This document shows, in pieces, positions 1 to 64,000 of a DNA stretch of 64,000 nt. The DNA is taken from positions 18,858 to 82,857 of the forward strand of contig CAWJYV010000006.1 of NCBI GenBank assembly GCA_963847185.1, written 5' to 3'. Position 1 is the first letter of the stretch; each line of letters opens with the position of its first letter. A program made the translations under genes and the position numbers. This DNA comes from an uncultured Methanosarcinaceae archaeon (lineage in GTDB: Archaea; Halobacteriota; Methanosarcinia; Methanosarcinales; Methanosarcinaceae). A model generated the notes under the pieces. The model was not told the DNA's origin, searched no databases, and saw nothing but the letters and a program-made list of their open reading frames with translations.

Positions 1-369
1 CTTTTTGCTAATTTAAGAGTATTTGCCTTGTGACCTCTTCTTCCTGATTATTAGGACCTATTATTCCCGACTTAATGGATCTAGCTCAAATATTTTTTCC
101 ACCACAAGAGCGTTAACGCAATTAATAACTGGATAGAAATAAAAATAAAGGTGACAAGTGTATAAGCTTATTGATTTGGATTGAAAACAGACTATTCTGT
201 CCGGCAGCTTTCATAAAAGATACTATGTTAATTTTTTACTGAAGAAAAAAATAATAATAACCTATAGTGAAGTTCTCGCATTTGTTTTAATATATATGGA
301 ATGTTACAGATTTTGATTTCAAAAAAGCGAGTTTCTGGCTTATCTCTTTCAGGCTTCAATGGTTTAAAA

Positions 370-492
370 TGTTTAAAATCAGAGGGTGAACGGGCGGGGA
401 GAAATTGACCCGCCCAGTGAGAAGGGCAGGACAGAAAACCAGACCTACCCTTGGTAATTGCAGACCTTGACCGGTCATCAGTAAGTCTGCAT
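370..492 (-). ncRNA. Candidate structured small RNA (three hairpins)
   Basis: Stems TGCAGAC/GTCTGCA (459-491), AAGGGCAGG/CCTACCCTT (422-452; the mismatch is a G.U pair only on the minus strand), GGGCGGG/CCCGCCC (392-415). TATA-like TTAAATAT on the minus strand at 513-520. Confidence 0.55.
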
Positions 493-529
493 AAATAATA
501 TAAGGGTCAACAATATTTAATATTTTGGA

Positions 530-652
530 AAGTGGAGGCCGAATCAAAGTCAGGTTAAAAGATTGAGGCAAAGGATGGAAGAAGCTCAGACTTCCACCTG
601 GAAATGAAAGTTGTGGCGCATAAGCCAGAGGCATCAAAAACCAGAAGCGTCA
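530..652 (-). ncRNA. Candidate small RNA, tandem with the previous unit
   Basis: Its upstream region shares ATAATATAAG(G/T)GTCAA plus an AT box with the 370-492 unit. Minus-strand hairpin GTGGAAG...CTTCCAT with a G.U pair. Confidence 0.4.
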
Positions 653-879
653 AGATAATATAAGTGTCAATATATTTTTAATTCCACTCTATATTTTGAG
701 AACCAAAAAATAAGTTCTTAATGTAACAGGAAATATATTAAATAAATGAAAAAATAAAAATCGTAAAATATATATAACTTCCTCACAGTAGATATAACTG
801 CGTTTAGAAATGATAAGAGGTTTTGAAATGATATATTGGCTTTTAGTGATTATTTTATCACTAGTTGTAATTTCCTCCT

Positions 880-981
880 TGTTAAAGCCTTCAAAAAAGA
901 ATAAATGACCTCTTATATACTTATTTGTAGAATCCCGCCTTATTGCCACATTTGGCGGGATTCTTTTGCCAACTTTTAAAC
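880..981 (-). repeat. ~100-bp conserved non-coding element, copy 1 (inverted relative to 55578-55679)
   Basis: Its reverse complement aligns over its length with 55578-55679. Contains stem AGAATCCCGCC...GGCGGGATTCT. Confidence 0.85.
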
Positions 982-1571
982 AACAGGGAATGGAATACAT
1001 TAAAAATATATAAATTTTCTCTATATAGCAGAATTAACACCTTTTTGTGCTATTTTTAGCCTCAATATTCTGGGCGAGAATTCTACTAAGAGCCTATCCG
1101 AAAAGTCCTGCTGCTCTGAATGTTATCCTGCACATGCTAAATCTGACCTTCCGCAGATGTCTTCAAAAAAATAACATCTTTCTTGCTATCGTTTTTTGAT
1201 TATATTTTTCAGAACTTTCGTATATTACGCCATTTTAGCATTTTCAAACTTTTTCGAGTAATTTTGCTTGCTATACAAAATGGTGCTAGGAATATTGATC
1301 CGATACCAAATGAGATGAACATGATTATAATATATGCTATTAATGTCGTCTTCCCCATGATATAGAACTTTACAACTATTAGATTTTAATCACTTTGTTT
1401 GTCCACAAATATTTTAACATAGTTTTAATTTACTAGATCCTGGTTATATGTACAACAAAAAAAAATGTTTTTTAGGCGTAGAAGTCCCGCAGCGCCTTGT
1501 TGATACCAAAGGTCTTGTAAGCTTGAATTTATACTTTATACTCTTTTCAGATTTGAGCTATGCTTTCAAAA

Positions 1572-1733
1572 TTATGCAATTATGAATGGCTTACTCCATC
1601 CGGTATCTATATCCCACCAGTTAGTCCAGATCGCTCCATCTTTTGCCACCCAGAAAATGTCAAGATGCTCAGGCATGCGAGCAACTGCTGTAATTCCTGC
1701 ATCTGATGCTTGGATTGCCTGAATGTTACGCAA
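1572..1733 (-). pseudogene. Single beta-propeller blade (fucose-lectin/PLL-like repeat), small ORF or remnant
   Basis: Translates ...ITAVARMPEHLDIFWVAKDGAIWTNWWDIDTGWSKPFIIA*. Not in the ORF track (53 aa from TTG). Confidence 0.55.
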
Positions 1734-1780
1734 GACTACTATTTCTGAAGTTAATAACCTCTATGAATCAACGAACTCAC

Positions 1781-2500
1781 TCATCCCAGGCCCCACTTCT
1801 TCCTGAACTCGAGCTTCTGCTGGCTGTTCATCCAGTGGCTGCCGTCACAGTAGGGCTTGTTCTCTGATTTCCCGCAGCGGCAGAGGGTTATCCTGTTCCG
1901 GGATTCGTACATGCTGCCATCTGCAGATTCAATGGGGATACCGCCTCGCACCCAAAGGGGGCCTTCACAACTTTTTTGTTTGTCGTGAACCAGTACAATA
2001 GATGGTTCAAATTTCTTTTCAAAGGGTTTGCCTGTCTTCTTGTCCCACAGGACCAGCCGTCCCGACGGGCAGATCATGGCTTCCTCTATGGCGGTTTGTC
2101 TGGCTTCCGGGTCGTCTGATTTTTGCATGAGACTCCTTATTCCTCCAGACCGCTGGCAGAAACGGGAATGGTCGCAGAGTTCGTAGGCATCGGTGAGCTT
2201 TAGATCAGGACCTTCAAACGTTTCCGCTTTTTCCAGGTAAGGCTTTCTGCTGGCTGTTTCGCTACCGTCAAAGCCGATCTTGCTGTGGGTCCCATCACAG
2301 AAGGGCTTATTTTCGGATGAGCCACAGCGACATAAAATATAGGCTTCCCGCCTGGGGTAATCCTTTATATCAATTAATTCTCTGGCGTGGTCGGCGTCAT
2401 CGGTGACAATTACCTGTTCTAAAAGCGGCACTCCACCTGTAACCCTATACGGCCCATCTTTGATTATCTTAATCCTCATTTTTTTCTCATTGACTGCCAT
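1781..2500 (-). CDS. CDGSH iron-sulfur domain protein (two CDGSH motifs plus central Fe-S domain)
   Basis: LCRCGSSENKPFCDGTH and LCRCGKSENKPYCDGSH; central CDHSRFC...CPSG. Confidence 0.9.
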   Translation of the reverse strand: MAVNEKKMRIKIIKDGPYRVTGGVPLLEQVIVTDDADHARELIDIKDYPRREAYILCRCGSSENKPFCDGTHSKIGFDGSETASRKPYLEKAETFEGPDLKLTDAYELCDHSRFCQRSGGIRSLMQKSDDPEARQTAIEEAMICPSGRLVLWDKKTGKPFEKKFEPSIVLVHDKQKSCEGPLWVRGGIPIESADGSMYESRNRITLCRCGKSENKPYCDGSHWMNSQQKLEFRKKWGLG

Positions 2501-2736
2501 AATTGTAATCCCCCATTACCTCTTATAATGCAGTAATGGATGTTTAGTCTGACTATTCGCCCCTTTGATGATTTCTATGGTTTTCCGATTCATACTGTCT
2601 CCAATAAGAGAGCGCGTAATAGGATTAATCGGATCCTCCAACCACGCAATAAGTGATTACCGTTACAGATATATATAAAACAGAATCGCATAAATATTTG
2701 AAGAAAAACATGTGAAAACCGGGCCTGGAGTAGACC

Positions 2737-2952
2737 ATGAGACAATTTCTCGTAGCTATAACAAAAGAAGATGACTTCTTTATTGCAAGATGTCCTGAGC
2801 TCAATGTTAATTCTCAGGGTGAAATCCTTGAAGAAGCCGAAGAAAATATCAAAGAAGCTACAGAACTGTATATTGAGGGTTTCGGGACTAAAGAACTTTC
2901 GCAACAAGCTTCCAAACCTTACCTGACCCTCGTGGAAGTCTCCAATGTCTAA
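2737..2952 (+). CDS. hicB: HicB-family antitoxin
   Basis: FIARCPEL..SQGE..EEAEENIKEA.ELYIE motif. Confidence 0.85.
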   Translation: MRQFLVAITKEDDFFIARCPELNVNSQGEILEEAEENIKEATELYIEGFGTKELSQQASKPYLTLVEVSNV

Positions 2953-2977
2953 ATTACCAGTTGTATCCGGAAAATAA
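2945..2977 (+). pseudogene. hicA: Truncated HicA toxin stub
   Basis: MSKLPVVSGK* overlaps the hicB stop. Typical HicA N-terminus; the rest is missing. Confidence 0.6.
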
Positions 2978-3142
2978 CTTACTATTATTTATAACTCTAT
3001 TTTTTACTTTTCTGACCTGCCAGAGCGTTTCAGGCAGAATGCACTACTGAATGAGCCGGAAGTGGCAATTTCTATAGATGTGGAGAGAAAGGCTACACGG
3101 ACTGTCTGACACTGGTCAATAGATTATGTGGCTCAAAACGTA

Positions 3143-3229
3143 GTGCTGCATAGTTTTCGAAGAATGGGTACATTTATAATTCGGTGCTAGCTTGAAAGAA
3201 ATTCTCATCCTCGAAGACTTTACAGAACC
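3143..3229. mobile_element. ~87-bp MITE-like element (family A)
   Basis: Internal similarity to 7991-8076; ends with GACTTTACAGAACC. Confidence 0.6.
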
Positions 3230-3288
3230 AAAAATCAATGCATCGAAAATCAAAAAAAAATAGTTTTGGTGAGATATGCAAAATACCC

Positions 3289-3705
3289 TTATTCTTTTTT
3301 GTTATCAAGCTCCCAATTTAGATGTTTTTTTTGAGCTGACGAAGCCTGTTCTGTAATATGAATAAAGAGTTTCAGGTTTTTTATCCTTTTAGCAATTAAT
3401 TCGATTTGTTTGCCTGTAATTTCACTATCTGTTGATTTAATTTTTAGAAACTCGGAAATTGACATTTCTTGCTCGTACTCTTTGGCAGGAAACGTTATTC
3501 CAGATTCACTGAAATCCATGTCGATAATTTCCTCGAACGAATACCTGTTTAATATAATTTGATACTCAGTACAGAGACCTTCCTCATGCGTTAATCCATA
3601 GAGTTTTATGTCTTGATCGATTACATCTTTTAAAGCAGGATCGATTTTTGCACTCATCTCCTTTGAATAAATATTACAGGTTATTGTTTTTTCCTCTTCT
3701 ACCAT
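3289..3705 (-). CDS. Hypothetical protein (138 aa)
   Basis: ORF with GGTGAGG RBS-like sequence upstream; no motif recognised. Confidence 0.65.
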   Translation of the reverse strand: MVEEEKTITCNIYSKEMSAKIDPALKDVIDQDIKLYGLTHEEGLCTEYQIILNRYSFEEIIDMDFSESGITFPAKEYEQEMSISEFLKIKSTDSEITGKQIELIAKRIKNLKLFIHITEQASSAQKKHLNWELDNKKE

Positions 3706-3939
3706 TTTTATTCCTCACCAGGAATAATGAATCAAGTAAAATAAGAAGTTTTTGTAAAAAACTTTTATCAGAAAAATGAATATTTTTAGTTTTGTCTGCG
3801 CAGTCTTCCAGGTAAATAGATCGAAAGAAGTGAATTATAAATTTGTAAATGACACTGTGTTTTTGGGGAGGCTGACCTTCGAACTGGCTTCATCGTTTAT
3901 TGAAACTTGTCTCAACTCTGTGGACTATACAAAACTCAA

Positions 3940-4003
3940 AAAACTTCCCTCCACGCCCGCATACTCACTTGTGAGCAGATATCGAGCGGTCACTGGCAAA
4001 AAA
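3940..4003 (+). repeat. REP-like palindromic repeat, copy 1 of 3
   Basis: CCACGCCCGCATACTCACTTGTGAGCAGATATCGAGCGG followed by an A-run; matches 7172-7237 and 8127-8194. Confidence 0.8.
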
Positions 4004-4502
4004 GAAAAGAAGAATCTGCAAATGCCATATAAGGTGCTTTATTATTCAGAAACAAGAAGTAGTGAAGAACTAGACCAATTTACCGAAAATAAAAGTCAAA
4101 TTTTGGGTTTAATTTTTATAGGTTGGCAGTGTTGCAAATTTGCTGTAAATTCAAAATCAGATTTTTGAATATTGTATCCTATTTCTACACTTGAACACAA
4201 ATATAGAACTTGTTTGTCTATTTATCCAAAATTATCCGTTAAGACATAAAATGAGTTTTAAGCTATTACTGAAATGAGAAAGCTGTTTTATCTCTGCATA
4301 ATTTCGCTTTTTTATTAATTGCATTCTACTATTTTATCCATCTATCTGCTGCGCTTATTAACTCAAAATTTATCAACACTTGAGACTTAAAGAAATAATT
4401 AAATATGATTGATTGGAACTACACTTTGTAATAATATTTATATAGTATATCTGCCGATGAAAAATAGATCTAAAAAAACAGATTAAGTTTAGATCAAATT
4501 AA

Positions 4503-4631
4503 GACCTAATCCAAAAACTCAAAAATGGGTTTCTGAATTCTTAATTCTGAATAATCAATCGAGTTCCCGTTATAAAGAATAGTTCTAAATCTTTAATGAT
4601 TTAAGAATGTAATTCGTTTTTGGATGAGCTC
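4503..4631. mobile_element. ~130-bp MITE (family B, IS5-like ends)
   Basis: TIR GACCTAATCCAAAAAC / GTTTTTGGATGAGCTC (14/16); TTA/TAA context at both flanks. Confidence 0.6.
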
Positions 4632-4821
4632 ATTAAGAGCATAGGCATTACATCATACATGGAACAAAAATTTGAAAATCAATTATTTTGAGTTCTGAAA
4701 GTTTAATTCCATTCTTACTAGAGATTATTGGGGAATTTCTTAACCTATACTTGGCGATTTCTTAAAGGGATGGGGTCAAGCTTTTAGATGCTCTTTTCGA
4801 GCGCTTAAAGAGGGATATATA

Positions 4822-6537
4822 TTGTCAAAAAGCCGCAATTCTGCAATAAAAAAAGTCAACAGGTACTTTGTCCTTCTATTCTTGGTGATGCTTGTCTCTA
4901 TTGCTTTCCTGAGCAGTGTAGGGGCCTCAAAACCGGATAAGGATACGATAGAAGTTCAGATTCTGGCCATTAATGATCTTCATGGTCAACTTGAGCCTCC
5001 CGTCAGCGAGATGGTTATAGGCTATAATGAGACCGGTGCTCCCATAAGTGTCGATGCCGGCGGTGCGGAGTACCTTGCCACTTACATAAAGAAACTCAGC
5101 TCTGAGAACCCTAATACAATCGTTGTCTCAACCGGAGACAATATAGGGGCTAGTCCGATTATTTCATCCCGATTCCACGATGAACCAACAATAAAGGCCC
5201 TTAATGTGATAGGATTCGACTTTTCGGCCGTGGGCAATCACGAGCTGGATAACGGATTAAATGAGCTCATGCGTATTCAAAACGGTGGCTGCCACCCAAT
5301 AGACGGCTGCTATGACAACTCTACCTTCGAAGGAGCACAGTTCCAGTATCTGGCTGCGAATATCGTCAATGAGACCACTAATGTCACAATATTCCCTGCC
5401 TACAAGATTACCTGCATAAATGGGGTGCCCATAGGATTCATTGGAGTGGCCCTAAAAGATACGCCGTCTATATTGACTCCTTCCAAAATAAAGGGACTCA
5501 AGTTCCTGGATGAAGCCGAAACAATTAATAAATATGCCAAGGAGCTAAAGCACAGAGGCGTAAAAACCATAGTGGTGGTTATACACGACGGTGGTTACCA
5601 AGAAGGACTATACAACGAGAGTCTGAATATGAGTGGGACAATTCTAGATGTTGTCAATGCCACCGATCCCGAGATAGATGCATTCATCACCGGTCACACC
5701 CATCAGACCTACAATGCTGCTATTAACGGACGCATAGTTACCCAAGCTGGTTCAGCAGGTACTGTGCTCACAGATATTGATCTGGAAATAAGCAACAAAA
5801 CTCATGATGTGGTCAAAGAAAAGTCAAGGAATATTATAGTATCCAGAGACGTTCCTAAAGATCCAGAAGTAGCCGAGCTGATCACGGAATACAAAGATCT
5901 GGTCGCAGCCCTTGCTAACCAGGTGATAGGTAATATCACGAGCGATATTACAGCGGTCATAAGTAATTCAGGCGAATCTGCTCTGGGTGATGTCATAGCC
6001 GATGCTCAGCTCTATGCTACTTCCGATCCGGAAGACGGCGGTGCTGAGGTAGTTTTCGCAAATCCGGGAGGCATTCGTGCTGATCTGATATATAATCAAC
6101 AGAGTGCAGATGAACTGCCCGGTCAGGTCACATATGGCGAGGTTTTCAGCGTCCAGCCCTCTGAAATCAGTATGGTCACAATGACCTTGAACGGCACTCA
6201 GATAGACAGACTGCTTGAGCAGCAGATCGACAACCCAACTCCGCGCATACTGCAGGTCTCAAAAGGCTTTAGCTATGTCTGGAACGAAAGTGCGCCCCCT
6301 GGAAATATGATCGATATCTCCAGCATAAAGATCAATGGCACTTCTATCAGTCCGAGTGGTCTTTACCGCATAACGGTTAACAATCGCATGGCCGAAGGAA
6401 GCTATAATCTCTTTGTTCTGAAGGAAGGGGTCAATAGGACAGAAGGTCCTCTGGTTAGAGATGCACTCGTCAATTACCTCAAGGCTTTCTCTCCGGTGGC
6501 TCCAGGATCTATGAATCGCATTTCTGTGGTAAAGTAA
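4822..6537 (+). CDS. Secreted bifunctional metallophosphatase/5'-nucleotidase
   Basis: Signal peptide; NDLHG, GD, GNHE and GHTH motifs; C-terminal NPGGIRADL domain. Confidence 0.95.
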   Translation: MSKSRNSAIKKVNRYFVLLFLVMLVSIAFLSSVGASKPDKDTIEVQILAINDLHGQLEPPVSEMVIGYNETGAPISVDAGGAEYLATYIKKLSSENPNTIVVSTGDNIGASPIISSRFHDEPTIKALNVIGFDFSAVGNHELDNGLNELMRIQNGGCHPIDGCYDNSTFEGAQFQYLAANIVNETTNVTIFPAYKITCINGVPIGFIGVALKDTPSILTPSKIKGLKFLDEAETINKYAKELKHRGVKTIVVVIHDGGYQEGLYNESLNMSGTILDVVNATDPEIDAFITGHTHQTYNAAINGRIVTQAGSAGTVLTDIDLEISNKTHDVVKEKSRNIIVSRDVPKDPEVAELITEYKDLVAALANQVIGNITSDITAVISNSGESALGDVIADAQLYATSDPEDGGAEVVFANPGGIRADLIYNQQSADELPGQVTYGEVFSVQPSEISMVTMTLNGTQIDRLLEQQIDNPTPRILQVSKGFSYVWNESAPPGNMIDISSIKINGTSISPSGLYRITVNNRMAEGSYNLFVLKEGVNRTEGPLVRDALVNYLKAFSPVAPGSMNRISVVK

Positions 6538-6581
6538 GAGAACAACGAACAATCTACTTTCTCGATAGGGAGAACTACCGC

Positions 6582-6671
6582 GAGTACTGTGTAGTTTGCG
6601 GGGCTGACCTTCTGACCAGTTTCAGAAATTACTGAATATTTACCGCAACCCCCTCAGACTACATAGAACTC
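6582..6671. mobile_element. ~90-bp MITE-like element (family A ends)
   Basis: TIR GAGTACTGTGTAGTTTG / CAGACTACATAGAACTC (14/17). Confidence 0.6.
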
Positions 6672-6840
6672 TTGTTTCTATGTTTTAAAGTATTCAGACA
6701 TCTGCTTCTTGGCTATCGGTCAAAAGTCCTGGAACCATATTGATGTACGCTAGAGCGTACATTTGCATATTTTTGCTTCTCTAGATCTAGGCAAATATTG
6801 TTAAGACGGAAAACTGGATAATAATGAATATACGATAGAC

Positions 6841-7038
6841 ATGACAAATTCTTCTAACCCTGTTCTGAGAATTGGAAATGCAGAACTGCCAGTTGACAAG
6901 AATATTCTTGTCAAGGATGGAGTGACTCATGAACTTGATGGAATAATTGTCTATGCTCCAGTGACTGGTAAAGTCTATATTCCTGCTGAAGCGATCTCGC
7001 TGATCAACGAGACAACAACTAAAACTAAAATGATATAA
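6841..7038 (+). CDS. Small hypothetical protein (65 aa) or gene fragment
   Basis: Protein-like composition; followed by hairpin AAAGGGGATTATTTCCCTTT and a T-run. Confidence 0.45.
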   Translation: MTNSSNPVLRIGNAELPVDKNILVKDGVTHELDGIIVYAPVTGKVYIPAEAISLINETTTKTKMI

Positions 7039-7171
7039 GACGCTTGATAAACGTGAAATAATTAAAAGGGGATTATTTCCCTTTCTTTTTTGTCTCAGAT
7101 TTTTGATGCCTATATTTTGGTAGGATCGATAGATACTTAGTTTTCAAATTTCTTTTTAATCAACTTATTAG

Positions 7172-7237
7172 AAAATTCTCTCAACGCCCGAATGCTCTTG
7201 AAGTGAGCAGATATCGGGCGGCTACCAACAAAAAAAA
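7172..7237 (+). repeat. REP-like palindromic repeat, copy 2
   Basis: CGCCCGAATGCTCTTGAAGTGAGCAGATATCGGGCGG followed by an A-run. Confidence 0.8.
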
Positions 7238-7360
7238 GCAAAAATGTATTGCAGGACAATATTAAATTGAAGAAAAACAATATCAAATTGATATAGAAAA
7301 ACAAAAATGAAATTCACAACTGATTCAATTTCGGTATCAAAAAAAGCATTGGAGAGATCT

Positions 7361-7606
7361 ATGAACTGGAGAGAACATATCGTTATCGACCCCGCAGTCC
7401 TTACAGGCAAGCCTATTATCAAAGGTACACGCCTTGCAGTAGAGTTCATTATCGACCTGCTTGCTCATGACTGGATTGAGGCGGAGATCCTCCGGAACTA
7501 TCCCGGCCTGACTCATGAGGATATTCAAGCGTGTCTGATGTATGCGAGCGATTTACTCAGGACAGAAAAGGTTTATTCTGTAGAGATTTCTCAGGAAGTA
7601 GACTGA
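7361..7606 (+). CDS. DUF433 family protein (putative antitoxin)
   Basis: IVIDPAVLTGKPIIKGTRLAVEFI...YPGLTHEDIQACL; GGAG upstream of the ATG at 7361. Confidence 0.9.
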   Translation: MNWREHIVIDPAVLTGKPIIKGTRLAVEFIIDLLAHDWIEAEILRNYPGLTHEDIQACLMYASDLLRTEKVYSVEISQEVD

Positions 7607-7965
7607 TGCGCTTGCTGGCAAATGAAAATATTCCTCTGAGTGCGATGGGGACTCTCCGGGACTGTGGATATGATGTCCTGTGGATAAGAGAAAAATCACC
7701 AGGTATCACTGATATTGAAGTCATGGAACTGGGTCATAGAGAAAAACGTATTCTTGTTACTTTCGACAAAGACTTCGGAGAGCTGGCTTTTTCCACAAAG
7801 CAACCATCAGCAAATGGAATAATTCTTTTTCGCATACCTATGATTTCTTCAGCTTACATAACGAAAGCCCTTGTAAAAGTTATAGAGTCGCGTGACGATT
7901 GGGAAAGACATTTTTCAGTTGTTGAAGAGGATAGAATTAGAATAAGGCCATTGAAAAGAGATTAA
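7606..7965 (+). CDS. DUF5615 PIN-like protein (putative toxin)
   Basis: MRLLANENIP...RILVTFDKDFGEL; TGATG coupling with the DUF433 gene. Confidence 0.9.
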   Translation: MRLLANENIPLSAMGTLRDCGYDVLWIREKSPGITDIEVMELGHREKRILVTFDKDFGELAFSTKQPSANGIILFRIPMISSAYITKALVKVIESRDDWERHFSVVEEDRIRIRPLKRD

Positions 7966-7990
7966 AACGTGTTTTTTAATTTTGATTAAA

Positions 7991-8076
7991 GATACTATGT
8001 ATTCTCGAAGGATGGAAATTTATAATCTCGATAGTAGCTGAAAAGAATTCTTATCCACTGGAGACTGCACAGAACC
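7991..8076. mobile_element. ~86-bp MITE-like element (family A)
   Basis: Imperfect TIR GATACTATGTATTCTC / GAGACTGCACAGAACC; similar to 3143-3229. Confidence 0.6.
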
Positions 8077-8126
8077 TATTTTCCGGATATGTTTAGTTGC
8101 CAAATTACTTTTTAAAAAATCATCTT

Positions 8127-8194
8127 AAAACTTCGCTCCACGCCCGCATGCTCACGAAGTGAGCAGATATCGGGCGGCTGCTGGCAAAAAAAAA
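8127..8194 (+). repeat. REP-like palindromic repeat, copy 3 (best preserved)
   Basis: CGCCCG-CA-TGCTCAC-GAA-GTGAGCA-GATAT-CGGGCG followed by an A-run. Confidence 0.8.
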
Positions 8195-8599
8195 ATAGAA
8201 TTGGATGCTACCAAAAAAGTGTTTTATCAAGAAATGAGAAATCGTGAAATATAGACATATTTGCGAAGAGAAAGGCAACAATTTGATCTTGATAGGTTTT
8301 AGTAAAAACTCCACATTTTCCCTATTTCTAGTAAAAATATTCTTAAAATTGAAGCTAAGACAACCAAAAGGCATAGATTTTTCGTTAAGCCTATTTATAA
8401 GCGGGTATTTTGTCAGAAATATTGGTGGTACTCCAATTAATTTTAAGTAAGTGCCATTGTACACTTACAGAAATTAAGGTATACTACATACCAAAACAGA
8501 AAATCAGCGAAGAAAAAGAAAATAAGCACTAATTGATATTGAAAATCTATCTTATTTTTAGCTCGAACTGTTTTGACAGGAGGCTACTAATCCATTTAA

Positions 8600-9420
8600 T
8601 TTTATAATAAATTCTATGGAATAGTGCCCATTTTTGTTACAATTAAGCTATTGATCTTGTCAAAATTAGCAAAAATATAATTTCTGACTCCATTTTTCAC
8701 GAACTTTATTGTAAGTGTCAAATTCTTCAAGCTTTTTTTGATGAATTTTGTGGATTTGTGCTTGATTTCCCTCAAATTCATATCGCATCAGCGATATGAA
8801 TAATTGAGCAATAAATCCCAATAGAAGAGCCCCATAAATACTATTATCTGACCAAACTCTTAACGGCTTAATCTGTATTTCGTTTTTCAATGAGTTAAAT
8901 ATTTTCTCAATAGAATCCTTTTCTCGATATATCTCCAAAGCCTTTTCAAGTGTCAAATTCTTGTTTGATTTAAGGCAGAAAAATCCTTCTCTTCCATTAA
9001 TTATGGAACTTTTCAAGAGTTCTATTGCTTCTTCCTCACTAAGCTCTTCGAGCTTAGTCTTAAAAGAGTAATCAATTTCAATTAACTCATTATTGATTCT
9101 GAATTTTTTAGGAAGCTTTTTGTTTTTTGCTATTATTTCCTGTATCTCTTTTGCTTCCTTTAACTTTTTAAGAATAGTTCTTGCTTTAGCTTCCAGTTGC
9201 TTCTCTTGTAATGATTTTGAGAAATAGAAATACTTGATGCTATTTGGCTTAACGATTTTTATCCCATAAATACTTTTTTCGGGATCTATTAACTGCGCTA
9301 ATTTTAAATCAAAATTCTCAATGATTTTATCATCGCTTGAATTCAGTTTCATGGAAGTAAGATACGTCATCTCATCTTCCTGTATTAGCTTAATGTTGTC
9401 AACAGTATTAGCGCCTTTAT
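8600..9420 (-). pseudogene. IS1634-like DDE transposase remnant
   Basis: GFFCLKSN..LT..ALEIYREKDSIEKIFNSLKNEIQIKPLRVWS; 5' part missing and frameshift near the C-terminus. Confidence 0.75.
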
Positions 9421-9488
9421 TTTAAATATGAATTTACAATATCGCATGTTTCGGTACATTTATCAGTTTATTACTTATATCGAGATTT

Positions 9489-10112
9489 ATGACAGATAAT
9501 ACAGCTAACGACAATTGCGATGATACACTTGACCCTGAATCATATCGTATCAGAGAAGTATATGCATATTATGGGCTTACGATGTATCACATTCAATGCT
9601 TAGAAAGAACTTTAGCTATGCTTGATGCTACTGTTTATAATTCTAATGCAGACCATATTACTAAATCGCAATTTGACTCTATTCTTGAAAGAAATTTTAA
9701 GAAGACACTGGGTCAATTGATATTCATTATTAAAAAGGCCGTTGATTTACCAGATAATTTTGAAAAAAAGCTTTCATATACCTTGGAAAAGAGAAATTTT
9801 ATAGCACACCATTATTTCTGGGCACGAGCTATGAAGTTCAGTCATACGCGTGGTCAGGAAGAAATGATAGAAGAACTAAGTCAGTTAAGCGTTTATTTCC
9901 AGAATATGGATAACGAACTAGATTTAGTATTACGAAAATGGATGAACGCTAAAGGTATAACTGATAATACAATTTATCAAATAATGGGTGATTCGCTTCT
10001 TTTGGAAATCAAGGATATTGATGATGGTGAAGCTGTTAAACAGGTTATGGATACAGTGCTTCGTCAGATTTTAAATGATGCAGCTTCGAAAGAGCGTTAT
10101 AATACAGGCTAA
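9489..10112 (+). CDS. Predicted HEPN-like protein
   Basis: Q.LE early helix, TLGQLI, and R-X4-H motif RNFIAH. Confidence 0.6.
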   Translation: MTDNTANDNCDDTLDPESYRIREVYAYYGLTMYHIQCLERTLAMLDATVYNSNADHITKSQFDSILERNFKKTLGQLIFIIKKAVDLPDNFEKKLSYTLEKRNFIAHHYFWARAMKFSHTRGQEEMIEELSQLSVYFQNMDNELDLVLRKWMNAKGITDNTIYQIMGDSLLLEIKDIDDGEAVKQVMDTVLRQILNDAASKERYNTG

Positions 10113-10145
10113 TGCTAGTAAGTGCTCTAAGAGATTAACTGTAGT

Positions 10146-10894
10146 CTATATCAGCGAATTCTCAGTATTCCAAACACTCTGATTTTTATTAAGAACGTTA
10201 TGCCCAATTGGAGTCAATTCGAAACCATCCCAACGTATCCAAATCTGCAGGTTCACCAGGAAAATTATAATCCATCGTTTTATATTTATACTCAATAAGA
10301 CCCAAGTTAAAAACTGATTGAAATTGATGATCAGTGTAGCCCCTTTCGTACAAGTCCTCAAACAAACCATCAAAACAATCATCTGGACAAGCTTGTGATG
10401 AAAGAAAAGAAAGTAAATCAGTTATTTGTGATGCTTCAGCAAAAATGCCATGTTTTATCAATCCTTTAACTCCACCGATCTCCGTAAAGCTAATAGATGA
10501 AGCTCCTATGAGATCTAGTAGTTCACTAGCTAACACCATAATCCGTATACAAATTATTTTATTAATTTTACTACCATCGTGAGCTGCGTAATTTCTGTAA
10601 TACCCAAATGCACCTTTAAATAATAATTCTGCTTTGTCCTTGGAGTTCATCTCCTAAAGGAATTGTTAACTTTATACCATCTTTCGATCCTAAAAGTGTC
10701 TCGACTAATCTTGTACCAAACAATTTTTCGCCAGTTCTAGATTTCTCTTTAAGTGCAAGTTCTACTTGTTTCATCGATTCTAATGCAGCACAGGTAAAAT
10801 AACCATCTTTGTAAAGAGACATGCATTTATCAATAATTCTTTGATGAAGTATAGTATCTAATTCAAATTCTACCGTCATTACTTCGCCTACCAT
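10146..10894 (-). pseudogene. TIGR02391/Ymh-like HEPN protein, two frameshifts
   Basis: AALESMKQVE...FGTRLV in one frame, LFKGAFGYYRNYAAH in the next, C-terminal GFELTPIG in a third segment. Confidence 0.75.
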
Positions 10895-11005
10895 TGAATA
10901 TTTCTTAATATCAGTTATTTCAACTAGATGTTTAAACTTATTTTATTGATGAACATATTCAATTCCCTCAAATCTGCAGGAAATAAAAGGTTCAAAAAAG
11001 ATGAG

Positions 11006-12029
11006 TTATAGAGAAAGATCAAACATAAGAATTGTAAAAAATATCTCTCGACTTTTATCTGCAGGATGACTGCAGATAAATCTAAAGGCATTTTTCACAT
11101 CGGCTTTGTATTCTTTGTCAATAGACAGTTTCAGCTTTCTTCCCTGGAAAAAAGAAGTAACAATATCGGGAATACCTTGCAATGACGATAAAAATTCTCT
11201 ATTTTTATAAAAAACGATAAGTGCAACTCTGTTATCTCGCCATGTTAAGTAAGAAAGCAATTGAGCAATTGCCTCCTGTAATGACTTTTTTCCTCTCCAG
11301 ATTTTACACTCAGCTATAAAAATCGTTTCATTCACAGAAGATACTAAAATATCTGTTTTTCCTATTTTATTAAACGATTCTCCGGATGAGAAGATGTCTT
11401 TGTGCGAATTTAAACTCGCAAGCAAGACGTCTCTTAATTCTGGCTCACTTCTATCTTTATGTGAAAGAACTCGCCTTTCCATATCATTTCCTGCACGGGA
11501 AATTATTTCTAAAATTTTCTCATAAATTTGGTCTGATGTTTGGGGTTTTTTATCTTCCGTCAGGCTTTTGTGTGAATCTTTCAAAGAATTTTCTTTCGTG
11601 TATTTTCTTATATTGTGCATAGGCATTTGTGTTCATTTTAACAGAGGTTATAAAAATTAGATCATCATCACTCAGTGGATACTCTCTTTCACCATTTATG
11701 ATAAATAAATTTTCAATTTCAGTTAGAAAATCAGATATCAGTGGATACTTCTCATATTCCCATTCGTCGTCAAAAGTAATTTCATCGAATACTAAAAGGT
11801 TCGAATATGGTTTCCACTCATGAGCTTTTAATTGCTCACAACCAGGTTTTTCGAGCGTTTCTGAAATTTTAGCACATATTCTCAAGTAATTTCTATTAAT
11901 CTCTTCATGAATGACCAATATATCCTCACTAAAAAATATAGTAAGGAGTCTACTGAGTTCGTTATAATAGGTTCGAACCATAAATAAATTTCTTAGACTT
12001 TCTTCTCTCATAAATCTCGCTAACAACAT
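11006..12029 (-). pseudogene. PD-(D/E)xK nuclease-like domain protein split by a frameshift
   Basis: Overlapping ORFs 11550-12029 and 11006-11626; GESFNKIGKTDIL...IFIAECKIW...QLLSYLTWRD. Confidence 0.65.
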
Positions 12030-12118
12030 TTATTGCTATTGTTTTCAATCTTTCCTTTTGGAATAAGACAACCTTACTTTTCGGAAAAAATGATATAAAA
12101 CTATTCCTTTTTACTGTT

Positions 12119-12844
12119 ATGAATCGTGAAGAAATTCTTGAGCTCTGTGCTTCAAATCCTGAAGCTATTGTAGATTACATTAAGAATTTAGAACCTACTT
12201 TTGATTTTGATGAACCTGAAAGACCGGATTGCTCTTTGGAGTTATATAAAGCAGACAAATGTGAAGAGATTTGTGGATTTGTATATAATGATCGAAGAAT
12301 AGCAGACCCCTGGGAAGCGTATGTAGATGGTTATTTAGAAGCAGTTAAAAAGCTAATTGAAGTTGCAAAAAGAGGTGAATTCCTAACAGATACATTTGGC
12401 TACCCTATCTTCTATCTATTTTATCATTACCTTGAATTGCGTTTAAAATGAATCATACGTTGCGGGGAGTTCTTTATAACTCCAACACATCCAAAAAAAG
12501 ATTTATCCACAAGCCATAATATAATCTCCTTGTGGGAGAAATGTAAAATAATTTTAAAAGAAATTGAAGGTTGGCAAGAATACACAAATTTAAGTGAAGA
12601 TATTAAACAGGACTATGAAACAATAGACCATTTTATTAAAGAAATTGCACGGGATACAACATCACAAGCATTTCGTTATCCTGACGATTTTAAGAGACAT
12701 AAGCCATTTATGGTAGATGATAAAGAGCAACAATTTCTTAATATTACAAATCTGTCATATGTTGTAGATTGGTTGTCTAACATACTTGATGGAATCTGTA
12801 TGGCAATTGCTGTGCAGCTAGATTTTTGTGGAGATTACTATTGA
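12119..12844 (+). pseudogene. HEPN-related hypothetical protein with in-frame TGA at 12449-12451
   Basis: ORFs 12119 and 12530 share one frame; YPIFYLFYHYLELRLK*II...HNIISLW...AFRYP. Confidence 0.65.
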
Positions 12845-12960
12845 ACTTATTTTTGAATTTCGTATTTTCGAAGTACCAAATAATGTATAGAGTTTTTCTC
12901 CACAGCTATATATAAAATCCTATCCGTATGACTATATCATAAAAAGGAGACCACCACGGA

Positions 12961-13179
12961 ATGAGAGAGTTTACCGTTATCATCGAACAGGACGAAGACG
13001 GGATTTACATAGCTTCAGTTCCAGAACTTCCAGGATGTCATACCCAGGCTGAAACGCTTGATGAATTAAATAAAAGAATAAAAGAGGCAATTGAACTCTA
13101 CCTTGAAGTCCAAGCCGAGAAGGGAGAAGAAAAGCATCTTGACTTCATCGGAATACAGCAGGTCAAAGTTGAGGTTTAA
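12961..13179 (+). CDS. hicB: HicB-family antitoxin
   Basis: YIASVPELPGCHTQAETLDEL..RIKEAIELYLE. Confidence 0.92.
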   Translation: MREFTVIIEQDEDGIYIASVPELPGCHTQAETLDELNKRIKEAIELYLEVQAEKGEEKHLDFIGIQQVKVEV

Positions 13180-13421
13180 ATGAGTAAAATATTACCTCTT
13201 CATGCAAAAAAAGTTGTAAAAGCGCTTGAAAATATAGGTTTCAAGCAGATAAGGCAAAAGGGAAGTCACTTATTTTTACAGCACCCGGACGGAAGGGCCA
13301 CAATAGTCCCAGTGCATCCTACCGAAAAAATAGGAAGGGGAATGATCAGCAAAATATGAAAGATGCAAAAATAACAAAGGATGAATGGATCGACCTGATA
13401 AATAGCCTCATTCTTTTCTGA
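13180..13421 (+). pseudogene. hicA: HicA toxin with C-terminal frameshift
   Basis: ALENIGF..IRQKGSH...PDGRATIVPVH; stop at 13357-13359, tail MKDAKITKDEW continues in the -1 frame. Confidence 0.85.
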
Positions 13422-13816
13422 CGGGATTTAACAATTTATAAAAGAAGAGATTTTTTATTATTTCCTTATTATTTTCTTGTTTTCGATTTTTTTCAATCTC
13501 ACATTGAACAATTAAAGAAATACATAGGTTTCAGGGTAAAACCTGTGCATTTTCTCGGTTTTTACTTCAAATTTTAAGGTAATACGACCTCAAAACTCTT
13601 ACAAACAGAGGTTTTACTTTAACCTGTATATTCAATGGAATCATAAACTACTGGATTCATAGCTCGATCATAAATAGAGAGTATGTTAAAATCAGACTTG
13701 CGATAGTCTCCTGGAGAAGTTACAGAAATAAAATCATAACTTGGGGATGAGAATCTATCCCATCCCCATTTCAGTGTAGATAACACAATAGTTTCGATGA
13801 CGAAAAAAAATGTTTT

Positions 13817-14701
13817 TTAGGCGTAAGGGTCCCTTAACGCCTTATTAACGCCGAAATTCCTGCGCTCCTCGACCGTCTTCCTGTTCTTGTCGATCTTCTC
13901 CTTCGCGAGTTTCATAACAAGCTCGAGGCCAGGCTTTACCTCCTCGATAGGCTTTGTCTCGAACATGCCCGCAGCGACCGCCTTGGACCATATGTCATTC
14001 CCTACCTTAGTACGGATGAATACCGTGGACCAGCCATCAGGGCTTCCAACCGACCCTGTAGAGATGTCGCCAAGATTGGAAACGTAGTCGAGGCAGACAT
14101 GGCAGCCAGGCTGCTCGTACTTGTGTGTCGCCTTGAGCGGCACGGTGGATACGTTCCCTCGCTCGGTGTAGACCCAGAATTTGCCCTTCCCGATCTCCAT
14201 CTTCTTTACGGAGCTGAGGCTCTGGTTCGCGTGGTCCTCAACAATGGTCTGCATGGACTTGTACGGGAAGTTTTCCATGCAGAAGAGCCCTACTGCGAAG
14301 GCGATCTTGTCCGGGACATCCCGCATGTTGATGGGATAAAGCTGAACCTTCCTGACCGCCTGCATCTGGCAGCAGACACCGGTGACCCCTACCTTATCGA
14401 GGCCGAAGGACCGGGTTGCTTCCTTGAGCCAGGATATCTGGGGACTGATGCTGTACTTAGTCCCTTGTGCCTTGAGGATGTCCTCGCGGCTCATCGCGAC
14501 GAGCGGTTTTGGCTCCCAGGGCCGGTCGCCTTTGCCTGCCACAATGGTTCCATCAATAATCCCCTGCTCGAGGGCATAGACCATGAGGGTGGTGGCGATG
14601 CCGCCATCCTGTGCTTTCTGGAGGATTTCCTTGTCCGTGCTCCGTGCCGAGACGCACGTCATGTATTTGCCGAGATATGGATCTTCAACCATCTCTCTCA
14701 C
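13817..14701 (-). CDS. frhB: F420-reducing hydrogenase subunit beta
   Basis: AQDGGIAT, GVCCQ, GLFCMENF, GCHVCLDY, STGSVGSPDGWS. Confidence 0.96.
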   Translation of the reverse strand: MREMVEDPYLGKYMTCVSARSTDKEILQKAQDGGIATTLMVYALEQGIIDGTIVAGKGDRPWEPKPLVAMSREDILKAQGTKYSISPQISWLKEATRSFGLDKVGVTGVCCQMQAVRKVQLYPINMRDVPDKIAFAVGLFCMENFPYKSMQTIVEDHANQSLSSVKKMEIGKGKFWVYTERGNVSTVPLKATHKYEQPGCHVCLDYVSNLGDISTGSVGSPDGWSTVFIRTKVGNDIWSKAVAAGMFETKPIEEVKPGLELVMKLAKEKIDKNRKTVEERRNFGVNKALRDPYA

Positions 14702-14702
14702 C

Positions 14703-15510
14703 TCACTTAAGCGCTTCAGCGATTATTTCGTTGATGCTCTCAAATTCAGGAATCACGTCAAAGTTGAAGAACGACCTCGGGCAGGCGCCGTAGCAGGAGC
14801 CGCACTTAATGCAGAGATCACGCTCGACCCTGCGGCTTCCCGAACTCGTGGGTGATCGCTCGCACGGGGCAGGATGCAGCGCAGGTGCCACATCCCATGC
14901 AAAGGCCCTGGTTGATCACGTCGTTCATCAGGTCGCAGAAGCATGCGGTCGTGCCGCGCTTCGCAAGGGCCATAAGGGGCTTTAAGTACTTTCCCGCAAG
15001 AGCTTTTTGTTCCTCGTTCCCCTCCAGGAGCAGGTATGCCATGACAGCGACGTTCCTTATGAGCTCCGGGCTCGGGGGGCATCCGGGGATGTAGACATCC
15101 ACGTCGATGAGATCTCCGATGGGGAGGAAAGATTCGTGCTGGGGCTGGTTGTGCTGCCCCCCACGGCAGAATCTGGTGATGTTCCCGTAGCTTGCGCAGG
15201 AGCCGAGGGCCACCACAACCTTGGCCTTCTTCCGCGTCTCCTTGATCTCCTCCACAGATTCATGGTCCTGGATGCAGACTGATCCCTCGACTAGCGCCAC
15301 GTCCATCTCTGGGATATGTCGGACGTCGACGAGCGTGAGGCTGTAGACGAGGTCGGCATAGTTGTCCAGGATTTTGATGAATCCCAAATAGTTGTCGGCC
15401 ACGGACACGAGGCAGCCGGTACAGCCGCTCAGGTGTACATGCCCGAGCTTGATCTTGTTTGCCACTGGTTTTATCTCCTTTGTAGCTTCCACGTTCTTAA
15501 GCAGTCCCAT
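14703..15510 (-). pseudogene. frhG: F420-reducing hydrogenase subunit gamma, +1 frameshift near 14827
   Basis: SGCTGC, GSCA, PGCPP and CMGCGTCAASCP in frame 1; RDLCIKCGSCYGACPR in the shifted frame. Confidence 0.9.
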
Positions 15511-15513
15511 AGT

Positions 15514-15975
15514 TCATCCGATTTCCTTCAGTATCTCGGATACAGCGTCTGGAATGGCTCTCTGGATCTCTTCTGTAATCCCGATGACCATCTCGGGGGC
15601 AGAAACGTACTTCTTCTGGCATGCAAGGATCCGGATCCGGATATCGTCCTTGATGTACTGGAGCGGTTCGGTCAGATCCCAGGAGTGGACGTCCCGGTAG
15701 CTCCCCACGGGAAGCTCGTCAACGGCAAGCCACCTGAGCTCGCCGGGTTCCCCCCCGAAGTCTGCGATGTCCACGATGATAAGAGTCTTCGTGGACTCAG
15801 GATTGAGAAGGGTAAAGACGAAATGGGGGCCCCCGAGTCCTGCGTCAACGACTGTGACGTTCTCGGGAAGCTCGAGGCCCTGGAGCCTTTCCACGACTGC
15901 GGGTCCGAATCCGTCGTCCGCATATAGAGGGTTGCCGCAGCCTGCCACCACGATCTCGGAATACAGTGTTTTCAT
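15514..15975 (-). CDS. frhD: Hydrogenase maturation protease FrhD
   Basis: GCGNPLYADDGFGP, VDAG, DVHSW; start at MKTLYSE just after the frhA stop. Confidence 0.93.
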   Translation of the reverse strand: MKTLYSEIVVAGCGNPLYADDGFGPAVVERLQGLELPENVTVVDAGLGGPHFVFTLLNPESTKTLIIVDIADFGGEPGELRWLAVDELPVGSYRDVHSWDLTEPLQYIKDDIRIRILACQKKYVSAPEMVIGITEEIQRAIPDAVSEILKEIG

Positions 15976-15980
15976 TCCAT

Positions 15981-17348
15981 TCACTGGACGAGCCTCTGGG
16001 CGATTATCTTGTTCTCCTCGTCCACCACGATCATATGGGTTGCACACGAGACGCAAGGATCGTAGGCTCTGACGACCATCTCGGCAATCTGCCAGGGCGC
16101 TCCCTTCAGACCCCGGCTGCAGGTAGGGAGGTTCCAGGTGGTGGGCACAAGCATTTCGTACCACAGCACCCGCCCGTCCTTTACCCGTGCGAGGTGGACA
16201 TCGGTCCCGCGAGGTGCTTCGTTCGCGGCCCAGCCCATGGACCCGTCTCCCTGGGGGATATGGTCAGCAAGGACTTTGCCCGAGGTATCCAGGTTGTCAA
16301 GGCATCTGAGGATAGTGTAGCAGCAGTCAGGATACTCCATCTGCCTGGCGATGTGCTGGGCGAAGGTGCCCTTCTCGTTGAAGTTCTTGAAAGTGGCGAG
16401 CCTTGCTCTCGGGCCGACCTCAACCGGCTGGCCGTCATAGATAGGAACACCGTTGCAGGCCTCCATCTGGGGATTGGCCTTGGTGCCAGCCTTCGTGGTG
16501 CCGCCTACTGGGTAGCTCGGATCCTCAAGATCGATGGTTACCTCACCCATGTACCAGTCCCATGGCCGTGTCTCCTTCCACCGGGCGAAGTCCCACATGG
16601 GCTTCTCGTCCAGACTGGATGAGCCGTACATCGGGGATGTGGCCATGACCCCCTGGTCGTGGTACCCGAGTGTCCTGGGAATCGGGATCTTCTGGCCCGC
16701 GACCTCGGTGAACTCCCTATTCTGCATGTTCCTGATGACATCTAGCATGAACTCCATCTGCTCGTGGGCAAGGACGAGACCTTCCTTCGCCAGGTCGGCC
16801 ATCTTCTGCTTTGCCCTGGGGCTCACGTTGTGGTACATCCCACCGACCCTCGGATTGGAGGGATGGATCGCCTCGCCGCCTGCGATGGCTCCAATGGTCT
16901 GTCCGATTTCGCGGATGCGGATAATCCTCGCTGCAACGCTCCTGATAGGCTGCTCCTTGGCGAACGGGTTGAACTTCGTCTCCGTCCCAGGGATATAAAA
17001 GTCAGGAAGGATCAGGATGTTGTGCAGAGCGATGCTGTGGAGGCGGTTTGCGGCATGGAGAATGACCCGCAGGAGCTTTGCATCCGTGGGGATCTCGCAG
17101 CCGACCGAGGCCTCCATGGCCTCTATGCTCGCCAGGGTGTGGGCGATGGGACAGATTCCGCAGACCCGAGAAGCAATCTTCGGGACCTGGTCCATCGTCT
17201 TACCTATGGCGAGCTTCTCAATACCCCTGACCGGGGTGATGGAGAGCCAGTCTCCTTGCTCGACGATACCCTGGTCATTCACCTTCAGAGTGAGCTTGGA
17301 GTGGCCTTCATGTCTCGTGGTTGGAGAGATCTCTACAACTTTTGTCAA
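15981..17348 (-). CDS. frhA: F420-reducing [NiFe] hydrogenase large subunit
   Basis: TTRHEGH, RVCGICP, DPCVSCATH plus cleavable tail; TTG start after GAGGCG. Confidence 0.97.
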   Translation of the reverse strand: MTKVVEISPTTRHEGHSKLTLKVNDQGIVEQGDWLSITPVRGIEKLAIGKTMDQVPKIASRVCGICPIAHTLASIEAMEASVGCEIPTDAKLLRVILHAANRLHSIALHNILILPDFYIPGTETKFNPFAKEQPIRSVAARIIRIREIGQTIGAIAGGEAIHPSNPRVGGMYHNVSPRAKQKMADLAKEGLVLAHEQMEFMLDVIRNMQNREFTEVAGQKIPIPRTLGYHDQGVMATSPMYGSSSLDEKPMWDFARWKETRPWDWYMGEVTIDLEDPSYPVGGTTKAGTKANPQMEACNGVPIYDGQPVEVGPRARLATFKNFNEKGTFAQHIARQMEYPDCCYTILRCLDNLDTSGKVLADHIPQGDGSMGWAANEAPRGTDVHLARVKDGRVLWYEMLVPTTWNLPTCSRGLKGAPWQIAEMVVRAYDPCVSCATHMIVVDEENKIIAQRLVQ

Positions 17349-18778
17349 TGGTATCGCCTCATTTTCGATTAGGTTTTCTTGCATTTTCCCTTTCCAGGGA
17401 GTCAAGATTACATTCTGGATATTCTGGTTCAGACCAAGTACTTCAGTTGATGACGCACTCCAGATGGAGTGCATACCTTCCTTACCATTTCCAATGTCCG
17501 TCAAATTACTGAATTTTCGGTAAGGAGGTAAGCCTGATCTCTTAAAAAATATACCAGGTCATGGAGCAAGAATGAGAATTGAAGTTTATCATCCGTTGCC
17601 CTAAATACCCCTTCAAAAAAATCTCTTTCAAAAAATATCAATTCATATATATAATCTTCTAAATTTAGTCGATCATATGAGGATTTATGAGAAATTAGGT
17701 AATAGGAACTCACACTCATATAAATATAGAAATAAATAAAAAAATAATCATTAAATAAAATTCAACTCAATGTAGAGTTTCAATCCTTTTTTCATGGAAG
17801 CTACCTGCAAATAGGGCAATTTTTCCATATTTTGATCAGAAAAGGCCCGAAAATAAGCCATTTTTAAGGACCATAGTTCTTGTTGAAGAACTATCAAACC
17901 CTTTATAAACGCAAGAAAGTAGGGATTTTTGCTTTTTGGAAATATCTGGATATATGCCTTTCTTTTCTAATGAAAATTAACAATTTATGCTTTTTGAGCT
18001 TCGTTCTACCCAGTATTTAGTCTTTATAGGAATTGGTTTTTCTACATCCCTCAGAACTGACTTCTTAACTCTCCATTTGTGGCAGGAAGGCAGTAAAAAG
18101 ATACCAGATTAAAACAAAGACGTTGCGAAATTCTTAATTTCAAATCAAACGCTTCAAAATTGCTTTTCTGACTCTTGACTATTTTGAATTAATAACTCCA
18201 CAAATAGAAAATTAAACAGGTCTGCCTGGATAAAAAGAAGTAAAACTGATTGTAGTGCTTCCATAATTATTGCTGTTAAGGGGTCTCTGAGCTATGTGCA
18301 ATCAGCTAATTATGTATTTTTTGTCGATAAATCCTAGCAGAACTATTGAGACTAAAAGACGAAGAAACCCATGTACAAAATGTAGAGTATCACATCAAAA
18401 AAATTATATCTCTATCTTCTCGGTACTTCGCAAAAGTCGATTAATTTTCAAAAATAAGTTTAATCCTATTATGATTTGTTGACTGATATATAAGTATATT
18501 ATCAAAATTCACTATTAATCAACTGATTAAACTATTTATCATCATTACATAAATTTAAATCGTCGAGATATTATTATTATATTACTGACTATAGAAGAGA
18601 ATTAGATATAAACATGAATTTATATTCATGTTTCATAAGGGGAAATTGTAGAAATCTAAGGAACTAACCCGACAAACAGGTAAATTTACTAAACCTTTTA
18701 TACTTGTCGAATTAACAGGTTTAGAAGCCCCCTGTGTTAGAGAGTTTCTTTAATGTTTTCTCTATAGTCTTGAGGTAC

Positions 18779-18896
18779 GAATAGTGGATACTATTGAAAA
18801 ATCTCAAGATTACAGGCATATGTGAATAGTGGATACTGTCTGCAAAATTCAATGCCTATGATCTGAGACATGAATAGTGGATACTATCTGCAAAAT
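18779..18896 (+). promoter_or_regulatory. Three spaced copies of GAATAGTGGATACT (palindromic operator-like motif)
   Basis: Copies start at 18779, 18824 and 18872; core TAGT-N4-ACT(A). Confidence 0.65.
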
Positions 18897-19041
18897 ACAG
18901 TGCATCTGGCAAAATAACAGAATTTAGTATATAAAAAATTTGGCAAATTGTCATAAATTATGTGGGGATATGGCTATGTCACTAGATTACTCTTCGTCTA
19001 TAAAAAAAGTTGACAAATTTAATTACTGTCACAGTCAGTTG

Positions 19042-21942
19042 ATGGCAATATTAAAACGAAAACTGGGAGTTCTTCTCCTAATTAGTTGTTTTACTTTTGC
19101 AAGTATTCATTCAGCTTTATGTATGAGTCCTGCACCAACGATTTATGTTTCGGGGGACGGCACTGGGGATTTCAATTGCAATGGGACAGATGACCATTTA
19201 CAAATTAACAAGGCTCTTGCCTATATTGCAGCAAACCCAGGTTACACAACTGTTCACCTTAAAGGGCCGTTTACATATGTTATTAACGGTACCCTTCTAA
19301 TCGGCAGTAATACAATTCTTGAAGGAGACTCCAATGCTGTAATTAAACTGGCTGACCATGCATGTTGGGATACAATGAAACCTTTGATCCAGCAGATGAA
19401 CAGTTCGGGGAATAATAATATCGTAATAAGAGGATTCGAGGTTAATGTAAACCATGATAACAACACCGAGTTTGCCAGAGGCAAGGGATACTATAATGTA
19501 ATTTACTTCCTTCGTTGCAATAACGTAAAAGTTTACAATATGTATATGCATGATGGACATGGAGACGGGCTGAGAATAAGAAACAGTCAAAACATTCAGT
19601 TTTACAATAACAGAATCTCAAAACTGGGGCACGACGGTCTGTTTGCAATTGAATGTAATAATGTAGAAGCCTGGAGTAATATTATCACCTGCAGGACCAA
19701 TAGCGGTCTTAGAGCCTGGAACTCAAATTATGTAAAGTTCCATGCCAACGAAATTGATGCTTCCTACTACAAATGTACTGGCGGACCAGGTATTCAGATT
19801 GAAAAGAGTGCAGGCATTATGGATAATATTGAAATTTACAATAATACCTTCAATAATACATACGGTCCTGGAATCTGGATTTTCAACTACGATAATTCTT
19901 CTACCAGAGATCAGGGGAAAGATATCTATATTCACCACAATGTCTTCCATGGCACAGGTACCAACCCCAGTATTAACTGGATAGGAGGCATCCTGGCAGG
20001 TGGGTTTAATAATACTATTATTGAAAACAATGTCTTTGACGGTGCATACAATGCTGCCGTTGTCCACATGTATATGCCTGGCTATTCATCAAGTTATTCT
20101 CCTGCAGGCGGCTACATAACCATAGTTCGCAGTAATGTAATTGTAAATACGGTAAGGTGTAGAGCAGACCCGAGTGGGGGATATGGAGTAATTAATAACC
20201 TTCCTGAAACACATTCCTTTGTGTTTCAAAATAACTGCCTATACAATAACATAGCAGGTAATTATAAAAATTGCAATTCAACAAGCGATATCTATATGGA
20301 CCCGCTCTTTGCAGACCAGAAAAAACATGATTATCACCTGAAATCAGCTGCAGACCGCTGGGATGGAAATACATGGGTTCAGGACAGCGTGAGCTCTCCC
20401 TGCATTGATGCAGGTTATCCTTCTTCAGATTATTCAAAGGAGCCTGAAGAAAATGGAGACAGAATCAATATCGGGAGATACGGGAACACAATTTATGCAT
20501 CAAAGTCGTACATCTTGAAAAATAAAAATGCTCCAGTAATAACCTCTATTCCTAACGCTACAATAGGAGTTGGAGAAAACCTGAACTTTACAGTGACAGC
20601 TTCCGATGCAGACGGAGATAACCTCACTTACTCTGCTTCAAACCTTCCCACAGGTACAACTTTGAACAACGAATCAGGATTCTTCAGCTGGACTCCTGCT
20701 ACCGGCCAGGAAGGAATATACGAAATAACCTTTAATGTCAGTGATGGTACTTTCAATGACTCCGAAACTGCAAATATAAGTGTAATCTTGAAAAATAAAT
20801 ACGCTCCAGTAATAACCTCTATTCCTAACACTACAATAGAAATTGGAGAAAACCTGAACTTTACAGTGACAGCTTTCGATGCAGACGGAGATAACCTTAC
20901 TTACTCTGCTTCCGGCCTACCCGTGGGTGCAAATTTCAATGAGAATTCAGGTTTCTTCAGTTGGACTCCTGCTACGGGACAGGAAGGAACATACAAAATA
21001 ACCTTTAATGTCAGCGATGGTACTTTTAATGACTCTGAGACTGCAAACATTAGTGTAATCTTGAAAAATAAATACACTCCAGTAATAATCACCATCTCCA
21101 ACACTACAATAGAAATTGGAGAAAACCTGAACTTCACAGTGACAGCTTCCGATGCAGATGGAGATAACCTCACTTACTCTGCTTCAAACCTTCCCACAGG
21201 TGCAGCTTTGGACAACAAGTCAGGGTTCTTCAGCTGGACTCCTGCTACGGGACAGGAAGGAACATACAAAATAACCTTTAATGTAAGTGATGGTACTTTC
21301 AACGATTCTGAGACTGCAAATATAAGTGTAATCAAGAAGGGTAGCGGCATAGATAATAACAGCTCGATGAATCTTCCTGGTAAGGTATACGACAATCGCC
21401 TTCGTGAATCTTCCCCTAACAGTATCCTTGGAAATGATGCATATATCGATGTTGGAGGTATGAGTACTGGCAGGTACAGGGATATTACATGGTTCAATAT
21501 AAGCCAATACACCGATGCTACTAAAGTAAGCAATGCAACCCTTTCTCTTTTCTGGTATTATCCGTCAAGTTCAAGGCCAAATGATACTATCATTGAGATC
21601 TACAGGCCTGCTTCTTCATGGAATCCCAGCTATGTGAGCTGGAATAAGAGAGATAACGGTATTACCTGGAATAATGCAGGAGGAGATTGGTATGATAAAA
21701 ACGGGGTCCTTCAGGGCAATACTCCATATGCCACTCTAACTATAAAGGCCAGCACTTTACCAAACATCACTCCCTGTGAGCTGAATGTAACTGACCTTGT
21801 AAAAGAGTATGCCAGCGGGAAGTATGCGAACACGGGCTTCCTGATCAAAGCCCGTAGTGAAAGTAATAATTACATTGCTTTCTACAGTTCGGACTGTGGA
21901 AACGCAAGCAGAGTTCCAAAGCTGAATATAACTTACAAGTAA
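19042..21942 (+). CDS. Cell-surface protein: parallel beta-helix, 3 Ig/cadherin-like repeats, DNRLRE (disaggregatase-related) domain
   Basis: Signal peptide MAILKRKLGVLLLI; DGHGDGL repeats; SPCIDAG; three 91-aa repeats; YDNRLRE. Confidence 0.9.
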   Translation: MAILKRKLGVLLLISCFTFASIHSALCMSPAPTIYVSGDGTGDFNCNGTDDHLQINKALAYIAANPGYTTVHLKGPFTYVINGTLLIGSNTILEGDSNAVIKLADHACWDTMKPLIQQMNSSGNNNIVIRGFEVNVNHDNNTEFARGKGYYNVIYFLRCNNVKVYNMYMHDGHGDGLRIRNSQNIQFYNNRISKLGHDGLFAIECNNVEAWSNIITCRTNSGLRAWNSNYVKFHANEIDASYYKCTGGPGIQIEKSAGIMDNIEIYNNTFNNTYGPGIWIFNYDNSSTRDQGKDIYIHHNVFHGTGTNPSINWIGGILAGGFNNTIIENNVFDGAYNAAVVHMYMPGYSSSYSPAGGYITIVRSNVIVNTVRCRADPSGGYGVINNLPETHSFVFQNNCLYNNIAGNYKNCNSTSDIYMDPLFADQKKHDYHLKSAADRWDGNTWVQDSVSSPCIDAGYPSSDYSKEPEENGDRINIGRYGNTIYASKSYILKNKNAPVITSIPNATIGVGENLNFTVTASDADGDNLTYSASNLPTGTTLNNESGFFSWTPATGQEGIYEITFNVSDGTFNDSETANISVILKNKYAPVITSIPNTTIEIGENLNFTVTAFDADGDNLTYSASGLPVGANFNENSGFFSWTPATGQEGTYKITFNVSDGTFNDSETANISVILKNKYTPVIITISNTTIEIGENLNFTVTASDADGDNLTYSASNLPTGAALDNKSGFFSWTPATGQEGTYKITFNVSDGTFNDSETANISVIKKGSGIDNNSSMNLPGKVYDNRLRESSPNSILGNDAYIDVGGMSTGRYRDITWFNISQYTDATKVSNATLSLFWYYPSSSRPNDTIIEIYRPASSWNPSYVSWNKRDNGITWNNAGGDWYDKNGVLQGNTPYATLTIKASTLPNITPCELNVTDLVKEYASGKYANTGFLIKARSESNNYIAFYSSDCGNASRVPKLNITYK
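20512..21330 (+). repeat. Three 273-bp intragenic tandem repeats
   Basis: ATCTTGAAAAATAAA recurs at 20512, 20785 and 21058. Confidence 0.9.
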
Positions 21943-22032
21943 AGTTGTATTCTTAAAGGAATTTTCCAGAGCGTCCGATCATTATGAGTTTCACATACCG
22001 GATTTTTTGGAAAATTCCATTTTTCAATTTCT

Positions 22033-22570
22033 AGGACTTATGCGTTTGAGGTATAAAATTAAGCATATTAGACCTTACTGTTAATTTGTTTTTAGCTTAC
22101 TGTTAATTTGTTTTTAGCTTACTGTTAATTTGTTTTTAGCTTACTGTTAATTTGCTTTTGGCTCACTGCTGATTTGTTTTTCAGTTTGCTGCTAATTTAT
22201 TTTTTTAGATAATTCAAGGCCATAAGGCTAAATAAATCTTTAAATTAATCTTATTTTGGATTAAAAATGTAAATAAAGTTTAATTCTAAATTATATCAAA
22301 TCATTAAACTTTAAATTATAATTAAACTTAATTTTTCGCTCTTTTTTTTAAGTATATTTATTTATTTGTCTGGAGATTTAGGAAATGAAGATGCATAGAA
22401 GTATGGATTCTCATTCAAAAGGATTGAAAAATAAAGTGGATAAGACGTTTTGGTTAAAAACTACAATTTATGTAGGCAAAGGTTTAATGATAATCGATTC
22501 CTCAGCCAACAAAGTGGATTCTGAATGAAAATCCAAAAATTGCCTGCTTTGCAGGCATTATGTAACTCCT
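22033..22570. mobile_element. Non-autonomous element with IS701-type ends containing a 22-bp tandem array
   Basis: Left end AGGACTTATGCGTTTGAGGT; right end TGCCTGCTTTGCAGGCATTATGTAACTCCT, the same palindrome as in the IS end at 62862. Confidence 0.55.
22074..22208. repeat. 22-bp tandem repeat CTTACTGTTAATTTGTTTTTAG, 3 perfect plus ~3 degenerate copies
   Basis: Directly visible. Confidence 0.9.
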
Positions 22571-22644
22571 ATCAACTTAGACCATCAAGGCAATAATAAA
22601 AGATAGCATGGAAAAGTGAATTAAGATTTTATAAGGTCTATAAT

Positions 22645-22938
22645 ATGAGCGAAGTTGTTGAAGTCTTTGGATTATTTCAAGTTATAAAAATAATAATCTG
22701 TGGATTTGTTTCACTGATTTTGATACAGATAGCTTGGGAAATCTTATATCTGTTTGGGAGTAAGCTCCTGGACTCCCTCTTGTTTACGATATGCCTCCCC
22801 TTTATTCTTCTGTTTATGATACACGATTTACTTTATCTGTATGTGCTTTGTGACAGAGAAGAGCGTAGAAGGATAAAAGAAAAACGTCATGGCGACACAT
22901 GTATGGAACAATATACTATTTATTCGTTACATGTATGA
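22645..22938 (+). CDS. Small membrane protein (97 aa)
   Basis: Two hydrophobic segments then a charged tail. Confidence 0.55.
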   Translation: MSEVVEVFGLFQVIKIIICGFVSLILIQIAWEILYLFGSKLLDSLLFTICLPFILLFMIHDLLYLYVLCDREERRRIKEKRHGDTCMEQYTIYSLHV

Positions 22939-23422
22939 TATCCACGAATATGCCTGGAACAGAAATATCGAGATTATAACTTAGTTAAATATGCTTACAA
23001 TACTACCCCCAAGATATTAAAAAATCGACAATTGGGCCATATTGTATAAAAAGAATCAGATTCATATTCAAATCGTTTCCACTCTGATTTGGAAAAGTGA
23101 TTCAACTATACGTTCTGGATAATATATTAACCGCTTTAAATCGAATATATACTTGCATAATATCCGAAAAACGCCATCAGGAAAATACTCAAAACATAAT
23201 GTCAGCCTTCCGAAAATGAAAAATAAATTGCATTGAACCTTCAACCGTTCAATTCACATGTGATCACAATATGTAGTATATGTGATCACAATATGTAGTA
23301 TGTTTGATTCTGAAGCTCGAGTGAGTAAATCCTAAAGTAGAAGATACTCAAACTAATTCCTTTTTTGATATAGAAAAAAATGAAAGCACCTTGAGTTTCA
23401 AGGTATATGAAGAAAATATATT

Positions 23423-23707
23423 TTACTCGATTGTTTCTATTTTCTCTTTCTTGACAAAAGGTTTACTGATTTTGTCGGGCATCCATTCAGGCTTATTTTT
23501 TGGGGCTGCAACAAGTTGCTTCCATGCCTTAAAAACGTGAACCTTCTTTGTCCCGCGCTCCCTGAGGCGAATGATATCCGGTTTCGATTTAGTTCCTGTG
23601 CCTCTATTCGCAGCTTTCAAGGCAGCCTGCCGAGGCTGTTTTCCAGTGAAAACTCCGTGCTCATTGCCGTCTGCGTCTCGTAAAACAAAATTTCGTGTAT
23701 CAGACAT
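23423..23707 (-). CDS. mc1: Non-histone chromosomal protein MC1
   Basis: MSDTRNFVLRD..GNEHGVFTGKQPRQAALKAANRG...IRLRERGTKKVHVF. Confidence 0.96.
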   Translation of the reverse strand: MSDTRNFVLRDADGNEHGVFTGKQPRQAALKAANRGTGTKSKPDIIRLRERGTKKVHVFKAWKQLVAAPKNKPEWMPDKISKPFVKKEKIETIE

Positions 23708-24136
23708 AAGGGTCATCTCTCAAAATATATTATTGGAGACTGATTAAGTTTAAAGTATATATAATTATCTTAAGATGTTGTCAATAGTCATTGATTTATC
23801 AAAATGGCCTCAATTTTTCATGGGTATATGCTGATTTATAATTAGTCCATGAAAAAAAACAAGATCAATGGCCTTCTTAAATGTAATTGATTCGGCAGGC
23901 AATTCGACAGGTAGTAGTACAAAAACAATTTTTGAGTATATCGTAGTATCAAAAAAGTGAAAAGCCTCTGTCGGAAAAGCAATAAAGAGAGCTGAGGCAA
24001 GGGCAGAAGGTTACTATTTGACAAACTATCCCTTAAATCCTGTTAACCTGATTCGAGCATTTTCTCAATGTCGAAATAGTGTAGTTGCACATCTTATTCA
24101 ATATTTTTATATAGTAGTAAAACGTAAAATATTTAC

Positions 24137-24268
24137 ATGGAAAACTATTATCCGTGTGTGTTTTGCGAAGCAGTGTTTGTAGACCCCGGGTATGCAAAAG
24201 ATCACATTAAGGAGTGCCACTCTAAAGATGGGAGAATGTGCAATACCTGTTCAGAGATCTTCGAATGA
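24137..24268 (+). CDS. Small C2H2-type zinc-finger protein (43 aa), not in ORF track
   Basis: MENYYPCVFCEAVFVDPGYAKDHIKECHSKDGRMCNTCSEIFE*; TTTTATATA ~25 nt upstream of the ATG. Confidence 0.7.
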   Translation: MENYYPCVFCEAVFVDPGYAKDHIKECHSKDGRMCNTCSEIFE

Positions 24269-24434
24269 AACATATGGTTTTTTTAACCAGTATAACTGGA
24301 GGTGGAAACGAAATTATTATCAATGATGCTATCTATTAAAAGAGTTACCTTAACATAGATGTCCAATATGTAAATTCTCAAAAAAGTAAATGTAAAAGTA
24401 AATGTAAAAGTAAATGTAAATTTAATATCTTTAT

Positions 24435-24605
24435 TTAATATTTGATCGGACTAGAACCATATCTTGAACCAGTTCTTTTTTCTTCTTCTACTTTTATTTT
24501 ATGCCAGCCAGAACGATGTTCCTTTTTATGCATTATCTGTTTTACAGCATAAACAAGCCCTGTTGTTGCTAAGATAATACCCGCTATTTTCACGCTTTTA
24601 TACAC
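24435..24605 (-). CDS. Small single-pass membrane protein (56 aa), paralogue of 52802-52987
   Basis: GTG start after GGGGTGA; MYKSVKIAGIILATTGLVYAVKQIMH...EEKRTGSRYGSSPIKY*. Confidence 0.75.
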   Translation of the reverse strand: MYKSVKIAGIILATTGLVYAVKQIMHKKEHRSGWHKIKVEEEKRTGSRYGSSPIKY

Positions 24606-25030
24606 AATAATTCACCCCGATTTATTATTGCACCTTATCATTTATTAAGATAAGCAAACAGTCTATAGAAAAATCAGTTTACTTTTAAAAATGATATTAA
24701 TAAATGGGGATGGGAGTGAGTCATTGAAAACTGAAAGCATAAGACTCTCTTTACATTTTTCCCAACATAAGGGAAACGCACTCGCTTTTTCGGGCTTGAT
24801 TAATAACATACCACAGCCGAACTTTCCAGGTAATGAAAAAATTCGTGTGCTTCAAGGGTTATTTAATGCTAAATATAATTAAAGCATAATTTAACATAAG
24901 CACCGGAAAACCTAAACCAGGCCTGAGTAAAACCCTTGGAACTAACTCTTGGAACAGCAGCCCAATATAACTCAGTATCAACAAAATACCTGAATCAGGC
25001 CTGATATGAGACATATAGATAGGTGAAATT

Positions 25031-25480
25031 ATGATCAAATCAGGTGGTTCTTTTTTCTATAAGGGAAGACGCTTTACTATTGGTGCTGTAATCTCATTTA
25101 AAGGATTACCTTACATGGTCACGGTTTCTCATATATTTCGTGAGGAAGGAGACCATTTAACAGTTGACGGAATGAAGGTCGCTGTTACGAGAATTCTGAA
25201 AGATTTTGACTTAGCTTTGATAGAGCTTCCTCCTGCCTGCACGTTTGAAATTACCGAGTTCGGCAGCGCAGCTGAACTGGAGCAAGCCACACTTGTTGTT
25301 AATGATACTCATGTTATCAGATGCAGAGTAGTTACTGCTGGAGCCTCCCTACTTTTTCTGGGCTTCCAGTGCAGTGATATGCCGGAGCCGGGAGATAGCG
25401 GCTCTCCTATCCTGCAGGCAGGAAAAGTAATAGGGATTATATCCTCGATAACACTGGACACTTGCATGGGTATGCCATAA
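25031..25480 (+). CDS. Trypsin-like serine protease, possible C-terminal frameshift
   Basis: VTVSH, DLALI and PGDSGSP triad motifs; expected AISS strand continues in another frame. Confidence 0.75.
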   Translation: MIKSGGSFFYKGRRFTIGAVISFKGLPYMVTVSHIFREEGDHLTVDGMKVAVTRILKDFDLALIELPPACTFEITEFGSAAELEQATLVVNDTHVIRCRVVTAGASLLFLGFQCSDMPEPGDSGSPILQAGKVIGIISSITLDTCMGMP

Positions 25481-25733
25481 GTAGTAAACAATTTTTCTCA
25501 TTAGTTCATACGCTATCGAAAAGTAATTAATGATATGCCGACTATTCATAACAATGAAACGATATAAATAATTATATAACTTTTTTAGGACTCCAAGGAT
25601 GAAAAGATAAGACCATCTTTACAAAAGTTTGCTCACTTGTCTATTTCTTTAAATACCTTACAAATATCTCTTTAAATGAGTACATTTACATTCCAAAATG
25701 TAAAATATGACATGTATAAGTGGTTGCAATAAC

Positions 25734-28631
25734 TTAGCCTGCCGATACTGTTATCTTAATATTATCATAATAACATGAACTGCCAGCGAGATTATATCCA
25801 AAAATCACTACCCTATCGTAGGCTGTAGCTGGATTCTGTGTGTTGATGTTGCTTGCTATTAAGGTATCATCCACGTACAAATCATATTTAGTTCCAGATT
25901 TCACCACGAGTTTGAAATGATACCAGTTGCCTGCTGAATATCTTTTTACATTTATATAGTTTGTTCCGTCCCAATATTGAATCTGTCCATTATATCCGAA
26001 TACAGTCAAAGGCCCTTTCTTAAGAGATGTATTTCCGTCTAAAATAGTAAGTCTCGAATATGTGTTATTTTGACTTGGGTTTGCATACCATTCTACAGTT
26101 GCATTAGTTGTCTTTACAGGCAACATAAATATGCAGTCATCATTATATGTAGTGGTCGATAAATCCGTATATTTGAACGAATGATTGCCGCTGTATACTC
26201 TCGCCGTTGATGATTCAATCTTACCGCCTGACATATTTGTCCAGTTTGCAGTGCTTTCCCCATTCTCGAAATATGTTACCTGAGTTAAACTGGAAGCTAC
26301 TCTTATGTACTTATATTTTGTTAGCTTATTATTGCCTACTGCATTCTTTACTGTCAGGTTAACCGTATAGTTTCCTGCTGTTGAGTAAGTATGCGTTGGA
26401 TTCTGCTCGGTTGAATTAGTTCCGTCTCCAAAGTCCCATAAATATGTATTTGGAAGAGATATTGATGGAATTGTAAAATATGAAATGTTAGAAGTGACTG
26501 CAACTGAGTCTATAGGTACTGTTATCTTAATATTATCATAATAACATGAACTGCCAGCGACATTATATCCAAAAATCACTACCCTATCGTAGGTTGTAGC
26601 TGGATTCTGTGTGTTGATGTCGCTTGCTACTAGAGTATCATCCACGTACAAATCATATTTAGTTCCAGATTTCACCACCAGTTTGAAATGATACCAGTTA
26701 CCTGCTGAATATCTTTTTACATTTTTATATCTTGTTTTGTCCAAATATTGAATGTATCCATTATTTCCGAATAAAGTCCAAGGCCCTTTCTTAAAAGATG
26801 CATTTCCGTCTAAAATAGTAAGCATCGAGTATGTGTTATTTTGACTTGGGTTTGCATACCATTCTACAGTTGCATTAGTTGTCTTTACAGGCAACATAAA
26901 TCTGCAGTCATCATTATATGCAGTGGCAGATAGATCTGTATATTTGAACGAATGATTGCCGCTGTATACCCTCGCCGTTGATGATTCAATCTTACCTCCT
27001 GACATATTTGTCCAGTTTGCAGTGCTTTCCCCATCCTCAAAATATGTAACCTGGGTCAAATTGAGGGCACTGTTATTTCCCCACGCACAATATACTGGAG
27101 TATTTGCTGGATGAGCATATCTGTAAATGAAATATACTCCGGATGAGGTTGATTGATACTGAGAAGGAAGAATCGTTCCGTTACTTAGGAAGAACCTGAC
27201 GTCGCTACTATCGGCTTTCATATCTGGATATTTTGGAATGTAAATGTATTCACTTAAAGAGGTTTTTGTTGCGGGTTCGATCGCTGCTGATCTGCTCCAC
27301 CCTGCCAGAGTTGGAAGAGATGAGTTTAATATTGTAGGGCTCAGTATTGAAAAGTGAACTGACAGGGGTGCAGTTCCATTTACCACATTTGCTGTATATC
27401 TATTTGAATAATAATTGTAAATGACAGATGCAAATTTTTGGTACCCTGCAATGTTATAGTGCAAGTCATCTCCACCATCATAGGCAGGATTTATTGCCCA
27501 TAGATTGCCAGCCGGACCAGAAGCATATTTCTGCCCAACATAATTTCTAATAGGAATTAAAGTAACACTTGAATTATTTGCATAAATCGTTTTCAATTGG
27601 CTATTTATCCATTGCCAATCTGCCCAATTCATAGCATTTCCGCTTCCAGTAGACGGAGGAATCTCACATAGATAGGCGTGTGATCCATTAGCTACCGTTT
27701 CGTTTACCATCCAGCACAAATTTGAAAGAGTTGTGGTCTTATTGATAGAATATGCCCAATCATTTAACCCGCCTTCAATGAAGATATTTGACGGATGTAA
27801 AGCAATTGCATCTGCGTAGAATCTATTTTTGATTTCAGTTGTAGTTTGTCCTCTCCATCCGAGGTTTTGGTATGTCCTGCCTGAGTAAAGACCCCACCAG
27901 TAAGACATTGATGACCAGGGATTGTAATAAGTAGCCGGATCCACATAGGATGTATGTACGGGTCTACCAGATACAACCGAATCCCCTATGAAAGCCATAT
28001 CTACTGTATTCATAAATACGTTTAAACGATATGTTTTATTAGAAACATGGTAAATTGAAGAGTTTACAAAGTTGTATTCATCGCCAACTGAGAAAGTATG
28101 AGCTGTACCCCAATGAACTTTAGCATCAGTTGTTCCTGCTGGAACTTTAGATGTCACAATTATATTCGTAGTGTCCACTGAATTTGCTTCCCATCCAATA
28201 TAATCACCTTCATGTGCATGTAACGGAGTGGAAAGAAGGATATTTTGGATCCCGTTATTTGTAATATCAGAAGCTAGGTTGTTACTTTTAGCAACCAGAT
28301 TATATTTACCAGTATCATCATTTCTTCTCCAAATACAAACATTGAACCTGTTAACTTTGTTTGCATTCGCGATTGCAAACTGTACCTCACTAATATATCC
28401 ATTTTGCCTTATTCTGGACTGTTTCCCTGTATCGAGACCGTATTGATTATTTACTCCACTTGCCGGAGAATCATATACAAGAGAGCCTACATATGGACCT
28501 GCAATGGATAGAGAAGTATTTTGATCATGAGAAGGTTTAGATGCCGATACCGTAGATGAAACCAAAATTAAAAATAAAATAAAAGTTGCTAATGCTATCG
28601 CTATCGAATGAACCTTTTGGTTAGTTCGCAT
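25734..28631 (-). CDS. Cell-surface protein with SGNH/GDSL hydrolase domain, duplicated beta-sandwich domain and PKD domain
   Basis: Signal peptide from MRTNQK; FIGDS, GGLND and DDLH blocks; WDFGDG...NPTHTY PKD motif; ~180-aa internal duplication. Confidence 0.85.
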   Translation of the reverse strand: MRTNQKVHSIAIALATFILFLILVSSTVSASKPSHDQNTSLSIAGPYVGSLVYDSPASGVNNQYGLDTGKQSRIRQNGYISEVQFAIANANKVNRFNVCIWRRNDDTGKYNLVAKSNNLASDITNNGIQNILLSTPLHAHEGDYIGWEANSVDTTNIIVTSKVPAGTTDAKVHWGTAHTFSVGDEYNFVNSSIYHVSNKTYRLNVFMNTVDMAFIGDSVVSGRPVHTSYVDPATYYNPWSSMSYWWGLYSGRTYQNLGWRGQTTTEIKNRFYADAIALHPSNIFIEGGLNDWAYSINKTTTLSNLCWMVNETVANGSHAYLCEIPPSTGSGNAMNWADWQWINSQLKTIYANNSSVTLIPIRNYVGQKYASGPAGNLWAINPAYDGGDDLHYNIAGYQKFASVIYNYYSNRYTANVVNGTAPLSVHFSILSPTILNSSLPTLAGWSRSAAIEPATKTSLSEYIYIPKYPDMKADSSDVRFFLSNGTILPSQYQSTSSGVYFIYRYAHPANTPVYCAWGNNSALNLTQVTYFEDGESTANWTNMSGGKIESSTARVYSGNHSFKYTDLSATAYNDDCRFMLPVKTTNATVEWYANPSQNNTYSMLTILDGNASFKKGPWTLFGNNGYIQYLDKTRYKNVKRYSAGNWYHFKLVVKSGTKYDLYVDDTLVASDINTQNPATTYDRVVIFGYNVAGSSCYYDNIKITVPIDSVAVTSNISYFTIPSISLPNTYLWDFGDGTNSTEQNPTHTYSTAGNYTVNLTVKNAVGNNKLTKYKYIRVASSLTQVTYFENGESTANWTNMSGGKIESSTARVYSGNHSFKYTDLSTTTYNDDCIFMLPVKTTNATVEWYANPSQNNTYSRLTILDGNTSLKKGPLTVFGYNGQIQYWDGTNYINVKRYSAGNWYHFKLVVKSGTKYDLYVDDTLIASNINTQNPATAYDRVVIFGYNLAGSSCYYDNIKITVSAG

Positions 28632-28816
28632 CTTATTTCTCACAACAACTGTAAAAACTTTATATTGAATGTTTCTTATATATCTTCTTTTTCCTATAAA
28701 AATGTTAGTAATTGACACTTGCTTGCATTTCAGATTTTTTTGAAATAGAAACAAAACGGATTTTATTCTAGAGTTTTTCTCGAATTAATATATAATTAAA
28801 ATTATAAATCTATTTT

Positions 28817-29090
28817 ATGTCGTTCCATGAAATCGATGACGCTTTTTTGGGATCTATAAAATCTTATCTTTCTCCCCAATAAATCACATACATAAAGACC
28901 ACATGCAGATATGAGGAAGTTAATGAATGGTATTTTGTATGCTGTTATGACAGGTTGTAAGTGGAAAGACGTTCCTCGTCACTATGGATCTAAGTCAACA
29001 GCTCATAGATTTCATCTTTATCTTGTGAACATGGTATTTATCAGAGATTTCCAATGAACTTTTAAACAAAGATTACAATTTGAGGAAAAT
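28817..29090 (+). pseudogene. IS5-family transposase N-terminal remnant
   Basis: RPHADMRKLMNGILYAVMTGCKWKDVPRHYGSKSTAHR with stops and frameshifts. Confidence 0.8.
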
Positions 29091-29183
29091 AAAAGTATGG
29101 AGCTAAGAGACCAAACTAAATATTATAATTAAAAAGCCATAGAAAGAGAAAATAATATATGTTAAGAAGCTAATATTAGTATT

Positions 29184-29540
29184 TGGGAATCTACAAAAAG
29201 TATAGTTGGCATTTGGGCTTCTTAAGCTCTCTCCTTATGAAATATGCAGGGTGCTGCTTTCCCTGCATTTACCCCTTCACAAAGCGGGCTTAAGCTGCCT
29301 CAAAAAACGGAAAAGCCCGCTTCCCTTCTCCATATAAAAACACCCTTAAGGAATAAGGAACGGTAGCCACTAAATTATGTTACCCAAAGCAGACTCGCGA
29401 AAGTCTATATTACCGTTCCTTACCCTCTCTTCTAAAAAGGAAGTTGACATTTAGTAATGTCAAAGCATACACTTTTCTGCAATTGTTACCTTTTTACGAC
29501 AATTGCATGGGAATGCGATCTCTTCTAACATTCTCCGTAG
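29184..29540 (+). ncRNA. Candidate multi-hairpin non-coding RNA
   Basis: Six consecutive stems (29244-29268, 29282-29322, 29354-29422, 29444-29463, 29478-29507, 29509-29535); AT box at ~29151-29160; no ORF. Confidence 0.55.
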
Positions 29541-30004
29541 CCTGACAGATTAAAGCTTTCTTATAATCTGGAGTACATCTATAACTTCGGAGAAGTGAAT
29601 AATTATATGCAGAAAAGAGAAAATTAGTTTTATACGGATATTTGGAGTATTTGAGAAAAAGCCAAGAGGCGCTGAGATTATTTTAAATTAATTATATCAA
29701 AAATTGTTCTTAAATGAAAAATAGATTGGCGTGAAAAGTTTCAATTTAATATACTTCTAAATTTAATATCTTCTGGTTTTCTCATATCCCTCTATCTTTT
29801 TAGTACAAATTTTTTCATCCCATTCTCAAGAGATTAACTTATTCGAGACAGTATATTCAAGTTCTCTCTTATACTGAAACTTTTCCTCGGATGAATTAAC
29901 AGCAATAACAAAAATCCAGAATTAAGTCAGATTAAAAGGCATACAGGATAATTTGAAAAATAGGCTCCATCATAACTGGTTATTTAACTTGGAGAGAGGC
30001 TTAT

Positions 30005-30789
30005 ATGACGGTGCTAAGGTTTAAAGCCATTGGGAAAAAGTGCTTAAATTTCATCCTAATGGCTGGGCATGCTGGAAATTTTCGAATAATAGATAAGGGT
30101 AGGAAATTAACAAAAAGAACAAATCGGAAGAATACGAGATATATGCCAATCCAGCTGGACTTCGAAATATTATACCTGCTGTAGGAAGAACCTCTCAGGA
30201 TGACCAAGAAATAAGTGATATGGGTAATAATGTTATAGTAATGAAAAATCTATTTTATGGGATTAAAAAACAGTCACTTTTGGCTCTGGATATTAAAATT
30301 GGAAAGAGTACAGCTTCAAGATCCCAAATCTTAGAATCTATGGAAATAACTTGGGTTGGAGCTTTTTTTAAGAAAGTAAAGATGGAGATATATGATTTTT
30401 ATACTAAATCTTCTACCCGAGGATGGCGTGCTATTCCAGTAAATAATGGAAATAGGGCGAAAATAGGTAGAAATTCCGAAACCTTTTTGCGGGAACAATT
30501 TGATAAAATAAAAGTGGGTAAAGAAACCATATTAAAAAATATTATAACTCAACTTGATCTGATTGAAAATACACTGGACCAAAATCAAAAAACTTTCATT
30601 GCATCCAGTGTCCTGATTGTAATTGATCTTCAATATCCAGAAAACACACGTGTAAAATTGATTGATCTAGCATATCCTATCGATTCAAAGAGTAAATTAT
30701 ATAAAAAATATAAAGAAAATTTTGACGATGGAATGCTTTCACTTATCGCTTTTTTAGAACTTATGAGCAGAACACGAAACAGGAAATAG
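30005..30789 (+). pseudogene. Inositol polyphosphate kinase (IPK)-family protein, frameshift near 30127
   Basis: AGH.G motif (30059 frame), then EEYEIY..LRNIIP, IVMKNL, LDIKIG, SSVLIV, VKLIDLA. Confidence 0.75.
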
Positions 30790-30879
30790 GATTAATAAAA
30801 AGCATAATTAGCATGAGATATAGTTTGAAACCTAGCAGGAGACCTGGAAAATGAAAGCTAATTTGGAGATGGAATAAAT

Positions 30880-30995
30880 AAGACCTGTGCGGTTGAATTG
30901 AATAATCAACGGCGTTAAATCTTCAACTATCTAAAGCTTCTATTTAGTGATAATGCCTATTGATTATGATTTTGAACCTCAAGTGCGCAAATCCT
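30880..30995. mobile_element. 116-bp MITE (family C, IS701-type ends)
   Basis: Aligns end to end with 49719-49834. Confidence 0.8.
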
Positions 30996-31088
30996 AATTA
31001 ATAAAGCTTTAAATGCAAAATCCTGAGCATTACAAAATACTTTCCCGTTGTAGTAATCTTTATTTTAGTCCAAAACCGATAATTATCA

Positions 31089-31754
31089 ATGGACATTCCG
31101 GGGAGAAAATACACTCAAGGAGCTAATCTTATAGGAGCTAATCTTCAAGAAGCGAACCTAGAAGGAGCTAATCTCATAAAGGCGAATCTTGAAGGAGCTA
31201 ACCTTCGAAAGGCTAACCTTCAAGGGGCTGATCTTCGAGGAGCTAACCTTTCGGATGCTCACCTTCTGGATGGTAAAGGGGCTGATATTCAAGAGGCCAA
31301 CCTTCAAAGAGCTAATCTTGTTGCGGCTGACCTTATAAAGGCTAATCTTACTGGGGCTAATCTTCAAGAAGCTAACCTTCAACTGGTTAATCTTCATCTG
31401 GCTAACCTTCAAAGAGCTAACCTTCGCGGGTCTAATCTTGAAGTGGCTAACCTTATGGGGGCTAACCTTCAAGGAGCTAACCTTCAGGGAGCTGACCTTT
31501 ATGGAGCTAATCTTCAAGAAGCTAACCTTCGAGAAGCTAATTTTCAGGGAGCTGACCTTTATGGAGCTGATCTTCATAAAGCTGACTTTGATAAAACTAA
31601 TCTCCAGGGGACTAATCTTGAAGGAGCTAATCTTACTGGGTCTCACAATCTATCAATTGACCAGATTTCTAAAGTGAAAACACTTCGTAATGCAAAATTA
31701 GACGAGGAACTCCTCATACCAGTAAGAGAGAAGTTTCCTGCTCTTTTTAAGTGA
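31089..31754 (+). CDS. Pentapeptide repeat protein
   Basis: A(N/D)LxG repeats throughout. Confidence 0.95.
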   Translation: MDIPGRKYTQGANLIGANLQEANLEGANLIKANLEGANLRKANLQGADLRGANLSDAHLLDGKGADIQEANLQRANLVAADLIKANLTGANLQEANLQLVNLHLANLQRANLRGSNLEVANLMGANLQGANLQGADLYGANLQEANLREANFQGADLYGADLHKADFDKTNLQGTNLEGANLTGSHNLSIDQISKVKTLRNAKLDEELLIPVREKFPALFK

Positions 31755-31842
31755 ATGTTTTTAAGTGAATGTTTTTTAAGTACATGGTTTCAAGTTCACG
31801 CTTAAATCCCGTTTTATGTTTTCTGTGCATATAATCTTGATT

Positions 31843-32079
31843 TTATTTTGATTCCTGGTTCTTATTTTTAAGTTTTTCAAGCAAATTTAATACTCTTTCT
31901 TTAGCAGCCTCTGTCTCCTGAGCATCTTTAGTAATGCTGATATTCAGGATATCCCCCTCTTTGCTTTCTTGAGGCAGTAAAAAAAGAGGAATATTAATTT
32001 TTACTGACTCTTCGTCCCTCAAAAGTAATACTGCAATACTTTCCTCTATCCTGTCGAGCGTTACTTTGAAGTTTCCCAT
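31843..32079 (-). CDS. DUF3006 family protein
   Basis: LDRIEE.IAVLL...LLP..SKEGDIL; the usual partner of ComEC-like MBL genes. Confidence 0.88.
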   Translation of the reverse strand: MGNFKVTLDRIEESIAVLLLRDEESVKINIPLFLLPQESKEGDILNISITKDAQETEAAKERVLNLLEKLKNKNQESK

Positions 32080-32081
32080 AT

Positions 32082-33596
32082 TTATCTCTCCAGGGTAGCT
32101 ACCTGCTTTCCACTGTCGTCATAGAGATAAGCTGTATCTCCATCATTGTTCCAGATAGGGCTGCCTGATCCCCAATATATTTCAGTAGCCGTATCCATGC
32201 CCTCTCCGGTATAAAGAGTTACAGAAGCCTTGGAACCCAGAGTGCAGGAAGGAAATGTATATGTGTGTTTGCTACCTTTATCCTCAATTTTCCAGTTTTC
32301 CAGTGAAACAGGAGAGAATCCCTTGTTAGTAAGCTCTACCCATTCATCCTGCAAGCTCAGCTCGCTAACATAAATCGTTGGTTCTGCAGAACCCTGGATC
32401 ACACTTTCTTCTGATTCGGCATCTTCTAATCCAATTTCTTCATTTCCGTTTTCAGATTTGACTTCTTCTGATTCGGTCTTGATTATATCTTCCTTTTCTT
32501 CTTCAGAGCTGGTTTTCTGAGCAGTTACTGCATAAGTGGAGCCATCTGTTGTAACTACAATTGTGCCGTCAAGATCGGTCCTGAAAACTCTGGAAGTTTT
32601 TTGTAATCTCTCAAGGACTTCTGCATGGGGATGTCCGTAGTTGTTTCCGGCTCCAACTTCGATGATGCTTATTTCAGGGTTTACAAGTGAGACAAATCTT
32701 TCTCCGCTTCCTGACCGGCTGGCATGGTGGCCGGCTTTGAGAATTTCAGAGTCCATGTCATATCCTGCATCCATAAGCTTTTCTTCAGTTTCAAGACCCG
32801 CGTCGCCCATAAACAGGAATGAAATTTCTCCGTAGCTTACTTTAAGAACCACAGAGTTTTCGTTCAGTTCATCAGAGTATTCTGATCTAGGGTTAAAAAC
32901 TTTAACCTCAATTGCAGGGTCGAACTCGATTTCTTCTCCCCTTTTAGCTACCTCAAATGGAATACTATTTTCATCAATGATTGTTAGCATGTTCTCGTAG
33001 GTTTTTGAGCTATGAGGAAAGCCGCTGTCTATGAAGTGCTGGACCTGAAATTCGTTTAGTATCTCATCCATGCCCCCGATATGGTCCGAATGAGGGTGGG
33101 TTGCAACAACATAGTCAAGGCTCGAGATGTTGTGTCCGCGAAGGTATGCTGAAACCTCTGACCCCTGGTCATGTTCTCCTGCGTCTATAAGCATAGTTTT
33201 TCCATTATATTCAAGAAGAATTGAATCCCCCTGGCCGACATCAAGAAAATTAACTGTTAAGTTTTCATCAGCGGAATTTACATCTCTTGATGCATTTTTA
33301 GATGGATCCCTATCTGCAGGATTATTATCTTCAAAATTATTCTCTACAGAATTTTCATCTTCAGGATCATTTTCCGCAAGCCTGCTAGCCTGATCTGACC
33401 CCGTCTCTTCAGCATGAACCTGAGTTTCAGTAAGGTCTTCCTCTCCTATTTGCTGTACAGGCTGTCCATCAGAAGGATCATCTTTTCCTGTATTTATCAC
33501 ACCGGTAATCAGCAAAATAATTACCAGACAAAGGATCCAGCTTACCAACCTACTTGAGGATTTTTTTCCTGGTTTCTCCAATTTATCACACCACAA
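32082..33596 (-). CDS. ComEC/Rec2-like MBL-fold hydrolase with lamin-tail domain
   Basis: LDVGQGD, THPHSDHIGG, NENS, GHH, YGHPH; C-terminal IWNNDGDTAYLYD. Confidence 0.92.
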   Translation of the reverse strand: MWCDKLEKPGKKSSSRLVSWILCLVIILLITGVINTGKDDPSDGQPVQQIGEEDLTETQVHAEETGSDQASRLAENDPEDENSVENNFEDNNPADRDPSKNASRDVNSADENLTVNFLDVGQGDSILLEYNGKTMLIDAGEHDQGSEVSAYLRGHNISSLDYVVATHPHSDHIGGMDEILNEFQVQHFIDSGFPHSSKTYENMLTIIDENSIPFEVAKRGEEIEFDPAIEVKVFNPRSEYSDELNENSVVLKVSYGEISFLFMGDAGLETEEKLMDAGYDMDSEILKAGHHASRSGSGERFVSLVNPEISIIEVGAGNNYGHPHAEVLERLQKTSRVFRTDLDGTIVVTTDGSTYAVTAQKTSSEEEKEDIIKTESEEVKSENGNEEIGLEDAESEESVIQGSAEPTIYVSELSLQDEWVELTNKGFSPVSLENWKIEDKGSKHTYTFPSCTLGSKASVTLYTGEGMDTATEIYWGSGSPIWNNDGDTAYLYDDSGKQVATLER

Positions 33597-33894
33597 CTTT
33601 AGCCAGATAATATCCAGATAATATATATGGATTTTATATTAAGCTGGTCTTTTATTAAACTATTTTTAAGGCTGTTTTTTATTAAGCTGTCTTCTTGCAT
33701 TCTACTTACATAACCCTTTTAGATCCCAATTTTTCCATTGGCAGTCATTTTATAATAAACGATGATTACTCCTGTGAAGTTCGACTCGTATAACTTCTAA
33801 TTGAAGTCATTGGGTTGTGAATTAAGAGTTTAGATAAAGTGTTTGTAAAAATTTATATGGTAGTAGAAACTATGTAGAAAAGGGGGCATGTAAA

Positions 33895-34044
33895 ATGGTG
33901 AAGTTAAAAAAATTGGTTAAATATCTGATCTTTGGTGGTTTCATTGGGTTGATACTTGTTTACCTTCGTTTCAAGAAAGTAAACGTTAAAGAATTTGTCT
34001 CAAAAAAAAAGGAGTCAAGAGTTAGTGGGGCTAGCGCAGATTGA
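33895..34044 (+). CDS. Small single-pass membrane protein (49 aa), not in ORF track
   Basis: MVKLKKLVKYLIFGGFIGLILVYLRFKKVNVKEFVSKKKESRVSGASAD*; AGGGGG and TTTATA upstream. Confidence 0.6.
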   Translation: MVKLKKLVKYLIFGGFIGLILVYLRFKKVNVKEFVSKKKESRVSGASAD

Positions 34045-34747
34045 AAGAGGTATAAATAAAAATTAAAAAGGTGACTTTAATTTTTTCTAAGTTTTCTGCG
34101 GGCAACTCAGAAATAATTTTAGCTTTTCCTAGTTCCGCTTTCCGGGTTCGTTTCGGGCTCACGGAAATCAGAAAGTTTCTTGGAGTTGCACTTCAAGTTC
34201 AACGATTCGCTGTCCGTTTCACTACGCTCAAACATGTTATTTTATAAAATTGTAACTTTTCCATCCGAGTTCCTTTTGAATATCCTCTTTTATATTTTTC
34301 TGTTTTTTCCGTAGTTTACCTGTTTACCTCTATGTTTGATGGCATTTGTTCAACGGAAGAAAAATCAGTATACTGTATCAATTAGGTATTTTAGCAATTT
34401 GGTCATTTCATCAATTCGACATTCTGCAGTTTATATATTTTACAAATCTAGTTCCAAATTTGATTAATATTTATTTAAAAGTTGAATGCTTTTTTAAATT
34501 GATCTCATATTAAGAAAGGTTAGTATTTCTGCAGGTTTCTTCAAAATAAGGAATTCTATTGAAAGTGGTTTCGAATAAATGCTGGGTTTCAACATAAAAA
34601 TATATTTTATAATTAGATATCAATCTATTTTATTTTCGCTTATAGGGAGTCTGCAAGATCAGCATCTATAAGAAAAAAAATATATAGTAATATATGTAAT
34701 AGGTAAAATATTATTACACAGATAAGTTAGAAATTGCTGGTGATACG

Positions 34748-35170
34748 ATGGAAACAGAATTGATGAGGATAGGGGTTTCCCTTCCAGATGGCTTGCTAGG
34801 AAAGTTTACTGAGATTATCGAAAATAGAGGTTACTCCTCCCGTTCGGAAGGCATACGGGATGCTATCAGAAGTTATCTTTCCCATTACGAGTGGATGAGT
34901 AACGTAAAAGGTCACCGTGTAGGTACCATTACAGTCATTTACGACCAAACAAAAAAAGGAATTGCCAAGGATCTATCAGATATCCAGCATCATTACTCTC
35001 ATCTGATCAAATCTTCCATGTATGTCCATCTCGATAATAACAATTATTTTGAGGTAATCGTTCTTGAAGGGGATGGTGAAGAAATTACCAGGTTTGCTGG
35101 ATCTATAATGGCCCTCAAAGGGGTAAAATTCTCAAAACTCACAACAGCAGCACCAGAAGAAAATATCTGA
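34748..35170 (+). CDS. nikR: NikR-family regulator with degenerate nickel site
   Basis: RIGVSLP...[15 protein letters not shown] ribbon-helix-helix plus ACT-like domain. Confidence 0.9.
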
Positions 35171-35406
35171 TTTTTAAATTTGATATCCCTGTAAAATATA
35201 AATAGTGTAACCCTCTGGAAAGCTCAGGGAAAACAAGCCTAAAAGTAGTGAAATTAACTTCAATTTCTCCTGTTCAAGCTTTTGAAGTAATTTTAAAAAT
35301 ACTTTGGGATAGAATTTCCTAAGAGAAGACTTCCTAAGAGAGAATTTCTTTCTAGATAAACAAATTTTTGAAACCGGATTTTCAATAAATACGAAATAAT
35401 CTGTAT

Positions 35407-36105
35407 CTACCACAATAATGGAATTAGTCTGTAACGAATTTTCTTGCAGTATTCTTTATACCCCGGTAGATCTTTGGATAGAAACTTTTCTTCATCAAGA
35501 AGTCTCCAGATGATGATCAGCGTAATAGGAATGAGTACAAACATTCCCCACCATGAACCAAGCGCAATGGGAGTTCCAAAAAACATAATGAGAGCACCTG
35601 TATACATAGGGTGGCGGACTATTCCATAAGGTCCTGTTGTTATTACTTTTTGATCGGCAAAAACTGTAATAGTTGCGGCAGCGAAGGTGTTTTCCCTGAA
35701 AACGAGAAAGATGAGAAAATATCCCAGGGCTACGAGAATGTCTCCCGCAATAATAATGTAGATCGGAACATTCGACCACCCGAAACGATGGTCTAATGAT
35801 GGAATAACGAGGGCGGCAAAAAACAATATGTAAACAAACAGTTGTATAATCTTCTGAGTCTTTTCTTTCTCAGCACCAGGCCCGGTTTCAATCCTGCGCT
35901 CCAGAAGTTTCGGGTCTTTTTTCCATAAATAAACGGTGATCAATGCTGATGATACAACAACTATTATCGAGTAAACCCATGCCTGCCAGAAAGCAAATGA
36001 CCAGACTGGGACGAAAAGACATATTCCTAACATAAGAATAAGTTGCAAGAAGCCAAACAGAGTTTTCATTTTTAGCGTGTGAGATTTTTTACTAACGACA
36101 TTCAT
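35407..36105 (-). CDS. Isoprenylcysteine carboxylmethyltransferase-family membrane protein
   Basis: VITTGPYGIVRHPMY, EEKFL..LPGY.EY. Confidence 0.9.
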   Translation of the reverse strand: MNVVSKKSHTLKMKTLFGFLQLILMLGICLFVPVWSFAFWQAWVYSIIVVVSSALITVYLWKKDPKLLERRIETGPGAEKEKTQKIIQLFVYILFFAALVIPSLDHRFGWSNVPIYIIIAGDILVALGYFLIFLVFRENTFAAATITVFADQKVITTGPYGIVRHPMYTGALIMFFGTPIALGSWWGMFVLIPITLIIIWRLLDEEKFLSKDLPGYKEYCKKIRYRLIPLLW

Positions 36106-36338
36106 GAAATTACTCCTTTATATTCCCATATAATTTGAGTTCAGACGTATTTTCAATACCAAATTATATTCGGAAACCGGCATCAAATCCAATATCATAT
36201 TTTAATCTCATTAGAATTAATTTTTACCAAATACCTCTTGTATACTTTTCTTCGATTTTGCAATTTTACTTCGAGAAAATAATAAAGTTTTAATTGAATA
36301 CAGTAGTGTTATTTTGTAAAACTGGAATGAGGTAGAAC

Positions 36339-37010
36339 ATGAAGATAATCGGAATATCATCAAGCCCAAGAAGCAAGAATAGTAATACACTAAGACTGCT
36401 GAATGCAGCCATGGACGGAGCCGCAGAAGCCGGAGCTGAAATAGAGTTAATCGATGTCGCAAAATTGGAAATAAAATATTGCACTGCCTGCAATTCCTGC
36501 CATGACAAAGGTGTATGCTCAATAAAAGACAATTACAACACTGTGCTGGAAAAGTTGCTGGCTGCGGATGGCATTATCTGGAGCAGTCCCAACTACATAA
36601 CGAACGTGACAGCTCAGCTCAAGACCCTGTTCGACAGAAGCCCTCTTGTAATCCATGAACAGCTCTTTGAAGAAAAATACAGCCTTTCCTTAACAACTGC
36701 AGGCAGTGATGAGCTCGACTTTGTTCTTGGAATTATGGACAATTTTATGATACATTGTGGAGGCAAGACCATCGGAGGAGTAGGCTGTTCAGTGGCAAAG
36801 GGTCCTGAAGCAATGGAGGCAGCTATCGTAAAATCACAGGCAATGGGCAAAGATCTTGTTGAAGCGATAAAAGAAAAGAGATCATACCCTGAACAGGAAG
36901 CAAAACACGAAGCCTGGAGAGCACGGTTCAAATACGTCATCCTTGCAAATAAAGACCATTGGACGCACAACTGTGATTACTGGATGGAAAAAGGCTGGTT
37001 GAAGGAATAA
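36339..37010 (+). CDS. Iron-sulfur flavoprotein / flavodoxin family
   Basis: SSPR..SNT, CTACNSC....C, SPNY. Confidence 0.9.
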   Translation: MKIIGISSSPRSKNSNTLRLLNAAMDGAAEAGAEIELIDVAKLEIKYCTACNSCHDKGVCSIKDNYNTVLEKLLAADGIIWSSPNYITNVTAQLKTLFDRSPLVIHEQLFEEKYSLSLTTAGSDELDFVLGIMDNFMIHCGGKTIGGVGCSVAKGPEAMEAAIVKSQAMGKDLVEAIKEKRSYPEQEAKHEAWRARFKYVILANKDHWTHNCDYWMEKGWLKE

Positions 37011-37072
37011 TTTTTGGTAATTCTCAGAGGGATTATTGGTAATTTATTGGTGAATTTATTGGTGGGTTCATT

Positions 37073-37846
37073 ATGTTAAGCCTTGAAGAATTAGGGAGAA
37101 AACTTACAGAAGCCGGCAGGTTGAAATTACGTCCTCTATGCGTCTACGGCACGGATGAAATCCCTGAGGGAGCAGTACCATCATATACAATAGACCGTTG
37201 TATAGCAAAGGCAGTCTATACTTCAGCTCTTTTTGAAGAGACTCCTCCAATCTATGTTGAAGCAGCTCATGAACAGTGCTGCGGGGGTGGACTGGTGTGG
37301 CTGGGACTGACTGAACCTCATCCGAAACTGAAGTACTTTGTAACTACAGGTACGCCTGACTTTAGGGGAGGGGCTGCCGAGCATTTAAAGGCTACACCAG
37401 AACTGTTCGATGAACAGAAAAAACGTGCAGGAAAAATCACTCCCCCAGGGAAATACACAGTCGTCAGTCCCTGCACTGATGATATCGCACCTGAAAGAGT
37501 CAGATCCCTTATTCTCTTTGCAGGCAGCGAACAAATCCGGAATCTATGCGGGCTAGCCCAGTTCAATAATTCCGATCCCTTTTTTAAAACATTGATACCC
37601 GGTGGCCCTACCTGCGCTGTGATGATCGCTTTTCCGGCAGGCATGGCAGAAAATGCTCCGAAAGCCTCGGCTTATATCGGACCTGTTGATCCGACCGGAA
37701 ATCCCTGGCTGCCTCCGGAATTAATGATAATGGGCATTCCCGCAGCACTTGCGCAGCAAATGGCAGCCGACCTGGAAGAGTCTTTTATTGGCAAAAGGAG
37801 CAGGATAGCATATCCTGAGAATCGTATTATAGTAAAACCTAAGTGA
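37073..37846 (+). CDS. DUF169 family protein
   Basis: CGGG..WLG, PTCA..IAFP, GPVDPTG patterns. Confidence 0.7.
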   Translation: MLSLEELGRKLTEAGRLKLRPLCVYGTDEIPEGAVPSYTIDRCIAKAVYTSALFEETPPIYVEAAHEQCCGGGLVWLGLTEPHPKLKYFVTTGTPDFRGGAAEHLKATPELFDEQKKRAGKITPPGKYTVVSPCTDDIAPERVRSLILFAGSEQIRNLCGLAQFNNSDPFFKTLIPGGPTCAVMIAFPAGMAENAPKASAYIGPVDPTGNPWLPPELMIMGIPAALAQQMAADLEESFIGKRSRIAYPENRIIVKPK

Positions 37847-38044
37847 GGGGTATATAAAAGGAGTAAAACAAAGAACAAAACCGTTATTTGGCATGTAGAG
37901 ACAAGAATATATTTAAATCAGGGCGCTAATTCTCAGAAAGCTTAGAATTCATTCGCGCAGGCATTTGAGGGTCTGGAGACCTCCTTTACATGCACTTTCT
38001 TTCGTATACTCTATTATCCGATCCTTTTTGGTGATTTTTTGTCT

Positions 38045-38881
38045 ATGAAAATTAGCCGTGAAACCTTTGTCCGGTCTATTGCAGACCTCCTGCGAAAGGC
38101 GGAAGTTGAGCTTCCTGATGATGTAGTGGATGCGCTCAGGAAAGCTGAAGCTACAGAAAAAAGCCAGGTCGCAAGGTCTCAGCTTCAGGCAATCCTGAAG
38201 AATATCGAGCTTGCAAAAAAACATGGAGTCCCGATGTGCCAGGATACTGGGATCCTGATTTTCTTTGTGGAACTCGGGACGGAGTTTCAGCCTGGCTTTG
38301 ATCTGGAAGCCGCAATTAGAGAAGCGGTTATCCTTGCAACAGCCGAGATCCCTCTCCGTCCCAACGCAGTCGAACCCCTAACCCGTAAGAATAGCGGAGA
38401 CAATACGGGGGCAGGCATTCCGGATATCCACTGGAAAATTGTTCCCGGAAATGAGTTAAAAATCACCGTGGCTCCGAAAGGTGCAGGTTCGGAGAATATG
38501 AGTTCACTGCGAATGTTTAACCCTACTGAGACCGGAAGCATAAAAAATTTCGTGCTTGAGACCGTGGTAAATGCAGGAGGAATGCCCTGTCCTCCTCTTG
38601 TAATAGGAGTAGGAATAGGAGGCTCCTTTGATGCGGCAGCCAGACTTGCAAAAGAAGCTTTGCTCGAACCTCTGAATGCTTCTCCAGACAGCTTTGAAAG
38701 AGAAGTCCTCGAAGCTATAAACACTCTGGGAATAGGCTGTATGGGGCTTGGAGGTAGCACAACAGCCCTTTCAGTACGCGTGAAAACTGCATACTGTCAT
38801 ACGGCTTCTCTTCCGGTTGCAGTAAATATCCAGTGCTGGGCTAACAGGCATGCTTCAACTGTATTCAGGGAGGAAGAATAA
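38045..38881 (+). CDS. Fe-S fumarate hydratase/tartrate dehydratase alpha subunit
   Basis: PMCQDTG, KGAGSEN, PCPP..IGVGIGG, NIQCWANR. Confidence 0.93.
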   Translation: MKISRETFVRSIADLLRKAEVELPDDVVDALRKAEATEKSQVARSQLQAILKNIELAKKHGVPMCQDTGILIFFVELGTEFQPGFDLEAAIREAVILATAEIPLRPNAVEPLTRKNSGDNTGAGIPDIHWKIVPGNELKITVAPKGAGSENMSSLRMFNPTETGSIKNFVLETVVNAGGMPCPPLVIGVGIGGSFDAAARLAKEALLEPLNASPDSFEREVLEAINTLGIGCMGLGGSTTALSVRVKTAYCHTASLPVAVNIQCWANRHASTVFREEE

Positions 38882-39459
38882 TGGAATATCACCTGCAAAC
38901 CCCTCTGAAAAAAGAAGACATCGAGAAACTAGACGTCGGAGATGTTGTCTATATTTCAGGAGAGATTCTGACAGCCCGGGATGAAGCCCATGCCAGAATT
39001 CTCGAAATGAATGAAAAAGGAGAAGAACTCCCATTTTCCCTCAAAGGAGCAGTCATATATCACTGCGGCCCCCTTATGCATAGGGAAGAACAAGGATGGA
39101 AAGTCATATCAGCTGGCCCTACTACAAGCGGCAGGATGTCAAAAATGACTCCTCCTCTCATGAAGATCCACGAAGTGCGGGCAATTATAGGAAAGGGCGG
39201 GATGAAAAACGTCGCCTCGGCCTTAAAAAACAGATGCGTTTACCTTGCCTATACAGGCGGATGTGCAGCCCTTGCCGCAGAGTTGATCAAAGAAGTAAAA
39301 GACGTCCACTGGCTTGACCTTGGAATGCCTGAAGCAGTCTGGGTGCTCAGGGTGGAAAAATTCGGGCCCCTTATTGTAGGAATCGATTCAAAAGGAAAAG
39401 ATATTTTTGCAGAGATTATGGAAAAGGCTGAGAAAGTGCTTGAAGAATTGAAGAGATAA
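38881..39459 (+). CDS. Fe-S fumarate hydratase/tartrate dehydratase beta subunit
   Basis: TARDEAH, YHCGP, GPTTSGRM, IGKGGM, LGMPEA. Confidence 0.93.
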   Translation: MEYHLQTPLKKEDIEKLDVGDVVYISGEILTARDEAHARILEMNEKGEELPFSLKGAVIYHCGPLMHREEQGWKVISAGPTTSGRMSKMTPPLMKIHEVRAIIGKGGMKNVASALKNRCVYLAYTGGCAALAAELIKEVKDVHWLDLGMPEAVWVLRVEKFGPLIVGIDSKGKDIFAEIMEKAEKVLEELKR

Positions 39460-39547
39460 AAACAGCTTTTTTAGCTGTTTTCCACCCATTATTATACCTG
39501 GTTTGAATTATAGCTGGCTAGCATTTTTCTTTTGTTCCCATAATGGT

Positions 39548-39838
39548 TTAATTACCTGACCAGTAATCAGGGTTATTCTCAAGCAGCCTGAAGGCCTTCA
39601 CAAGAGGTTCCATCTTTCTGACAACGATTCTTCCGAGAAGGGAAAGATCGTATACTTTGTTCTCCTGAAACACAAGCCCATTTTCTTTTAGCTTTTTAAG
39701 CTGTGGCAGGGTTGCAACGGAATTTGTATCGAGTTTATCATTGATCTCATCTATAGTCCTTGGTTTTTCTTTGAGAAAAAGAAGCAACTCAGTTCTCTTT
39801 TCCGAAGACAGGAGAATTGTGATCAGGGAAGATCTCAT
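39548..39838 (-). CDS. Winged-helix transcriptional regulator, short or truncated
   Basis: SEKRTELLLFLKEKPRT...LPQLKKLKENGLV...YDLSLLG. Confidence 0.7.
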   Translation of the reverse strand: MRSSLITILLSSEKRTELLLFLKEKPRTIDEINDKLDTNSVATLPQLKKLKENGLVFQENKVYDLSLLGRIVVRKMEPLVKAFRLLENNPDYWSGN

Positions 39839-39934
39839 CTTCCCTTAGTGTAAGAACATAGCATATAATTATTTTCATTTTTAATTTATTAAAAGCCTTT
39901 GAATAGTGATATTTCATTTTGAGATTCTACTAAA

Positions 39935-41578
39935 TTATTTAGGAGTTTCTTCTACAGGAGCTTCCTCTCTCTTGTTATTCTGGTTAGAAGATATCACGAT
40001 TCCAGGTGGAAGAGAGAATGTGGCAAATAAACCAAGTACCGCGAAAATCACCAGTCCCCAGAGTGAAGCTTTTATTCCCTGAATACGGGCGATTTCGTTG
40101 ATCCTCAAGATCTCCTGTGCAAGATCAGGCGGGGCATCTTTCAGGATAGCTGTCAATTCTTCATCGCTCAAAAAGCGGATACCATCCTCTATTGCCAATA
40201 TGAGCGGGGGCTTGAGATTCTCAGGAGTAACATTACTGTCATCAATGAGGGTAATGGCTCCTCCTGTAAGGCCTGCAATAAGGATAGAGCCCATCAGAGC
40301 AGTTCCGAGAGCCATGCCCAGATTCTGGGAGGTGCTCATAAGAGCAGCTGTCTCACTCGTCCTTTCGGGTACCACCTGGGAAAGAACGAGATTCATTACC
40401 TGGGATGCTATAACTCCTGCACCTATACCTATTAAGGCAAATCCGGTCAGCAGGGCAAACCCTCTGACCTCTACATTAATGGTCGCAGTAGCCAGTAAAA
40501 GCCCTGCGATAAGTACCAGTAACCCAACCTGGATGATGCTTTTCGGGGCTATGCGGGCAGATAATCTGGATGCTGTAAGCGAAGCAATTAAAAGAGGTAT
40601 GGAGAGGGGGAGGTAGAGAAAGCCTGTCTGCATCGCGTTGAGTCCCAGGGCTATCTGGAAGAAGAGAGCCATGCTGAACAGGAAACCTCCTATAAGAAGG
40701 GTCTGAACCATCTGGACAAAAATGCCTGAAATAACCCCGCGGTCCCTGAGCACATCGAGCCTTACAAGCGGCATTTTCCCGATGGAGATGATATGGCTTT
40801 CCCAGAGGGCGAAGCATAGCAGGATAATGCCTCCTGCTGCAATAAATACCGGGGTGGGGGAAAGACCGAACGGGGAAATCTCGATTCCTGCTATGGAAAA
40901 GGGTTGAAGTGCCTTCCACCAGCCGTAGGTTCCTGCCAGTAATATGCCAAAAACAATAAGCCCCATTCCAAGTGCAGAGAGTATCGAGCCAACTATGTCC
41001 AGCTTTGGTTTCTCTTCAGTCTCAAGGGGCGCATCCAGAATATACCGGCTTAGCAACAGGACAATGAGTACGATCAGCACTTCCCCTCCAAAGGCAAGCC
41101 TCCAGGTGTACTCAGTTGTCAGCCAGCCTCCTATAATGGGCCCGAGGGCAATTGCGCTTGCAACAATTCCTCCTAATATGCCATAAGCAAGTGCACGGTC
41201 CTTCCCGCTGTAGTTTGAGGTCACCAGCGTCTGGATAGCAGGCATGACAAGGGTTGCCCCAAGCCCTTCAAGGATTGACCAGCCTATAAACAGTACAGCC
41301 ATCGTCGGGCTGATTGAAGTCAGGAAAGAACCGGCACCGTAGATGATAAGCCCTATCCTGAATGCCCTTTTTCTGCCAATAATATCTCCAATCTTTCCCC
41401 CGGTAATCATAAATGAGGCCATTAAAAGGGCATAAAGTGTAATTGCAGCCTGGACAGTGGCAACATCAGTATCGAAATCTTCTATTAGTGTTGAAATTGA
41501 AACATTCATTATTGTCGTATCGATAACGAGAACAAACATTGCAAGTACGAGTGCAGCAAGTACAGTCTTTCTCTCCAT
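39935..41578 (-). CDS. MFS transporter (DHA2-like)
   Basis: IDTTIMNV, GGKIGDIIGRKRAF, GPIIGGWLT..TWR. Confidence 0.92.
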   Translation of the reverse strand: MERKTVLAALVLAMFVLVIDTTIMNVSISTLIEDFDTDVATVQAAITLYALLMASFMITGGKIGDIIGRKRAFRIGLIIYGAGSFLTSISPTMAVLFIGWSILEGLGATLVMPAIQTLVTSNYSGKDRALAYGILGGIVASAIALGPIIGGWLTTEYTWRLAFGGEVLIVLIVLLLSRYILDAPLETEEKPKLDIVGSILSALGMGLIVFGILLAGTYGWWKALQPFSIAGIEISPFGLSPTPVFIAAGGIILLCFALWESHIISIGKMPLVRLDVLRDRGVISGIFVQMVQTLLIGGFLFSMALFFQIALGLNAMQTGFLYLPLSIPLLIASLTASRLSARIAPKSIIQVGLLVLIAGLLLATATINVEVRGFALLTGFALIGIGAGVIASQVMNLVLSQVVPERTSETAALMSTSQNLGMALGTALMGSILIAGLTGGAITLIDDSNVTPENLKPPLILAIEDGIRFLSDEELTAILKDAPPDLAQEILRINEIARIQGIKASLWGLVIFAVLGLFATFSLPPGIVISSNQNNKREEAPVEETPK

Positions 41579-41762
41579 GTCACCGCCTCCTATAAGTCGA
41601 TATAAGGCGCAATACCTGCAATTAGAAGCTCATCCCATTCTGTTTACAGCCGGATATCCCCGGGATTAAAACAGGAGCATAAAGGTACGAATCTTTTCTT
41701 GATTACTTTAAGTATCATATCTATGCTACCTGCATCTTCACTCCTTATACCACCTTCATTCC

Positions 41763-42143
41763 TTAATCTGTCCCGAATGCTTCCCTGACCCCCGGCAGCA
41801 TGATATAGATGAGTATAAGGGCGTTAATAATTACTGAAAAGTTTACATCATACCACGAACCGCCTGTAACCAGCACCACAAAATCCAGGCACAGATTGAA
41901 TATCGTAATAACGGCCAGAAACATCCAGGCCTGCCGGTCTACCTGCCAGAGCATGTGAGCCACCCACGCCCATATGTAAGCCATCAGGCCGTACAATAGA
42001 GCATACCAGAGGCTGAAGATACGGATATCAAGAGGCCCTATAAAAGGCAAAAATCCAAGAAAACGAAGCATTACAATAGCATTTAAAAATGCCAGCAATA
42101 CAGCCGCAAAAGTCAGAATAGTAACACCAATAGGTCTGTCCAT
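41763..42143 (-). CDS. Four-TM membrane protein
   Basis: RPIGVTIL start, hydrophobic segments, ends VREAF; AGGAG RBS. Confidence 0.8.
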   Translation of the reverse strand: MDRPIGVTILTFAAVLLAFLNAIVMLRFLGFLPFIGPLDIRIFSLWYALLYGLMAYIWAWVAHMLWQVDRQAWMFLAVITIFNLCLDFVVLVTGGSWYDVNFSVIINALILIYIMLPGVREAFGTD

Positions 42144-42177
42144 ATTCTTGTCTCCTTATTTTTATCTTGAAAATTCT

Positions 42178-42750
42178 TTACTCAGTCCGCATTTTCAGTC
42201 CTCCAATGACTGCCCCGAGTCCCCCGAGAATGAGGAAAAAACCGAATATCCATGGCAAAATCAGAACCCCTGCCAGAGAGTTGCTTAAAAGAAGCAGGCC
42301 GAGGATCACGGTAAGGATACCGATGATTCCAATTCCCCATCCACCTCCTTTAAGTGCAAGGGCAATTTTCACGATACCATTGATAATAGCCCATATCCCT
42401 ATGAATATAACAAAGAATGCAAGAACTATGATAGGACTGTAGATTGGATACATCAGTATAAGGGCTCCTGCAATAATGCTCAGGATACCTGAAAGCAATT
42501 TCCACAACCTGTTCCCCGAGAATATCAGAGCCCCTATGAAAGAAAGAATACCTTCTGCCAGCCAGAAAATACCCAGGATCTGTAAGAGAAAGATAGTGGT
42601 TACTGCAGGTCTGTATAACAGGAAAAGACCTACAATAATAGCAATAATCCCTTCCAGCAGAACTACCCACCAGGGCACCTGCAATATTTGATATCCTATC
42701 TCGACATCAGAATCAATTTGTTGTTCCACAGCTTCAACTGGTTGTTCCAT
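42178..42750 (-). CDS. HdeD/DUF308 family membrane protein
   Basis: WWVVLLEGIIAIIVGLFLL..P repeated TM pattern. Confidence 0.85.
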   Translation of the reverse strand: MEQPVEAVEQQIDSDVEIGYQILQVPWWVVLLEGIIAIIVGLFLLYRPAVTTIFLLQILGIFWLAEGILSFIGALIFSGNRLWKLLSGILSIIAGALILMYPIYSPIIVLAFFVIFIGIWAIINGIVKIALALKGGGWGIGIIGILTVILGLLLLSNSLAGVLILPWIFGFFLILGGLGAVIGGLKMRTE

Positions 42751-43503
42751 GTTAATCTCCCCAATTCTTTTATGTCTCATACTGATTCTACCCGCTATCA
42801 GAATAGAGGGATAAGCACAGCTAAAGAGGCATAAAGAAACCACTAATCCTGACTACGGGAACTTTCTGTCTCCGGATATTTCATGTACACTGCGGAATAT
42901 CCAGAATTTCAGGTACATTGAGGAATATCCAGAATAAAAGAGAAGATAACCTTCCCCCTCCGAAAAGGAGGGGGATCTCCTCTTTCCGATGCATGCACTA
43001 GTGAAACGCCTTATTAATGCATTCCATCCCCAGCAGTCCGAGTTTTTAAATATATTTTTGCGAATAAGGACTGAATGGATGAATCATTTCTACCATTGAG
43101 AGCAATGGTACGATACAGGCTTAATAGATTATCCATATATCACTGCACCATTACGAAGACGGATTTGTTAGGATGTCAATTTAAATATCAGTATTTCAGT
43201 ATCAGCATTTCAATACCAGTATTTTAATACAGCATTAGTTTCCTCTGAATATTCAACCGAAGACGAAACAGTGATATGAATAATTATATACAAATAATAA
43301 GATATAAAACAACTTATTATTATTTCTCAAAAAAAGGCTCTTTTATCCGGGAATGAAGGCTAGATACCATACGCAAAGAAACAAATAAAAGGGAAAACAC
43401 GTAAAAAAAGGGAAAAGGAAACGGGTAAACGAGAAAACAGGTAAACAAGGAAACAGGTAAATAAGGAAACTGTTTAAATAGAATCCCATATTCCAGAGGA
43501 TCA

Positions 43504-44028
43504 GTGATGAATCCGATAAAAGACCGGGATATTCCCCTCTATATCTACCATGCCGGGCAGTGTGACCCGAAGAAGTGTACAGGAAGAAAATTGGCTCGCT
43601 TTGACCTTGCCCGTCTTTACGATAGGGTTGCAAAACTGCCACGTTCAGCGATTCTGCTCGACCCTATGGCAGAAAAGGCACTCTCCCCTGCCGACAACCT
43701 GGGAAAGGGAATTATTGTACTTGATTGTTCCTGGGAAGAAGTGGATAGGATCTTTCCTGAACTTGGGAAATTGAATCTTGAACACAGAGCTCTTCCCTAC
43801 TTGCTTGCAGGCAACCCTGTGAATTTCGGAAGGCCTTTCAAACTCAATTCTGCTGAGGCTTTTGCAGCGGCCCTTTACATTTTAGGATACAAAGAGCAGG
43901 CTGAAAGAGTGCTTGCCAAGTTTAACTGGGGGCACAGTTTTCTTGAGCTGAATAAGGAGCCGCTTGAGGAATATTCAACTGCAAAGAACAGCACTGAAAT
44001 TGTAGAAATACAGAGCCATTACATCTAA
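43504..44028 (+). CDS. tsr3: 16S rRNA aminocarboxypropyltransferase Tsr3 (DUF367)
   Basis: [44 protein letters not shown]. Confidence 0.93.
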
Positions 44029-44136
44029 AAATGTTCATTACATCTAAAAATGTTTATTATCTGAAGATTTCTTTTCTCTTTGACAAGCTGGAAAAGTGAA
44101 AGTTCTGATGCAAAGATTTGAAATAAAAAAGAATGC

Positions 44137-44649
44137 TTGAAAGAAGAGGGTGTTTGCATAGTCAGAGCATTGGTCAAAAAACAAATCGGAGTTATCGGAG
44201 CAGGGAACTGCGGCAACGATGGCAGGATCCTGGCAGAGATGGTTGGGAGAGAAATAGCCAGAAAGGGAGCTATTCTTCTCTGCGGAGGTCTTGGAGGCGT
44301 TATGGAAGCCGCAGCATATGGCGCAAAGCAGGAAGGAGGAGTAACCCTGGGAATTTTGCCCGGAAAACTCAGAGAAGAAGCAAATCCCTGGATAGATATC
44401 GTAGTCCTCAGTGGCATGGGGCACGCCAGAAATGTTCTTATAGCGCAGTCTTCGGATGCTTTAATTGCAGTTGACGGGAAGTATGGGACCCTTTCGGAAA
44501 TAGCGCTCGGCCTGAAGATGGAAAAACCTGTTGTCACGCTTGAATCAAAATGGGAAATAGAAGGCGCTCACAGGGCAAAAAGCCCCCGGGAAGCTGTAGA
44601 GCTTGTTTTCAGTTTGATTGAAGATTGTGAAAATAATGGCAATAAATAA
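44137..44649 (+). CDS. TIGR00725 LOG-family protein
   Basis: CGGLGGVMEAA, GMGHARN, GKYGTLSEI. Confidence 0.9.
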   Translation: MKEEGVCIVRALVKKQIGVIGAGNCGNDGRILAEMVGREIARKGAILLCGGLGGVMEAAAYGAKQEGGVTLGILPGKLREEANPWIDIVVLSGMGHARNVLIAQSSDALIAVDGKYGTLSEIALGLKMEKPVVTLESKWEIEGAHRAKSPREAVELVFSLIEDCENNGNK

Positions 44650-44903
44650 CTGCACTGGAATTATAAAAAAGGCGGGTAAAGATAGAGTAAAGGCTTTTGA
44701 TTAAGAGAGAATCAAAACGGAACAAAGCTATCTGAATCTGATTTTAGTTACGGAAGACAGCATATCTCAGAATTTGATCCAAAAATTTATATCGCAAAAA
44801 GAAACTTCAAGAAATAAGAGCCAGGCTTAGGCTTAGACTAACAGGAATGCAGGTATGTCAGTATTCCTCCACAAAGTTATGAAAAAATTTATCGGAGTTT
44901 TAA

Positions 44904-47159
44904 ATGCACCTTATTGTAACGGAAAAAAATATAGCAGCTAGGAGGATAGCTGCGATTCTGGCTCCAAAAAATCCAAAAAAGGACAGAGTCAGCGGAGTGG
45001 ACGTATATCTGTATGATATGGGGTCAGGGGAGAATAAACAGGAAACTGCAGTTATTGGGCTCTCAGGTCATATTGTGGGAATAGATTTTCCAAAAGAGTA
45101 TAATAACTGGCAGAAAGTTGAAGCTGAAGCCCTGATAGATGCTGAGATCATAACAACGCCCATCAACCGAAAGATTGTAACTGCTCTTAAAACTCTTGGA
45201 AAAGAAGCAAACAGGGTCACAATTGCCACTGACTATGATCGGGAAGGAGAGCTTATAGGAGTCGAAGCTCTCAATATTATAAAAAAGGCAAATCCCGATG
45301 CTTTTTTTGACAGAGTCCGCTACAGTGCGATAACTCCGAAAGCTATAGAAGTTGCATTTTCAAATCCTACTGATGTTGATTTCAACCTTGCAGATGCCGG
45401 CCATTCCAGGCAGGTCATTGATCTTGTATGGGGCGCAGCTCTTACCCGTTACCTTTCCCTTGCAGCAGGCAGGCTTGGGAAAATGTTCCTTTCCGTAGGA
45501 AGAGTGCAGTCTCCTACTCTTTCGCTTATAGTTGACAGGGAAAAGGAAAGAAACGTTTTTGTCCCAACCCCTTACCGGGAGATCCACGCAGAACTTGAAA
45601 CCGCAGGAAAGGAAACTTTCTCAGCCCAGCATTCAACCCGCCGCTTCCTGGATAAAGAAGAAGCAGAAAAAGTGTTCAAAAAACTGGGGGAAAAAGCCGA
45701 ATTAAAGGAAATAGAAAAAGGGAACAAAACTGACCAGCCCCCTACCCCCTTTAATACTACAGGCTTTATCAGCGCAGCAAACGCAATCGGGCTCAGTCCG
45801 TCTAATGCGATGCGCATAGCTGAATCTCTCTATACAAACGGTTACATTTCATATCCCAGGACAGATAACACAGTTTATCCCGATACCCTGGACCTGAGAG
45901 CCCAGATAGAAATTTTCAAAGAAGGGCCCTTTAAAGAATATGCAAATGCTCTGCTTGAAAAAACAGAGCTTGTCCCTACTCGGGGGAAAAAAGAAACCAC
46001 TGACCATCCTCCTATTTTTCCCGCCTCGCTCGCAAAAGAAGCTGACTTAAAAGAGGAAGAGTGGAAGGTTTACGAACTTGTTGTCAGGCGCTTTTTTGCA
46101 ACCTTTTCCGGCCCAAGCGAATGGGAAACCATGCGTTTGAAGCTTGACATAGAGGGAGAAGAATTCAGAGCAAACGGAGCACGGCTGGTTGAACCTGGCT
46201 GGAGATGGTATTATCCTTACAATGTCCCTGAAGACAGATTGTTTCCCGAACTCAGGGAAGGAGATTCCCTGAAGGTTATAAAGAAAGAGATGCTGGACAA
46301 AGAAACGCAACCACCTGGACGTTACGGTCAGGGAAGGCTCATTAACATAATGGAAGAATTGGGGCTCGGGACAAAAGCAACAAGACACGAAATAATCAGC
46401 AAGCTCTATTCAAGGGCCTACATTCATGGAAATCCGGTACAGCCCACAAACACCTCTTTTGCAGTCGTGGAGACCCTTGAGAAATACTCTCAAACTATTA
46501 CAAAGCCGGACATGACAAAGCTTCTTGAAGAAAATATGGATCGCATAGCAGAAGGCAAAATTAAAGAAGCTTCCGTGCTTGAAGAATCAAGAGAGATGCT
46601 GAAGCAGGTTTTCTCTGAACTTGGGAAAAATCGTGAAAAGGTTATAGAATCCCTCCAGGCAGGCCTCAGGGAAGACAAAATAATAGGTAACTGCTCTTTA
46701 TGCGGAAACGAACTTATGATCCGGCGCTCGAAAAGAGGAAGCCGTTTCATAGGCTGTAATAATTACCCGAACTGTACTTTTTCCCTGCCTCTGCCAAAAA
46801 GCGGGCAGATAATAGTTACTGATAAGCTCTGCCAAGAGCACGGACTGCATCATATCCGCATAATCAATGCCGGGAAAAGAGCCTGGGATCTGGGCTGTCC
46901 GGAGTGCAATTTTATAGAATGGCAAAAGGCCCAGAAGGAAGAGCAGACCAAACAGCCGAAAAAGGAACGGCCGAAGTCAATAAAAGACATTCAAGGCGTA
47001 GGGAAAGCCACTGTAGGAAAACTCGAGGAAGCAGGCATAAAAAGCATAGAAGCCCTGATGGAAGCCGATGCTATCGAGCTTGCAAAAACAATAAAAGTCA
47101 GCGTAAAGAAGATTAAAAATTGGCAGGTTTCATGCAACGGCACAGTTGAGGAATCATAA
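44904..47159 (+). CDS. topA: DNA topoisomerase I (type IA)
   Basis: TEK, ATDYDREGE, SVGRVQSP, ISYPRTD, GTKATR; C-terminal zinc ribbon. Confidence 0.97.
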   Translation: MHLIVTEKNIAARRIAAILAPKNPKKDRVSGVDVYLYDMGSGENKQETAVIGLSGHIVGIDFPKEYNNWQKVEAEALIDAEIITTPINRKIVTALKTLGKEANRVTIATDYDREGELIGVEALNIIKKANPDAFFDRVRYSAITPKAIEVAFSNPTDVDFNLADAGHSRQVIDLVWGAALTRYLSLAAGRLGKMFLSVGRVQSPTLSLIVDREKERNVFVPTPYREIHAELETAGKETFSAQHSTRRFLDKEEAEKVFKKLGEKAELKEIEKGNKTDQPPTPFNTTGFISAANAIGLSPSNAMRIAESLYTNGYISYPRTDNTVYPDTLDLRAQIEIFKEGPFKEYANALLEKTELVPTRGKKETTDHPPIFPASLAKEADLKEEEWKVYELVVRRFFATFSGPSEWETMRLKLDIEGEEFRANGARLVEPGWRWYYPYNVPEDRLFPELREGDSLKVIKKEMLDKETQPPGRYGQGRLINIMEELGLGTKATRHEIISKLYSRAYIHGNPVQPTNTSFAVVETLEKYSQTITKPDMTKLLEENMDRIAEGKIKEASVLEESREMLKQVFSELGKNREKVIESLQAGLREDKIIGNCSLCGNELMIRRSKRGSRFIGCNNYPNCTFSLPLPKSGQIIVTDKLCQEHGLHHIRIINAGKRAWDLGCPECNFIEWQKAQKEEQTKQPKKERPKSIKDIQGVGKATVGKLEEAGIKSIEALMEADAIELAKTIKVSVKKIKNWQVSCNGTVEES

Positions 47160-47208
47160 AATTCTCTCTTGCAAAATTCCTCTCCTGGAAACTGATATTT
47201 TAAAGTAA

Positions 47209-47338
47209 GAGTCCGTCCGAAAAGCCATTAACGAATGTTGAAAAGTTACAGTAGGTCTATAATCTCAGAGTCTCCGTTTCGGTTTTGTATAGTGCAGATG
47301 TAAAAGTTATAGCAAGTAGCCACTTTTAGGATAGACCC
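47209..47338. mobile_element. 130-bp MITE (family B) with TAA target duplication
   Basis: taa|GAGTCCGTCCGAAAAG...CTTTTAGGATAGACCC|taa; a similar end GAGCCTATCCGAAAAG lies at 1090. Confidence 0.65.
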
Positions 47339-47357
47339 TAATTTGAAGAGGATACAA

Positions 47358-47681
47358 TTATTTCAAATATTCCTCCCTTCTAGGGGAAAATACCTCAATG
47401 GCAATCGAATCTTCTAGTATTTCAGCACTATGACTTAACCCTCCAGGAATGCTCCAGGAATCTCCGGGTTCAACTTCAAATCTCTCTTCCCCAATAGTCA
47501 GAAGAATTTTTCCTGAAATAAGATAACCAGTCTGTTCATGAATATGTTCATGGAGAGGGAGAATACTTCCATTTTTCAAAAGAAATTCTGTCATCAAAGT
47601 CTTTTCTCCATAAACGACTGGTTTCATCATGATTCCGGGAAGGACCTCTCTATATCCATTTGAGTCACTCTTGCAAAACAT
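47358..47681 (-). CDS. Cupin domain protein
   Basis: PLHEHIHEQTGY.ISG, PGDSWSIPG..SH, EVFSP.R. Confidence 0.9.
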   Translation of the reverse strand: MFCKSDSNGYREVLPGIMMKPVVYGEKTLMTEFLLKNGSILPLHEHIHEQTGYLISGKILLTIGEERFEVEPGDSWSIPGGLSHSAEILEDSIAIEVFSPRREEYLK

Positions 47682-48067
47682 AAAATTCTCTCAGTTTTCT
47701 TTTGGTTAGATTGTATAAGAATCCAGGTAAAGGATTCTTTAGTTATACTGTTTCAGTATTCTTTATTTGTTTCTACTGCTTAATATCTTTGCAGATCTCC
47801 TGATGTTTCAGGCATACTTAGTTCAGGACATATGATAAAATTTCTTCGAATTTTTAAGAATTCTGAAATTCTCTGAACCCAATAAGGAATGATGAAAATA
47901 TAACTTATAAATTTCAGTTTGGGGATTGATCTATAGTTCCATTTCCCCTAATAACCATTCTTGGCAACAAAACCCCTTGGTATTATATTTGAATCATTCC
48001 TAAACATCGAATCTCTCAAATCTAACTTACCAAAAAGATTATCATTAAAAGAATCTTTCTCTGTTGC

Positions 48068-48592
48068 ATGTCTCTCCTTCTTTTTCCAATTAATACCGAA
48101 AGATTGTGTCTGGTTCCTGCAACTGTTAAACTTTATCTTCTGGAACTGCACGATAGGACAGCATTTGCTTCCAGTCTCAAGGCTCTTGTCCCGAAGGAGT
48201 GGCCACCTGACCAGATAACTCCAGAGGTTGTAGAAGAATTTATAGGAAAAATGAAGACCGGAGATCGAAAAATCTGGAACTTTTACTGGCTTTTGGGCCA
48301 GAAGGATTCTGAGCCTATCCTGATAGGGAGTGGGGGGTTTATTGCCCACGAGAACCGAACTCTTGAGATAGGATACTCCATACTTCCCGAATACCAGAGC
48401 AAAGGATATGCTACGGAAGCTGTCCGATCAATGCTCAGGTGGGCTTCTTCCACTCTCAAAAAAGACCGCATTATAGCCCATACATATCCTCATCTAAAGG
48501 CTTCAATTAGGGTACTGGAAAAGAATGGATTTTTGTTTAAAGGAAAAGGCCAGGAAGAAGGTACTATACTTTATGAACTGAGGAACGAATAA
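48068..48592 (+). CDS. GNAT acetyltransferase (RimJ/RimL-like)
   Basis: EIGYSILPEYQSKGYATEA, ASIRVLEKNGF. Confidence 0.9.
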   Translation: MSLLLFPINTERLCLVPATVKLYLLELHDRTAFASSLKALVPKEWPPDQITPEVVEEFIGKMKTGDRKIWNFYWLLGQKDSEPILIGSGGFIAHENRTLEIGYSILPEYQSKGYATEAVRSMLRWASSTLKKDRIIAHTYPHLKASIRVLEKNGFLFKGKGQEEGTILYELRNE

Positions 48593-49121
48593 TTGCAGAA
48601 TTAATAAAATCAAAATCGAAATTCTGTTCTGGCAAATTATCTCATAAAATAATTACGTAAAGTCTAACCAATTTGATGCTATTAAGTTTTGATCAAGGGC
48701 GTATATGTATATTTATTCAGATTATGGTAAGGCTAAATTTTGAAAGTATTTATTTGCAGATTCAAATCAAATAAAAAGAAAAACAGGAGCTTATCAGATT
48801 GGACTGATAAGGACAAATATTAATTTTAATTGCTTTTACTGTAAGTCCTTATTGATCCTATTGCACTCCAATCATAATAAATATTGAATTTTTGCCCTTC
48901 CTCTTCTGTATATCAGTATTTGTGTTGTTTGGTTGAATTGCAGAAAGAAGAAAAATGGACATAAATATTAAAAATAAACGTTTCTTGTTTTCAACGTAGA
49001 ATGCTTTAAAATTAATCGAGTAATTAGACATATTGCTTATCAAATCAGATCTATTTACAGAGATCTAAGAATCGATAATAAAAAATATAAAAACCTATAA
49101 CACGAAATCGGAGATGATAAT

Positions 49122-49421
49122 TTGCCAGAACATCCCCTGAAAACCATAATGGATAATGACCCTGTATTTTTTGACATGCTTGAAAACACACGAGAACTTT
49201 CTTTTGCAGAAGAAGGAATACCTCTTAAGTATAAATTCCTTCTTGCGATGGCCCTGGATGCAGCAAATGGTGCAGTTGAAGGAGTAAAGGTTCTTGCGTT
49301 ACAGGCCATGGAAGCGGGGGCAACAAAAGAAGAAGTAATGCAAGCAATAAGGATAACTCAGTATATTTTTGGAGTTGGAAGCGTATATACAGCTGCAAAA
49401 GCCTTGGACGACGTACTCTAA
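49122..49421 (+). CDS. Carboxymuconolactone decarboxylase family protein
   Basis: IPLKYKFLLAMALDA...AMEAGATKEEV. Confidence 0.85.
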   Translation: MPEHPLKTIMDNDPVFFDMLENTRELSFAEEGIPLKYKFLLAMALDAANGAVEGVKVLALQAMEAGATKEEVMQAIRITQYIFGVGSVYTAAKALDDVL

Positions 49422-49580
49422 TCTCTAATGTAGCTCTGATACAGGATACAGATTGTGAATATTGCTGTATGATTAAACAGGCAATTAGAAAAAGAATTAG
49501 ATTTTAGAGAAAGAATTGAACTAAAATGTAAAACATTACGTTATTTTAGATGTAATGAGAAATATTTTATATAATGATTA

Positions 49581-49655
49581 GGGCACCTGAAAAACTTTTC
49601 CTTAATATATCCCAGGCTTATATCCAAATATACTCAATCCCAAAATCAGATGCCC
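49581..49655. mobile_element. ~75-bp MITE (family D), copy 1
   Basis: ta|GGGCACCTGA...TCAGATGCCC|ta. Confidence 0.65.
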
Positions 49656-49718
49656 TACTCTATTAGTTAGTCGTTCATTCAGAGTTTCATTTCTTTTGCT
49701 CAAGCTTTCATTTATTAT

Positions 49719-49834
49719 AGGACTTACGCAGTTGAACTGAATAATCAACAGCCTCAAACCTTCAACTGTCTAATGCATCGATTTATTAGTAATGTCTATT
49801 GATTTTGATTTTGAACCTCAAGTGCGTAAGTCAT
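49719..49834. mobile_element. 116-bp MITE (family C, IS701-type ends)
   Basis: TIR AGGACTTACGCA...TGCGTAAGTCAT matches the ends of the IS at 62862-64000. Confidence 0.85.
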
Positions 49835-49952
49835 ATATTAAAACAAAACTATAATGCAGATTATTGACATCTATTGACAGTACTTCCAGGAAACACAATG
49901 ACCTATCTTTATTTACATTATTATATATAATATAAAGTACTTGTATAATATA

Positions 49953-50026
49953 GGGCATCTGAATACAATTCTCTTTTTTCCCGATTTAACATTCCCCAAT
50001 CCCCCACTCTCAAAAACCAGATGCCC
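49953..50026. mobile_element. ~74-bp MITE (family D), copy 2
   Basis: GGGCATCTG...CAGATGCCC. Confidence 0.65.
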
Positions 50027-50110
50027 AATAATTTATTTCTAAACATTCCCACAGTATACCGAGCAAAATTGTCTGTCAAACTGTCAAAATATTTAAGTTC
50101 TAGTTTTCAA

Positions 50111-50410
50111 TTATTTTGGTAAATGATACCCATTTATTGTCACTGATTTCGTAATGGTAGAATTTTCTCTAAAGGGTTCAATAGCAAGATATTCCTCAGA
50201 ATTGAAGCAATCCTTTAGCTTTTCCAGGGTATTGAACTCAATAATAATTGTCCTCTCAGGGTTCCGGTTTCCGGACATAGGAATCACTTCCCCTCCTCTT
50301 ATGAGATACTTACCTCCATACTTTTTCATAATTTCGGGAACCTTTTCAACATATAAAGAGTAGAGTTCACGATTCAGAATTGTGATTTCAATTATCATAT
50401 AAACAGACAT
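50111..50410 (-). CDS. DUF1330 domain protein
   Basis: KYGGKYLIRGG, IIIEF.TLE...FNSEEY. Confidence 0.88.
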   Translation of the reverse strand: MSVYMIIEITILNRELYSLYVEKVPEIMKKYGGKYLIRGGEVIPMSGNRNPERTIIIEFNTLEKLKDCFNSEEYLAIEPFRENSTITKSVTINGYHLPK

Positions 50411-50945
50411 TTTTTTGTCTTCCTTTGCTGAAAATTTGTTATCTGGCTTTAAAAAATATCTTGTAATTTTGGAAAAATAATATTAAGTATTTTTCTATAT
50501 TTCAATAAATAAACAGAGAAACTTTATGCTCTCAAATAGCAAAATATTTATAAGAAAAAAACTGACTAATCAGTCAACAAAAGTTACACTGGCGCACCCC
50601 ACTATAGGAAATGGGTATGTTCGCGCCCCCGCTCCAATCCAGTATTCCCTCGCAAAAAAAGCATTGGATCAATGCAATGTTGTTTGGAAAATGAAAAACA
50701 CTGACGTACATAAAGCAAAAGAAATAACTTTGAATTGTATTAAGAAATAGAATTATGAAGCCTATTTACACATTGCGGGATATATACTTCTGTCAAATTC
50801 AGGTTATATAGGATGGGTTTAAGACTATCTGAAGAGGGCTGGCTAAAAACTAATTTTTTTCGCATGGTTATGATGATCAGTTAATCGGATACAAAGGTTA
50901 ACGATGATTTCTCACAAGGGTAAGCAATCAATCAAAAGGTCAATC

Positions 50946-51058
50946 AGGAGTAAGTTAAACAATTATAAATATCGGGAGAAGTTAAACAATTAAAATATCT
51001 GGAGAATTAAGCGATTCAAAATATCGGGAGAAGTTAAACAATTCAAAAAATCAGGGGA
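50946..51058 (+). repeat. ~27-bp tandem repeat x4 directly upstream of the aldo/keto reductase start
   Basis: GGAGAAGTTAAACAATT(C/A)AAAATATC units. Confidence 0.8.
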
Positions 51059-51065
51059 AAGAAAA

Positions 51066-52268
51066 ATGCTATACAGACAAATACCTAAAAACAGAGACAA
51101 ACTTTCTATACTTGGGTTCGGATGCATGCGCCTCCCAGTGAAAGAAGATGGTAGTATAAATGAAGAAAGAGCTACTAAGCAGGTACGCTATGCAATCGAC
51201 CACGGAGTGAACTATGTTGATACGGCCTGGCCCTATCACATGGGGCAGAGCGAGCCCTTTTTAGGCCGTGCTCTTGCTGACGGATACCGCGAGAAAGTAA
51301 AAATCGCAACAAAACTTCCTTCGTGGCTTATAGAGAGCCGGGAGGATATGGATAAGTTTCTGAATTCCCAGCTGGAGAAACTCAAAACAGACCACATCGA
51401 TTATTATCTGATCCATGGCCTCTCAGGAGAACTCTGGGATAAAATGGAATCTCTTGGTGTAATAGACTTCATTGAGAAAGCAAAAAGTGATGGGAGAATT
51501 GTCAATGCAGGCTTTTCTTTCCATGGATCAGGTGACGATTTTAAGCGGATTGTAGACGCATATCCCTGGATTTTCTGTCAAATACAGTACAATTTCATGG
51601 ACGAAGATCATCAGGCAGGAACTGAGGGACTTAAATATGCAGCTTCCAAGAACCTGGGTGTAATTATTATGGAACCTCTACTTGGAGGCAATCTTGCCAA
51701 TCCGGTACCTTCTGAGGTAGAAAAGCTCTGGAACGAAGCTGCAACGAAACGTACACCTGCAGAATGGGCCCTTCGCTGGGTATGGAACCATCCGGAAGTT
51801 ACAGTCGTGCTTTCAGGCATGAACGAAGAATCCCATATAGAGGAAAACCTGAAAATAGCAGATGAAGCTTACCCCAATTCCCTGACAGAAGCCGAGGTAC
51901 AGCTTGTTAATAGAGTTGAGCAAAAGTACAACCAGCTTATGAAGATTGGTTGTACGGGCTGTCAGTATTGCATGCCCTGCCCTTCAGGAGTTAACATCCC
52001 TGAGTGCTTCAGTATTTACAATAACCTGCATATGTTCGGTAACGCAGATGGGGCCAAATTCACGTACGCTATAAGGATGAGCGGCGTATTTACAAATACC
52101 GAACCCGGAGGATTTGCTTCCCAGTGCATTGAATGCGGACAATGCACAGATATATGTCCCCAGAGTTTGAAAATACCTGATTTGCTTAAAGCTGTTGTAG
52201 AGGAGCTGGAGGGACCTGATCTGGAGAAAAGGATGGCTATGGCTAAACAACTTTTTACGAAAAAATGA
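51066..52268 (+). CDS. Aldo/keto reductase with C-terminal 4Fe-4S dicluster
   Basis: LGFGCMRLP, DTAWPYH, IATKLP, CTGCQYCMPCP, CIECGQCTDICPQ. Confidence 0.93.
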   Translation: MLYRQIPKNRDKLSILGFGCMRLPVKEDGSINEERATKQVRYAIDHGVNYVDTAWPYHMGQSEPFLGRALADGYREKVKIATKLPSWLIESREDMDKFLNSQLEKLKTDHIDYYLIHGLSGELWDKMESLGVIDFIEKAKSDGRIVNAGFSFHGSGDDFKRIVDAYPWIFCQIQYNFMDEDHQAGTEGLKYAASKNLGVIIMEPLLGGNLANPVPSEVEKLWNEAATKRTPAEWALRWVWNHPEVTVVLSGMNEESHIEENLKIADEAYPNSLTEAEVQLVNRVEQKYNQLMKIGCTGCQYCMPCPSGVNIPECFSIYNNLHMFGNADGAKFTYAIRMSGVFTNTEPGGFASQCIECGQCTDICPQSLKIPDLLKAVVEELEGPDLEKRMAMAKQLFTKK

Positions 52269-52801
52269 TCCCAGGGGAAATTAACGAATTAAGCTAAACG
52301 CACATTTCTGACGAATAACAATGCAAATGATGGCAGAGAAAGGAGCAAACACTCTCAGAATCATTATTTTCCTGTCCCTGTTGCTCTGGCTGAACATTCT
52401 TAACCCAATTAGCAGAAACTCTCCAGGTCTTATATGTTTTCTCAGAAAACGCCTTCTTATATACAGAGAGCATAGCCCTTATTGCTTTTGACCTGGTGGC
52501 TCCTTCATTTGGCCTGGGTAACAGCTGGGCAGGACTCCTTCATAGAGCGGCAATGAAATGTCAGCCTTTAAAGGAATCTTGGAATTCCCCCGGATTTAAC
52601 TATTTATGCAACTCAATATATTTAATTAAAAAAGTAAAGGTAAATTAAATATATCCAATTCATTTAGATTCGGTTAAGGAACAAAACGCCAAAAAATGCT
52701 ATTTTTTATGCATATCTAAGAGAATTCTTTTGAAAAATCACTATACTTGGTACTCGAAGTTGTGCATAAAATTCGTTAACCAAATCCAAATGATATCCAA
52801 T

Positions 52802-52987
52802 TTAATATTTGATCGGATTAGAACCATATCTTGAACCAGTTCTTTTTTCTTCTCCTTCTCTTTTTGCTTTATACCATTCACACAAATAACATCCTTCGTT
52901 ACAATGCATGATACGTATATGTTTAGCAATACAAGCAAGTCCTATTAAGGCTAAGATATAAACAACTATTTCCATAAATTTATGCAT
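52802..52987 (-). CDS. Small single-pass membrane protein (61 aa), paralogue of 24435-24605
   Basis: TM segment plus EEKRTGSRYGSNPIKY; same GGGGTGA RBS and upstream region. Confidence 0.75.
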   Translation of the reverse strand: MHKFMEIVVYILALIGLACIAKHIRIMHCNEGCYLCEWYKAKREGEEKRTGSRYGSNPIKY

Positions 52988-53263
52988 ACTTATTCACCCC
53001 AATCTATTATTGTACCTTATCGTTTATGAAGATAAGCAAACAGGTAGAAAACTGTGATTGTACAGAAAATATTGACACATATGATGTAGAAAAAACGCAG
53101 ATGCCCCATATGTCCAACCGTCTATTAAAATGGCAGCAGTATGTTTTGTTATTATAGCTGAGAAACAAATTCTCTTCACAAATGAAGGAAGGGGCCTTAC
53201 AAACGCCTTGAAAGATATTGTGAATGACTCGAGCAGAATTATGCGGGGTACTACATCTATAAT

Positions 53264-53920
53264 ATGTCAATAGCTGCAAAAAGGTCAGAAGTTACACAAT
53301 CGTCAATAGGATCATTCAGGCAGCAGCGTAGTAATTCAATTACAAGCTCCTTAAACAGGATTGCAAGTGACAGCAGATTTATTTCAAGTATGCAAAAATC
53401 TTCAAGTACGAATAGTAGAGCAAGCAGCATACAGACAAGTATAGGAAAAACAAATGCCTCAAAGGGTACTATAAGCATTAATAATAAACCTACTTCAAGA
53501 GCTGTTTCTACCCCTAAAGGAAAAGGGGATGTTTCAACAGTAAGCGGTAGGGTATCTCAAAGGGGTTATTCATCAGTTAACAAACTACCTGGAAGCACTA
53601 AACCTTCCATAATAGCCAGTAAGCCAAGTTCTACTAAAAGTACAAAATCCTCAGTAAGCCCTGGTAGTAAACATAGTACGAGCCCAAGTAGTAAGCCTAG
53701 TACTAGCCCAAGAACAAGCACTAAGATTTCACCTGAGTTTAAAGGTATTGAAAGCTCAGGCAGCTCTGGAAGATCTGGAAGCTCAAACAATTCTATGAGT
53801 TATCATAAGTACACAAACAAAAAGAAAACACCTCACATGGATACTAAAAAAGACAGCAGCACGAAAGTAAAAAGAGAGCAGGGGATCTTAAAGCTCACAG
53901 ATTACTTAAAAACGATTTGA
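53264..53920 (+). CDS. Ser/Lys/Thr-rich low-complexity basic protein
   Basis: 218-aa ORF with SPxSKxST repeats; hairpin and T-run downstream. Confidence 0.6.
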   Translation: MSIAAKRSEVTQSSIGSFRQQRSNSITSSLNRIASDSRFISSMQKSSSTNSRASSIQTSIGKTNASKGTISINNKPTSRAVSTPKGKGDVSTVSGRVSQRGYSSVNKLPGSTKPSIIASKPSSTKSTKSSVSPGSKHSTSPSSKPSTSPRTSTKISPEFKGIESSGSSGRSGSSNNSMSYHKYTNKKKTPHMDTKKDSSTKVKREQGILKLTDYLKTI

Positions 53921-54702
53921 TAGGGTTAAGAGGCTTGATAGGGTAATCCCCTTAATCTTTTTTTCCAATTAAAACGGAAAAACAAATTTAAAACCTTCAA
54001 GGAAATAGTAAAACAAGCTTATAGGAAAAGTAATGATCATTTGACATTCACCTCTTTTTTAGTTTCTCTTTTTTTTGCTAACTTAAGATACTTAAGTATT
54101 TAATTCTTTCTATATGTTAGATTGTTGCGATGGTAACATTTGAATTCATGAGAATCTATATGAGATTGAAAATTCTAAGTTAAGGGCTTACATGCGAGTC
54201 TAAGGCTGTGCTTATATTTGTGGTCTGGGGAATTATACCCAACTCCTTTTTGGGTGGCTAAATAGCCTCTAATTAATTCATAAACTTATTTTGACAGTAT
54301 GTTTAGTAGATTTAATTACCCCAAGCCACCACAAAACACAGCAAAATCAATAATAGTAGATCATGTTAACCTTTAGTACTATGCTTCGTTGAAAAGCTGC
54401 TACAAATCTGATATAGTCTATTGAGCTAAATAGTCAGCAGCCGAGAAAAAATCTGCTGTTGTCTCTGTTGTTGCTTAGAATGAGTTTGTAATATTGGTAG
54501 ACATTATTAGTATTTTCTTTATAGTAGTTCTTTATAGTGATACGGCAACAACGACAACAATTTCTATCATAGAGGCTCAATACTTAGTTTTACTTTTCAC
54601 TATCTATTGACTCGTACAACACATATTTATACTGGTAAGTTGTAGTATTATATACTAATTTAGGTAAAACTAAACTAACAATAATTTATAGAAGGTTTTA
54701 AC

Positions 54703-55122
54703 ATGGGGAAAAGAGAATTGGCATACAAAAGATTGGGGTACAACTCAGGAGACAACACTTACAAACTAACTATACCGCCTGAGATAATTGAAAGTTAAAT
54801 GGGAAGCAGGACAAACACTTTATTTAAGGAACAATAGCGGGATACTCACTTATCCGACAAAGAAGATCCAATGGCAAGGAAAATGAGACTTCAAAAGACG
54901 AATGTATATAGTGTTCGTATACCTGCCCGCATCATTGAGTACTTAAAATTAAAGCCAGGGCAGCTTTTTAAATTTGATTCTGGGGCTGGGTATGTTTCAT
55001 TTAATCCTTATAACGGCTCTAAACTTCTAGGGGTTGCAAAAAAGAAAACCACTGTTAACAACCTGCCCATACTGACAACAAAGGCAACAACGACACCGAC
55101 GACAACGACACCGAAAAATTAA
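54703..55122 (+). pseudogene. Tandem AbrB/SpoVT-like DNA-binding protein, frameshifted
   Basis: YKLTIPPEIIE / LKWEAGQTL and YSVRIPARIIEYLKLKPGQLF, spread over three frames. Confidence 0.6.
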
Positions 55123-55577
55123 TCGTTGTGATGCCACTACAAAAACGAAGCCCGATCATTAATTCAAAAGTGCTTCATAATTTCGTACACAAAAATTATA
55201 TAGCTTTAAAGCTAATTATTATATTGGCCTGTGTATAGAAAAATCAATGCTAGAAAAAGCGGGAAATCCCGCCTGCCTCCCTTATTTTTATAATAATTTC
55301 ATAGGAACAGATGTATAACACCCTCTAGATCTGTTCTCTCCTATATCCTTTTAATAGAAAAAGTCATGAATGGGTAGTATGCCTCCCATTTTGAGAGGCA
55401 TTTGGTTGAATCACAGAATCAAATCGAGGGGCTATTACACATAATTATTAATTATATAATAATCCTATGGATGGAATTTTCAACTGGGCATAAAAGAAAA
55501 AGAGAAAAAATAACGTGCAAGTATAATGAAGTATATCATAGATAATATTTATATATTTTAACAGTATTCATCGTTTC

Positions 55578-55679
55578 GTTTAAAAGTTGGCTAAAGAATC
55601 CCGCCTAATGTGGCAATCTGGGCGGAATTCTACAAATAAGAATATAAATGATCATTTATTCTTTTTTGAGGGCTTCAAC
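55578..55679 (+). repeat. ~100-bp conserved non-coding element, copy 2
   Basis: Matches the reverse complement of 880-981. Confidence 0.85.
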
Positions 55680-55905
55680 AACTGAAGGCTTATTATAAAA
55701 GTCAAAAATGCCACCAGACTCCAGTACGCGACATCTAAAACCCATTCACCTATACTCACAGTTTTAGTAGATGTTAGACAGTTATATATATTTTTCTTTT
55801 TTTATTTACTGTGAATCCTTTCCTTTTCCTGAACTCCTTTATCGTTCCTCTCCTACTTATCTTAGTTTAATTAAAGCTATATATATAAAGTATCATATAT
55901 ATTAA

Positions 55906-56000
55906 TGAGGGGATTCGGAGACGCACAACTCCATTTAATCACTCCTCAGACACACACATAGGAAGGGGTAGTCGTTGGCTCCTTCCTACCTCCTTTCTTC
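55906..56000 (+). ncRNA. Candidate small RNA (two hairpins, CCTCCTTT tail)
   Basis: TATATATA ~55878-55887; stems 55906-55948 and 55959-55988 (G.U on the plus strand). Confidence 0.5.
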
Positions 56001-56037
56001 ATTGTAATAAATTTTATATAGTTTAAAAACAATTATG

Positions 56038-56130
56038 ATGTAGGCAATTGGGTGCCTAACAGTTCTCTTCAAAATGGGCAGGGAATTCTCAACCCTGCCC
56101 CCTTGTGCATACATTTTCACTTTTTTTTTG
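56038..56130 (+). ncRNA. Candidate small RNA (two hairpins, T9 end)
   Basis: TTTTATATA 56012-56020; TAGGCA/TGCCTA and GGGCAGGG/CCCTGCCC stems; T-run 56121-56129. Confidence 0.5.
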
Positions 56131-56221
56131 CTGATTGATTCCTCTTAATATCCTCACATTTTCAAAAGATTTATCCTTCATCAAACAGTCTACAAAATAG
56201 TATCTGAGGAATTAACTATAT

Positions 56222-56647
56222 ATGCCCACAAATATTGAAGAATTCTGGGGTAGCAATAGAACCTTACATTTACATCATCCTATACTGATAAATAAATTCG
56301 GGAATACAGCTTTTGTTTTCAAGGAAAAAGATACTGTATGCGCTTATCTGTTCGGGTTCTACTCCCAAACTCAGCCAGTAGCTTATGTGCATCTGATTGC
56401 CGTTAGAAATAATTACAGGATGCTTGGTCTCGGTCGAAGACTATATGACCATTTTATTGGATGTGCCAGGGAAAAGCATTGCTCAAAGGTAAAAACCATA
56501 ACAAAACCAACAAACCTTGAATCAATAATGTTTCATAAAAGCATGGGGATGGAATTGACCGGAAATGGTGCTATTAATGGAATACCGGTTGTTTTCGATT
56601 ACAGCGGGCCTGGAGAACATTGGGTTATTTTCATGAAAGATATTTGA
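56222..56647 (+). CDS. GNAT acetyltransferase
   Basis: AYVHLIAVR..YR.LGLGRRLY, N.ESIMFHKSMGM. Confidence 0.88.
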   Translation: MPTNIEEFWGSNRTLHLHHPILINKFGNTAFVFKEKDTVCAYLFGFYSQTQPVAYVHLIAVRNNYRMLGLGRRLYDHFIGCAREKHCSKVKTITKPTNLESIMFHKSMGMELTGNGAINGIPVVFDYSGPGEHWVIFMKDI

Positions 56648-56819
56648 GGGTTAGGCTGACACTTTTGCGAGTTTAGTATTATAATTTAAAAGTGGAAGAA
56701 TAAAAAAAGTAGCCTTTGTTTTCTATGTTTTATCCATCAATTTCAATCTGCTGCTTCGAACTTGCTGCGAAGATGGACTTTCTTTATAACCCTGTTTCTG
56801 GCTTCAGTGAGAAATAATC

Positions 56820-57704
56820 TTATTTTTCCACAAACATAATGTCAAGCAGGTCAGCTTTAAAAACTATTCTCCTGTTACGCTGTTCGATGAGGTCACTGAG
56901 CTGCAACTCAAGGTAGTTGTGGACAACTACGTTGTCGTTCTCATTTCTTGAGCCAGTTGAAACCGAAACTAACCAGTCCTTTAAATTCCCCTTGAAACCT
57001 TTATTCACATCCTTTAAGTAATCCGTGCATCGGCGGAATAATTTGGGGAGAATTAACTGGCCATCAGGGCCAATAGAATCCTGATCTTCCAGTACAAACT
57101 CAGTTGTCATATCTAATTCCCAGATACCTTTGTTGGCATCCCGAGCTTTTGAGGCTATTTTGTGCAGAAGCTTACGATGAATGAAAGGAGTGGAAGTATA
57201 TACTGTGTAGTAGGCTATACCTTCTTCAAGCAAACAATAGTTTATCGTTTTTTCCAGCAAAGCACGATCAACCTTAACCCAATCCCCTTCCTCAAAAAGG
57301 GCTGCATCGTTTTCCAATATTACGTAAGAAATAGGACGTCCATTTGCTTCTGCCGCCTTCGAGAGAATAGCCCCACGCACTATTTCAGGCTCACAGGACT
57401 TCACCTTCTCCGGATCTTTTGGGTAATACTGGATATTCTTAAAACCCATCAATGTGAGGAGTTGATTGCGGGCTTTATCTCCAAATGACTGTGCTGCACT
57501 ACCATAATGGATCTCTGGAGCATCTACAGCTTCAAATCGCAGTTGAACACTCCCATCGCGCTTTGAAGGTTTGATGCGATATGATCCATGAAGATTTTGA
57601 TATAAATCCGGACTGTCTGCTACGAATCTGACCGAATCTCCATCTGGTTCATAGCTAGCGATAGTAAAACAACCTTTTATGACACAATAACATGGTGACG
57701 ACAT
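56820..57704 (-). CDS. Staphylococcal-nuclease (thermonuclease)-like protein, no signal peptide
   Basis: PDGDSVRF, LRFEAVDAPEIHY, NGRPISYV, LLEEGIA, ARDANKGIW. Confidence 0.8.
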   Translation of the reverse strand: MSSPCYCVIKGCFTIASYEPDGDSVRFVADSPDLYQNLHGSYRIKPSKRDGSVQLRFEAVDAPEIHYGSAAQSFGDKARNQLLTLMGFKNIQYYPKDPEKVKSCEPEIVRGAILSKAAEANGRPISYVILENDAALFEEGDWVKVDRALLEKTINYCLLEEGIAYYTVYTSTPFIHRKLLHKIASKARDANKGIWELDMTTEFVLEDQDSIGPDGQLILPKLFRRCTDYLKDVNKGFKGNLKDWLVSVSTGSRNENDNVVVHNYLELQLSDLIEQRNRRIVFKADLLDIMFVEK

Positions 57705-57780
57705 AACATTACCTCTTTTGTCGATTTATCTCTATATTTATCTAATATCTCGTCAATCTATTTCATTGGTATTCCCCCAA

Positions 57781-60570
57781 TTACACTGGCTTCTTCATAT
57801 AGGCCTCTGGATCGGCATACAAAACATAGGCTAGCCAGGTCGAGTTAGACGGATCTGCCTCTCTTACAGCCTCCCTGGCTATTCGAAAGGCCTGGGCGAT
57901 AGTTTTTCCTTCCTGGAGTAAGGACGTGTAAAAACTTTTGGCAAACTTCAATGCCAGCGAGTCCTGCACCTCCCACATAGCACCGGCAAAGGCCCCAGCA
58001 TTGGCTATTTTTATAAACCGATCGGCCCAGCCACCTAATCCAGTAAAGCTAAACCCCATTTGTGCTCCTTCGCATGCGTTAATGAAGATCAACGGTTTCG
58101 GTTGCTTAAAAGATGTTTGGATATCTGATGGTTTTAGAAGTTCTCCTGAGAGTTGTATAGCTGAGTTATTAGGGCTAGTTGTATTGAATCCACAATGAGA
58201 CGCAAAATGCAGTACAAAGAAACCTCCTTCCTTTACAAAGTCAAGTACCTGTTTTTTCTTATTGAAAGCGCCCAAACCTGTTATATCAGAGTTTAGATTA
58301 CTCAACTGCTCTATGAACTTAACTTCCTCATTGATTGCAGCTAGATCGATCTGAACAGGGGCTACAGGCCGTGCTGTACCTATTGGCAGTTCACCTTCAG
58401 GGGCTGGTCCTGCAAGCCATCGTGACAATTCAAACCTTAGACACCAAAAAGGATCATCCTCCCTTTCACCAGTGTTATCGTTGTCACGATAAGGTTTAAT
58501 CATTTCCCACGGGATCCATGGTTCATCTGAGGTGATGAGCACGGATTTTACATGATCTTTAAATCGCCAATACTCGTGCTGCAGTTCGCCAGGAATAAGT
58601 TCTCTCCATAATTCATTGCCAATGGCCGCCATCCGCTGCTCTGCATCATCTTCAATCTGACTTGCCATTTCGTTCAACTCATCATACCAATCCTTTATCA
58701 GGTTCTCTGGCGGTGCCTTTAACGACACCTGTCCGACTTTTTTAAAATGGTACTCACATTCATTATAAAGTTCAAAATCTAGAATTTTATTGCTACGGTC
58801 CAGAATTATGCGAATCTCCAAGTCTGGAGGGCAACAAACGGGCCCAGAAGTCAGTGGCAGAGCCCAGGAAGACTCGGGCTGTTTCACCTCTTCGTCGTTT
58901 ACAGTCTGATCTTCTATAACCGAAATGTTGCGACGTTCAGTGCCGATTCGCCGTCCGTATAGGTAAAAATCAACCCTAATCTGTTGTTCGCCCAGCTCTT
59001 CAGGGATAAGGAAAAAAACCAAATCAGAATCATTGTCTCTGTCTACTTGGAGAACTTTAGTGTTACTGCCCTCGATATCAAAGCCCTTAGCAAAAACTAC
59101 TATTTCTACCTCAGGTGGCTGGTCAGGCAAGCCCTTATCTTCTATGACAATACCTTTGGTATCTGGTTTAAGCGGCTTCTTCAAAAGTTCGACTAATAAA
59201 CTGAATTTTACGCCTAGGACTACCTTATCTGGACACTCGAGATTAGGGTAACGAGTGATTGTTTTAATCTCTTCAGGATTATTTTTGGGAGACGCTACTA
59301 ATTCTTCTGTGAATTCTCCTCTAGTGACAGGAATTCCTAACTTTTCTAGCTCCACTCTTCTACTAATAAACATCTCTGATTTTTCTAGTTCCATTTTACT
59401 AGTTAGAGGCGCTTCTAATTTTTCTGGAGTTCTCGCTTTAGTATGGCCTATAATGCCGAATATTTCATCAAATGTTGGTTCCCCGCGAGCAAGGGCTTCT
59501 TCCACTGATATTGCTCGCTGCATTGCCTTATTTAAGTTAGTGATCTTATCAATTTCTCTGGCTTCTTTAGGTATTATTTGTCTGACCTCTCCACGTGTTG
59601 GTACCACCATATTTTGAGCTTCATCAAATTCGGTCTTCATCACTTGAGCTACCCTTCTTCTATCCGCTTTGGTGAGGTCAGGTGAGGTCATAGCAGCCGC
59701 GATGCATGTTCTTAATAGAGTTTTTGACCGTTCCTCTTCTCCATTCATTAATGCACTTATGGCTTCATTAAAAGGTTCCGAGATGTTTGTGAGCCCATCC
59801 ATGTCATCCCTTTCCTCACGGCTCTCGATTCGAAACAGCATATAAGTGAATCCTGTTAACGGCTCGCTATCATCAGCGCTGGTCCCATAGCGGAGTCTGT
59901 CATTCATGACCCACAATCCATTTGTATCCAGTTCTTCTTCCTCAGCCAATATCGCAGCAATGTATCCAGCCTTTAGGCAGTTTGTACTGCCTCCTCCTTT
60001 TCCAACAAATGACTGATGTAAACCCAGATGCATATCTCCATTGCTCACACCGAGTAGCTCTTCGACCCCTTTAGCTATAGGTCCGGCAACATTAAGGGCA
60101 GTTGATAACTGTGGCACAACGAGTATACTTGAAAAATCTCCCATTACTTTGATAAATCTGTTAAGATAGTCTTCTCCTTGCATTGCCAGTATTCCGGCAG
60201 CAACTTCAACGGCTCCTCCGTTAAAGGGCATCAATGAAGTCATGGGGTGGTTTAATTGAATCACTTTATCCAGGTTGCTGGAATTTACATCTGAAAGATT
60301 CAATGAGCCTGCAACGTAGGGAAGACTTATCTCCTGATTTCCAAACTGGATGTGTATTATAGAGTGGACGACCGGATACAAGCTTTTAAACCATTCGCGG
60401 TCCTTAGCAAGACACATTTCACTGAGCCATAATCTGAAGTAATTCTTGCCGGCTTCCAGTGGTTCTGCACTATAAGTGGCATCCTTTACATGGCTAAAAT
60501 CAATCGGTATATACATATACTTCTTAGCGTTCCTGTTAAACAAACTGGTTATTGTGTCAATTAGAGGCAT
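57781..60570 (-). CDS. Multidomain protein with C-terminal CHAT (caspase-like) domain
   Basis: IPWEM, LHFASH, LIFINACE, GAMWEVQD..A..FA..FY, WLAYVLYADP; uncharacterised N-terminal and beta-rich middle domains. Confidence 0.9.
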   Translation of the reverse strand: MPLIDTITSLFNRNAKKYMYIPIDFSHVKDATYSAEPLEAGKNYFRLWLSEMCLAKDREWFKSLYPVVHSIIHIQFGNQEISLPYVAGSLNLSDVNSSNLDKVIQLNHPMTSLMPFNGGAVEVAAGILAMQGEDYLNRFIKVMGDFSSILVVPQLSTALNVAGPIAKGVEELLGVSNGDMHLGLHQSFVGKGGGSTNCLKAGYIAAILAEEEELDTNGLWVMNDRLRYGTSADDSEPLTGFTYMLFRIESREERDDMDGLTNISEPFNEAISALMNGEEERSKTLLRTCIAAAMTSPDLTKADRRRVAQVMKTEFDEAQNMVVPTRGEVRQIIPKEAREIDKITNLNKAMQRAISVEEALARGEPTFDEIFGIIGHTKARTPEKLEAPLTSKMELEKSEMFISRRVELEKLGIPVTRGEFTEELVASPKNNPEEIKTITRYPNLECPDKVVLGVKFSLLVELLKKPLKPDTKGIVIEDKGLPDQPPEVEIVVFAKGFDIEGSNTKVLQVDRDNDSDLVFFLIPEELGEQQIRVDFYLYGRRIGTERRNISVIEDQTVNDEEVKQPESSWALPLTSGPVCCPPDLEIRIILDRSNKILDFELYNECEYHFKKVGQVSLKAPPENLIKDWYDELNEMASQIEDDAEQRMAAIGNELWRELIPGELQHEYWRFKDHVKSVLITSDEPWIPWEMIKPYRDNDNTGEREDDPFWCLRFELSRWLAGPAPEGELPIGTARPVAPVQIDLAAINEEVKFIEQLSNLNSDITGLGAFNKKKQVLDFVKEGGFFVLHFASHCGFNTTSPNNSAIQLSGELLKPSDIQTSFKQPKPLIFINACEGAQMGFSFTGLGGWADRFIKIANAGAFAGAMWEVQDSLALKFAKSFYTSLLQEGKTIAQAFRIAREAVREADPSNSTWLAYVLYADPEAYMKKPV

Positions 60571-60689
60571 TCTTTTCCTCCTTTAGCTGAAGTTTTACTG
60601 GTTTTTCGATTTGCTATAATTAATCACTTTGTCCATCCAATCAAACTAATTATAACCCTTAATTCGCCTTTCAGGGCCTCACTTAATGT

Positions 60690-61140
60690 CTATCCTTGAT
60701 AAAGAGGCGTAAACACACCTCTTTTCCGGGCTTCAAAATCGACCTGCAAAATATAAGCTAACCATACAGAGTTAGGCTGCGCTACATTTCTTACCGCCTC
60801 TGGCTATTCGAAAGGTCTGGGTTATATTCTGGTTATCCTTCAAAAATGAAAAGAAAAACTCTTTGCAAAGTCCAGTGCCAGCACTTTTTGCACCTTCAAC
60901 CTGGAGCCAGCAAAGACCTCAATCTCGGATTTATTAACTGACCATCGGCTCAGTCCCCTAATCTGTGAAGCTAAACTCCAAACCTCAGTTTTGTCCCTTA
61001 ATAAGAATTGATGAAGATTAACGCTCCTGGTTTGTAAGAGAAATATTTGAATATCCTATGGTCTCATGTATCCGTCAAATAGTGGTATAGCTGGGTCATT
61101 AGAATCAGAGGGAATTCCTTAATTTCCTTCATGAGTCCAA
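60690..61140 (-). pseudogene. Decayed second CHAT-domain gene
   Basis: Colinear nucleotide similarity with 57790-58200, e.g. CTGGCTATTCGAAAGG.CTGGG; no open frame. Confidence 0.7.
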
Positions 61141-61221
61141 AAAAGAAATAAACTGCTGAGGCGCGGAAAATACGGAATAAAGAATATATTGGCACATTTT
61201 TTTAGTGCTTTCCATCCCGAG

Positions 61222-61390
61222 TTTCGCTTCGGGAGCACGAGGTCCGTTTCACTCGCTTCGCTCGCTCAAGCAGACTATTTTATGGTTTGGAGCCAGAATT
61301 TCGCTTCGGGAGCACGAGGTCCGTTTCACTCGCTTCGCTCGCTCAAGCAGACTATTTTATGGTTTAGAATCCAGAATTTCACTTCGTGAT
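61222..61390 (+). repeat. 77-78-bp tandem palindromic repeat, 2 copies plus a partial third
   Basis: TTTCGCTTCGGGAGCACGAGGTCCGTTTCACTCGCTTCGCTCGCTCAAGCAGACTATTTTATGGTTT at 61222 and 61299; degenerate relative near 34190-34245. Confidence 0.9.
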
Positions 61391-61774
61391 CACAGGAGAT
61401 CGAAGATTTTCTAGGAGTTGCGATGTAATCGCAACAGCACAAGGTCCTTTTTTTTCAGCACTTTCCATTTTTCGCGGTTCCGGAACTGGAAGTGGATTTT
61501 TCTGTGTCCTTGACAGTGAGAAAAACTTAATTCTTCTGGTGACTGAAGGTATTTGCCCTACAACCTGTAGAAAGTGCAAATATGTACATCAAAAATAGTT
61601 TCATCGAATCTGAGTGGTCACTGTTGAAATATCTGGGAACTTAACCAGGTATCTGCAATGTGAGATTTATTGCCTCACCAATTTTCCTGCGCTTGAGTCA
61701 ATCTGTCTGATTGTCATAGCAATGAGCAGAGCAATTGTTTTTCCCACACAGAGATATTTTTATTTGGTGGGTAT

Positions 61775-61950
61775 ATCCAAAGCCTGACAGCAGGATCTCC
61801 GAAAATCATGCAGTTCTGTACATCGCTGCGGACTATGAATGTATCAACCAGTCAGTTCAAAGTAATTTGCTTTCTTTAATCTTATATTAATCTTCCAGTT
61901 TTCATTCCAGGTAGGAAATTCTTTCATGTCTATTATTTCCAACTGAGAAA
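61775..61950 (-). pseudogene. C-terminal remnant of a C25/gingipain-like caspase-fold peptidase
   Basis: Minus strand reads ...RSDVQNCMIFGDPAVRL at ~61778-61830. Confidence 0.45.
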
Positions 61951-61973
61951 CACGGTAAGAGATTTAGAGCCTA

Positions 61974-62801
61974 TTAGTATTGGGAGTTTCTCGTGGTAGC
62001 TTTTGTCTCTAGCTGGGGTGTCTGAGAGTATTTACCCTTTTTGAGATCAGTCCTCACTCTGGCAAGTAGTTCCTTACGGCTCAGCTTATCCTGGTTCTCG
62101 TTTATGTTCTTACACAGATAATATGTGAAGGCTCCGTGCCAAGTTCCATCTATTATGGCATCTGCGCTGGTTTGATCAGACCTGCATCCGGCCCAAAGTA
62201 TCTGCGAGCTCAGCCCCTTTTGTTTAAGCGATTCGGCCATTCCCCTGGGCATGCACTCGCTCACCTGTTCGAAGGCTTCCAGGGATGGTGGTGGTAGGAA
62301 TCTGGGTTTTCGATCAAGCAAGAAATCCATGGCTCTCAAACCTGTGCCACTGTGGCAAGTATCAAAGTAGCACTCCAAAAGCGCTGTCTTTGGGAGTTGG
62401 GTGAAAAGATTATAGAGTTCATCATCGGTGATAATGTGATCTGGGTCCCATATAGAGCCCTTCTGGGTCAGGTCAGTCGGGCAGAAAGCCTCATCTGCCT
62501 TATCTGGCTCATCCCCATTCTGGTCTGAAGTCTGAGTACCATGGCTTGAGAAGCTGAATACCAGATATTTGTATTTGCCCTCATTTGCCCCATTTACCAT
62601 TTCAATAAGATTTTCCATGATATTTTCCTTCGTAGCCTGTTCATCGACCAGCCTGACAATATCTTCATCTTCAAAACCCTTATATTTTTTTAAGATAGAT
62701 GTCATGTCTTCCGTGTCGTTTACACATATCCAGTTCAATTTGATTGAGGAAGATTCTGAAATTTGTTTATTCCAACACAAAGAGACTTTTTTGTCTGTCA
62801 T
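61974..62801 (-). CDS. Metacaspase (peptidase C14) with scrambled N-terminus
   Basis: FSFSSHGTQ, DEPDKADEAFCP.D, FDTCHSGT, GCRSDQTSADA, GAFT, QTPQL. Confidence 0.9.
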   Translation of the reverse strand: MTDKKVSLCWNKQISESSSIKLNWICVNDTEDMTSILKKYKGFEDEDIVRLVDEQATKENIMENLIEMVNGANEGKYKYLVFSFSSHGTQTSDQNGDEPDKADEAFCPTDLTQKGSIWDPDHIITDDELYNLFTQLPKTALLECYFDTCHSGTGLRAMDFLLDRKPRFLPPPSLEAFEQVSECMPRGMAESLKQKGLSSQILWAGCRSDQTSADAIIDGTWHGAFTYYLCKNINENQDKLSRKELLARVRTDLKKGKYSQTPQLETKATTRNSQY

Positions 62802-62861
62802 AAAATACCTCCTTTAATGTCTGTCAAGTGATGACTTAATCACCGTAATTTTAAAAAAATT

Positions 62862-64000
62862 AGGACTTACGCATTTGCCTGCTTTGCAGGCAACTTTTTA
62901 ATTTTCTTAATTTTTAATCCAAATTATATATTGGGTTTCTTATAAATTGATTAACAGCGTTTCTTGTAATGTTCCACTTTGTTTCAAACCATGTAATTCC
63001 TGTTTTTATTCTTTGCATTTCAAATCTTAGAAATGCTCTTATCGTCATCATAATGTGTGCTCTCTGTACACTATTTCTTCTTGCCTGACAGCGTTCAACT
63101 CCACAAAACTGCTTTATTCCTCTATGATACTCTTCAATTTTCCAGGCTTTCTTTGCCAGGTCTTTCCTTTTTTCTTCCTTCATATCCAGTACATCTGTAG
63201 CCCAGTATTGCGTGTCTCCATCTTCGGAAACTATCCGAAATACTTTAATAAAGCCATATTCTTTCAGATGAACCGTCATTCCTTCTGGTGGAATAGTTAA
63301 CAATTCAATTGCTACATTACCAGTCTTATCAGGGTTAACTAATCGGTTTTTCTTCAACCTTGTTAACCAGTGCCATCCTTTTTTCCTGATTTCTTTGAGA
63401 TTCTTTATGCTGGAATACCACGTATCAAACAGAACAAATTCAGGTCTAAAACCACGTTCTTCTGCCTTATTCAACATATCAAGGAAATGATCATTTTTTG
63501 TTTTTCCATCAGTATCTATATCGTAAATTCTAAAGTCAACAGGGATTATAGCGTCATTATAGGTCCAGACAACGGTTTCAAGATTGATGCCATTTACAAT
63601 CTGATGATGTTTACCACTCCATTGTCTGTAAACAAGATCAATGTGTTTGGAATAAGGTTTATCCAGAACAGTATCATCGATAATAAGAAATCCAGTGTAA
63701 GGAGTGACAAAATCCTTTACTTCTTCCCATAAAGCCTCCGTATCCGGAGGCTGCCTTAGAAGAAGACGAGTAAAAGAGTCATGAGCTGGACTATTAGAGT
63801 CTATATAACTGCACTTAGAAGCTTCGGTACAGCTAAATACGCGTGAAGAAGCGATAAGAAAGTTGATGTAATCAAGTTCAGTGCATTTAGGAGGATTTAT
63901 TTAATTCAACTCAGAGATTTTTTTTTGATTATATTTATATAATATATTAAAAAAAGTATTTTAATGTGACTTACGAAAAGTGCTTCAACCGCGTAAGTCC
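62862..64000 (-). mobile_element. IS701-family insertion sequence (far end at the window edge)
   Basis: TIR AGGACTTACGCA / CGCGTAAGTCC flanking a DDE transposase. Confidence 0.88.
62914..63900 (-). CDS. IS701-family transposase; frame open to 63900 but begins with ATA
   Basis: (I)NPPKC...IIDDTVLDKPY...VLFDTWY...WKIEEYHRGIKQFCGVERCQAR; 328 codons with no internal stop. Confidence 0.85.
   Translation of the reverse strand: MNPPKCTELDYINFLIASSRVFSCTEASKCSYIDSNSPAHDSFTRLLLRQPPDTEALWEEVKDFVTPYTGFLIIDDTVLDKPYSKHIDLVYRQWSGKHHQIVNGINLETVVWTYNDAIIPVDFRIYDIDTDGKTKNDHFLDMLNKAEERGFRPEFVLFDTWYSSIKNLKEIRKKGWHWLTRLKKNRLVNPDKTGNVAIELLTIPPEGMTVHLKEYGFIKVFRIVSEDGDTQYWATDVLDMKEEKRKDLAKKAWKIEEYHRGIKQFCGVERCQARRNSVQRAHIMMTIRAFLRFEMQRIKTGITWFETKWNITRNAVNQFIRNPIYNLD

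What the first reader, a model, noticed from the sequence alone, without database searches (positions are those of the whole stretch)
56820..62801. Caspase-fold protease cluster ending in a nuclease: candidate archaeal proteolysis-triggered defence or cell-death system
Seen: five co-oriented minus-strand units in order: metacaspase (H/C dyad SHG, DTC), a remnant ending GDPAVRL, a decayed CHAT gene, an intact 929-aa CHAT protein (HFASH, NAC) and, 76 bp later, an SNase-like nuclease with no signal peptide. Known: C14 caspases, CHAT and C25 peptidases share the caspase-haemoglobinase fold, and caspase-like/CHAT proteases activate effectors in bacterial gasdermin and type III-E CRISPR systems. Inference: an ancestral 3-4-protease cascade with a cytoplasmic nuclease effector. 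I do not recognise this combination as a named system.
Basis: partly seen in the sequence, partly recalled or inferred. Interest (0 to 1): 0.85.

Follow-up and report, generated by a model that had tools for sequence, protein, structure and literature searches.

The report
Unnamed protease-partnered domain fused to CHAT
The conserved heart of this archaeal gene cluster is not the nuclease but an unannotated 370-residue domain that across microbes almost always sits beside or fused to a protease, which makes it a candidate new protease-controlled cell-death effector.

Summary
The genes are real. On the minus strand lie a C14 metacaspase, a decayed 3' fragment of a CHAT gene, an intact 929-aa CHAT protein and, 76 bp later, a cytoplasmic SNase-family nuclease. 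The "GDPAVRL remnant" has no homology support. The whole 6.4-kb block is duplicated in this Methanosarcina genome and is syntenic in one related MAG.

The proposed protease cascade ending in a nuclease effector is not supported. Of 79 other genomes with this nuclease family, none has the CHAT protein's N-terminal domain nearby, and one has a non-adjacent CHAT-like ORF. The metacaspase occurs alone in other Methanosarcina. In the duplicate copy the nuclease is already broken.

What is conserved is the first ~370 residues of the CHAT protein (NTD). This family has 1,209 representative clusters, every named member seen is "hypothetical", and it matches no Pfam, PADLOC or PDB sequence. In 11 of 15 stand-alone loci an intact protease gene lies adjacent or two genes away. 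All 12 long fused forms carry a protease domain. The proteases span CHAT, C14, C25-like, C1, S8 and trypsin-like families.

I infer a protease-controlled, probably membrane-acting effector. It is gasdermin-like in logic but not in sequence or detectable fold. That mechanism is inferred, not shown.

The parts
56820..57704 (-). SNase-family nuclease, 294 aa, no signal peptide. A lineage-specific neighbour, not a conserved partner of the module.
   Evidence: Pfam SNase E 1.1e-8, residues 55-196. 878 homologues, 57-98% identical among the best 120, with a conserved C-terminal extension ending FVEK. Unlinked to NTD or CHAT in 79 other genomes.
57705..57780 (-). 76-bp spacer between the CHAT stop and the SNase start. 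No oligo-T run; AAGAGGT lies 7 nt before the ATG.
   Evidence: Sequence read. A T-run (TTTTTTTATTCTT) follows the SNase stop at about 56700.
57784..58545 (-). CHAT protease domain of the 929-aa protein (residues 676-929). Catalytic His792 is at 58195-58197 and Cys833 at 58072-58074.
   Evidence: Pfam CHAT 54.1 bits. Dyad conserved in 10 relatives. Foldseek hits to TPR-CHAT/Csx29 (E 1.6e-9), SAVED-CHAT and separase.
58552..59265 (-). Middle region (residues 436-673): beta-sandwich (Ig/macroglobulin-like) domains plus three helices. Candidate sensor or regulatory part.
   Evidence: AF2 secondary structure and pLDDT. Foldseek hits to complement C3/C5 chains at E about 1e-5. Weak Pfam DUF7363. Highest dS of the gene.
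59272..59448 (-). Predicted disordered linker (residues 375-433) between the NTD and the protease half. Candidate processing region.
   Evidence: pLDDT 27-33. The wider stretch of codons 323-440 has the highest dN/dS of the gene, 0.38-0.55.
59455..60570 (-). NTD (residues 1-372): the unnamed protease-partnered domain. Core is residues 1-322, a floppy loop spans 323-345, and short C-terminal helices span 346-371.
   Evidence: 1,209 representative clusters. No Pfam, PADLOC or PDB sequence match. AF2 pLDDT 87, pTM 0.85. Family hydrophobic maximum at residues 115-170.
60693..61154 (-). Decayed 3' fragment of an older CHAT gene. The His-motif region and C-terminus are recognisable; stops and frameshifts are present.
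   Evidence: tblastn E 1e-10 and 1.2e-17. The segment 60654-61467 has no counterpart in the orthologous MAG. Analogous CHAT remnants sit upstream of stand-alone NTD genes in G016 and L107.
61201..61451 (.). Array of about 77-nt repeats belonging to a genome-wide dispersed repeat family. It lies just 5' of the CHAT fragment.
   Evidence: more than 30 matching places on 8 contigs.
61468..61973 (-). Conserved non-coding stretch downstream of the metacaspase. Not shown to be a gene remnant.
   Evidence: Part of alignments that are 88.7% (MAG) and 95.5% (second copy) identical. No homology, no Rfam hit, fold z-score -0.09.
61974..62801 (-). C14 metacaspase, 275 aa, dyad intact. A neighbour whose link to the module is confined to this lineage.
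   Evidence: Pfam 85.9 bits. Found in 10 of 59 genomes of the genus. Five other loci show no CHAT or SNase match; two of them have TPR/Kae1 or purF-like/MatE neighbours.
62846..64000 (.). Copy of a multi-copy IS (DDE transposase fragment at 62914-63477, minus strand). It bounds the duplicated block and runs to the contig end.
   Evidence: Pfam DDE_Tnp_1. 12 further copies at 89-93% identity in the genome.

Best explanation
**Core unit.** The functional core is a two-part module: an unnamed ~370-residue domain (NTD) plus a caspase-fold protease. Here the two are fused in one 929-aa protein, in the order NTD, disordered linker, Ig-like middle, CHAT.

**Origin.** In relatives the parts are separate adjacent genes. 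The ancestral Methanosarcinaceae form was CHAT followed by NTD. The window's decayed CHAT fragment is the relic of that upstream gene. The present fusion joined the NTD to a second, faster-diverging protease half.

**Mechanism (inferred).** The NTD is the effector and the protease is its switch.
- A trigger sensed by the middle domain activates CHAT. In relatives the sensing role would fall to TPR-S, EAD8/nSTAND1 or MoxR-VMAP partners.
- CHAT cuts the floppy segment after the NTD core, at residues ~323-345 or 375-433.
- The freed core is a C2-like beta-sandwich with a buried, moderately hydrophobic helical hairpin. It then acts on the membrane and stops or kills the cell.

**Other genes.** The SNase nuclease and the metacaspase are lineage-specific neighbours in a variable, IS-flanked, duplicated island. 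They are not defining parts of the system.

**Shown versus inferred.** Shown: gene content, the protease association, the absence of nuclease linkage, and the fold prediction. Inferred: cleavage, toxicity, membrane action and a defence role.
For: **The NTD is a large unannotated family.**
- 1,209 representative clusters at E<=1e-3, mostly 350-375 aa.
- Every source name among the best 120 is 'hypothetical protein'.
- No Pfam family is shared by more than 1 of 47 members at E<=1. No PADLOC model hits any of the 47. No PDB sequence matches better than E 0.36. All 30 nearest ESM-Atlas clusters lack a Pfam family.

**It travels with proteases.**
- All 12 fused forms of 800 aa or more carry a protease domain: S8 twice, CHAT six times, C25-like three times, C14 once. 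Three of these hits are 1-2 bits under Pfam's cutoff.
- Of 15 stand-alone loci, 11 have an intact protease gene adjacent or two genes away:
  - CHAT: G030, G274.
  - C25-like: G024.
  - Nal1_C: L107.
  - TPR-S-trypsin: G171.
  - EAD8-trypsin: G1357, G1465, G1303.
  - CHAT-like with nSTAND1: G1046.
  - C1 peptidase: Sporomusa plasmid.
  - Caspase with MoxR-VMAP: Pseudanabaena plasmid.
  - Sources.
- One further locus, G016, has only a CHAT remnant.

**Partners that already carry sensor or adaptor domains argue that the NTD is not the sensor**.

**Structure.**
- The AF2 model is confident: pLDDT 87, pTM 0.85.
- Nothing in PDB matches at E<=1e-3; the best-probability rows are C2 membrane-binding domains.
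- Only Y44 and P115 are invariant in the family, so no conserved catalytic set is evident.
- The family's hydrophobic maximum lies in the helical-hairpin region.
- The layout is core, low-confidence loop, then short C-terminal helices. This mirrors the bGSDM cleavage loop plus inhibitory C-terminal peptide described in 10.1101/2021.06.07.447441 (passages read).

**Evolution.**
- The NTD is strongly constrained (dN/dS 0.05-0.11), while the protease half diverges 7-40 times faster at synonymous sites.
- This fits a constant effector with a swappable protease.
Against: - No experiment exists. Neither cleavage nor toxicity is shown.
- The hairpin is only moderately hydrophobic. The family mean in a 19-residue Kyte-Doolittle window is 1.1, and per-sequence maxima run 0.7-1.8.
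- The C2 resemblance is weak: E>1e-2 and TM-score about 0.4.
- Three of 15 stand-alone loci show no recognised protease: Sorangium, G607 (upstream ORF reaches the locus end) and the Prosthecochloris plasmid.
- The sample of 15 loci is small and was drawn unevenly; five are Methanosarcinaceae or near relatives.
- The nuclease does stay next to the fusion gene in all three loci that have the fusion, on the same strand, 76 bp apart, with no terminator-like T-run between them.
- One distant NTD-like gene on a Prosthecochloris plasmid also follows a small thermonuclease gene.
- The published view of EAD8-trypsin systems treats the peptidase itself as the effector (PMC10907252, passages).
Confidence: 0.5

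Rival explanations
1. The SNase nuclease is a pro-enzyme or otherwise latent effector, switched on by the upstream CHAT protease, with the metacaspase as a further tier. It would be an SNase-fold analogue of caspase-nuclease (Canu) and trypsin-MBL-nuclease pairs.
For: - Gene order is protease then nuclease, co-oriented, 76 bp apart, with no T-run between and a T-run after the nuclease.
- This order is kept in both copies in the genome and in the related MAG.
- The protease has Ig-like middle domains, as Canu caspases do (PMC12799240 passages).
- The nuclease is cytoplasmic, and its SNase motifs are conserved in the 26-sequence alignment.
- A small thermonuclease gene precedes a distant NTD-like gene on one plasmid.
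- A trypsin-Endonuclease_NS fusion lies 1.8 kb from the NTD gene in G030.
Against: - Of 79 other genomes with the nuclease family, none has the NTD within 8 kb. One has a non-adjacent CHAT-like ORF and none has the metacaspase.
- No neighbour family occurs in more than 10 of 80 loci. No Pfam family occurs in more than 4 of 122 flanking ORFs.
- Four of 5 nuclease-holding genomes lack the NTD altogether, and the fifth has it about 0.75 Mb away.
- In the 177 Methanosarcinaceae genomes searched, four of the 6 that hold the NTD lack the nuclease.
- In the second copy the nuclease is broken into three pieces while the CHAT gene stays open.
- The nuclease keeps the same length and extension where no protease is nearby, which argues against protease dependence.
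Confidence: 0.15
2. The NTD is not an effector. It is a sensor or regulatory domain that holds its protease inactive until it binds a trigger. The protease is then the effector and degrades cell proteins, as proposed for Borvo-type CHAT proteins, type IV Thoeris caspase-like proteases and the EAD-recruited peptidases.
For: - The published reading of EAD8-trypsin and VMAP systems calls the peptidase the effector (PMC7159879 and PMC10907252, passages).
- The NTD has no evident catalytic residues.
- It is physically fused N-terminal to proteases in all 12 long forms, a common place for regulatory domains.
- A beta-sandwich could be a binding module.
Against: - Many partners already carry dedicated sensor or adaptor modules: TPR-S, EAD8, nSTAND1, MoxR-VMAP.
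- One very conserved NTD (dN/dS 0.05-0.11) pairs with six unrelated protease families. That is easier to explain for a common substrate than for a regulator that must fit each fold.
- Sensors in conflict systems usually diversify. Here the protease half and middle domain diversify, not the NTD.
Confidence: 0.2
3. There is no system at all. The genes are unrelated passengers of a variable, IS-rich island, and their adjacency reflects insertion history only.
For: - The locus is IS-flanked, duplicated, decaying and mosaic.
- The orthologous place in the related MAG holds different content on the SNase side: an M4 peptidase there, versus a GNAT gene and a Ser-rich ORF here.
- The metacaspase and the nuclease each occur alone elsewhere.
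Against: The NTD-protease pairing recurs across archaea, five bacterial phyla and plasmids, with different protease families and as gene fusions. Insertion history cannot explain that. The fusion gene is under purifying selection, with dN/dS 0.21-0.29.
Confidence: 0.1

Closest known systems
Bacterial gasdermin plus caspase-like protease operons (Johnson et al.; preprint 10.1101/2021.06.07.447441, passages read)
   Same: - A non-enzymatic protein of about 250-370 aa is encoded next to, or fused with, proteases of varied families (C14, CHAT and others). Those proteases are often fused to TPR or NACHT-type sensors.
- 43 of 50 bGSDMs have an adjacent protease, against 11 of 15 stand-alone NTD loci here.
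- Both have a folded core, a floppy loop and a short C-terminal segment.
   Different: - No sequence match: Pfam, 0 of 47 members share a family; PADLOC, 0 of 47.
- No gasdermin among the listed Foldseek rows, and none at E<=1e-3.
- No N-terminal cysteine.
- The predicted fold is a C2-like beta-sandwich with an inserted helical hairpin.
- Pore formation is untested.
Caspase-nuclease (Canu) and trypsin-MBL pro-nuclease pairs (Tuck et al. 2025, PMC12799240; abstract and passages read)
   Same: A caspase-fold protease with Ig-like domains is followed by a downstream nuclease gene, near transposases.
   Different: - The nuclease here is SNase-fold, not MBL-fold.
- Its family is not linked to proteases elsewhere.
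- Gating insertions could not be examined.
- The protease carries the NTD, which is not mentioned in the passages I read.
NTP-dependent conflict systems with peptidase components: EAD8-trypsin, nSTAND1, TPR-S, MoxR-vWA-VMAP, Trypco1/2, NucA-trypsin (Kaur et al. 2020, PMC7159879; passages read)
   Same: - Bacterial NTD genes sit directly beside EAD8-Trypsin_2, TPR-S-Trypsin_2, nSTAND1 and MoxR-VMAP-caspase genes.
- The paper proposes proteolytic release of effectors and names small 'trypsin-co-occurring' partner domains.
   Different: - In the scan of 47 members at E<=1, no Pfam family was shared by more than one member and no Trypco name is in the list, so the NTD is not detectably Trypco1 or Trypco2. 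That Pfam holds models under those names is my recollection.
- The window's archaeal version lacks any NTPase, EAD or vWA partner.
CHAT proteases of type III CRISPR systems (Csx29/TPR-CHAT, SAVED-CHAT) and separase
   Same: Best structural matches of the C-terminal half, at E 1.6e-9 to 1e-6. Same His/Cys dyad.
   Different: No TPR or SAVED domain. I did not look for CRISPR arrays or cas genes in the window. The N-terminal partner domain is different.

Membership tests
CHAT peptidase (Pfam PF12770, clan CD) | Profile match above the curated cutoff | tested here: met
   54.1 bits against a cutoff of 24, residues 732-918.
CHAT peptidase (Pfam PF12770, clan CD) | Catalytic His and Cys in the conserved motifs | tested here: met
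   His792 (HFASH) and Cys833 (NAC) align with H and C in all 10 CHAT-bearing rows.
CHAT peptidase (Pfam PF12770, clan CD) | Caspase-haemoglobinase fold | tested here: met
   Foldseek probability 1.00 to TPR-CHAT/Csx29, SAVED-CHAT and separase. The model's pLDDT is mostly 70-94 across the domain (10-residue block means), with dips to 54-58.
Peptidase C14 (metacaspase) | Profile match above cutoff and His/Cys dyad | tested here: met
   85.9 bits against 21.4. SHG and DTCHSG are in the translation. Which residues form the dyad is recalled knowledge.
Staphylococcal nuclease (PF00565) | Profile match above cutoff | tested here: met
   35.9 bits against 21, residues 55-196.
Staphylococcal nuclease (PF00565) | Conserved metal-binding and catalytic motifs | tested here: inconclusive
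   In 26 sequences, D21, D23, R56, D61, E64 and R123 are invariant and DGDS, LRFE.(I/V)D.(P/T)E, NGRP and YYT.YTS are conserved. Mapping these onto SNase catalytic residues is from memory.
Gasdermin (bacterial) | Sequence or profile similarity to gasdermin | tested here: not met
   No Pfam family is shared by more than 1 of 47 NTD members at E<=1, and none of those listed is gasdermin. 0 of 47 hit any PADLOC model.
Gasdermin (bacterial) | Gasdermin fold | tested here: inconclusive
Gasdermin (bacterial) | Encoded next to an activating protease | tested here: met
   11 of 15 stand-alone loci and 12 of 12 long fusions.
Gasdermin (bacterial) | Cleavage-dependent pore formation | not testable with these tools
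   Needs expression, cleavage and membrane assays.
Canu / protease-gated pro-nuclease pairs | MBL-fold nuclease | tested here: not met
   The nuclease is SNase-fold by Pfam. Canu nucleases are MBL-type (PMC12799240, abstract and introduction).
Canu / protease-gated pro-nuclease pairs | Nuclease family recurrently linked to proteases | tested here: not met
   None of 79 other loci has the NTD, one has a non-adjacent CHAT-like ORF, and none has the metacaspase. No protease family appears among the recurrent flanking families.
Canu / protease-gated pro-nuclease pairs | Active-site-blocking disordered insertions in the nuclease | not tested
Borvo (BovA, PADLOC) | Match to the BovA model over its length | tested here: not met
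   E 1.9e-4, 18.6 bits. Only residues 783-906 match, against model positions 546-670 of 711, i.e. the shared CHAT core.

The most novel reading that the evidence does not exclude
The NTD family is a previously unrecognised class of protease-activated cell-death executioner. It would be unrelated in sequence and detectable fold to gasdermin. It would be used by archaea, at least five bacterial phyla and plasmids, with a structural look-alike in a giant virus. It would be the missing terminal effector downstream of the trypsin, caspase, CHAT and subtilase 'effector' peptidases of STAND, EAD and MoxR-vWA conflict systems.
Probability: 0.3. Interest if true: 0.85.

Novelty: new variant of a known kind. 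Interest (0 to 1): 0.6.

Why it matters
- **An open question becomes testable.** Protease-switched effectors (gasdermins, pro-nucleases) are a recent and central theme of prokaryotic immunity and of the origin of eukaryotic cell death. In many predicted peptidase-containing conflict systems the peptidase itself is assumed to be the killer, and its substrate is unknown. The NTD family is unannotated yet tied to six protease families, so it is a concrete candidate for that missing substrate or effector. Expressing the pair and mapping the cut would test this directly.
- **An example of module evolution.** In Methanosarcina the locus shows an upstream protease decaying, replacement proteases arriving downstream, a fusion forming, and the protease half diverging 7-40 times faster at synonymous sites than the effector half.
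- **A correction to the annotation.** The eye-catching nuclease and metacaspase are probably bystanders.

Tried and rejected
- **Structural homology of the NTD.** Foldseek against PDB gave nothing at E<=1e-3. The pdb_via_wide and pdb_via libraries were not on the machine. BFVD gave one hit, an uncharacterised Hokovirus protein, which says nothing about function.
- **ESM Atlas.** It holds no model of the NTD or of homologue P0126, so no structure search ran. All 30 feature neighbours lack Pfam families.
- **Pattern search of metagenome contigs.** The NTD alignment failed because it has no conserved stretch. The single-protein search found one locus, L107.
- **Whole-genome sampling for NTD loci.** The yield was low: 2 of 201 (class of Sorangium), 3 of 401 Actinomycetota, 1 of 401 Pseudomonadota and 3 of 401 Cyanobacteriota. 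Of the hits, G406 (unpublished) and the weak G736 fragment were not examined.
- **'GDPAVRL remnant'.** No homology, no Rfam family and no excess RNA structure. It stays unexplained.
- **Expression.** Only small-share runs hold parts of the stretch. Contigs of a metatranscriptome from a 90-95%-identical relative cover the 3' part of the SNase and the metacaspase but not the CHAT gene. These are contigs in an RNA library and do not show transcription or its absence, so I draw nothing from them.
- Supplementary tables of PMC7159879, PMC8195603, PMC12799240 and the gasdermin preprint could not be seen, and they may list the NTD family under another label.
- **Literature.** Six searches for a named NTD-like family found none. 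This is not proof that none is in print.
Full report
**1. What is there**

Window 56820-62801 carries five co-oriented minus-strand features.

| Feature | Coordinates | Size | Evidence |
|---|---|---|---|
| C14 metacaspase | 61974-62801 | 275 aa | Pfam 85.9 bits; SHG and DTC present |
| Non-coding stretch with the 'GDPAVRL' frame | 61468-61973 | 506 nt | no homology found |
| Array of ~77-nt dispersed repeats | 61201-61451 | 251 nt | |
| Decayed CHAT fragment | 60693-61154 | ~460 nt | tblastn E 1e-10 to 1.2e-17; stops and frameshifts |
| Intact CHAT protein | 57781-60570 | 929 aa | Pfam 54.1 bits; His792/Cys833 conserved |
| SNase-family ORF, 76 bp further on | 56820-57704 | 294 aa | Pfam 35.9 bits; no signal-like N-terminus |

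The 'GDPAVRL remnant' could not be confirmed as a gene relic. It has no homology, and the frame has a stop in the orthologue. There is no Rfam hit and no excess RNA structure.

PADLOC gives only a weak CHAT-core match to BovA and a generic caspase match. NCBIfam gives nothing above cutoff.

**2. Genomic setting**

- The window is G000:C6:18858-82857, in a 4.04-Mb genome of 10 contigs.
- The block 56436-62860 is duplicated at C1:328501-334840, at 89-95.5% identity. It is bounded at 62846 by an IS that has 12 further copies.
- In the second copy the nuclease is in three pieces with a stop codon, while the CHAT gene stays open.
- One related MAG, G009, named as an uncultured Methanosarcinales archaeon, is syntenic. 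Its order is metacaspase (94% identity), CHAT protein (76%), nuclease (80%), an M4 peptidase, then the aldo-keto-reductase-like gene, which is also in the window at 51066-52268.
- G009 has no counterpart of window 60654-61467, the stretch that holds the repeats and the decayed CHAT fragment.

**3. The nuclease is not a conserved partner**

- The nuclease belongs to a sharply conserved family. There are 878 hits, the best 120 are 57-98% identical, and the lengths are around 290-300 aa. A conserved C-terminal extension ends in FVEK.
- I fetched 80 genome loci, mostly Cyanobacteria, Actinomycetota, Deinococcales and Chloroflexota, with Sorangium and Rhizobium-group bacteria and one Nitrososphaeraceae archaeon.
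- An HMM of the CHAT protein's N-terminal domain hits 1 of the 80, the Methanosarcinales MAG itself.
- A local CHAT-domain HMM hits that MAG and one other locus, L064, where the ORF is 2.8 kb away and not adjacent. The metacaspase hits only the MAG.
- Neighbour clustering finds no family in more than 10 of 80 loci.
- A Pfam scan of 122 flanking ORFs finds no family in more than 4. Only 25 of 126 families were listed, and the unlisted ones have at most 2 members.
- Of 5 nuclease-holding genomes, 1 has the N-terminal domain, about 0.75 Mb away.
- Among 177 Methanosarcinaceae genomes, the full nuclease is in 2 (G000 and G009), with short fragments in G014 and G029. The N-terminal domain is in 6.

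**4. The metacaspase is also separable**

It occurs in 10 of 59 genomes of the genus. In five other loci of that genus, no CHAT or SNase match lies beside it. In G390 it is followed by a TPR protein and Kae1/Bud32. In G014 it lies between a purF-like gene and a MatE gene.

**5. The conserved thing is the N-terminal domain (NTD, residues 1-372)**

*Family size and annotation.*
- Searched alone against 1.84 billion representatives, the NTD finds 1,209 clusters at E<=1e-3 and 264 at E<=1e-30. Most are stand-alone proteins of 350-375 aa.
- Every source name among the best 120 in a second database is 'hypothetical protein'.
- No Pfam family is shared by more than 1 of 47 members at E<=1.
- No PADLOC model hits any of the 47, and no PDB sequence matches better than E 0.36.

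*Fused forms.* All 12 forms of 800 aa or more carry a protease domain.
- S8: P0138, P0279.
- CHAT: P0153, P0214, P0224, P0230, P0280, and P0281 at 22.6 bits against a cutoff of 24.
- C25-like: P0174 above cutoff; P0156 and P0196 about 1 bit under.
- C14: P0238.
- Sources.
- Shorter extended forms (434-638 aa) mostly show no known extra domain.

*Stand-alone loci.* I looked at 15.

| Locus | Neighbouring gene |
|---|---|
| G030, G274 | CHAT gene upstream |
| G024 | C25-like gene downstream |
| L107 | Nal1_C serine protease downstream, CHAT remnant upstream |
| G016 | CHAT remnant upstream only; chagasin-type inhibitor gene downstream |
| G171 | TPR-S-Trypsin_2 |
| G1357, G1465, G1303 | EAD8-Trypsin_2 |
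| G1046 | nSTAND1, with a CHAT-like gene two genes upstream |
| Sporomusa plasmid | C1 peptidase |
| Pseudanabaena plasmid | MoxR, VMAP-like gene, NTD-like gene, caspase |
| Sorangium | a 1,886-aa AAA_16 protein |
| G607 | upstream ORF reaches the locus end; no Pfam match |
| Prosthecochloris plasmid | a 122-aa thermonuclease and hypothetical genes |

That gives 11 of 15 with an intact protease gene, 1 with a remnant only, and 3 with none recognised.

**6. Structure**

*NTD alone.*
- With a 47-sequence alignment, AF2 gives pLDDT 87 and pTM 0.85.
- The model has a short N-terminal helix, a beta-sandwich, an inserted helical hairpin (residues 134-175, pLDDT about 72), more strands, and three helices (261-322).
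- A low-confidence loop follows (blocks 321-340, pLDDT 61-64), then short confident C-terminal helices.
- Foldseek finds nothing in PDB at E<=1e-3. The rows with the highest probability are C2 domains, at probability 0.75-0.77 and TM-score about 0.4 on the target.
- BFVD gives one hit, a Hokovirus protein at E 7e-8.
- Only Y44 and P115 are invariant in the family.
- The family's hydrophobic maximum lies at residues 115-170.

*Full-length protein.*
- The model has pLDDT 76.9 and pTM 0.49.
- Residues 375-433 are predicted disordered. Beta-sandwich domains span 436-616, helices span 621-673, and the CHAT domain follows.
- The C-terminal half matches Csx29/TPR-CHAT, SAVED-CHAT and separase. The middle matches complement C3/C5 chains, which I read as macroglobulin/Ig-like domains.

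**7. Evolution**

- Upstream of the stand-alone NTD genes in G016 and L107 lies a remnant of a CHAT 3' end. In G030 and G274 that CHAT gene is intact.
- The window shows the same picture: a CHAT 3' remnant immediately upstream of the NTD start.
- So the ancestral unit was CHAT followed by NTD. The upstream protease decayed repeatedly, and a replacement protease came in downstream: Nal1_C in L107, C25-like in G024, and a fused CHAT half in G000 and G009.
- Divergence is strikingly uneven between the two copies in the genome. dS is 0.024 in NTD codons and 0.65-0.93 in the middle and CHAT codons. Against G009 it is 0.13 versus 0.96-1.14.
- dN/dS is 0.05-0.11 for the NTD, about 0.2 for the protease half, and 0.38-0.55 for the linker.
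- This points to recombination or gene conversion, and to a constant NTD with a changeable protease half.

**8. Reading**

The pattern is one constrained, apparently non-enzymatic protein tied to six unrelated protease families. It is often found beside proteases that already carry sensor or adaptor domains.
- This matches the logic shown for bacterial gasdermins. There, 43 of 50 have an adjacent protease, and the cut falls in a floppy loop before a short inhibitory C-terminal peptide (10.1101/2021.06.07.447441, passages).
- It also matches the logic of protease-gated pro-nucleases (PMC12799240).
- I therefore read the NTD as the protease's substrate and effector, probably membrane-directed. 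Cleavage, toxicity and membrane action are inferences.

The alternatives are that the NTD is a regulator of an effector protease, or that in this lineage the SNase nuclease has been recruited as a second, Canu-like effector. Both remain open at lower odds.

In the text searches I ran and the passages I read, the family is not named. The papers read in passages were PMC7159879, PMC8195603, PMC10907252, PMC12799240 and the two preprints. Their supplements were closed.

**9. Verdict**

- The proposed cascade ending in a nuclease is not supported.
- The locus is a derived, duplicated and partly decaying copy of an NTD-protease module.
- Its NTD family is unannotated and worth testing.

Interest 0.6. 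Novelty: a new variant of a known kind, the protease-switched effector module.

Noticed in passing
window 61201-61451: Tandem ~77-nt repeats (90% alike) that belong to a dispersed family. More than 30 matching places lie on 8 contigs of the genome, and here they lie just 5' of the decayed CHAT fragment. Possibly a MITE-like element.
   Followed up: partly
window 62846-64000: Copy of an IS with a DDE_Tnp_1 transposase fragment (62914-63477, minus strand). There are 12 further copies at 89-93% identity. It coincides with the end of the duplicated block and with the contig end.
   Followed up: partly
window 56820-57704 and loci L027-L106: The 294-aa SNase-family protein is 57-66% identical across distant phyla and keeps an invariant C-terminal extension (...FVEK). 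It has no signal peptide and no conserved neighbour. Such a conserved cytoplasmic nuclease has no evident function.
   Followed up: partly
window 57781-60570 versus G000:C1:330633-333453 and G009:C46:3032-5902: Synonymous divergence differs 7- to 40-fold between the NTD codons and the protease half of the same gene. The second copy's protease half is nearer to the other genome's than to the window's. This suggests a mosaic from recombination or gene conversion.
   Followed up: partly
window 61468-61973: About 500 nt downstream of the metacaspase lie within alignments that are 88.7-95.5% identical in the second copy and in G009, although metacaspase dS against G009 is 0.45. There is no Rfam hit and no excess folding energy.
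   Followed up: partly
L021 (G030:C5) 2978-7653 and 13530-14912: Near the CHAT + NTD pair lie a 1,355-aa protein followed by a SUKH/SMI1 immunity-type gene, and a Trypsin_2-Endonuclease_NS fusion of the 'NucA-trypsin' type. The neighbourhood is rich in conflict genes.
   Followed up: no
L023 (G016:C15) 10621-11109: A chagasin-family (I42) cysteine-peptidase inhibitor gene lies directly downstream of a stand-alone NTD gene whose upstream CHAT has decayed. On a Sporomusa plasmid, a C1 peptidase precedes an NTD homologue.
   Followed up: no
BFVD entry A0A1V0SF49 (Hokovirus HKV1): An uncharacterised 323-aa giant-virus protein is the only significant structural match of the NTD model (Foldseek E 7.4e-8, TM-score 0.41-0.46).
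   Followed up: no
L107 1044-4511: A 1,155-aa protein with a C-terminal APOBEC-like deaminase domain lies 2.5 kb upstream of a stand-alone NTD gene in a metagenome contig.
   Followed up: no
window 53264-53920: A 218-aa ORF, extremely rich in serine, on the plus strand. It occupies the place where the related MAG has an M4 peptidase gene. Not examined.
   Followed up: no
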